Positions 1 through 64,000 of a DNA stretch of 64,000 nt are shown in pieces. This DNA is from Ophelia neglecta (lineage: Eukaryota). The stretch covers positions 71,796,001 through 71,860,000 of the forward strand of contig OZ260665.1 of NCBI GenBank assembly GCA_965285935.1. The letters are read 5' to 3'. Each line of letters starts with the position of its first letter. Positions within the stretch are counted from its first letter, which is position 1. The notes beneath the pieces were generated by a model that saw only the letters and a list, made by a program, of their open reading frames with translations, made no database searches and was not told the DNA's origin. The translations under genes were made by a program, and so were the position numbers.

Positions 1-60
1 GTGAAAATAAGTACAATATGAAGGTCACAATCACCTAATAATATTATCAGAGTAGCCTCA

Positions 61-253
61 CAGTGGCGGATCTAGGAATTCAGGAAGGGGGGGGGGGCAA
101 ATTTGCCAAGGCTTCCCTTTATGATTTGGTTGGGATTGAGGACAATTTCCAATGATGAATTTACAGTGTAGAATACCTTTACATGTATGTGTTTTGGGCA
201 AAAGGGGAGCCCGGGCTCCCTGCCGCCCCCCCCCCCCCCCCGATACGACACTG
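61..253. mobile_element. Short MITE-like element with imperfect terminal inverted repeats
   Basis: CAGTGGCGGATC at 61 and GATACGACACTG ending at 253 (rc CAGTGTCGTATC), with subterminal poly-G and poly-C; no clear TSD. Confidence 0.5.
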
Positions 254-1054
254 CCACTAGTGCCCAATTACTCAGCTCAGAAACATATTACAATAGAGTA
301 TGTCAATTATTTTCCTATTTACTGCCATAGGAACGTTTCCGTGCGGGTTAAAACGAATGAAAAAATCTGTTGGAAAAGTAGGGTGAACTTAAATTATTCT
401 TACATATTAGAGTTATTAACTGAGAGGAATTAGGAGTAGGAAGTAGGAGCTAGGGAACCCTTCGAGGAAGCTATAATCATGGTTTGCAGCAAGGTAGAAG
501 TAGTGGTGTGGTATCCGTCTTTTGTTATACGTACAAATAAATTGAAATTGAACAGACGAAAATCATGCATAAAATTATAAGCACATACTGCTTTAATACC
601 ATGTTCACCACATAAATAATCATTTTTGGTTAGTAAACAAGGATATTCAAGGCACGATCATGTCACAAATAAAATAACCAAAAGTACCATTAATTACCTC
701 ATTCCAGGGCAAACTTATCTCATCATCACTACATTTGGTATTAGTTATTGAAATAAATAACCTGGTGACCTTTCTTCAAGTTACTTATGTAATTTCTTCA
801 TGTCTACTACGAATACAATTCAACTGTTGAAAACTTTTTTTTCGAGTGTTAGTTTGGCAGAGTACCCAGGTTCTAGGAAATTGGACGGTTCTAAGTATGT
901 TTCCTGGTATCGGATTAATTGGAGAAACTGTGTTTTATGCTTTGTGAATAGAATTTAGTTAAGTATCGAGGAACTATATTTCCCGCAACCGTACCTCACG
1001 GGTCCGAACTTCCGAAACATCCGCAGGTGGTAAGACAATTAACAACAAATAAGA

Positions 1055-1146
1055 CGGGAAATAGGACCAATAGGCCGTCGGACCAATGGGCCGTCGGACT
1101 AATGGGTCGTTGGACTAATGGGCCGTCGGAATATCGGGCAGTCCCC
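1055..1146. repeat. Short element built of 16-bp subrepeats (GGACCAATGGGCCGTC)
   Basis: About 4.5 degenerate copies with 16-bp period; similar 15-16-bp subrepeat arrays at ~8121-8185, 14980-15060, 17890-17945. Confidence 0.6.
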
Positions 1147-3586
1147 TTGAAATATAACAATCTTCACCGTGTGGGTGATAATTCTATGGGAGAAGGGCTT
1201 GGCCTGATCGACGAGTTCTCACGGTTTCGCTTAACTGAGTGGCTCACGGTTTCGCTTAACTGAGTGGCTAATTCATGCAGCAAACCGAAAAAGTAAAGGC
1301 TGGATGGCACACCCCCATTCAGAGTGGGGTTAGTGCCTCCCCCGCGTCGGGCGTATTGTGGTGATAGGATTCTGTTTAGGCGGGAGAATAAGCAACGGAG
1401 GGGGGGGGGGGCTACAAGGAAAGCTGGCGGCTATTTTTTCTCGGACCTGCCATAGTTTACAAAAATACATAAAATGCCTAAGCGACCAACTTTTGTTTTC
1501 TCTCCAAACCTTCTTTCCCCGAAAATCTTCCATCCCCTCCACCGCCCCCCCCCCCCCCCCCCGCCCGCCACACCACCCAGTTTGGTAACGGTGCGTCCCG
1601 AAGGCCTAACCCTCCCGGTATCCCGAACCGAACACATTCATAACCACGCGCCCCTGTTTGCGTAAACATTTCCTTTCCCAAATGCTGTATGTCACGCACT
1701 TTATAGGGGCGGGAGGTCGTGTTCGACATTTTACCAGGCGGACTGTGCATGGGTATGAAACAGTATTAGGCCTACTGTCATACCAATTGTAACTTAATAC
1801 ACCGCATGAAATACAATATGCACCGCCTTTATCTGGAGGGCGTGCTGTTGTTGCGACAGCACTCTTCACTATATTTGGAACTTGATTTTGAAGAAGGGAC
1901 AGGCGCCACCCCAAACTGAGGGGAAAAGTACACCGTCAGACATGGACCGTAAGTCCATGTAATGCATGAAAACACGGAAAAGTGTTGGGTAGTAATTTAC
2001 TACCGACACTACCTTCACTATGGACTCACTATAGGTATACAGGGCTCTGGATGGACTTGGTTGTACGTGTGACGAAGGGCAGAACAAATTAACGTACACA
2101 CGTGAAGTTATATATATATAAATTTGTATTTATATAGATTCATCCAAGCATTGTTTTTAGTATGAACATGAAACAACAAATTTACCTGTACAAGTGTCGT
2201 CGTAAGATGCTCCAGCTAGAAGCAAATGTGGCCTGTGTATTCTAATCCTTCGTGACGGTACAACTAGGCCTACTATAACCTGTGAACTTGGACTTTCACA
2301 CAATAATTATTCTATATTCAAAATGACTTAAGGAGTGTTCATTATTGAATGGTCAGGGGGGCCGGGCAGTTGGGAGAGGGGTGGTCACAATTTGCTTGCC
2401 CTGCTTGATGCGAATCTATGGATTCTCTATATATATGACACGGCTCACGGAAGCGACCGGCTTTAACGGGCCCACCAACAACGGGAAAATTCTTTCACGG
2501 CTAATACAGATTGTGAACTTGCTGTCTTGACAGGCCAATGACAGATTGCTGCATTGTTACTGCATGCAGGCAGATCTGCATTCATTCTTTTTCAACGGGG
2601 ATTCCAGGTGAATTTCTTCACCCAGTGCGCTCTGCCCATTGCGCATGTGCTCCATTTTCACCGGTCGACGTAATCGCTTTAAGTGTTTGTGGACATCCAG
2701 CACGTGGACAACCTTCAGAACTGGACCTTTTATAATATGCTGGTAAAGTCGCTATGCCAACAACATTACCTGCAGCATATACAGCTCACTGGTTATCGCC
2801 CATCGTGTCTACTGAACATAGTTTCTAATCAGTTTAGTTTGGTTATATGTCACTAGACTTTACCTCAGGACTACCGAACATAATGCCTATTTAGTTTAGT
2901 TTATTTACGTGTACACTAGACTTTATTTGGTTTCCTCCGTGTTTACTGTAAATATCATTTTGTTGTTTTGATACAGCTTTCTTATTTTTTGTGTCTTAGT
3001 GGAAATTTGAGTGCAGATCAGAGTTTTGTCAATTTATTCCTTTCACCAATTAATGCCAGATTGTCACACTTTCAATTTGATATGGCATGTGTAACTTGAT
3101 ATTCACAACCCCAAAGTGCATGATAAGGCTATTGTACATTGGCAGTTACGTGTAGTATGTTAAGATACAGGTCTGTTTTGCTGAACTTGCAAAACAATTG
3201 CCCGCAAAACAACTTTGCTTAATTTATGTGACATTTCCATGACACATTTCTTGAGTTATATTTTTATGATGTTATGTGTTGTAGTTGACATTAATATGCT
3301 TTAATTGTCGATGTTTGTTAACATTCGCCTGCAAAATTTTGCTAAATTTGTGTGACAATTGGTTTGTAACATTGTTTAAGTTTGATGTTATAGTTGCATG
3401 TGTTGTGCTTAAGATCAATATGCCCTTTGAAATGTTTTTATTGGAATTTTGTTGATACTATGTGTGATGACCAATGTATGCTTAAAACCCTCTGAGGACC
3501 CGTCCCCGACTGACCCCCGAATCAGCCCAGTATGAAAAATTAGAGCAACAATTTAAGGATTTGTCCAATTCTTTCAAATGGTATAA

Positions 3587-3970
3587 GGGAGCGTTCATTA
3601 TTTATGGCCGGGGGGGGGGGGGTGGTAAATTTGGGGGGGGACAGTTTTTTTTCAACCCATTTCCATGGGGGGGACAGTTTTTTTTCAACCCATTTCCATG
3701 GGGGGGACAGTTTTTTTTAGTCTATTCACAGGGTGCGCAATTTTATTTAGAAATATATATTGTACAAAAGTGTGTAGTGAAACTGATAAAACTTAGCCAA
3801 ATTCTGTCTTTGATGGGGGGGGGGGGGCAATTTTTTTCCACCTATTTCTGAGGGGGGGGCAATTTTTTTCCCACCTATTTCCAGGGGGGGGGGCAATTTT
3901 TTTTTGACGTACTCATTTCAAAAATTTACCACCCCCCCCCCCCCCCCGGCCATAAATAATGAACGCTCCC
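3587..3970. mobile_element. PIF/Harbinger-type (Tourist-like) MITE
   Basis: TIR GGGAGCGTTCATTATTTATGGCC(G)nTGGTAAATTT mirrored at the right end; TAA target duplication at 3584-3586 and 3971-3973; internal tandem subrepeats. Confidence 0.85.
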
Positions 3971-4059
3971 TAAGGAAACTATAGTCTTCTTGTCCTCAGG
4001 TTGGTTTAGGTGCTTTCACAAAGGGGAAGCCTACCACAGTTTCCAAACCCCAGGTATTC

Positions 4060-7000
4060 CCAGAACATTGGTTGTGGCTAGGGAAAAAGTTATCTGGTAG
4101 GCAAGTTAAGTCAGGTGACCCAGATGTTACCGAATGGGTTCAAGACATCAGGTACTATATACCTCGACAGTCAACAAATGACAGTTTTTGAAAGAAAATC
4201 GTACATACCAGAGCATCTTAAAGGCGATGCTAAAAATGAAGGCGATGCTTAAAATGAAGTATAATACCGACTTGCTTCTCTTGCATCAGATGATGATATG
4301 TTTAAGATGTATTTGGTTAGGTAGGATGATAGTTTTCATTCCTATACACTTACGCTCATGGACATTGTGAACGAGTTGAGCGACCTCAGTGACATTTTTT
4401 CTCATGAGAGAAAGCATACCGCAAAGGAAAGGTTTACTTATGGCATTTAAGACGAGCATATAAGGCGTGATTTGAGGCGTCTTAAAGAGGAAGCAACCAG
4501 TTCTATCTTTCTTTGAATTTAGAGACAAAGCTATTGGGTGGACTAATTGATGGCAACAGTCGCCCTGCTTTCGCCAACGTTCAACTGTCCTCAGCTACTA
4601 ACAGCAATGAGAAGATGCTTGCTCTACTTTTACAAGAGCAACAGAAACAAAACGGAGCTGCTGGATAAATTACTCCAGAAGTTTGATTCCCAACCTGTCA
4701 GGAGTTCAGTAGAGTCTAACGCTAGGTCCAAACCAAAGTCATACAAGAGTCCCCAAAGGTCGGATCCTTCTGAATGGGTTTGTCACAATTGTAGAGGGTA
4801 TGGCATGAGCGCCCAGACTGTCCATCCGAGAAGGGCATTTCTAAACAAGACTATTTACCTAAATTTGAGAAAATGCCTAAATCAGTTCCAAATGTGAGTG
4901 GCGGTCGCTTCTTTAACGACTGTCCAGAAACAAAACGCCGCATTAAGAGTTGTAAATCTGAGAGACGTTTGGCTTCCGGCTAAATCAGTTCTAGGTATTC
5001 TCTTCACAGATACTACTGTTCAGAGTCCAGAAGCGTTGATGTGTCAGTCACTGACGATGTCGTAGAGGTTTTTGTCTGTAGAGTTGGCGTTGAATCTTCT
5101 GTGTTGCAAAGTGCTCTCTCTTCAGAATCTGATTGCCCTGAATGGTCGAGAAAGATAGAACTCTATATCTGAATAGCTTTCCTCCATTTGTTAAACCAAA
5201 ACAAAAATGCGTTTGCCCATGAAGGTGATGTACTCTCACAAACTTGTAAGGTTACTCGCAAAATACACCTTAGTGGTGATTCCCCTGTCAAGATTTGCCA
5301 TAGGAGAACCTTCCACATCTTACTCCTGAGGTGAAGGAACATCTCGACGGTCTTCTGAGGGCTTACGCCATCAGGCCGAGTAGGAGTCCTTATGCTGCCC
5401 CTGTTGTTTTAGTTCGAAAGAGGGATCAGATCTTGCGCATGTGTGTCGACTTCCCTCTATTGAATTCAAAGACCGTTAAGGATGTCTTTCATCTGCCCAG
5501 AAAAGATGAAGTTTTAGATTAATTAAATGATTCATAGTTCTCCTCTAGTTTAGATCTGAGTCAAGGTTTGTACCATGTCCCAATGAAAAATCAGATATAC
5601 ACAAAACAGCATTCTGTGTATGAACAGGCAATTTGTGCGAATACTGACGCAAGCCTTTTGGTTTGGCGAATAGCCCTGCCAATTTTCTCGTCTTATGGAA
5701 TCTTGTATCCATCATCAAAATTTCGAAATTCAAAAGTTTTCCCTGGATGACATTTTGGTATATTCTAATAGCCAAATTGACAGCCAAATTCAAAGATGAC
5801 AAGTTGTATTTGACATCCTGAGAAAAAACTCCCTCAAATTGGATCTCAGGAAGTGTAAATTCATTTTGAAAGAAATCACACACTTATCATTTGCTAAATG
5901 AAGATGGCGTCTTACCTGACCCAGGGAAAACTCAGGTGATTACAGACTAGCCTGTGCCTAAAACGGAGGAAGAAATCCGAAAAGGCTTAATTGGGTTTTA
6001 TGGTAAGTTCATAAAATCCTTTGCCTCGATTGCCTATTCACTACATTTTCCTCTAGGAAAAGCCCCAAAGAAGAAAGGTAGGAAGGAAACACAAAACCCT
6101 CTTGTTGGTCCGTTTGAGAAGAGATGGACTCATGAATGTCAGCTAGCCTTTACATTAACGGAAAAATTGTGTTCTTCGCCAATTTTGGGTTATCCTGACT
6201 TTGCTGCCCCATTTATAGTAGAAACCGACGCTAGCTTTTCAGTTTTGGGTGCTGTGTTGAGCCAAGAACAGGTTGGCAAACGTGATGTGATTGCCTAGGC
6301 CTCACGAACTATAAAACATGCAGGGAGAAATGACAGTATTACAGTTCAATGAAGCTGGAATTGTTGGCTTTCAAATGGGCTGTTACTGACAAGTTCAGGG
6401 ATTATTTGATTGGTTGTCCTCGGTTCACGTTATTTACAGATAATAATCCGCAGAGTTACCTGAAGACCGCCAAACTTGGCGCAACAGAATCTCGTTGGGC
6501 TTCCCAGCTTGCACACTTTAATTTTGACATCGGTTATAAACCTGGGAAACAAAATACTGTTGTTGATGCTCAATTTTGATGAGTCGTGTTGGCAATATTG
6601 ACACGAACAGCGATATAGAACAGGTAGGGGTAATACTGGGTGAAGTATCAAATACTTTACGTACCCCCTTGCCAATACAGTTAAATCTGAACAAAATCGT
6701 ACCTACTTGCCCATTTTTGCCTAGCCACAACTCAGAGTCTGATTTCCGTGAAGGTCAGATTAGTGACCTGCCATATCTCGTGTGGTCCAACTTTTGGCCA
6801 ATATGCACAAGCCCACCTAGCGACAAATCCCAGGAAACTAGGGATGCTCGTCGTCTGTGTTCGAAATTGGACCAGCTCGACCTCGTAAATGATATACTTT
6901 TCAGGGTAGTGCACCTCAATGGCCAATAGACTAAACAGGTTGTAGTGTATTTTTCTATGCGTGACTATATGCTATCACTCTCTCATGATGAAGCTGGTAA

Positions 7001-7205
7001 TCAGGATGTTGAACGAACGTTTTTTCTGATCAGCAGGAGGTGTTTCTTGGAAAGATGTGTCAGAACGTTACCAAACACTGTACATTGTGTAAACGTTGTG
7101 TCCTCGCCAAATCCGACGCCACACTGCCCACAATATCTAGTTAAGTTGCTAAATGCCCTCTAGAAATTTTGGCAATTGACATCACCCTCATTGAAAAGTC
7201 TTCGA
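4060..7205 (+). mobile_element. Decayed Ty3/Gypsy LTR retrotransposon (gag, RT, RNase H, start of integrase)
   Basis: Gag-like LSGRQVKSGDPDVTEWVQDIR, zinc-knuckle remnant CHNCRGYG; RT IRPSRSPYAAPVVLVRKRD..LRMCVDF and LDDILVYS (~5743); RNase H FIVETDAS..LGAVLSQ, KLELLAFKWAVTDKFRDYL, FTDNNP; integrase HDEAGNQDVERT; RT-RH-INT order; many stops and frameshifts. Confidence 0.92.
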
Positions 7206-7239
7206 GCGTTTTCCCGACAGTAATCATAGTAACTTAATC

Positions 7240-7740
7240 AATAATTCGTCAGGTTTAATATTTATTAAGAACATGATTAGAGCTGATGTTGGGATTGGGA
7301 ATTGTCGGGTTTGTCTGATTTATCAATGTCTTGCAGTGATTGAGTGGCCCGTGGTGTAGATACTTCTCCTTTTACCATTTAGATGTTTTTTTATAACAAT
7401 ATATTATTTAATAATATGAGCGGAAGGATAAAGGGCTGCACTTTGGGGTCTCAGTGTCGGCAGCGTATTTCACCTTTTTGTCGAATTTATCGGATTTAAT
7501 ATTTATTGAGAAGATGAGGGCTGGCAATAGGCAGATATAGGGCTGGAATTAGTCAGAGTTGTCAGATTTATTGATTTATGAAATTATGTATGTTGAAGAT
7601 TGTCGGAATTATTCTTGCTGGGAGTAAGTGGCCTGCGAACATGATACTTTTCCTATTTTTTCGGATTTATCGGGTATAATATTTATTGTGAAGCTGAGGG
7701 ATGACGATAGAACTGGAAATTGCTGTTTTTAAGTATATAA
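7240..7740. repeat. Old degenerate tandem repeat
   Basis: Recurring TTTAATATTTATTGAGAAGATGAGGGCTG-like and AGTGGCC...GATACTT-like motifs at ~7255, 7495, 7675 and 7342, 7627. Confidence 0.45.
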
Positions 7741-9540
7741 TATTCGACAAAAGCTTGTAAAATAAAGACATTATCGGTAGGCTCTGATGGTTTTCAATAT
7801 GTACAATGTGCTACATTATAACTAACCTACAACCTTTTTCTATTTCATACCTTTATATATTCTTTAAGATTTAAGGAAACATGTTTCACGAGTATCTAAA
7901 AGGCGGGACGATGCGTACCATCAGCTCTGGAGGAGGAGGCGGTGGGGGGGGGGGGGGTGTTGGTGGGGGGTCGGTTAGGTGGGTAATAATAAAAGCGATG
8001 ACAATGGGGTGAGAGGGGGCGGGGTCAGTGCCCATATGCGAACTTAAAATGCGTACCAAAGTATTTTTGCAACTGAAAATAATAAAAAATACCAAAAACT
8101 CGTATGTTCGCATATGCACCATGGACCGAAAGGTCTGTGATGAAAATTTGCGGGACCAAAATGTTTATGACCAAAATGTCTGACTACAATCTGCGACTGG
8201 ATGATGTCGGAAATCTGGGCGCAATCCTTTGAGATGCCATCACTATTGATTTTCAAATTTATACTACTTTCTTAACATTTCATCAAATTCCCGTGATAAT
8301 GGTTATCATATATTAGAATGATGAAAATAAGCCTATAGTAAAAGGACGATAATTGACGTTGAGTTTCAATCTCTCGCGGTTTTGATATTTTAAACGAACT
8401 TTAGTGTGCTATGGGTTGATATATGCAAAGGTTTAATATTTCGTACAGGGTGGTAGCAATGAAACTGTAGCAGCGATGTGCTTTGTGCACGACTGTTAAC
8501 TGCCGAGTCGGCGATGTGCTTTACCAGTTTCCACTAATTTTTATTGGTACTGGCTGGGATATAAGTATCTTGGATATAAGAATCTATACAGTTTTGGCGA
8601 TCGCTGAATATATCCAGAGCTACGGCGACAAAAGTGATAGGTCTATTCACATTTTGTTTGATAAATGAGTAAAGCCATTTTCTAAGTACGAACACATCTT
8701 CACAAATGCACAAAGCGTATATCGAGGCCAATTGCACATGAGCAGCGCGAAACATCACGATTGTGATCATCTATTGTGATTTCCCCGAAATAACTTTTTG
8801 ATAAGGTCGTATATTATATAATACGTTAAAAGCTGAACATCAATCTTGGACACAGTAAAAACTTGACAGTTGATTAAATTCTTCACTATTATGTTATCAC
8901 TCAATGTGTCTTTTTTGACTTTGGTCCACATGAAATGAAACTTACGAACACCTGTATACATTTATTAATCAACTGTTTGTCCTTCGTTTGCTGTACAATA
9001 TATGTTTGGTTTCAACTGCGATCCGGGTGCAGAGTAATTCGTACATCCCTAACAAGAGTCAAACTTTCTGTAAAGAAAGGCTAATTGAAATTTTATAGAT
9101 TTACCAGCGCTGCACCAGGGTCGCATGAGAACTCTTTGTTTGGTAGGAGTATTAATTACTATTTATTATAAACCCAACAAAATGAAAGTGTAAGATTTTC
9201 CTTAAACACATTTTATTCGCTATTAAACATGTTAAACTAAGCATAATGTTGTCTTGGGTTTGGGAGATGTGAGGAACCCAACATTAAATTAATCTATTCT
9301 ATTTTATTATACATGTATCAGATATAAAACGGTATCTTCTACATATAACCAACACACATAGTAATTTAACTGGTGTGTATAGTTTGTCAAGTCATCTCTA
9401 TTTCTGGTCTTTGCTACCTGAATTCGTATGCTTTCCTAGCTAGTGTGGTGAACCAGTCTCACACCAAAGGTACAAGGTAAACTTTACTCATTACGTCACG
9501 ATTATGTTTTGCTAATTTCAAATGAAGTGTGTATGAAGTG

Positions 9541-9672
9541 TCAGTTGGGGTAAACCGCTCCCGGCGGGTTCATTTCTCTGCTGGGATCAGCCCCTCCCAG
9601 TGAAGGGTTCTGGTATGCTGGAGGATGACCATAACCTTGCTGACCCTGGGTGGTCATCACTACATTTTGATT
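9541..9672 (-). CDS. Coding exon 3 (last) of 143-aa two-TM, PY-motif membrane protein
   Basis: Acceptor TTTCTGTTTCAG, phase 0 matching exon 2; encodes NQNVVMTTQGQQGYGHPPAYQNPSLGGADPSREMNPPGAVYPN-stop. Confidence 0.7.
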   Translation of the reverse strand, partial: NQNVVMTTQGQQGYGHPPAYQNPSLGGADPSREMNPPGAVYPN

Positions 9673-11349
9673 CTGAAACAGAAAACAGTCATTTTTATCG
9701 AGATGTGTATTATAATGAAGCCTCGGCATACCTACCCTACGGCGAAAAATGACGAAATCTAAAATTGTTAGCTGCGGTGATAAACCAACTTTTCAACATG
9801 TTTTATACATTTTATATCGAATACACACAACCAAATTGTGCAGACAACGTAGCGAACATCCAAAACCACCAAAATCCATCATAATAGTGTTGTCAATCGG
9901 TGCCAACTTCATAATAGATCATCGGTTGTACATAACCGATCGATCATCACGTATAATCGGTTAGCGCATGTAACAGGCAAGGTTTTTACTAGGAAATTAT
10001 TGTACAAAATTTCACATTGTAGCAAACTTGTACATGTAAGTATAAAGATCTACCGAACTAAACTTGAGTAAGATTAATAAAGATTTCATTTTTGTTATGT
10101 ATAAAGTTATTAAAGTAACAATGAAGTTTTATTTGACACGAAGAATATTTTGTTTTGCAATGAGAAATTCATCATTTTAACTTGGGTGAGATGCGGTCTT
10201 ATATTGGAGACTTAATATCAACAAACTCAGATTTCGATTAAATCGATTGTTAGTTTAGTTTAAACATATTTATTTATTCTGGCTCACCCCAATAGCCAAG
10301 GCTAAATCGATTGTTGACTTTTTCATTCAAGCGCTTGGTTAGGACAAGTAAATGACCGACTTTCGATTATACTCGATCATCGTGACAACACTACTTTATA
10401 ACCAGGGCATTAACCAGGGCACCAAATTGATTTTGTTTTTAAACAAGTATGTGCAAAATGTTCTATGTTGGTAGACTGATGCAGATAATTTTGTGCGCAC
10501 AGCCAAACTCGCCTTACCATATTATGAATGAACTGCATGTCTATTATAATTTGGTGCCAAATTTGTAGTGAAATGGTGCAAAATGTGCTTGGACCTGGAC
10601 ACGTTCTCAAGTCTGACACATTTAAACTCGAATATTTTGCATTCTAGTCATTCTAGTGCGAGAATTACCTTTGTATTTAATAAAGAGTTCAGATTATACT
10701 GTGACGGTGCATGACTGTGAACGATAAATACCGCTTGTGTCTATGTATTGTTTGGACTTGCCGTTCACACGTAGCTCGAGGACTGTAGATATAAATGTCC
10801 GATCTCGGCGGAAGTTCGAAAAATTTGTTGCGAAGTTTATTGATGTAAAACAATGACAACCTGCAGAACAAGAACGACCTGCGTGACACCATCCGTGTGT
10901 TCAGTCTTTGATAAAGGGTTCTAGCTAACAATGAGATCGACTGCTATAAACATCATTACGATTATTGTGCAGATAACATTGCATATATAACACCATTCAC
11001 CCACCACGACCCGTCAGGATTTGTAAATACTCTTGTCCACAAAAAGGGATTTTATTCATATTCCAAAAGCTATAGGACACTTTCCGTTAAATTGTGGCCA
11101 AAACGTTACCTGCATGTTTTAGGAACGTACGTTTATGTAAGTGACGATTTTGATCATTACGTGAAACATTGAAATTACGACAAAAAGTATTCAAACAATA
11201 TATTTATGTTTAATAAGTTAGTTTAGAAAGTTTTGGCGGTCCATTGAATTTTTTCCTAATATCAACAAGGTCGTGATTTTAGCCAATTTCAATTGTGATT
11301 TACCCGCTGCAGATTGTGCGACTCGGTTCTAACCTGATTATCAACTTCT

Positions 11350-11640
11350 GAATGAAGACCAACATTATAATCTCCACCAATTATCAGATTTTATTACTTT
11401 AGTTTTCAATAATAAACCCCATATAAGTGAAAAATACCAACTGTTCTCCAGGCTTGTCTTTAGTTAGTGCCTGAATGATAAGTGTGACTGGTTCCTCTTT
11501 TATTACTAAATCCAGGAGCAAACATCTATCCTCTGTGTCTGTTAATGTGTCGATACTTGTGTAATCCAGATCTCTGGGAATCAAAGAGTAGCTACTAAAC
11601 TACTGTTATCAAGCCCATTACTGAAAAACCCATTCTACTT
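11350..11640 (-). mobile_element. L1/Tx1-clade LINE apurinic endonuclease fragment
   Basis: Translates to DTEDRCLLLDLVIKEEPVTLI (cf. D.EGR..L...I) and NLIIGGDYNV (GGDFN motif); frameshifted; lies in intron of the two-TM gene. Confidence 0.7.
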
Positions 11641-11671
11641 TCCACCGGTTCCTAGGGTCTGTCCGTCTATC

Positions 11672-11736
11672 TCTCTGTCCGTCTCTGTCCGCCTCTGTCC
11701 GCCTCTGTCCGCCTCTGTCCGCCTCTGTCCGCCTCT
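11672..11736. repeat. 10-bp minisatellite (CTCTGTCCGC)n
   Basis: About 6 tandem copies visible. Confidence 0.9.
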
Positions 11737-12681
11737 GCTGTCTCTGTCTCTGCTGTCTCCCCCTCCCTCTCCCCCTCCTTCTCCACTATTTCTCGCGAGA
11801 ACGGTCAATGGTTGGACTAGCTAGTCCACAACATGGAACCAGCCTTCGGGGTCTGGTTCTGGCCAGTTCAAGATGGCGGAAGGGAGTGAACTGTTAGCAT
11901 AAGAATGCATGATTTTTTCTTGTTTAATGGCAGTGGAGCTAGATCTTGTTAATTCATCACTGTATTTGTAGTGCTCTGCTACTGTCGTCTGATATGGCTG
12001 TACATGACTATCTTTTAATGAGCTGTTTCGTACCCAATCCCGTTTGTACCAAGGCGGTTCGTACCCGGGGAGTTTATGTAGTCATGTCCGTACAAAAACA
12101 CGCGGGAAAGGGTGTTTTTTTTTAGCCGCGGACGCTGGCCTGCATTTAGCTGTTTAGGGCTGCTTTTTCAAGCATTTTGGAAGAAAGCGGGTAGGTTTTT
12201 AGGCTCAATGTTAGTGTTTATGGTCCCTTTTTCAGGTGCTTCTTATATTGTTGTTGTTGTTACCAACCAGAGGTGAACTATTTCTTTTCGGGCGAGAACC
12301 CCAACCGCGCATGTGCTAATACTAACGATAGTCCACTATGGTTTAGCGCCCGAACCCGTCCAAGTTGCTGACCAAGTGTACACATACATGAGGGTTCAGT
12401 CATCCATGAATTATGCCGCCACATCTGGAGTGTCTCGACACCACACAGTACTAAATCTAATGCTTGTTATTGCAGTCAACTGTGTATTTTTCTTCACAAA
12501 AGTTGCATGTTTTGGTACTTCAAACAGTATCTGTCATACCTATTTATTCTACCCCCTCTGTTCTTCCGCCTGTTCTGAATACCCAAAACTAGCAGCAAGT
12601 AACCTGCCTGTGCACAGTCCTCATGCCAACCTTCTAAGATCATACTGGGGGTCATATTAAAACAGAGAATATATCTTTTAC

Positions 12682-12814
12682 CTGCACTTGATTTTTCTTT
12701 CCTCCTATAACCCCTGCACACAAAAGTATGACTAAAATGGTTCCACCGACTATTAGGATACCCGACACTGCCAGCAACGCGATTCCCACGGTGTAAATCG
12801 TCCCGCTCAGTTTT
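12682..12814 (-). CDS. Coding exon 2 of two-TM protein (second TM helix)
   Basis: Acceptor TTTTTTCCCAG (phase 2), donor CAG|GTAAAA (phase 0); 133 bp; KLSGTIYTVGIALLAVSGILIVGGTILVILLCAGVIGGKKNQVQ. Confidence 0.8.
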
Positions 12815-12995
12815 CTGGGAAAAAATACCGTCAAGTTATATTAAGGAATTTTGCTGTAATACGATAGGGATTATAGATATTGATGCATGGAATACATGTA
12901 AAATATCACGGAACTTAAAAATTTATTCCAATAACTACTGGAGAAAAGCGAACTATATTTGTTATTAATGAAAAAGAAATGCTACAAAAACGTAC

Positions 12996-13162
12996 AAAAC
13001 AAAGACCATAACAAGTCCCGCAATAATCATGGGAATCCCACAGACGCAGACAAACACGATGAGCCCAACAAATATGCCAGCCCCTGCGGCGACCCCGGCG
13101 TCTGAGGGAGCCTCACCGGCGCCCTCGCCACTTCCTCTGCCTGTACCATCACCTGAGCCCAT
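12996..13162 (-). CDS. Coding exon 1 of two-TM protein (Gly-rich N-terminus, first TM helix)
   Basis: ATG at 13162, donor TT|GTACGT in phase 2 matching exon 2; upstream acceptor ATTTTTCAG at 13194-13195 implies a further 5' exon; total CDS 167+133+132=432 bp. Confidence 0.78.
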
Positions 13163-26798: not shown

Positions 26799-28589
26799 TA
26801 CATGTTTAATGGTGTTATTGTTTTCTATAATGATATATATCAGAAACAGCATCATAGGAAATAATCTTTGCTTAAACAATTGCTATATTTTAAATAAAAA
26901 TGTTGATTGACTGAAATAGTGTATTTAATTCAAGAAAAAGATGCCATTTAATATTTGTGAGATGCACTCAAGGAAGTTTGGCTATAAATCCTCATGATAT
27001 ACATAATTGTAACAGAAAGAGAGCTAAACAAGCACACCACAACTACATGTTATTTTTGTCTTCTAATTAGACACAAGTGCTAGATTAATAAGATTAGCAG
27101 TCCAGTTGTATAAGAGTATTCATGATAAACTACTTAAGTGTAGTTTTAGTTTTGGCTTGAGACTGACCTGCTGTAGTGACTGGTGTGCCTAGAAGTGGTT
27201 GGACTCCTTGTTGAATCATGGGGACACCTGTAGACCTGGCCACAACCACAGCTGGAACCTACAACAACTGATAATTAAATGTCTACCCAATAATGGCTGT
27301 ACCATGGGGACACCTGTCGACCACAACTACAGGTAGTAGCTACAGAGTAATGATAATTAATCATCATCTTTGCATAGGGATATGAAGGTTATGCATCTAT
27401 GTTTAAGGCAAAGTGAAAACTCCATGACCTTGAGAAATGGGCTAATGTCCCCCAAGTTCATCATACTCATCCCAGGGGTTGATGTGCTGAATAACTGATA
27501 TATTTTACCGAATAACCTGAATTTATTGTGACTGCTTTGACAGACATTTTCAGTGTTCTGAAAGATTGTTTTGATAGCCAGAAAAGGACCAAATATTTTT
27601 ATTGACCCCCTTGGTCCTGTTTTGAGCTCGTAGCAAAATAGAACTTTAATTATTACATTAATTCAACAAATTTTAATTTGGTAGTTTGTTAATTGGCTTA
27701 AATAACACTAAAGTGTTAAAAAAAAAAACAATTTTGGTGGTTATTCACAGAACAGACCTGACTGAAGCTGACAGATCTGGCTTGAAATAATAAAAGTCCT
27801 TCAATTTATAGTATCATGTCACATGTAATGAAAATTCTTCTGATGATCAATTAACTCTTCTAGCATAGTTTTGTAAGAGCCACCTTGAAACTTCTGATAA
27901 TTGCTGATGTTGTTAGGCTAACACCACTAAATAACATGTCAGGGAGTGCCATTTCTGCAGCATATGTTTGCTTGTACAAAGCTGTCTTTTTTGGTCTGTT
28001 ACCTTGAAAAATAGGTTAAGTCATCACCTTCGAACTGGTCCAAGGTCAATCCACTAGCAGAGGAGGTCATTCTCTGGGTTTTTATGGATCGAAATCTACT
28101 ACTAAAAGAAGAGCAGGGCAGTGGGGGACTCAACTGGGTCCGGGTCGAAAAATACAAGATACCAGCTACAAGCCCTGCAATGCCAGAGTCTCTCCAGAAA
28201 ACTGTACGCGTTTTAAACATCCTGCAGCAGAAGCTAGATAATTAACAAAATGTAAAGTGTCAAGTAGAATATTTTGGCTAAGTTTTGCCTTACGTTGGTT
28301 ATACAGGTTACTCTGAGGACAGATTGAGAACGTTTTCTCGCTAACATTACAGTGGTTTTACCTTATAATTGGTCTGTTGACGCTACATTGTGCTGATTTT
28401 AGCTAACAGTAGGCCTGTTGTCGCTTTATACTTATCTGTATGATTAAATTAGAAGTGTTTTGTAAGTCTTGCATGTCTGCTTCGGTTTGATCTGAATACT
28501 TGTAGTTTGTAAGCAGTCTCCAAATTTGCATATCAAATTACATATCTGAATTGTTATTCAATGTACTTGCATATTAAAAGTATAATATG

Positions 28590-29330
28590 CTCAAGCATAG
28601 CCAGAGATATTACAAGAACCTGAAACCTACCAACTCCAAGAACATACATACTAGAGAAACATCACGTTCGCGGAGGCTAACAACAGCAAACTACCACCTT
28701 GGCTACAGGATTGCAGCAACTCACAGAGACAATATATCAGCCTACCGATAGAGCCGAAATATGCAGATGACATTAGCTGGGGGGCAGCCAACTGTACACA
28801 TAAAATTAACATTAAAAAAAAAAAACCCACAAAACTCACTCCAAGCGGGCTCATGGTAAATGAAACAAAAATTAAGGACCATAACATATCTTTGACAGAA
28901 AATAACCAAACAAAACAAGGTCAGCCTGTGTTCTGTGTCAGTGCTGCAAGTGTAATTCTGTACAATTGTGAACTTTGGATAATGAATAAAACAACAGAAA
29001 ATCAGATCTACCTGTATCAGAGGCACATGTTGAGAAATGTAATAAATGTAAGATGGCCCAAAAAGATAACAAAGAAAATGGAATGAAACAATCTGGCTCT
29101 GATGGGTAGGCCAGTACATCTGCCTCCCCAGGGAAACAACATCAAGGAAAACACAGGAGGCCATGTCACCATCAAAGAAAACAGAAGGAGGCCAAAAAAA
29201 AACCTGGCCCTAAACAATTGAAAAGAACCTCACAGAGTTAGGCTATACGTTGGAGGAGGTCATAACTGTGGCATGGATAGAGGAGCGTGCAGGGAAGTAG
29301 CATGACCCGCGCAAGCAGGACATGTGTAAG
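28590..29330 (+). mobile_element. Decayed non-LTR retrotransposon 3' fragment (RTE-like)
   Basis: RT core KYADDISW (~28757-28780), LMVNETK, then post-RT SVILYNCELW...QRHMLRNVINVRWPKKIT and RRPKKTW-like segment. Confidence 0.75.
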
Positions 29331-29705
29331 CATTTCATGTATAGACGAGAGACAGATGTTGAAAATTACCTGCAAGGCACTCGCATGTACTTTAATGGCC
29401 ATTATTGCTGTTTTTCTTGAATGCTAATCCAACCTCCCTGCTGTGTGACAGTTTGTTCCTGCCTACATGCATGTCGTCTATGCTGTAAATTTGGGGGGGG
29501 GGGGGGGTGGGGGGTGGCGATTAGCATGTCTGCAAAGAGCCCAAGGCTATTCATTTGGCAGCCAGTCTCGATGATTTAGGTTGTTGAGTCAACCTGTAAT
29601 CATCAGTATAACACTGTATAACACAACTGTGTCTGCTGACTCTTATCCACAGTGGTTTTAGAAAAAATCCTAGAACCAAGTGGTACCAGAGATAAGACAC
29701 CTGAA

Positions 29706-29809
29706 GACAGGGCGTCCTGCCTGTGTCTTGACAGGGCGTCCTGCCTGTGTCTTGACAGGGCGTCCTGCCTGTGTCTTGACAGGGCGTCCTGCTTGTGTCT
29801 TGACAGGGC
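29706..29809. repeat. 24-bp minisatellite (GACAGGGCGTCCTGCCTGTGTCTT)n
   Basis: About 4.3 near-identical copies. Confidence 0.95.
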
Positions 29810-30202
29810 CCTGTTGGTGTTGTTTAAATGAATTAAAGTATTATAATTATACATGAGTCTGACAGATACCAAGAACAGCTTGTACCTTGGACTTTATTTT
29901 TTATTTTTGAGCTGTTATAGACCATCACAGCAGGGTAGTTATATTGTACTGGCACTGTAGATTGGCATAGTGACAGGAAGTATATTTATGTGACACTGAA
30001 ACTGTAGGTCATCAAGATTCCTAATAAATAATTTACCTTCATCCCTGACTTTTCATTTCACCTCCACTAAAACGCTAAGATGAAACCAGGGGAATGGCAG
30101 ACGCCAAGGTCTTAGTAATATCTTATCATGTGACTGGTAAGATCCTCCTGACCCCTGATACCTGACAGAGCCCAGGGACCAGATTGTTTGATTGTAACTC
30201 AC

Positions 30203-30318
30203 CTCTCTGATACTGGGACTGGTTATATCCTTGTGGACCAGACCTGTGATAGCTGGCAGATCTATTACCAGATACCAGATTGTTAGACATGTTTGTGTCC
30301 TTCAGGGGTCCTGGGTAC
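30203..30318 (-). CDS. SPMIP2: SPMIP2/C4orf45-like, coding exon 4
   Basis: Acceptor GTTTACAG, phase 2 completes Trp codon giving NAW-YPGP (cf. NPWQPKP); donor G|GTGAGT; downstream exon(s) unresolved. Confidence 0.7.
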
Positions 30319-30548
30319 CTGTAAACACATCAAATCACATCTTTAGTTTAATGTCCTGAAGGTAAAGAAAAACATGACATTTGTAATAGTATAGCCCGCC
30401 ATCAACACTTCGGTCCTTCACAGTACCTGATTTGTTTTAATTTACTACTTGGATTATTTTGTAATCTGTATGTTTTTCCATGTTTCACATTGTTAGTTTC
30501 CTGCAATCTAACTCCACGCCTTGTAGTCCTTCAGTATGTAGCTTTAAA

Positions 30549-30789
30549 GCTCCCCTGCCAGGCGCCCAGCATTTGCGGGTAGTATCAGTTCTAATCAACC
30601 CGGTGTCCGTATGGTACTGGGTGGGGTTCTCTGTCTGGTGTCTTCAGCTTGTACTCCAGTGAGACAGCATTATAAGGAGGGCATTTAGCCCACTATCTCA
30701 AGTAGGCACCGTGGTGATATGACCATATCATTGTTGTTGAAAGCCACGTAAAACCCCAAACAACAACAACAACAAAAAACAACAACAAT
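30549..30789 (+). mobile_element. 5'-truncated SINE (MetaSINE-like core) with (CAA)n tail
   Basis: CCCTGCCAGGCGCCCAGCATT...CCCGGTGTC core resembling invertebrate Meta-type SINEs as recalled, 3' end TGTTGAAAGCCACGTAAAACCCC followed by CAA repeats. Confidence 0.55.
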
Positions 30790-31387
30790 ACAGGCCAAAC
30801 AAGGTGTTTAGAAACACAAGGATCACACCAAAGTCAAAGCAAAGGTAGAATCCCCTTCCCCCCCCCCCCCCCCCCCTAAACAAAATAATATTTATTTGCT
30901 CTAAACAATAGAAATTGCATTAAATGGCGAGAAAAGCAAAAGCCTCAAACTCCAACCCATCCCTCTGCATGTCCCCCCACTATTTTTCAAAAAGGGTTGG
31001 GGGCAATGAACAATGCGATTAAATACGTGAAAAAAACTGCAAAAATGCCAACATAAACTATTATTTGGCCGTATATGCTAACAGCAGGTTGCACATGTTT
31101 TTTTTGAGAAGTTGTAGTAGCAAGAACATGAAAATTACTCCCAAATAGTTTCCCAGAACAAAGCACACCAATATCAACCACATGGTATTTGTGCATCAAG
31201 GTGTTGCATAGTTACAGAACCCGTCCCTAGAGGCCCTATGCATACCCCCCCCCCCTTTTTTTTTGAAAAATGATTAATAAGATTTGCAACATATGATGAT
31301 GAATTTTTCAATTATTTTCAGTATATTTGATGTTCCTATATTGCACTATCAAGCAAATGAGTCAAAATCCAGTGTAACCAAGCTTAC

Positions 31388-31446
31388 CATGCATTTTGAT
31401 ACAAGTGAGTTGTTCTGTCCTCAACTGCCTGTCTGAACTCTCCCAG
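31388..31446 (-). CDS. SPMIP2: SPMIP2/C4orf45-like, coding exon 3
   Basis: Acceptor TTTTATTACAG, donor TG|GTAAGC; LGEFRQAVEDRTTHLYQNA matches family motif E..QA.....TH.YQNPW. Confidence 0.88.
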
Positions 31447-33268
31447 CTGTAATAAAAACCAACTCTATTTACAAATATCTAAGAACAGAATGAACTGAAC
31501 TGCATAAAAAACTACTGCCAAATACTGTTTTTGGCTTTGTTAAGACTCTGTTTGATCATCCAGATGCCCATCCTAGATGGTGATCACTCATGGGGGATTG
31601 TCCTTAAGTCCCTAACCACATTCTAGTTTCCTGGCTTCACCTGCCACCTGAATTGTCCAACCCTGCTGGTTAAGCAAATTAGTTACAGGTAATTACTCAA
31701 AAAGTGTTCCGCAACTTGTCTAAAAAATGCTATTTTAGAACACACTGGTATTCACCTGAAAAGTGAAGAAAAAACAAAAAAGGAATTGCCTTTTACTTTT
31801 CCAATTCAATGTCAAATTTGATGACCCAACTGGCACCGCAGAGTATGGCTACCTATAAGCTGGCAATACATTTTGAGAGCCTGTTAAAAATACATTTGAG
31901 AAACTGTTAATACAGCTAATACAGTAACACAATACCATTGTTTTGTTTTTGATCATATTGCAAAAAAGTATTATTGGATTTCCACCAAAAGTTTATTATT
32001 TGATGCCAAGGCAAGAACGCTTGAGTCTCCGAGCTGTGTTACGTTCAGTGCAACTGTGTTCCCAAGTTGACATCCTCACATATGACCAACTGAAGGAGTA
32101 CAAGAGAGAGGATCTTGATCATTATCTAAAAAAGAATCCCAGGCCTTTTTCTGTAGGCTTACAATGATTCATTTGCACCTGCGTCCATTGACACGTAAAA
32201 ATTTAAAAGAACTCATATTTACATGTTAGTGTGCATCCTTAGGACACACTAGCATAGAATCTTGAAACATGGTCACTGTCTCAAAAATGCCAGTGTTAAA
32301 TCTGGTGAAATTATGAAGAATAATATATGTGCATAAACAACTTGGTGAGTATGCTTTGTTTTCATCTGTGTGGGCAGTCGTTGTGCATGCACTATGCTTA
32401 TTTTGATTGATGAGCCAGCAGACTTTATAGCCAATGCAGCACACTGTACTAGCTTCTAGATTAGACACGCGTGGTTTGTGCTAATCTGCACCTGGCAGTG
32501 TTTGTCGTGAAAGCTCTCAGCAGTTCCTGAGCAAACACTACCAAAATGCCGCTACAAATAAAAAGTTTTACAGGACCCGCCAGCAGCCATTCGCATGAGG
32601 TTCAACTGATACTTCACCGCAAAATACTCGTACTGAACCACACAGCTAGATGCGCCATGCCAGGAGAAGGTGGCAGACTGACTGAAACAAACTATTTTAG
32701 TAGTAGTAATAATAAACAATTATAAGTATCTATAAATTTTGCATTTACATATCAACGTTTATTTCATTTTCAAAATGCTGCAAGGCACAAAATTTTTTCA
32801 CAATTTTTGTAGCCAGTGAGTCCCAGGACTTGCCTTATTGAATTTGAAAACAAATCACCGGCTAAGCCTTTGCTTGGCCATAAAACCATTTCAAACAGTC
32901 ACAGCAGTGTAGACAGCATGGGCTGGACCTTTTCCATGTCCCAAATTTCCTTTATCCAAAAGAAGTTGGGATGCAATAGAATGGGATCTAAGGCGTATGA
33001 CTAGTTTGGAGATTTATCAATATTTTGTTTTGACCTCAGTGACCTTCAAATTACTTCAAGGCTACTGATTATTTATCTCAACTGAGCTTCAGCCAAGGGA
33101 AATGTTTAGAATGTTGAAGTGCCTAGAAGCATTTGTTCAAAATCAATTTAATTTTGATCATCTTGCTCAAATTTTTTTCACAAGTGACATTAAAATGGAG
33201 GTGTCACACATTTTGGACCTACATGTATAATGCCCATGTATACATTCGCACAGGTTCCTTCCAGTTAC

Positions 33269-33864
33269 AACCCCCTGCGGGTTCGGGGAAAGAATAGACC
33301 CGACGTACCTCTGCGTGTCGTAAAAGGCGACTAAAAGGGGCATCCTGTTTGCCTTGGGATGTGACCTGTGACGGGTGAAGGACGGGATCCTGGTGGTTGA
33401 GCCAAACTGATTACTACGGTTTTTAGTGGCAACACACCACTTCGGCCCTTACTTCCCCCTAGACAGGAGGCCGTGTTCAGCCTGACATGGTCAACCGGCT
33501 TGTCTGTTATAGACAAGGACATACGGCTAGTCTGGACCAGTTACTAACCTAGTTGGTGCTGGTCTGGATGAACATGCATGTGCAGCACTGGCGTCTGTCT
33601 GCGATGGAGTAATCCCCAGACGATGTCCCCTCGTTGGGCTCAAAGTAAGGGCTTTACTAACACATTTTAGTCAGAAAAACATCTGACCCACCCACCTAGA
33701 AGATTTTTTATAAAATAGAGCTCAATAACCGCCTACTTCTTACTATTATCCCCATGTAAATAAAAATAGACAGTACAATAAACGATTAACTATACCCAAC
33801 TTAAGACACTAAATGACCCACATGGTGTCTATGTGTCGTTAAGCCCCAAAAATCCAAATCCAAA
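33269..33864 (+). mobile_element. Non-autonomous retroposon (RTE-derived SINE-like) with structured 5' end
   Basis: 13-bp TSD with one mismatch (TCCTTCCAGTTAC 33256-33268 / TCCTTCCATTTAC 33865-33877); (AAATCC)n 3' tail after GTGTCGTTAAGCCCC; no ORF. Confidence 0.75.
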
Positions 33865-34214
33865 TCCTTCCATTTACGCACCAAAACATACTCTCAACAG
33901 CATTGGCTAGTAAATAAATACTAACCACTACCATTTAAACTGAATATTTACTTAATGGAAATGTTGCTAAACAGTAACAGTTCCTTCCCATTTGGTTTCA
34001 GATTTGAAAAATGAACCAGACTGATTGTATTTCATCTAATATGGCCCATGTAAAATAAATGGGTAATCAGTATATTTCACAAAATGGGATCACACAAATT
34101 ATAGGAAATAACACATTCTAGTCTTTGAAGAAATTAATGAAATAAAACTTTGTTTTCAAGGTCATAAGGTAGGGTATCCACTTTAAAATATGGTTTAAGA
34201 AAGACGCCCTGTAC

Positions 34215-34438
34215 CTTGATCTGTACTCCTGTCTGGGGTGTGGACCAGTCTGCCAGGTGCGGCACACCCCAGCCTATCTCTCCCACACAGCGGGACTTGG
34301 GCCGTGGGTGAGCCTGATGACTTGGTGCCCTCCATAGGTAGGCCACTTCACTGGTACCTTCAGGGGACATGGTGCCTTCTCCCACATAATGTTGCTCCGG
34401 CTCTATACTGACTCGATGGTCACGAATAGCATCTGGAC
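34215..34438 (-). CDS. SPMIP2: SPMIP2/C4orf45-like (DUF4562), coding exon 2
   Basis: Acceptor CTGTTCAG phase 1, donor AAG|GTACAG phase 0; GPDAIRDH..HYVGE..SPEGTSEVAYLWRAP..CVGEIGWGVP..GVQIK matches human C4orf45 motifs FTGPD, YVGE, YLWR, EIGW, G.HIK. Confidence 0.9.
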
Positions 34439-34528
34439 CTGAACAGTGAGGAAGCCTTAGTAATGGTCTTGAACATTACTCTTTCTTGGGTGGTACCATG
34501 CAGCATCTTGCTAAAGGGCAGAACGTTA

Positions 34529-34936
34529 GGGGCGCACCATTAGATATTTGGGGGGGGGGGGGCGACAAAATATTTTCTAGTGAAACAAAAAAATTTCTAG
34601 CTTTGGACAAACAAACAATTTATTTTTTCCTATCTGGGAAGCAAACAATTTTTTTTTCTAACAAATCTCTGTCAAATATTTTTTCCCTAGCCTTGATCAA
34701 ACTTGTATACCCTATGTGTTAAGTCATTATTTGGCCGTGAGGCCAACCTTTTTTTAGAATCCATCGAAGAATGGATCAGTGCTTATGCAAACAATTTTTT
34801 TTAAAGAAAATATCAGACAAACAATTTATTTTTTCCAGAGTCAGAAACAAACAATTTTTTTTATGCATAACCAGAAACAAACAATTTTTTTTTTTTAATT
34901 TGTCGCCCCCCCCCCAAATATTGAATGGTCCGTCCC
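34529..34936. mobile_element. PIF/Harbinger-type MITE
   Basis: Imperfect TIR GGGGCGCACCATTAGATATTT(G)nCGACAAA / TTTGTCG(C)nAAATATTGAATGGTCCGTCCC; TTA TSD; internal AAACAAACAATTT subrepeats. Confidence 0.8.
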
Positions 34937-35729
34937 TTAGTACTTTATGCCCAAAATAGGGAGTGCACCCCCCCCTCCAACCCCTGGATCTGTGGCCAAC
35001 CCCTGGATCTGTGGCCCTTGGAGTGAAATGGCCCTATATACAGCTGCCACATAGCTCAAGGTAATGGAAGTGCCTCCATGGAAGTCCATGCACTCCCAGC
35101 CTACAAAATGTAGTAGATCTAAAACTTGGAAGCCATTTTAAAAATGCAAAGGTTATTTATTGAGCCACTAACTTTTTATCTTTGTTTACTAATACTTTTT
35201 AGTCAGGAAAGCATCTTAATCATCCACCTAGAAGACTTTTATAAAATAGAGTTCAATAATTGTTTATTTCTCACCATTATCCCCGTGTAAATAAAAAAAG
35301 ACAGTACAATAACTGAATTATATGAACTATACCCAACTTAAGACAAGAAATGGCTCACATGGTGCTTATGTATTGTGACACTTTTGACATTTGGGATTTT
35401 GTCTATATGCACTTGTTATATGTATGTTTAAACTTTAGAGCTTGTTATCTGTGGTATTGGAATTTATTGAGTATGACGCAGCTATTTATCAGTGTATTTA
35501 TCTGCAGGGACTTACCATGTTGGTGCTTAAATTGATTAATTCACATGTCTTATTATGCGCTCCAGTGTAAATACATTTTATATGTTGTAAAAATGGAGAT
35601 CAGACGACCTCGTCCTCCATCTTGGTTACCGGGCTCAGTGAGAGCTCAGGTTTATTATTCGATTAATGATTAACAGTAGTATTTCTGTACTCATGTTTAC
35701 CAGTAATACTTCACTAGCTGCCTCTGTAT

Positions 35730-36683
35730 TGTTACACTATTTTTAGGGGATTATAGTTGGGATTATAGCCGCTTTTGTCAGACGCATTAATTTATTTACT
35801 GCGGGGTAGTTGCTTAGGCCTGTGCCATGCGCGGGGCATGCCGGGACACGCATATATATGCCGCTACGGGGCGCCCGGGGGAGCGGGAGATTTGAAGCTG
35901 AGGAGTCAAGTCGATAACAACCAGAGTTTCTTAATAGATTAATAAATACATTATACTGTAGTTCTAGCCTTGAGGGCCATACCGTGATATAAAAAGGTAA
36001 AGACCACACTTGTGGATTTACAGGAATTGATTGAATTCGATTTTGCCAAGGGAGAAAGTCCTGGCTTGTTCTTATGTGTTCCCCCTCCCCCTCATTTCTA
36101 GTTGTTTGCGGGTCTCCCCCCCCCCCCCCAGATCGAAATTCTCTTAAATTTACATTCGCTCCTGCTGGGCAGCCCCAGGCAAGTCTGTGGGCCTAAATAC
36201 ACAGGGGCAACGCACTGTTGTAAGGGGCGAAAGTGGGGCGCTCTCAGGCCACTTGTCAGCGACCGGCGCAAGTAGACGGGTGTAGGCTATATTAGCTCAA
36301 CAGTAAGTTGGGGGCTCATAGGCCGCTAGCGTGTCGCTAGTCAGCTATACTGGGGGATAGTGGGGCATTGCGGCACTAGCAGGGTGCATTACATGTTTCA
36401 CAGGGAGTGAGTGACGGGATAACAAGATCACATTTTGTACTTTTTTATGTTGCATTGGAATAAATACATCATTAATTTAACATTACTTCCTTGGTTGTTT
36501 ACATATATATTTTAGATTCTATCAGGCCGCTTAGCATAGGCAGGCTTTACAATTTGTTCGGGTGCTTCGAAGATAGGCGATCCTAAATCTGAGTATATTG
36601 CAGTAGGCTGTCCTGACCATTTTGTGACTACTGACAGTACATAAGAATATTCTTGTTATGGGCTAGGTCTAAAGGGCGTAACA
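35730..36683. mobile_element. Solo LTR (954 bp) in SPMIP2 intron 1
   Basis: TGTTAC...GTAACA inverted termini, 4-bp TSD GTAT on both sides, internal TATA-like and AATAAA motifs, GC-richer than flanks. Confidence 0.75.
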
Positions 36684-37170
36684 GTATCATTAAGCCGTAA
36701 AAATCTGAATCCAACCCAGCCTACTCTCCACAGGTTCAATGATTCTATGAGTTTTTGTTCAGTTTCACACTAATCATGATATATAATGGCATAGAATGGT
36801 TGACATTTTTTCAAAAATAAACCACTTCCCCCGGTTTTGACAACACAGTTTTAAGAATGGATCATCATGTAGACCTTTGAAACTATTCAGAATTTAATGA
36901 TTATTTGAGATTGTTGTCAACGTGAGACATTATAAGAGCTAAAGCAGTGTTGTTTACATCTTCTCCTCCGGCACTGGGACGGAACCTCTGAAGTTTACAT
37001 TCATCAGGATATCCCAGGAAATACATTCCCCTCATTTTATTATTTGTACTATCTTTTGATAGCCTTTAGCCTTTTTAACCTAGAAATGCCAAGAAAAGTA
37101 AATAAAACAGGATTTATCCATTAAATTGTCAACCATACTACTCACAACTGTTCTTTTTAATTTGTTATTA

Positions 37171-37616
37171 CAGGGCATTTTTTCAAAGGAGGGGAAAGGG
37201 GCCCATAGCCCATCAGGAGGGGAAAAATAATAGAATTATTAAAAAAGGGGAATATTACAGAAAATTCAAATAAACTTAAAATTTTAAACCGTCTTTTAAA
37301 GAGCATACCGGCTTACATGTTTGTGCGTCTGGCATGAAAAATCATGATTCAATATGGTGCCGTAGAGTAGTTGCACATGCGCAGTTAATGTCGTAAAAAT
37401 TTGTGATAGTTTAGATTTAGTACCCATCGAATATAGCTATACAAGTCAGCTTGACATAATGTTTAAGTTGTTGATAACAGTTAGAAATTATTTAAAGAGA
37501 TGAATTTTTCTCTGGAGGGGATTTTTTATTTAGAACAGGGGAAAAAGTATAAAGCTTGGATTGCAAGGGGAAGACGCCTGTGAACGATGTCAGTTTCTCA
37601 ACGAAAAAAAGCCCTG
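37171..37616. mobile_element. MITE with CAGGGC termini
   Basis: CAGGGCATTTTTTC ... GAAAAAAAGCCCTG; flanked by TATTA on both sides; internal AGGGGAA subrepeats. Confidence 0.7.
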
Positions 37617-37959
37617 TATTAGGTCATATATTTGCAAAAAATTGTTATAAAAATGACTTGATAAGAAATTTTAATCCCATAGACGATTTTTTTTTCATTT
37701 AACCCTCATCAAGATTATTCTATTTCAACCATAAGCACTCATTCTAAAACTATTAGATTCCGGCATGAGCAAATTCATATGGGATATGTACAATGTGCTA
37801 GGGCAAACACTTTGGCGAATACGTGCCCTGAATATATTTAATGCCAGTGCCATATTTGTATATATTATAAGGACATCCCCACCCCCCCACCCCCACCCCC
37901 CCCCCCCCCACCCCCAAAGTGAACACCATGTACATGTATTAAAGTAGGCACTTTCTTAC

Positions 37960-38065
37960 CAGTAAACAACATGACTCCACCCCTATTTCGCTCGCAGCCA
38001 AAGAATGTCCTACTAGACCCGGCGGACAAACAGCTTACCGAGCTTCTGGTGTTTGATACCGGCAT
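37960..38065 (-). CDS. SPMIP2: SPMIP2/C4orf45-like, coding exon 1
   Basis: ACCATGC start; MPVSNTRSSVSCLSAGSSRTFFGCERNRGGVMLFT then phase-1 donor G|GTAAGA joining exon 2 to give MLFTGPD (human MIFTGPD). Confidence 0.85.
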
Positions 38066-38151
38066 GGTAAAAAGTTTTTTAAACAAACAATGCACAGCGT
38101 TTAAAATTATCCCGCGAAAGATGGAGCAATGGGGATCTAGAGATAAGAAGT

Positions 38152-38165
38152 GTCTCCTTGGCAAC
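38152..38165. promoter_or_regulatory. RFX X-box upstream of SPMIP2
   Basis: GTCTCCTTGGCAAC fits the X-box palindrome consensus, 87 bp upstream of the ATG of a ciliary/flagellar gene. Confidence 0.75.
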
Positions 38166-41148
38166 AGCAGTGATTTCGACTTTGAACCTACAACCGTGCG
38201 GTTCGCTTTGTGTATCTCATACTACTAGCACCATGGTCTCACCTGTAGACTTGTCAAATTTGCTGGGAGACCCACTGCTCTAGAAACTTAGGGACACACC
38301 ATTAGCTACCTTGGTGAGGATTGGGGTGGCGTGAAGATTTTGGAAAATATGTCTGTCGACCGTGAGCATCTCATTGCTGACGGGATGGCAAAAAACTAGA
38401 ATTAACCCTTTTCCTGACAGGCAATTTTGAAATGTAGGGATTGTTCATTATTTATCACGAGGGGGGGGGGGGGCGAACCAGACAATTGAAGTTAAAAATT
38501 TTCATTACCCGAACCCCCCCCCCCCCCGTAAAATGATGCTTTAAAAACGACAATTTTGTTGCACAAAAATTACTGCACATGCTGTACGATTAGGAGTGTG
38601 TGTGTGTGTGTGGGGGGGGGATAAAGTTTAGAAAGACTCACCCAGACGCTTCATATTCCAAAACAAGAAATTCTATGTGGCAAAAATTAAGTAAATCCAA
38701 ATCAAAGATTTGCCTGGAAAAAAAAACAGCCACAGCGAGGAAGGACTACTAAGGTCGACTCAACCTTGGGGTGGGCGACTCACGGTCCAGGGTGGTCCAG
38801 CTACGGTTACAAATTCAGAAAGATTAAAACAATTTGAACCATGCACTTTAAGCAGTCACTTCATTTTGGAAAATAAAAGCAAGTAAGATAATTTTATTAA
38901 CACGTACCTGCCCTGTACAACCAAAAAGGGTGATTCTGTTTAAAAAACGATACACGCAAAGGTGCAAAGCCCCCTTGAAATGTCGCACTAACGTCATGGG
39001 CATACCTTTTAAGCTTAAAATTGAATGGAGCAAGAAAAAAATACCCAGATTGAAATGAAATATAATAGGCCTAATGGAATGAACTTTAATAATGCGGTAA
39101 TGTGGGGGAGCTTTCTATGCAAAGGGGTGTAATCCAAAGTTTTGATGTCAGGCATGTAGGCCTAATACTGGCGTGCACGAAGACAACGGGGCACCTTGTA
39201 CCCTTGTTGCTTATAGTTCAGGCAATGGTTTGCTGGTCAAGTACGAAAAGTTAAAAGTTGAGAGTTGTTGCACACCTTGATTTGGAGTCAAAGTGCTGTT
39301 TAGCCGTACTTTCGATGTTAACCTTGATGTCTGCCCCAGCATGATACTCGAAAAACAACATCCAGATGGGTCAGGAAGGCACATTGAAACCCTGTCAAAT
39401 GAAATGTCTTGCCATGTAACTTGTTTATGGTCAGTGGTTGGAGGCACCACAGTTGTCTGACTTGGCACTTGGCTTGATTTGATTTGATTTTATTCCTCCA
39501 GCATTGGAGAGCTATCGAACAAATACATGCATAATGAAAGTGAAAAAACATAAAGGCCTATGATTGACATAAAAAAGGTGAATTCTATATAATAGTATAA
39601 TAGACACACTTTTCTACAAAGAGTAGGTTAAAAAAATTCGACCGCAAGTGCATATACGGTATGCACCATTCCGATCTATAACACTACAGATGCCTATATG
39701 TACAGCTAGCCTCCATGCGGCGTCCCTTGTAGCCTACATGAGAGGACGGAAATTGCCAGAAGGGCATACGACGCATAATCACACTCCATTGTTAGGCTAC
39801 TGCGCGGAATAAGACGATGCGGAAAACTGCTTGCATTTTACTGTGCCCGGAATAAGCCGACTTTTTGCGCGCAATATGCGCTGCATCAGCCGGCTTACTG
39901 CGAGGAATTAAACCATGTACGATATCACCCGACTTCTGGCCTATAACGTGTTACGCGTGTTAGTGAATTAGTGACCAAGTGCCTGTTTGTATCGATGTGA
40001 TTTTACTGTATATAACTTATCTGATTATCGTGTATTATAAAATAAGAATTGTAGGGTCGAACTGTTCCCATTGTAACTTATTTCAACTTTGGGCTGGAGA
40101 GATTTTGCCAAGAGATTAGGGCTAATAACTTTAATCCGCCCTTTTACTATTGTAGCTTACTGCCGGCTTATGGACCAGGTATAGTCGCTAATCCCTCTGT
40201 CACAAATACAGAAAACTTCACCTAGCTGCAACAGTTGATACTTGCGCTGCTCGCTTATTAACGAAGTCAGTTTATGTTGGAATAGCAAACTGCGTTGTTA
40301 TATTTGTAGCAAATTTTTTCATCAAATATTAATTTGACTACAGCAAACTTTTATATAAGGAACGACGGATTCGCCTGTAGCTTCTGGTCATGTAGTCCAG
40401 GTCTCTTATCTCGGATATACTTTGTGGCGGCGATTGTATTATACAAATTCAAGACCTGATTGATTTCAATTCAACGGCTAACTTGGACTGGTGTTTAACC
40501 ATTCGCTATTTAGCTAGAGAATATTCCCGGAAAAAATACTGGCAATGAATTGGGAGGAAGCGGCTGATATCGGCAGATGTTGATTAAACACATTCGTTTA
40601 AACTTCCGAGGAATTACGGCGATAACCGAAAGTAGGTTTACCAGTAAGTATACGTCTGAGGAGAAATATGATAATAGTTAATATGAAATTTCATTAATTT
40701 TTTGGTTTGTTTTATAGTTTAATGAAAATGAAGTAATACTTTTGTACATCTGACTACCATATGCCTGTATTTGCATTTCTTTGTTACGATACACGCCATT
40801 ATTGTGTGTCATATATATGTGATATTGTCCGGTTTATACCACCTCAATTCGATCTAAAGGCCTACATCTCATACTGATAGGCACCATAAGGTATCGGTTT
40901 TTTTTTGTCACAGAAAAGCTACTTGCTCATATACTGTGCACTACCTGAAGTAGAGGGCAGTGTCTCTAAAAAAAAATGGTAGCAATATGTCCAGAGGAGC
41001 AACCAGGGAAAATGAAGTTATAAGCAGCGGCATTGTTTAAATAATTATAACGCACCAGACAACTGTAAAAAAAAATTGAAATACTAATTACTGGGTGGTT
41101 ATAATAGTGTTCAAATCAATTATATCATTCCTTAACAATGATGGCAGG

Positions 41149-41372
41149 TAGCACCAACAGTAGACTGCCTTGATAGCACCAACAGTAGACTGCCTTGATA
41201 GCACCAACAGTAGACTGCCTTGATAGCACCAACAGTAGACTGCCTTGATAGCACCAACAGTAGACTGCCTTGATAGCACCAACAGTAGACTGCCTTGATA
41301 GCACCAACAGTAGACTGCCTTGATAGCACCAACAGTAGACTGCCTTGATAGCACCAACAGTAGACTGCCTTG
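41149..41372. repeat. 25-bp perfect minisatellite (TAGCACCAACAGTAGACTGCCTTGA)n
   Basis: About 9 identical copies, no spacers. Confidence 0.97.
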
Positions 41373-41460
41373 GGTTTTTTTCTTCCCCCCCCCCCCCCTC
41401 TCTCTCCGATTCGCAGGTGCGCAAGGCGCTTGTCCGCTACTACCTATACTTTAACTGCTG

Positions 41461-41832
41461 TGTAGGCAGGTGAATCTCACGCCTGTTATAGTAGTTTTAT
41501 TGTTGAATAGTTTGGCCGGTAGGCGAGGTCAAACACGACCCGCCAAAATTGCTTTGTGTAACCATGTTCCCGCCAGGTGTGGTGTCGCTTAACATTGTTT
41601 TACCTGAGCGCGGTTCTTAAATTCACTCTCTACCTGATAGCCGGGCACTGCACACCACGGAATCTCTCATCGTTAAACAACGTACATATAATGTTTTCTT
41701 CTACAGCCTTATGATTATATTTTGTATCAATTACGTTACTATCATTTCGACAACTTCATCTGTACTTAAATTGCCATCCTACGCCATGAAATAAAGTTAT
41801 GCTTTTAACCCTGGATACTTCTCATTACTACA
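41461..41832 (+). mobile_element. 5' LTR of second Gypsy element
   Basis: TGTAG...CTACA termini, AATAAA near 41790, followed after 3 nt by a PBS-like sequence and then pol remnants. Confidence 0.65.
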
Positions 41833-41835
41833 AAA

Positions 41836-41848
41836 TAGCTCCCCGACG
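41836..41848 (+). other. Candidate primer-binding site complementary to tRNA-Asp 3' end
   Basis: TAGCTCCCCGACG vs TGGCTCCCCGTCG expected from eukaryotic tRNA-Asp(GUC) (11/13). Confidence 0.5.
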
Positions 41849-41849
41849 A

Positions 41850-43330
41850 ATAGAATTTGACTTTGACATGGTAAGAAAGGAATCGGCGTTGCACGAGCAC
41901 TGTGTTAGCAACTTTCTTGATTGATTTTCGGCCACTAGCAGAACAACTCTTCTTCGGCGAAACACCAACCGCAGCTTTCACAGCTTTCGGGCAATCCCGG
42001 CCAGCTTCGTGCCGCTTCGCTCAACAGGACTTTTCGACCAGCTGTGGGCTGGGAACCAGCGAAAAGTTGCTTCATCACTGGGCTACTTCCTCTACTGCGC
42101 ATGCTCGGATTTTCCATTCCCTTCCACCGTAAACAATACAGGATATTTTGGCGATAAACTCTCTTCAGTAAACACCGACATATCACAATTTAAGCTCTCT
42201 GCGGCAAATGGACTTGCAATCCCGTGTGTCGGTATAGTTACATTGGATTTGCAAGTGGGTGACGCCATCTTTCCTGGTCAAGTTTTCTTGGTAGAGGATG
42301 ACACTGAGACCCAGAATGATGGGCCTGGTGTAACTATTGGCTGTAACTTATTCAGACAGATGGCAACTCAGCTGTTAGATCTTAGCAATATACCCCCTGC
42401 ATGGCAAACTTTTGTTTCTTTATTTGTCCCATCTTCCTCTCCTACCAAATCCAGTCTGGTTAGAGTTGGGGCTGAACCTGAATTTATCCCGGCCAATTCA
42501 ATGAGAGTTGTTTTCGGCCGCACTAGGTCTCTCCCTAAAGGAAAAAGAGTCGAGGGATTGGTTCAAGCTTCAAACGGCAATAACGGATGTTTACCCCGTA
42601 ACATAATGGTAGTTGATACTCTTACTAATGTTCAGAACCAAAATGCTGCAGTTAGAGTGGTTAATATTAGCAATCAAGATATTTGGCTTTAACTGCAATA
42701 GAGATGTTTTTGCTCAAGAAGGGGAACAACTTACAAAAACTGACCAAGTCACCCATAGAATTCATCTCAACGATGACAAACCTATAAAATTACCACATAG
42801 GAGAGTTCCTCATCTCATTCCCGAGGTTAAGGAACACCTTGACAATTTGTTGAAGGCTGATATAATCAGGCCTAGCTCAAGTCCCTATGCGGCTCCTGTA
42901 GTTTTGGCACGCAAAAAGGACCAGAGTTAACGCCTCTGCGTTGACTATACAGATTACTCAATGCAAAGACCATCAAAGACGCATTTCCTCTACCTAGCAT
43001 TGATGAAGTTTTAGACACACTTAAGGGGTCAAAATTCCTCTCTACTTTGGACTTGAGCCAGGGCTATCACCAAGTTCCTATGGAAGAGAGTGATATACAT
43101 AAAACTGCTTTTAGAGTAGGAACTGGAAATCTTTATGAGTATCTCCGTATGCCTTTTGGATTGGCAAATAGCCCTGCCACTGATGGAAACATGCTTTCAC
43201 GATCAGAACTTCACAATTCTCATATTCTTTCTCGATGATATTTTGGTGTATTCGAAGGACTTTGACTCTCAAATGCAGACTTCAACAAGTAGTTAGCCTT
43301 CTAAGAAAAAAACAAACTGAAATTCAACCT
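41850..43330 (+). mobile_element. Truncated Ty3/Gypsy internal region (protease, RT)
   Basis: LSAANGLAIPCVG...QVFLV...TIGCNL (retropepsin C-half); IIRPSSSPYAAPVVLARKKD, LDLSQGYHQVPM, KTAFRVGTGNLYEYLRMPFGLANSPAT, FLDDILVYS; frameshifted, ends after RT core. Confidence 0.92.
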
Positions 43331-43960
43331 CTTATTAGGTGGGTCATAAAATATGCCATCTCCTTTGGAGAGGGGGGGGGGGGGGGAGAGGATAATACAC
43401 ACTATACTGGGAGGGGGGGGGGGGCACATTATAGGGGGTCGAGAAACGCCAGAATAGAAATATTTTCGCGCGAATTATATTTGTATAAAGATAATGTTGG
43501 AAATTTGTTCATAAATGGTAAATTTTGTGGAAAATGCTGATTTTGCGGAATTTGTTTGTTTTGTACATCAATAATGACCGCCCTCTTTCACCGCATTGGC
43601 GCTGGCGTTGTTCTCCATATCACATGCCGGGGAAGTCAGTTCAAGTTGAGAATCACTTAAATGTGTTGAAAAAAGATTTGGATGTGCTGGTGCTGGGACT
43701 GATGGTACTTTAGTCCAAGTTAATGTGATCGGGCTATATATTTTAATGTGATCGGGCTCATGGGCTATGTACCGCCTATAGCGTACATTTCTCAACCAAT
43801 TTCTATAATACTTAGCCTTAAATTATGATACACCCTAATGCTGGGAGGATTCGATTAGATTTTAGATGACTTGACCCACACTAAACCTACGCGTGTGTGA
43901 CCTAAATAGTCCTAGTATTTTTCAATATACATATATGATATCTTTTCAGTGGCTACCACC

Positions 43961-45016
43961 ATGGCGATGAACAACGACACATTCACTGGGTTAGAAGTGG
44001 TGGGTTCTAGCAGCTTATGGCTGGATATCGTACCAAAAACAGCAATTAGCTTTGTCGTCTTGGCTACTCTGGTTATCATAGCATTGCTCGTCTCTAAAAG
44101 TTTGGAGACCATGACCGAAAAAAGAGAAGACTCGGACAGCGACATGAGCGAATTCACTCGGAACCTGCTCCGTGTCAAAATTAAACTAATTTTCGGCGCT
44201 CGTCTTTTCGGTTTTGGCGTTCAGAAAGGGAAGAAGCGAAAATTGACCAAGGACGAAAAGAAAGCTATCGCCATAAAGTTAGCCAGACAATGGCGAGACT
44301 ACGTGAGAAAAGTTAACAAAGAGAGAAATAATTCAACGGAAAGGGGAATAACAGGGTCGCCATGTTCACGGAGTAAAATCAGCGGAAAGGAGGGTGAAAG
44401 GACGAGGCCATTAGTCAGCGATACTCAAACCCCAAACAGTGCTGGCAAACAGCAGACAGTGAGTACCACGGTGGTGCAGATTGAGAGCCCGAACAAGACT
44501 GGAAGTAATAAGGCGAATGCCCCGCGAGCTACCGGACGTACGACAGGTGGTTTGCAACGAAGCACACTGACACGTGAGCATACTCACGACGGTGACTTCG
44601 TCGCCATCGAGCTCACAGCTCCAGATACACTACTGACTTCTGGCATTAAAACTCAGCCAGGAACCACGCCGCCCACGTCTTCCCGTGTCCAGATGAAAGC
44701 GGACAAAGCAGGCGATAAGGACAAAATCAGCATTCATTCCGATTTCTCATCAATCGTTTCGTTCGACAAGGATTCTTCCGAGAGTGAGGCGTCAAAAGGC
44801 AACCCGGACACGATATGTAACGTCAGATTAGATGACAAGGAATCTTTTACTTTAAGCACGGCAACGAACAAAAAGTCTGAAGAATCCGCAGAAATAATGC
44901 AAAAGTACGTGAGACCTGTGACTGCGTCGGCAAGTCGTCCTATCACGGCAGGGGGACGACAGCCCGTCAACAAAGGAGGCCGAAAATGTCCTCCCGCCTT
45001 GATGGTCTCATCGTAG
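43961..45016 (+). CDS. Uncharacterised 351-aa single-pass membrane protein with long disordered tail
   Basis: 1056-bp ORF in AT-rich background; acceptor CTTTTCAG just upstream, strong Kozak ACCACCATGG; N-terminal NDT sequon, hydrophobic TAISFVVLATLVIIALLVS, basic helix, S/T/K-rich tail. Confidence 0.8.
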   Translation: MAMNNDTFTGLEVVGSSSLWLDIVPKTAISFVVLATLVIIALLVSKSLETMTEKREDSDSDMSEFTRNLLRVKIKLIFGARLFGFGVQKGKKRKLTKDEKKAIAIKLARQWRDYVRKVNKERNNSTERGITGSPCSRSKISGKEGERTRPLVSDTQTPNSAGKQQTVSTTVVQIESPNKTGSNKANAPRATGRTTGGLQRSTLTREHTHDGDFVAIELTAPDTLLTSGIKTQPGTTPPTSSRVQMKADKAGDKDKISIHSDFSSIVSFDKDSSESEASKGNPDTICNVRLDDKESFTLSTATNKKSEESAEIMQKYVRPVTASASRPITAGGRQPVNKGGRKCPPALMVSS

Positions 45017-47656
45017 CAGAAACAAGCCACACTAGCACCTGCCGATATACAAATATTCTCCTCAGTGAATATCGAGTCATTTTGAGGTTGATCTGGTGTT
45101 CCTATTACCATAAGTGTACATATTAATATTTATATACATTGAAAAACAGCAAACTCTCCTTTCAAGCAATGCAGTAAGAGTTTTTTCGTGCTGAGTTTTG
45201 TCTTGGAGTCCACGCCTGATGGCCAGCACTCTATAGATGTGCCGAGATATGTATATCAAGATTAAGTTACTGAGATTGTGAACTAATTCCTTCTAGTATG
45301 TGGTTTTATTGTTCCCGGACAAACTTTGCTTTCAGGAAAGAGGTTTTAAACCCCGGTTTATTCAGGGAGCTTGTCTGCTCGCGCGGACTTGGATAGACCT
45401 ATAATAAGGTATATAGCTACGAATCATTAAACCAGTTACATGTATATACATGCACTCCACCAAGTCGTTGACACAATCCACGAGGTCACTGCATCATGTC
45501 TAAATGCATGTACCCGTGTTCCGTCCACCATCGGGTACATAAATCAACATTCAATACTATTATTCAAGACTATAATATATAATATATGTTTCTATATTTC
45601 AACCATTTTATCTTTATAAGAAAGCCCTGATTAAGGGTACCTTTATAATTTATCAGAGATGTCAAGTAACTATAAGATGTTTTCAAATGTAACCTATATG
45701 AAAAAAATGATCAGACTGTGCTAGTGAGTTGTCCTAATTATAGGTCTACTGATATATGCCTATACCGCTAAGAAATGCTATGGCAGTTCTGAACATAATA
45801 ATTACAAAATGATTATAGTAACGTACAATGGTATGCATGCAGTGTCTACTTCGGAATCTTTAGAAAATACGTTGACTGTGGCCTACGAGAATGTGATTTG
45901 AGCTATTTGACAAGGAAAACGCACAACAGGTCAAATGAGAGAACCCGATAATATAACCAAAATGTGGCTTCCTATCAGCTTCCTGTTGTTATAGTTATAT
46001 TTCTGATATTTAAGGCTGAAATTTAACTCTCAGATAGTTTACCTTGAACATGTAGTTCCACGTCAAATCTGAAGACACTATTGAATTCAAAGCCCATACT
46101 TTTCTATCGACTCTCCATAGTAATTTCAGGTCCAAGAATTAACTATTTATTTTTTAATGGCCATAGCAACTAAATATGTTCGGAGGCTGCTTAAAAATAC
46201 CAGACGTACTAGACATTGGCATATTCCAGCTGCGCAAAATACAGAATAAAAAAACCGCCACAAGGGTTATGATTTTATCTCACGAAGAAGGGATGGGACG
46301 TTGCTCCAGATTTTCGCATATAGTAGCAACCAGACAAATACAGGATACAAAGAAATGCAAGGAATGTCTATATGTCGCGCGACTGAGGAATGTGAATGCC
46401 AGACGTAAGACGACTGTCCCCGCGGTTCAATGAAAAACAGATTGTTCCCCTAATACATGCGGGGAAAGGGAGACCAACATATAAGAGCGGCCCGAGACCC
46501 GTTCACTGCAGCGCCCCCCCCCCCCGCCATTTCCAAATACTTTACTGAGGACCTCACTCAATAGAACCTTCCATTTTAGGTTGAAAAAATATATACGATC
46601 CCTGTTTACTATAATGTTTAATCGCCCCATAGATAATTTCTGTTTTTATATTCATAATTACATATCCGTTCGATTATATGTTTGCATACATTCCATTGCA
46701 AACCGCTGTTCAATATTATTTTGATAATTGCGATGTAACAAGTGATGAATATTTTGACCTCATACCTAAATGATTCACTGATCCCTGTCGAATTGCATAA
46801 ACGGCGTGTTCCAAAGTATGAATATTTCTTTATTTCTTTATGAAGAAATTTCGTATTGATTGCACACGTATATTGCTTGTCGCAGAAAAAAAAGTTATTA
46901 TATATTAGCATCTTCTGTGTACCTTTTTAGCCATGAAGAACTTCTGGTCACCATCCAAAACAAGTTCTGTATTTTTTATTTAGAATTGTGACTCCATCCT
47001 GATTCCTGTCGAATGCAAAACTATGAACTCGATCAAATAAAACGGGAATAATGAAAACTGTTAAGTTGTGCTAGTTATCTAGTTGTATCATCAATGTCAA
47101 GTGTGAGGAAAACTACTAAAAGTAAGTTTTCTATATGATATAGGCCTACTGTCAAGCAATATAAGCAAAACTGAGGCTAGCATCTTTGTGACAGGGAACA
47201 AAAGCAACGTGGAAAATGAAGACACCTGTTATCAAGGAATTATCCGTATAGCGCCTTCCTCAGGCTTAAATTGAAAATGAAGACATATAGATTAATCAAC
47301 TATTTACCAAAGGACTATTGGCGTAGCAGTTAAAGCCTTTAACAAAGGCAGGCACTTGTGATATTCAGTAGAAGCCATGTTTCCTACATACCAATCAGCA
47401 ATAAAGTGTCTTTTTTTATATTAAGCTATTCAACAGGAAAGATTATTTAAATGCCGGTGTAAAATTCCCATGACATAACGTTGTCATCGTTGTACATGTT
47501 AGTGATTGTGTGATCTCGCTGCTCATGGTGGTGAATACAGCTCATCCTTACATCTTGAAAAAGGCCAGGTGGCCGAAAATTTGATGGTAATATGAGTGTT
47601 TCATTGTTTTATTATCTATCACTTCCCTACGGAGGACTTTAAAGAATCGTATTTTT

Positions 47657-47709
47657 ATCTATATCTATATCTATATCTATATCTATATCTATATCTATAT
47701 CTATATCTA
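47657..47709. repeat. (ATATCT)n microsatellite
   Basis: About 8 hexamer copies. Confidence 0.95.
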
Positions 47710-50338
47710 AATATTATATGCTGCTTTTTATTATTACCAAATCGCTCAGAGCGTTTGAAATGATGAAAGTTACCCTCCCCCCCCCCCCCTCCCCCGCCGT
47801 CTTTTCTACTAATGCCATTGTAAAGACGGTATAAAAGGCCATTGTACCATCTGTACTATTGAAAGCACGGACGAAAAATGGCGCGCACACATATCAATCA
47901 TTCATGGCCGATACTTCGGTACAGAACATTTGCAGTCCCCGGCAAACAAATTCACTGTTCAGAGCCTCGCATTGCGCGTGCGCCATGTGCGGTGTCTTTA
48001 CTCAATGTGCAGGCGAGATGCCGTCAACGGGCGCAGTGGCAGACAAGATGTAGATGGGCGAGCATTCAGTTTTTCTGCTATCGAAGGTCTATGTTTGAGC
48101 CCTATGGTATAGACATGTCGTTGAGAGGTCACGCAGCCTGCCTGACTGGAGCACTCGAACGCTTCCTTACATTGCCAGGGGAAGGAGGAGTTCTTCGTTT
48201 ACTTGGCTACGTCACTGTAGGTAGGACTATGTAGGAGTCTTTGTAGCTCTTTGTTATTGTCTGTACATCATATAGCCTCAAATGTCAACAAACTGGCCCC
48301 GGATAAAGACAGCATGTGTCAAGGGGCTCGGTCACCATGGCTGAACCATGGTGACAGCTTTGTCCATTCAGCAGGAGATTGAGTTTTAGCACACCGTAGG
48401 AGATGGAATGAATTAAAGCCAGAGATTGCCGGCCAGGTACGTTGCGTATTCTGTGATCAGGCGGTGATAAGGCAGAGTTGGCGGCGAGCCTCAGTCGCCG
48501 ATGGTCTGCAGAACTCGATCGATTTGAGCAAGGAACCGTCGGGACCAAAGTCAACTGTGCAGTGGGAGAGGTCTGGCAGGCTACGTCATTTGGAAGGTCA
48601 AAACGTCATTACACAGGTGCCCGTGGCATTTTCGGGTACATATTGTTTGATATATTGGACGCTGCATATTAAAGCTTATACGTTAGCCACAGCACCTTAT
48701 AACATTGTTAGTAATCGTAACATTAAATGCCAGATCTTTTTCTGAAGCAGTGTCTGTGTATGATTTACCTTACTGTACTTTTCGGCTCAGAGATGTTTTC
48801 CGTCATTTCGCATCCGTTTTACACACACTTCTGTAATAATCTTCTCATAGCCAACTGCCACTACTGACGCCTGATGTATTGCAAATGTATTGGCAGGATT
48901 GCAAGAACACATGCATTGCGGAGCAACTAACTACTATAACCCCGCCATAGTACAAGGTATACGTAACACGGCAATAGCTGAAATAGCTGGCACTGGAAAG
49001 GTAAAACGACAAACCTGGGTCTGTTATTAAGATTCTATATGGCAGTGTACCACAGCCATAGTGCTCAATGTTGAAGCAATATTAGCTACCATTACATAAA
49101 GCTCATACGAAGCTCCCGAGCAGCTCTAGCTGTGGTAATAACAAAATACTGAAAATAGTATCCAACGATGTGCATGTCATGACAATATCACCACATATAA
49201 AGATTACTAAATCATTGACGGACATTGGTACAAATGAGCAAAGGGATTAGTAATGTTTTGCCGGGCAGAAAGGCTGCCAGAATTGGAAGAGCTATAGACA
49301 CGATTATTCCTCTCTTGGCGCACTGAGCTTTTCATTTACATGCTATTAAAGATATGCGTGCAGATGCAACATTTGATCCCTGCTGAAGCAAACAATTACC
49401 TATTGGAAGCGGTCCTAATAAACTCGAAGGCAATTGCTTATGCATGATGCATCTGTTTAGTTGTGTGCGTCTGTTACTAAAGGGACGGATCCTAACTAAC
49501 GATGGTGCGGGGTTGGTGTAGGGGACGGGGTTGGAGGGAGGGGAGGGGGGGGGGGGGGGGCTCCAGACAAGTTGCTATGAGTATAATAATGCGAATTCAA
49601 AAGCTCCTTTAATTGTTATATTAAAGTTCACTCTCGCATCGCGGGCTTTCAATCGAGAGCAAGCTTAAGTCTTATATATATAAAAGGCAATACAAGTCTC
49701 AAACTGATACACAGTGCATATCCGCGGTCGTTGGACTTAGTAACTGGCGCGCGGGTTAATTAGAACCTGGCTAACACGATCATTTTGGTGGGTGACATTA
49801 GCGAGTTTTAGGCCGTTTTTCTAGATTTCAAAGTGCATACTGAGACTCAGGCTAAGGAACCGTATCAGCCCTATAGAACGATGATCTAATGACACGAATC
49901 TTTTAATAATTCATTTTGCCCTTTTTGGTTTCTGCACATGGGCTGCAATAGTGTTACTTAAAAGCGTGATGAGAGTATTAAATTTATAAAGCATATAGCT
50001 CAAGATTATAGCAAATCACGACTAAGTGGACTTGAAAGATCGACATTCACTCGGTTTGTATATCTTTCGGATAAATATGTTTTCAGTACTATTTTAGAAT
50101 AAGGTAACATAAATGTATTATTTAAATGTACTACAAAATTAGTCATATATACGTAAAAATATAGACGTTTAAATTAAATTTGGACATAAAATATAAAGAA
50201 TTCGGCAAAAACCTAGCAAATATAATGAAAACTCAAGGGGCCCGACCTCAAAGGTATAAGCCCAATCAGAATTGTGTTTAAAAAACATTAGATAGGACTT
50301 CTGTAATCATCTTCTCGTGGTACAGTATATGTCATGTT

Positions 50339-50718
50339 AGAACCAGTGTCAGTGTGCCTGCCTCCTCCAAGTGGGTCAGAACCAGTGTCAGTGTGCCTGC
50401 CTCCTCTAAGTGGGTCAGAACCAGTGTCAGTGTGCCTGCCTCCTCCAAGTGGTGTCAGTGTGGCTGCCTCCTCCAAGTGGGTCAGAACCAGTGTCAGTGT
50501 GCCTACCTCCTCCAAGTGGGTCAGAACCAGTGTCAGTGTGCCTACCTCCTCCAAGTGGGTCAGAACCAGTGTCAGTGTGCTTACCTCCTCCAAGTGGGTC
50601 AGAACCAGTGTCAGTGTGCCTGCCTCCTCCAAGTGGGTCAGAACCAGTGTCAGTGTGCCTACCTCCTCCAATTGGGTCAGAACCAGTGTCAGTGTGCCTA
50701 CCTCCTCCTAATGGGTCA
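50339..50718. repeat. 39-bp minisatellite (AGAACCAGTGTCAGTGTGCCTRCCTCCTCCAAGTGGGTC)n
   Basis: About 10 copies, one carrying an 11-bp deletion near 50452. Confidence 0.95.
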
Positions 50719-52211
50719 CTACCGTTGAGGGTGTTTGCTATGGGCCTTCAGTATATGATGTTAGATTCAAATTCAAAGAGGCTATAATTTAAATGAATTT
50801 TATTCACATGCGGATTATTTTCTAAGATTATTGCAACAACAACTCAGCCTTATCTCATATATACACTGTTTATATTTACTTAAATATTATAAAGCAAAAC
50901 CACCGATAGAAATTGCGAATCGCGATTTATATTCTTTTTCATTGATTTTTCCCGCTGAGTACATTCCTTTACTCCAGTACGTCATTTTTTCGACCATAGT
51001 TCACACCCTTGTCCACCCATCCACCTAGCCAATTTTAAAAATAACCCCAGAATGTTTTACAAAGATTTATTTCAATCCATCGTGCGAATAGTGGACTACC
51101 CGAAGACAGGGTTTGTTTTATATAAACTGTAATGCTTCGGTATCATTCCAGCCTGCCCTTTGAGAACCAGACAGTATTAGAAACTCGTTTACCCTTTAAA
51201 TTGGCCAGTACTAACAGTTAGTACAGTACTATCACTTTGTGGTGTTCTGTGGTTGCTGAGGTTTACCTGGCGGCGGCCGGATAGGCGCAGGCGTGACATG
51301 GATTGTTAGGAGTAACCTATAAATTGCTGCCTCAACAGCCAGCCGGACATAACACCGTGCGATAAATGAGTGCTGTCTACATGACGTCAGAGACTCCATC
51401 TACTACATGTGTAGCCATCGTTTAACTAATACAAGGAGTTACATTCTGTAGGAAAATTTCACTGTGTTCCTGTGAGAGATCTTCTGAGGAGTATTTATCA
51501 GCAGTAGGGCTCTTTATTGTATCCGGCTGGCTGTATACAAGGAAATTACAAGACTTAGTGCGCCGTGTGTTCCGACAGACCACAAAAAAGAATGGATGGA
51601 GAGGAGGATGTTTTAAATATCAAGGCGAGATCAAGGATTGTGTCCCGGCAAGGCATGTCGTAGGGGGTGGGGGCTTCGGAGGGAAAGTGGGGTTGGGTTG
51701 GGAATGGGGGGGGGGGGGTAGAGACGCATTTAGTTAGGTATCATTATAGGTAAAGTCCCCCCGTAGCTTAAATCAATAAGTTCTCATATCTACAGAATGT
51801 AAACATTTCAGCAATGCCGCGACAAAAGACACTGTGACTCGCTTCCCAGCTCTGCACTTTGAATCCGATATCATCGCGAAACTGTTTCCTATTGTGGCAT
51901 TCTGGCTCAATGAGTGCTTTGGCAATGGTCTGAATTCCAATGCGATCTTTCCTTCTGGTGATAAACCGACAGAGCCGAGCAGTACAAAACACGGGGCACT
52001 CTGTCATTGTAACTAATGATAGCAGCTTCCTAGAAAGCAACACCAATACCTCTCCTCGCGTTAGCAAATCCCTTATTTATTGATTTTTGTGTGGTGCATG
52101 AATATTTCATAGGCATTCTACCACAATTTGTATAAGGCCTGTGATTTCTTTCTCTTTAGGTAATTCATCACACTGAAGGAAACTAGCCTGGTAGAAGCAA
52201 TCTGATTAAAA

Positions 52212-53711
52212 ATGATCCCACACGAGCGCTCTCGAAGACGCCGGAAGCTCTACAAGAGAAGTCAGACTCTAGCCACGTTACCCACCCACCTTATTCCAGA
52301 GGTTGACAATGAACACGAGGATGAAGACTCGGCGACCGAACAATCTCGGTTAATTAAGTCGCCTGGCTCCCCAACCCACTCATTAGAAAGTTCGTCGGAG
52401 GTGGACAAGTCGGATGAGGAGTTTCGGCCGGTAAGCCTTAAACTTCCTCAGCAATCTATGTCACGGGCCTCTAAGAAAAGTCCGAGTCATAGCTGTTCAA
52501 AACACACTCGTACCACAACCAGCTCCGATCTCCCACCGCTGCCTGTAATAAAAACACGCGGGCCTCACAAACCAGGAAGCCGACACCCTACTAAAAAACT
52601 ATTACGGACTCCAAGCACTCCTGCCATCCTGCTGAACAAGGTTAAGGACAGAATCCGGGAGAAAGTTATACAGACTTCGACCGAGTGGCCCACAGCAGCG
52701 GCCATCATGCACGAGAAAAGGCAGCGAGCGGTTGAGAGTTTTGAGGCTCAGCTAAGTAGGGGAGGGCGCCATTCGGCAGGCGACGTGGCCGGGCTTGAGG
52801 TCATACAGCTGCGAGACATGGGGTGCGGGATATCTGGAAAAAAGGAGCGAACTCGTGCTCGGACTGCTGAGGCAGCGCCAGCACCTTCATCCCCAATCCC
52901 CGAAACATTCCGCCCCGATATGGCCCGTCTCGCCTTTCGCCGAAGGTCAATCAGTGAAGATACGGGTATGCAAAACATCGGCAGGCTCTCGCCACGTGGC
53001 AGTATGGCCTCCTCGGACCTTCGGCCTATCTCCAAGTCTGGTATCATTTGCTCAAATGACGATCTCAAAGCTATTCTCACTGACCACAAAAGGCGACTGA
53101 GTCCGAATCCTAAGCACAGATCTCCTCACTTAAGTCCAGACGGCAGACCACGGGAAAGACTGTCACTACCCGATACAGAGTCGCTGCTCCGGAACAAGCT
53201 CCAGACTCAGGGCTCACTCGACTCCTCCTCCAGCTCGCATAGTTCCGCCTCGCCCAGCAGGCTGGAGGAGACCGATTGTGGTGCTAGTTATGTGAAGGCC
53301 GGGTCCTTTATCTCCTCCATGCCAACAGCCAGTTCTGAGTACCCAACTGTGGTCTTGGACAGCAGGTCAAAGGTTACCATTTTCCAGCCAATCATGGTGA
53401 CAACAGACGACGGAAGTGACCCATGTAAAGGTGGGCCGGTTCCCGATGTGGAATACGACGAGCATGGGCAGACTTGGGATGTATACGGGGCAGAATTTGA
53501 TCCAGAGTCGCTTGGACAAGCAATTCAAAAACATTTAGAGAAAATGATCGACCGTAAATCACAGGAAACAACTATTCTGGCTCAGCAATTGGAGCAACGT
53601 AAGTTGGAAGATGACAAGGACCGAAAGAGCGGTGACGGGACGCTCGGCGTCATACTACGTATGCTGTGTTACTTTGCCAGACGGCGGGAGGAACCACCCA
53701 TGTCGTCATAA
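52212..53711 (+). CDS. GPRIN: G protein-regulated inducer of neurite outgrowth family protein (GRIN C-terminal domain), 499 aa
   Basis: C-terminal PVPDVEYDEHGQTWDVYGAEFDPESLGQAIQKHLE matches GRIN_C signature V.WDE.GMTWEVYGA..D.E.LG.AIQ.HLE; single coding exon preceded by acceptor TTTCTTTCTCTTTAG; disordered S/P/R-rich body. Confidence 0.92.
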   Translation: MIPHERSRRRRKLYKRSQTLATLPTHLIPEVDNEHEDEDSATEQSRLIKSPGSPTHSLESSSEVDKSDEEFRPVSLKLPQQSMSRASKKSPSHSCSKHTRTTTSSDLPPLPVIKTRGPHKPGSRHPTKKLLRTPSTPAILLNKVKDRIREKVIQTSTEWPTAAAIMHEKRQRAVESFEAQLSRGGRHSAGDVAGLEVIQLRDMGCGISGKKERTRARTAEAAPAPSSPIPETFRPDMARLAFRRRSISEDTGMQNIGRLSPRGSMASSDLRPISKSGIICSNDDLKAILTDHKRRLSPNPKHRSPHLSPDGRPRERLSLPDTESLLRNKLQTQGSLDSSSSSHSSASPSRLEETDCGASYVKAGSFISSMPTASSEYPTVVLDSRSKVTIFQPIMVTTDDGSDPCKGGPVPDVEYDEHGQTWDVYGAEFDPESLGQAIQKHLEKMIDRKSQETTILAQQLEQRKLEDDKDRKSGDGTLGVILRMLCYFARRREEPPMSS

Positions 53712-56067
53712 GTTCCATCCTTTCTGTTTCTGAGGTTTCCAAATTCCCAAACGGTCCGCATTTTAGCATTCTCCGGCTGAGGAAGGATGGAGAACATGGC
53801 TTAAGGATATGCGTCTGGATAGAGTTTGGTTATTTTATTAACGTATAGCAGACAGATTTACTCTATGTATCGTTGTGTTCTGTATAACATTTGTAACCCA
53901 CGTATTACCGTTATAGTTGCACATTTAGGGGCCGATTATGGTTAAACTACCTGGGAATGATGATACCGAGGGCTTTTGTCCCCGAGGAGTCATTGTTACC
54001 AGGAAGTGAATAATTGAATGGGGACTGATGAGTACCCATAATGTCTAATGTAATAATCAATTTTTGTTAGATGAATTAGGGTTTGACAGACGCAATGATA
54101 ATGTAGAGTTCATAGTTTGGAATTACATTACCTCTGAAGCACTCCATTACATAAATATACTCCACGGTTTTGAGCCATATTTTTCTGGATAAACAGTCAT
54201 TTAGACCCTTTTTACAGGCTTTTGTAATGTATGTTCGGACTTGTGTCAATCATCTTTATTTTATTGCGTTAGAATTATTTATAAATTGTATCAATGTTTA
54301 ACAGATTAGTCTCTAGTACCGTATGCCAAAACAATGTCCGCGGTCCCAAACAGATTGTGCGCTAAATGCCGGTACTATACATCCACAACGAACTAAACAG
54401 CCTGATACACCCAGTTGAGCCCACGTCCAGGTAAAAGGCGTCCGGGAATCTTTCGATGATTCAGACCACATTTTTAACAAGTGACGGTCATGGTCGCACA
54501 AATGAGCAGCCCTGTCAACAAAAAGGTTTGAAAAGTGCTGGTATGCGATTTTGTTCCAGCCACTTTGAACAGTCCTATGGGCCGGTGTATTAAGACCAAT
54601 ATGGAATATTTGGATTTTTTTAATTTTAATTATTCTCTAGTGAATTCGTTGATTTAGGGTTATTATTTACCGATAGAATACTCATATTTTATCCATCCTT
54701 AAACTGGTGTATTGTCCATTTTTGATGGGTGCATGTGTGTGTGGGTGTGGGCGTGCCTTTGGAGGAGGGGGGGGGGGGGTTGTGGTGGCAGGGGATTTTC
54801 ATTTTGAGTCCCAAAATTGCATGCCCCCCCCCCCTTTTCAAAGTGGCGTAAAAATATAGATTTGCATATTTGCGTGTCTAAACAAAAATAAGTACCCCGC
54901 TTTGTGAACCAACGTCTGTCTCAATTTATCGCCTTTTGCGAGTCCAACCGCACATAGGAGTGTAATAATAGTAACAATAAATGACATGGTCGATAGCCGA
55001 ATATGTTTGAAATAAATAAAGGTATTTTAAGAGACCTGGAATTTTAAGATTGAAATAGAACGTAAACGTCCCATTAATATGTGCATTGCGTATGGCAATT
55101 ATACGTTGAGAACTAGTGGTTAATACATTTGACAAGCATATTTAGTGCTTTTAGTTTCAGTTTTCTGAAATGCTTTCCAAGAAGAGGTCAAGATCAAATC
55201 AATACCACCATTGAACCCCTCTTTATATATATTACCCTATGAGTGGTTAAGTATTCACTTGATGGGCCTATCTTGTAGTGTTAAGGCAACAGAAACCACT
55301 GGACAACAGTGTTCTTAATATGTATCACCTTGCAACTGATGTCAAAGGCAAAGTTTATGTCTTCATTCATGTCCTTGTTAATAAGTTACAAGGTGAATAA
55401 TGGTGAATAATAATCTTATATGTTTTCCCTCAAAAAACCTTGACGAAGAGGTCAAGGTCAAAATCAAGGTTACCATCACAACTTATTTGATTTCATATGA
55501 TTTCCTATTGGTGGTGAACACATTTGATGTATATTCCAGATAGTTAAGTTGACTCATTTTAAATGATGCAAGTTTCAAATGTAGAGCATCATTAGACTCA
55601 TTATATATCGAACCCATTGTCAAACACACCCAGCCAGGTCAATATTATATTTGTTCTTGATTTCAATGTCTCTATCTATGATTATAGGCTTATTAACCAG
55701 ATATCAATGTTAGGCGACTCTCGAATCATTCCCAATCACGAAAATGAGCTATACATTCCATAACAAGAATGAGATTCCAGTTTCCGATTTCCGGTTTTTC
55801 TCTGATACCGCAAGGGAATTTCTCTAAAACCGCCGGGTAAATCAGAAAGGATTTGGTTGTTTTTTCTAGGCGCTAATAGAGAAGCGACGGGGCGTGAAAC
55901 ACAACTGGGAAACATCACATGATACATTTAAACTAGTCATGCCATGGTTCCACTTAGCTGTACAAATTTATGTTGATAATGATTGCCTTGCTATGAACTC
56001 AAGGGGTCCCTGGTTAAATCATTGGTTTTTACTGATGTCCAAACTTATAACAGTCATTCAATCACAG

Positions 56068-57661
56068 CGGCCTGCAAGCCAGCCGGCAAGGCAGCTAGGC
56101 AGAAGTAGGAAGGGACATGGTTTGTCTCCATGTATTACATGGTGGACGGCCTGCAAGCCAGCCGGCAAGGCAGCTAGGCAGAAGTAGGAAGAGACATGGT
56201 TTGTCTCCATGTATTACATGGTGGACGGCCTGCAAGCCAGTCGGGCAAGGCAGCTAGGCAGAAATAGGAAGGGACATGGTTTGTCTCCATGTATTACATG
56301 GTGGACGGCCTGTCAGGCAGCCGGGCAAGGCAGCTAGTCAGAAGTAGGAAGGGACATGGTTTGTCTCCATGTATTACATGGTGGACGGCCTGCATGACAG
56401 TCGGGCAAGGCAGCTAGTCAGAAGTAGGGAGGGACATGGTTTGTCTCCATGTATTACATGGAGGGCGGCCTGTCAGGCAGCCGGGCAAGGCAGCTAGTCA
56501 GAAGTAGGGGGGGGGGCATGGTTTGTCTCCATGTATTACATGGAGGGCGGCCTGTCAGGCAGCCGGGCAAGGCAGCTAGTTAGAAGTAGGAAGGGACATG
56601 GTTTGTCTCCATGTATTACATGGTGGACGGCCTGCAAGCCAGTCGGGCAAGGCAGCTAGGCAGAAGTAGGAAGGGACATGGTTTGTCTCCATGTATTACA
56701 TGGAGGGCGGCCTATCAGGCAGCCGGGCAAGGCAGCTAGTCAGAAGAAGGGAGGGACATGGTTAGTCTCCATGTATAACATGGAGGGCGGCCTGTCAGGC
56801 AGCCGGGCAAGGCAGCTAGTCAGAAGTAGGAAGGGACATGGTTTGTATCCATGTATTACATAAAGGGCGGCCTGTCAGGCAGCCGGGCAAGGCAGCTAGT
56901 CAGAAGTAGGAAGGGACATGGTTAGTATCCATGTATTACATAAAGGGCGGCCAGTCAGGCAGCCGGGCAAGGCAGCTAGTCAGAAGTAGGAAGGGACATG
57001 GTTAGTCTCCATGTATAACATGGAGGGCGGCCTGTCAGGCAGCCGGGCAAGGCAGCTAGTTAGAAGTAGGAAGGGACATGGTTTGTCTCCATGTATTACA
57101 TGGAGGTCGGCCTGTCAGGCAGCCGGGCAAGGCAGCTAGTCAGAAGTAGGAAGGGACATGGTTAGTATCCATGTATTACATAAAGGGCGGCCTGTCAGGC
57201 AGCCGGGCAACGCAGCTAGTCAGAAGTAGGAAGGGACATGGTTAGTATCCATGTATTACATAAAGGGCGGCCTGTCAGGCAGCCGGGCAAGGCAGCTAGG
57301 CAGAAGTAGGAAGGGACATGGTTTGTCTCCATGTATTACATGGAGGGCGGCCTGTCAGGCAGCCGGGCAAGGCAGCTAGTCAGAAGTAGGAAGGGACATG
57401 GTTAGTCTCCATGAATTACATGGAGGGCGGCCTGTCAGGCAGCCGGGCAAGGCAGCTAGTCAGAAGTAGGAAGAGACATGGTTTGTCTCCATGTATTACA
57501 TGGTGGACGGCCTGCAAGACAGCCGGGCGAGACAGCTAGTCAGAAGTAGGAAGAGACATGGTTTGTCTCCATGTATTACATGGTGGACGGCCTGCAAGAC
57601 AGCCGGGCGAGACAGCTAGTCAGAAGTAGGAAGAGACATGGTTTTTCTCCATGTATTACAT
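56068..57661. repeat. 80-bp tandem array, 20 units, with internal palindromes
   Basis: Unit CGGCCTGTCAGGCAGCCGGGCAAGGCAGCTAGTCAGAAGTAGGAAGGGACATGGTTTGTCTCCATGTATTACATGGAGGG; period 79-82 bp. Confidence 0.97.
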
Positions 57662-60621
57662 TGTGTGTCCCGTTTTTCGGGGAAGACCCGGACAAGCCCT
57701 AATTTTAGGACGTCGCCGTGGTCCCATACTTATGAAAATATTAGCTACGATACAATGCGGTTTGCTCCCTAGAATGAATTACCCAGTTTTTCAGGTTTCA
57801 GAATAGGAAACTCTTCGAAAAAAAGCTGTTTACACTAAAAATTGTTGATTAATTGATATATAAATAAGTAGGGCTAAATACCCATGTTATTTATCACTAT
57901 GAAGTACCTTTAAACCCATAGAACACACAAGTTTACAAACATGTATCTTCGTGTCTTATTCCTCCCCAAAAATATTTGATTGAAATTGTTCTTTAACTTC
58001 GTTTATTTGATTCTAAAGATGTCCAAATGGAGAAAACTTTTCTACATAAAAATAGTCATGCCAATGCAATGTTCTGCTACGTCCCGTTAAACTTGGATCT
58101 AGGTTAGATAGTTTTATGTGTGTATTCGAATTTATTTCAGTGAACAAACGTTTCAGTGAAATTATGTGAAGACCCATCCATAAACGGACTTATGTGGCAC
58201 AAAGAACTATCAACACAGCACGTACCACACACACCGCTCATGCACCACAAATAGGTATATATGCTAATCATATATTATAGCTCCATATATTCCCTCGCAT
58301 GATAATTATATATTCCCTCGCATGATTCACAATTTCGGAGAAAAGAAAATATATTTCGTTGGTTGGTACAGAACCCCCCCCCCCTCACCCCAAAGGATAT
58401 ATATAAAGAACAATCCAAATTATAAGGCAAGTTAATTCTTTTTTCTAGAAACATCATAACTGAACAAACTCAAAATGAAACTTTATCCATTTGTACCCGC
58501 AAAAGCAGGAAGGAACCCGACCACAGCCTTAGGGTGAACAGTGACGTCTTTAATCCACACTGGATAATTTATTGAGACTATATGACGCTTGGCTTTAGGT
58601 TACTTGATATCGTGCCCTATGATGGGTGCTGGGATTCGTTTCCCAGCTTGTTTTGTCTTGTGGTTTGCTTCCCAAACTCATCAAAGCATCCCGGTTTACA
58701 CTCAGAAAAGATCTCGGTTAGCCCAAGTTTGCTGTTTGACTCAGATGGCTTGTCTTCCGATAGAGGCGCTTGAGTGTTGAATGTGACCTACGCTTTTCCG
58801 AGAACGGCTCAGGGCGCCATATGTAGTGGCGATTGGAAACGATTGGATACAACGATGGGGTAAAAAGTTAGCCAAGAGCTCCACTCGTTGCTTTGTTTCA
58901 TACTTCTCTCCCCCACACTCCCCGTTGCTGGAATGTTTATTAGTGGGAGTACTTTTTCTGGACGTCTAAACGGACATTGAAAATTTGGAGTCAAGTAGTA
59001 GGTATTTGACTAAGAAATAAGAAAATATATCAAACGTTAATAATGAATTGAGTAGGTATGTTAATAAAGAAAGCACTTACACAGACCACATTTTCAGTAA
59101 AAGACGATGTTTGCCGTGGAACCTGACTAAATGATTTTTGCTCTTTTAGAAGCATGTATTGTGATCAAATTTTCTCTGCTCTCGTGAATATCACGAGCGC
59201 CAGCCATGCTTACTTAGATCATTTTCAAATGTCGCCGGTATATCTGTTAATCAACGGTCTTATTCACTGTGTTCTAGAAGAATCGCGTGACTCCTCATGC
59301 ACATCGAATCCACCGTATTGACGGTATTGTTTACTGCAGCAATGGCTACTCATCTACGATGACGGTGCTAGTTCCTGCCTTTACAATACCGGCACAAGCG
59401 TTTGACGTTTGCAGGATTCAGGATTAATTGTGCTGAATTAGAGTCTCCCATTAAACAACCGGAATCTATATGATAATCTACCGTTGGTCAGATGTATTAA
59501 GAAAAGCACAGCATGCAAGTCACGGTTGATTCACTGCATTAATATTGACACACATTGCAGGCTATTACCTACAGGTTATGACACACGAGTCCCTTTGTAA
59601 ACGTGTTATTATTATGTCTTACAAGTCGTATCACAGTTGTGCATGTACATTTATATGCCTAGTTTTTTGTCATGTCTGTGATACTTCTGGATTTTAACCA
59701 CGTGATTATTGGAGGTGCGATGACGTTCACGCATCACTTAATGACTGGGGGCATGATGCCTATCACATCACGTGATGACTGGAAGTGCGATGACGTTCTC
59801 AATGAACGTGAATACTGGAGTTATAATCAGTTATCACAGATGGTAAACAAGTGTCAGCGATAGATGGCTTTTCATAAGAAACAGGACAAGTCAACAGCCG
59901 GGTTTTAAGGGTTCGCTCTACGGCAAGGTTTATTTAGAAGGAATGAAATTTTTTTCACTGGAATCCGAAGTTATTTCTGTAGGCATTTTATTTTGACCAG
60001 TTTATATACATGTTAGGGTAATATCAGGTAGACCTGTCCTGTACATTCTAAGCTTAGATTTTTATTTATCATACATGCTAATACAGTTCGAGCACAAAGT
60101 ATAATATAACTGAAGCAAGTCAAATTTTAACAAACATCTTTTTGTCTGCAAACTGTATACTAAAATACATATCAATTGCCGACTTTTATATAGCCAGCAC
60201 GTACATGTATACATCTGTCCAAACAGTAGCCCGAATGTTTATAATGTCATCTCTGTTAATATTCTTACAAGTAAAGCATGGTAGTCATGAACCTAGCTGA
60301 TGTTTTGTTTTTTCTATGAAACAAAGAACCATTGTATCAGTTTAAATAAAAAATATTCCCCATTTATTTAAGTAAATAACATAATTACTGAGCGATAATT
60401 ATTTATTACGTGTGTGTGTGGGAGGGGGGGGAGCTAAGAAAACAATGGGTGGGGGTCTAAGGATCGGAGGATGGGACGGGGGGTCTAAGGATCGGAAGCG
60501 TAGGGAGATATAGGAGGAGCCTACCTGTGTGATAGTCCTAATTTATATGGAGGCCTATAACGCGCCATAACCTTTTTTTCGGATTTTGGTTAAATTTACT
60601 AAGGGCTTCTCGCTAGTAACA

Positions 60622-61548
60622 TTTTTTTGCCCCACCTTTTTGCTGAAAAAAGAGGGGGGACTTTTATTTGGCAATGCCCTTCGCCGCCGCCGCGGCCATT
60701 TGTTTTGGGAATAGTTCGGCAACCATTAGGCCCACAGTAACAATATTCCACAGGTGTAATATTAAGGCCTAGGAAATTGTTTGAGGTAGGTTCACCCTAG
60801 AGTCTATACTACTTCCTCTACAGCAACATGGTGACAAAAGCTCGTTAATAAGATTGCGGAAAAAGTATTGGAGCTACAGGGCTGAAATTGATAGGGAGGA
60901 AGCATTTTGGCCTAGTATGAACTGATTAACCTTTGGCAGACATCCAAATATATTTAGTTGCCATACCAACGCAAAATAAAAATGTGATTGACGAAAAATT
61001 GTCATACTTTTTTTTATTTTCTCGCCATTTCAGACAATTCTAAAAGTTTTAAGGGAAACGATTTTTTGGCAAAATTTCCGAAACTCATTTTTTTGCTTTT
61101 CTGGCCATTTCAGACAATTTTAAGGGTTTTGAGCAAGTTCATTAAACAAAATATTCAATGGTTTGTGTTATTTGCTTTTGTCGCCATTTCAGGCGATTGT
61201 TTATGTTTTGATGGGGGAGGGGGGGGGGGAGAGAGGGGGGGATTTCTGGCAAAAAAATTTGAAAGTCTCTGTTTGTAAATAAATTTACCCATTGGTTAAT
61301 CTGTGCATTATTAAGCTACTCTGGGACTTTTTCCAAAAAATTTGGGCAAACACTTTTCTTTTGGCTTTTCTTGCCATTTTATCTGATTTCCAGTGTTTTG
61401 AGCAAATAAATATTTTGGGGAGTCTTGGGGGTGGGGGGGGGGGGGGATCCTACCCTTGTTTTGACTTTGCCAAAAGTGTTTGTGCGACAGGCATGTGTTC
61501 ACAATCCCTTTTAATTGGTGGGGGGCCTGCGTTTCTAAACGCTTTGTT
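60622..61548 (+). mobile_element. Helentron-associated non-autonomous element (HINE/DINE-1-like)
   Basis: T-run then GCCCCACC subterminal IR; 3' GGTGGGG.. partner followed by palindrome GCGTTT-CT-AAACGC and TTGTT; internal GCCATTTCAGACAATT repeats. Confidence 0.7.
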
Positions 61549-62614
61549 ATTCATTATATCACCTACATACCTTTATTCCCTGAATGTTTGTACACTAAAA
61601 TGTGTATACTAGCCTCCATGCCAGACTTAAAGCGGCGAGATCGCTGCAGAGGTAGTTGACATTGCCAGCAGGTTGGGATTGATGATTTGGAGGACCAGAA
61701 CTACTTTGCTTTCAGATTACGGAATTATCACTACGCACACCAAACCTCCTTTTGTGGAAGTGACGTGCACATGCTTGATGCGCATTTGGGCATTGGCAGG
61801 GTTTGAAAGCTGATTAGAATCGTTGCTTTCAGCAGTGCAAGTAAAGATCCGGTGATATTTCCAAATCGCTTAAATGGGCGGGAGTTTATAAGTTATACTA
61901 GACATGACTGAGCTAGTATGATCTCACTGTCAGACAATGTTTGGTTTTAAATCACAGGCAATGTATCAACAAAGACACTGCATTGGCAATGATGAGGTTT
62001 TTATATCTATCAGATAATTCTATCAGTATTATCATGGCTACATACTCAGTGACACACACTATTTATCAACCTTGTGAAGGTAATTGCTCGCTTTATTCTT
62101 CACTGTAAACCCCAATCAAGTTGACATTTCTTGAATCCTGAGCACAAATTGTTGGACGCCAGCTTGTAAGTTTTATTAAATGAAAAAAAAAGGGTTTACG
62201 TAAAATTGGTTACAGAAGTCTGGTCAACTTGATCAAGTTTACTTGAATCAAAATCGGAAATTAGCTGATCTCAAATCATGTTGACATAACTTGCAATTCT
62301 GAGCGTAATTTGTTGCACGCAAATTTGTAAGTTTTATTGAAATGAGATTAGTTGACTCAACTGCGGGGCTGCAGTTTATGCGGGGCATTAAATGTGAGAC
62401 GGCTCCCGGGATGTCGGGGGTTCCCCCTTATGACCAGGCGGCTTCGGGGAACCATGCGGCCAGGCGTGTCGCTTCCTCATTGGTGGGGTGGTGTGGTCAG
62501 ACCTGGTCTCGCCTGAGTGGCTTGGCTTGCGGGCCTCTCCTTAGGCCGGGCGGCCTCGCCAGACCTTGCACTGACAGCGAACGACGTAGACGACGATCTG
62601 GTTAGGCATACATC

Positions 62615-63745
62615 ATGGCACCAACGGCAGCTTCGACTTCTAAAAACAAACAGAAGAAAGCCAAAAGCTGCAGGAATTGTGGGAAACGCCATGAACCGCC
62701 AACGGGGAAACACTGTCCAGAATACCTAGCGGAGCTGGAGGCAGAGGACCAGCAGACTTGCACTGGGACCGCATCAGGGAAACACGCCGAGTCGGCCATA
62801 CGCGAGGCGGCAGACAGCCAGGCAAGTGACTGGAGTGCCCTTATCGCCTCCCTATCCCAATTTCAGGCTAATACCACCACCGCCTTAGAAGATATGGGCA
62901 GGCGTATTGACTCTTTAGTGGGTAATAAGAAATGTGGGGAGGGAGAACCAGGCTCGGGGTCTGAATGCAGTAACTTTCCAGAAATTATCGATGCGGGCCA
63001 TGATGGGCTGATATCCGTGGACCGTCTCAGGCGAGACAAGACCGGCAGGGCCAGGGCGGAGAGGCGCCTCAGAGAACTTGGCGAAGATTGGGATACCGAG
63101 GAACCGGCCGCCAAGCCGAAGTCCAGAAAAAGTGGGTATGCCATTAGTGCCGTGGACAATGTCGTAAGCCCTCAGGCCTACTGGCCACACTTATTCGTCA
63201 ACAGACTCTCTGAGACGCCGGCGGCATACGATAACCTCTAAGTGTTTGAGTTTATGTATGGTTACTTTCGCATTCTCGAAAGAGAATGCAGTTCTTTGAC
63301 TGATTTCAGAACGCACATCAGCTATCTCAGCGAATTTAATGGAGGACGGGGCGGAGGTTGACTGGGCGGCCGTGCGCACGTCTCATCGCCACGTCATGCA
63401 GCTGTGCGAGCAGGGTCATCTTGAATGGGACGACCAGAACAGGGTGCAGGACGCAAGAGCGACGGCGTTGCGCCGGGCGCTCCGAAGACCCCTCCCCGGG
63501 CCTCAGAGGTATGTAAAATCAGGGCTAAATGGGAGGTTCTCCCAGGAGAAACCTAAACCATGTCAGGCTTACAACAAAGGGAATTGTCCGTATGATAATG
63601 ACCATGATGCTAACACAACATATGTAGCTCACATTTGCAGTTTCTGCCACGCCAGCGGCCGACGAAGCCCGCATCTAGAGGCATTGTCGTCGGAGGGGCG
63701 GTGCCGGCCGTACCTTGTTCTCGAGTGGGCCAAAAAACGAGGGGA
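62615..63745 (+). mobile_element. DIRS/Ngaro-type (tyrosine-recombinase retrotransposon) ORF1/gag-like, disrupted
   Basis: N-terminal CRNCGKRHEPPTGKHC; core YWPHLFV...YDNL*VFEFMYGY...LMEDGAEVDWAAVRTSHRHVMQLCEQGHLEW; C-terminal CQAYNKGNCPYDNDH...HICSFC...H; stop at 63239-63241 and a frameshift near 63335; RT and YR not in window. Confidence 0.75.
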
Positions 63746-64000
63746 CGGGAGCCCCTGGCAGCGGTCGGACAGCTTAGGGCTCCCGCAGACAAAATCGACA
63801 AGAAACCAGGTAGATAGCATTTTGTCACTCCGCTCTCCAAAAGCAGTCAGTGCACAGTGCACTACCCGACGAGGGTAATTCAAGTTACCCTCGTCGGGAA
63901 AATGGCGGCCCGGGAAGACCCAAGGTTCGAATTTTACTCTTTTCAGCGCGAAAAAACGATCTCTTTTCTAATAACAACTTCACGCTGATACATAATAGTA

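What the first reader, a model, noticed from the sequence alone, without database searches (positions are those of the whole stretch)
33269..33345. Predicted pseudoknot plus hairpin at the exact 5' end of a TSD-flanked retroposon: candidate uncharacterised functional RNA
Seen: immediately after the TSD, CCCC(33271-74) can pair with GGGG(33285-88) and CGGGUU(33278-83) with GACCCG(33297-302), an H-type pseudoknot with an A-rich linker; then CCUCU(33308-12)/AGGGG(33336-40) encloses GUCGU/GCGAC with a GCGU/UAAA internal loop. Known: RTE-clade and other non-LTR elements carry 5' self-cleaving ribozymes (HDV-like, twister) that define their 5' ends. This fold matches none of HDV, hammerhead, twister or pistol by eye. 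I recall GTCGTAA.AGGCGACTAA from other invertebrate repeats but cannot verify it. Inference: a new ribozyme class, an exonuclease-blocking cap substitute, or an IRES/RT-recognition module.
Basis: partly seen in the sequence, partly recalled or inferred. Interest (0 to 1): 0.7.

Follow-up and report, generated by a model that had tools for sequence, protein, structure and literature searches.

The report
Knotted RNA shared by LINEs, viruses
The first ~70 bases of this jumping-gene copy carry a knotted RNA fold, kept by compensating base changes, that also sits just after the last gene of several unrelated RNA viruses; it likely acts as a roadblock that stops RNA-chewing enzymes, although it was published only as a presumed promoter.

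Summary
33269-33864 is a single internally deleted copy of a young 5.7-kb I-group LINE (APE-RT-RNase H), not RTE. It has a 13-bp TSD. Its head is the ~70-nt 'LP' sequence that Matetovici et al. 2016 found on Nimb and RTE LINEs and mollusc SINEs and called a presumed promoter. New here: the head is a covarying RNA structure, an H-type pseudoknot (3-5 bp, one U, 7 bp, AGAAUA linker) followed by a stem carrying a conserved hairpin. The same fold lies, in sense orientation, 25-119 nt after the last stop codon of five distinct RNA-virus-type contigs and between genes of one large DNA virus. In the window plus these six, 47 of 49 stem-2 positions pair, each with its own sequence (1 of 5040 permutations). 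Elements start at the base of stem 1. There is no Rfam match and no fit to known ribozymes. Best reading, inferred and untested: a new 5'-3' exonuclease-blocking RNA (0.5). Rivals: new ribozyme (0.2), factor-binding element (0.2), DNA promoter only (0.05). No RNA data were available.

The parts
33256..33268 (+). left target-site duplication (13 bp)
   Evidence: matches 33865-33877 with one mismatch; 11-17 bp TSDs in 10 of 10 fetched copies
33269..33271 (+). bases between TSD and stem 1 (AA plus a fifth C)
   Evidence: 0-2 such bases in 41 of 43 TSD-resolved copies
33272..33288 (+). pseudoknot stem 1 (33272-75 with 33285-88), single U at 33276, and 5' strand of stem 2 (33277-83)
   Evidence: covariation
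33289..33296 (+). loop 3 ending in the conserved AGAAUA (33291-96); its 5' part tolerates long inserts
33297..33303 (+). 3' strand of pseudoknot stem 2
33308..33340 (+). outer stem P3 (33308-12 with 33336-40) enclosing an internal loop and hairpin P4 (33317-20 with 33328-31, 7-nt loop UAARAGG, then UAA)
   Evidence: P3 covaries; P4 was the search pattern; loop position R is a purine in 120 of 123 matches where the pattern allowed any base
33269..33651 (+). 5' 383 nt of the parent LINE (5' UTR, ends just before ORF1)
   Evidence: 94-97% identical to 28 of the 29 other loci over this stretch; ORF1 follows in them
33652..33864 (+). 3' end of the parent LINE with AAATCC-repeat tail; joined to the 5' part by an internal deletion of about 5.1 kb
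   Evidence: junction found once in the genome
33865..33877 (+). right target-site duplication

Best explanation
The first ~70 nt of this LINE copy carry a covarying pseudoknot-plus-hairpin RNA fold, shared with other retroposons and with viral 3' UTRs, that likely works as a barrier to 5'-3' exonucleases such as Xrn1. Shown: the fold, its place at the element's first base, and its place after the last ORF of unrelated RNA viruses. Inferred: the UAARAGG loop or the CUAA internal loop would dock on the pseudoknot and brace it; a nuclease entering from upstream would stop at the base of stem 1. For the retroposon this would trim read-through or decapped transcripts to a unit-length, stable 5' end that reverse transcriptase then copies; for the viruses it would leave a protected 3' fragment. 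A promoter role in the DNA may coexist.
For: RNA-level selection: compensatory pair types at stem-2 positions 2-7; 47 of 49 positions paired in window plus six viruses, 1 of 5040 permutations; two tandem copies in L071 differ by compensating changes; inserts of about 60 and 140 nt in loop 3 leave both flanks in place. Viral context: 7 of 9 viral hits (6 distinct) carry the fold; five lie sense, 25-119 nt after the last stop and 27-119 nt from the contig end, behind RdRP_3, RdRP_4, noda-like or Peptidase_A21 capsid ORFs, one without Pfam match; one contig has tandem copies. RNA-virus genomes have no use for a DNA promoter. Boundary: family conservation ends at or one base before stem 1 in this genome and in four metagenome repeat families. 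Plant-virus xrRNAs halt Xrn1 at the base of P1, lie in 3' UTRs and intergenic regions, and use a T-loop anchor (passages of PMC12397905; PMC6299227). A stable 5' fold raises R2 template use without needing catalysis (passages of PMC11331408). No cap-type G in this genome: G next to stem 1 in 2 of 43 junctions.
Against: No biochemical or transcript data. Ordinary H-type frameshift pseudoknots, with or without a second hairpin, did not stall Xrn1 (PMC10321173 section 16), so the block would depend on an unproven tertiary contact. The fold is not that of xrRNA classes 1-3. Self-cleaving ribozymes do occur in UTRs of linear RNA viruses, including toti- and tombus-like ones, mostly 5' (passages of PMC13725137). 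The base before stem 1 is G in three other families (7 of 8, 9 of 13, 7 of 13) and A in a fourth (20 of 29), which also fits a purine transcription start or a cap. On a host-only alignment of 12 sequences covariation did not exceed shuffles (69 of 500), and 7 of 25 representatives do not reach 6 of 7 pairs under the strict geometry. The outer stem is only 2 bp in three of six viruses.
Confidence: 0.5

Rival explanations
1. A new class of self-cleaving ribozyme that cuts at or just before stem 1 and frees the element RNA from read-through transcripts.
For: Sharp 5' boundary; near-invariant unpaired bases in AGAAUA, the 7-nt loop and UAA; six LINE clades are reported to carry 5' ribozymes (passage of PMC5786205); ribozymes occur in linear RNA virus UTRs.
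Against: No conserved base at the putative cut: the base before stem 1 is A, G or U by family and stem 1 varies from 3 to 5 bp. In the viruses a cut would remove the last ~100-190 nt of the genome. No Rfam ribozyme match.
Confidence: 0.2
2. A binding platform for a host factor or ribosome (cap-independent translation enhancer, stability or export element) or for the polymerase, kept at the RNA's start in retroposons and in the 3' UTR in viruses.
For: Strong sequence conservation of loops; 3' UTR position is where tombus-like viruses keep translation enhancers (passage of PMC6299227); lies ahead of ORF1 in the LINE and 168 nt ahead of a 958-aa frame in the DNA virus.
Against: Retained at the head of non-coding SINE-like repeats; does not explain by itself why elements begin at the base of stem 1.
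Confidence: 0.2
3. An internal polymerase II promoter acting only as DNA (the published LP proposal); the pairings are incidental.
For: Position at +1; replaces a tRNA head in an oyster SINE (PMC4758252 section 10); purine before stem 1 in four other families.
Against: Compensatory changes, long inserts inside the motif and presence in RdRP-encoding contigs. The paper itself states the promoter function was untested.
Confidence: 0.05

Closest known systems
LP ('LINE promoter') head of Nimb-17_LMi, I-3_DR, RTE-9_CPB and mollusc LP/MESC SINEs (Matetovici et al. 2016, PMC4758252)
   Same: Same ~70-nt 5' sequence: the supplement's scallop copies show the C run, AAGAA and the GGCGACTAA block; same restriction of homology to the first 70 nt.
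   Different: In section 10 and the passages read, no RNA structure, no covariation and no viral occurrence is given; function proposed as promoter, untested. Figure 3 could not be seen.
Class 3 (plant-virus) xrRNAs and coremin
   Same: Compact pseudoknot; 3' UTR or intergenic place; stop at the base of P1; T-loop anchor or a required second hairpin.
   Different: Different secondary structure and sequence: here a plain H-type knot with AGAAUA loop and a downstream P3/P4 module; no cellular retroposon carrier was found in my searches.
HDV-like ribozymes of R2, RTE, L1Tc/ingi (Pr77)
   Same: A pseudoknotted module defining the 5' end of non-LTR elements and shared between unrelated families.
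   Different: No nested double pseudoknot fit in the window, no Rfam match.
s2m mobile element of RNA-virus 3' UTRs
   Same: Short conserved structured RNA scattered over unrelated virus families (abstract start of PMC5456283 in search listing).
   Different: s2m is a stem-loop (recalled), unrelated in sequence by Rfam scan, and is not known to me from retroposons.
Bipartite non-autonomous LINE derivatives (RIME, NARTc, Bov-A; PMC5786205 introduction)
   Same: 5' plus 3' ends of a LINE joined by internal deletion.
   Different: This junction occurs once in the genome, so it is a single deleted insertion, not a family.

Membership tests
I-group non-LTR retrotransposon (Nimb clade likely) | ORF2 with AP endonuclease, RT and RNase H; separate ORF1; TSD; short-repeat tail | tested here: met
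   intact 1237-aa ORF2 in 5 of 10 fetched copies
I-group non-LTR retrotransposon (Nimb clade likely) | RT phylogeny places it in Nimb rather than I or another sister clade | not tested
   no reference sequences fetched; Nimb inferred from the shared head
RTE clade | no RNase H domain, typically one long ORF (recalled) | tested here: not met
   RNase_H E 6e-12 and a separate ORF1
LP head (Matetovici 2016) | ~70-nt 5' sequence homologous to the Nimb-17 head | tested here: met
   by-eye comparison with supplement S2 rows; Repbase sequences themselves not available
xrRNA classes 1/2 (flavivirus) | three-way junction with double pseudoknot | tested here: not met
   covarying fold has no such junction at the 5' end; no Rfam match; definition
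xrRNA class 3 (plant virus) | P1/P2 stem-loop with J1/2 bulge and L2B loop, apical loop pairing with 3' end | tested here: not met
   single short stem 1, no bulge or L2B; definition
xrRNA (functional definition) | halts Xrn1 without proteins; ring around the 5' end | not testable with these tools
   needs assay and 3D structure
xrRNA (functional definition) | RNA 5' end at the base of the first stem | tested here: inconclusive
   DNA insertion ends map there; RNA ends not seen
HDV-like ribozyme | nested double pseudoknot P1-P4 with catalytic C in J4/2 | tested here: not met
   0 fits in window and in 16 of 17 homolog regions with a loose descriptor written from memory, no positive control; Rfam negative
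hammerhead, twister, pistol, hatchet and other Rfam ribozymes | match to the family covariance model or core motifs | tested here: not met
   no match at E up to 10 or at the motif in 11 homolog loci; recalled core motifs absent
self-cleaving ribozyme (any class) | site-specific self-cleavage | not testable with these tools
   needs in vitro assay

The most novel reading that the evidence does not exclude
A new class of exonuclease-resistant (or self-cleaving) RNA that animal LINEs and SINEs use to make their own 5' end without relying on a promoter or cap, and that has moved as a module between retroposons, unrelated RNA viruses and a large DNA virus; it would be a cellular-genome xrRNA with a defined job.
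Probability: 0.45. Interest if true: 0.88.

Novelty: new variant of a known kind. Interest (0 to 1): 0.72.

Why it matters
It would explain an unexplained 70-nt sequence conserved from molluscs and insects to fish and turtle retroposons, and how SINEs without a tRNA head obtain a defined 5' end. It adds a candidate fourth xrRNA fold or a new ribozyme, testable in a one-day in vitro assay, and a natural 5' module for RNA-template stability in retrotransposon-based gene insertion. Sharing between retroposons and viruses points to traffic of RNA modules between the two.

Tried and rejected
My alternative pairing ACG 33303-05 region with CGU 33314-16 (a second pseudoknot) is not kept in homologs and was dropped. 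Rfam: nothing at the motif. Phage collection blastn: no match. GTDB scan: 7 hits carry the motif but all sit in low-GC or microsatellite-tailed stretches, at chimeric contig ends or in a LINE-like 5' UTR; I read them as animal repeat contamination, not bacterial occurrences (inference). Extra 5' bases do not follow the tree of 33 full-length copies, so they do not reveal donor flanks. Head identity between two subfamilies (98.9%) exceeds that of the rest of the UTR and ORF1 (69-87%) but not ORF2 (95-99%), so it is weak evidence. Model R1 had a one-column slip and was not used. Ruminski et al. 2011 was not held, so its RTE list was not checked. Literature searches for a prior structural description found none in the listings; the library lacks most subscription journals.

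Full report
What is in the window. The element runs from 33269 to about 33864 between 13-bp direct repeats with one mismatch (33256-68, 33865-77) and ends in AAATCC repeats. A genome search with the first 132 nt scored 40 of 266 candidates at 93-100% identity. In 28 of the 29 other loci fetched the match stops at nt 383-384 and the locus continues into an ORF. Ten longer stretches showed a 5.6-5.7 kb element in nine and a 3.5 kb one in the tenth, all with 11-17 bp TSDs; five hold an intact 1237-aa ORF2 with AP endonuclease, RT and RNase H domains. So the parent is a young I-group LINE, not RTE. The window copy joins its first 383 nt to its last ~215 nt; that junction occurs once in the genome. 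A head pattern matches 199 times (control 8), a tail pattern 2882 times, as expected for a mostly 5'-truncated family, though the tail may be shared with other repeats.

The sequence is known. Matetovici et al. 2016 (PMC4758252; section 10 read whole, other passages, supplement S2 rows) describe a ~70-nt head shared by Nimb-17_LMi, I-3_DR, RTE-9_CPB and mollusc SINEs, name it LP for LINE promoter, and say the function is untested. Their scallop rows contain the same blocks. I saw no RNA structure proposed there; the figures are not held.

Homologs. Seven of the 9 (six distinct) also carry AGAAUA and an upstream pseudoknot that the pattern did not ask for; two identical-context hits do not. Five lie in sense orientation 25-119 nt after the last stop codon and 27-119 nt before the contig end; their last ORFs match RdRP_3, RdRP_4, a noda-like capsid contig with RdRP_3, a Peptidase_A21 capsid, or nothing. 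One has two tandem copies. The sixth is intergenic in a 212-kb DNA virus contig. A covariance model built from 12 non-viral sequences scored the six at 31-68 bits; the hairpin-only hit scored 26, which is the baseline owed to the query. Seven GTDB hits are best read as animal repeats in contaminated or chimeric contigs.

Covariation. With a fixed geometry (stem 1, one base, 7-bp stem 2, AGAAUW, partner strand) the window and six viruses pair 47 of 49 stem-2 positions, each with a different sequence; only the true assignment among 5040 reaches this; 0 of 18 chance pattern hits reach 6 of 7. Of 26 representatives I chose, one lacked the anchor; the other 25 pair 145 of 175 positions against a swap mean of 104.7 (0 of 100000), 18 reach 6 of 7 and 7 do not. 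Pair types at positions 2-7 include C-G, U-A, A-U and G-C. The outer stem P3 also covaries (hosts p 0.0003, viruses p 0.03) but is only 2 bp in three viruses. These permutations ignore phylogeny and are not R-scape. Against: on a host-only alignment covariation did not beat shuffles, looser patterns let chance hits reach 6 of 7 in about 10-20% of cases, and energy z-scores are ordinary. The hairpin P4 was the query, so its invariance is no evidence; its free loop position is a purine in 120 of 123 matches, which fits a T-loop pattern that I recall but did not test. Two repeat families carry inserts of about 60 and 140 nt in loop 3 with both flanks kept.

5' ends. Of 90 genomic copies examined, 43 had a resolvable TSD, 31 did not and 16 had an altered or truncated head. 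In 41 of the 43 there are 0-2 bases between TSD and the C run; G is adjacent in 2, and is the first of two or more extra bases in 7 of 22 (three of the 43 share one flank). The extras do not follow the tree. Conservation ends at or one base before stem 1 here and in four metagenome families (72 of 122 instances parsed); that base is mostly U or A here, A in one family, G in three. In some families it extends stem 1; it could also be a purine start or a cap trace.

Mechanism. Covariation, tolerated inserts and presence in RdRP-encoding contigs show selection on RNA. The two contexts, first base of a retroposon and start of a viral 3' UTR, both ask for something that fixes an RNA 5' end. Plant-virus xrRNAs stop Xrn1 at the base of P1 and sit in 3' UTRs and intergenic regions (passages of PMC12397905 and PMC6299227), which matches. 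Plain H-type knots do not stall Xrn1 (PMC10321173 abstract and section 16), so the downstream module must contribute; that step is inferred. A ribozyme stays possible because ribozymes occur in UTRs of linear viruses (passages of PMC13725137), but no base is conserved at the putative cut. I put the exonuclease block at 0.5, ribozyme 0.2, factor-binding element 0.2, promoter only 0.05.

Comparison and novelty. It is a member of the LP head family by sequence. It is not a member of xrRNA classes 1-3 or of any Rfam family by fold, which lowers 'it is an X' but not 'it works like an xrRNA'. Nine literature searches (listings only unless cited above) showed no report of the structure or of the viral copies; subscription journals, Repbase Reports and bioRxiv supplements were out of reach, and Ruminski et al. 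2011 was not held. An earlier AI note of this scan (e1-8075267), seen after my analysis, reached the same reading in another genome; it is not independent support.

Verdict. The locus is an ordinary deleted LINE copy; the motif at its head is a real, conserved RNA structure of untested function with a surprising spread across retroposons and viruses. New variant of a known kind; interest 0.72.

Noticed in passing
window 35220-35375: A decayed fragment resembling the same LINE's 3' UTR (like 33705-33835), seen by eye.
   Followed up: no
window 56068-57772: Tandem array of an 80-bp unit, about 20 copies; smaller arrays of 39 bp at 50307-50773 and 25 bp at 41149-41373.
   Followed up: no
window 20636-22180 and 24949-26380: Segments repeated about 4.2-4.3 kb apart at 94-97% identity, with internal 215-bp repeats.
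   Followed up: no
window 17430-17519; 3586-3971; 34528-34940: A perfect 45-bp-arm palindrome, and short elements with G/C-run terminal inverted repeats that look like MITEs.
   Followed up: no
window 41925-42692, 43916-45016, 52206-53711, 62606-63878: Open frames of 190-500 codons on the + strand, not identified.
   Followed up: no
L361, L380, L384, L391, L403, L429, L430, L434: Eight LINE copies on several contigs share the same upstream flank: either a preferred target inside another repeat or duplication of one insertion.
   Followed up: no
L364, L383, L394, L395, L424, L431; G000:C1:350000-433000: Copies that start directly behind the 3' end of another copy; dense cluster of tail matches near the start of C1.
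   Followed up: partly
L031 versus L356: Two subfamilies share ORF2 at 95-99% and the head at 99% but differ by 13-31% in the rest of the 5' UTR and ORF1, suggesting exchange or fast evolution of ORF1.
   Followed up: partly
L113:1369-1515; L146, L163: A repeat with two tandem heads, and a family in which the head is followed by a tRNA-like A-box stretch, by eye.
   Followed up: no
L623-L629: Seven GTDB genome contigs appear to contain animal retroposon sequence, two joined to bacterial genes at contig ends.
   Followed up: partly
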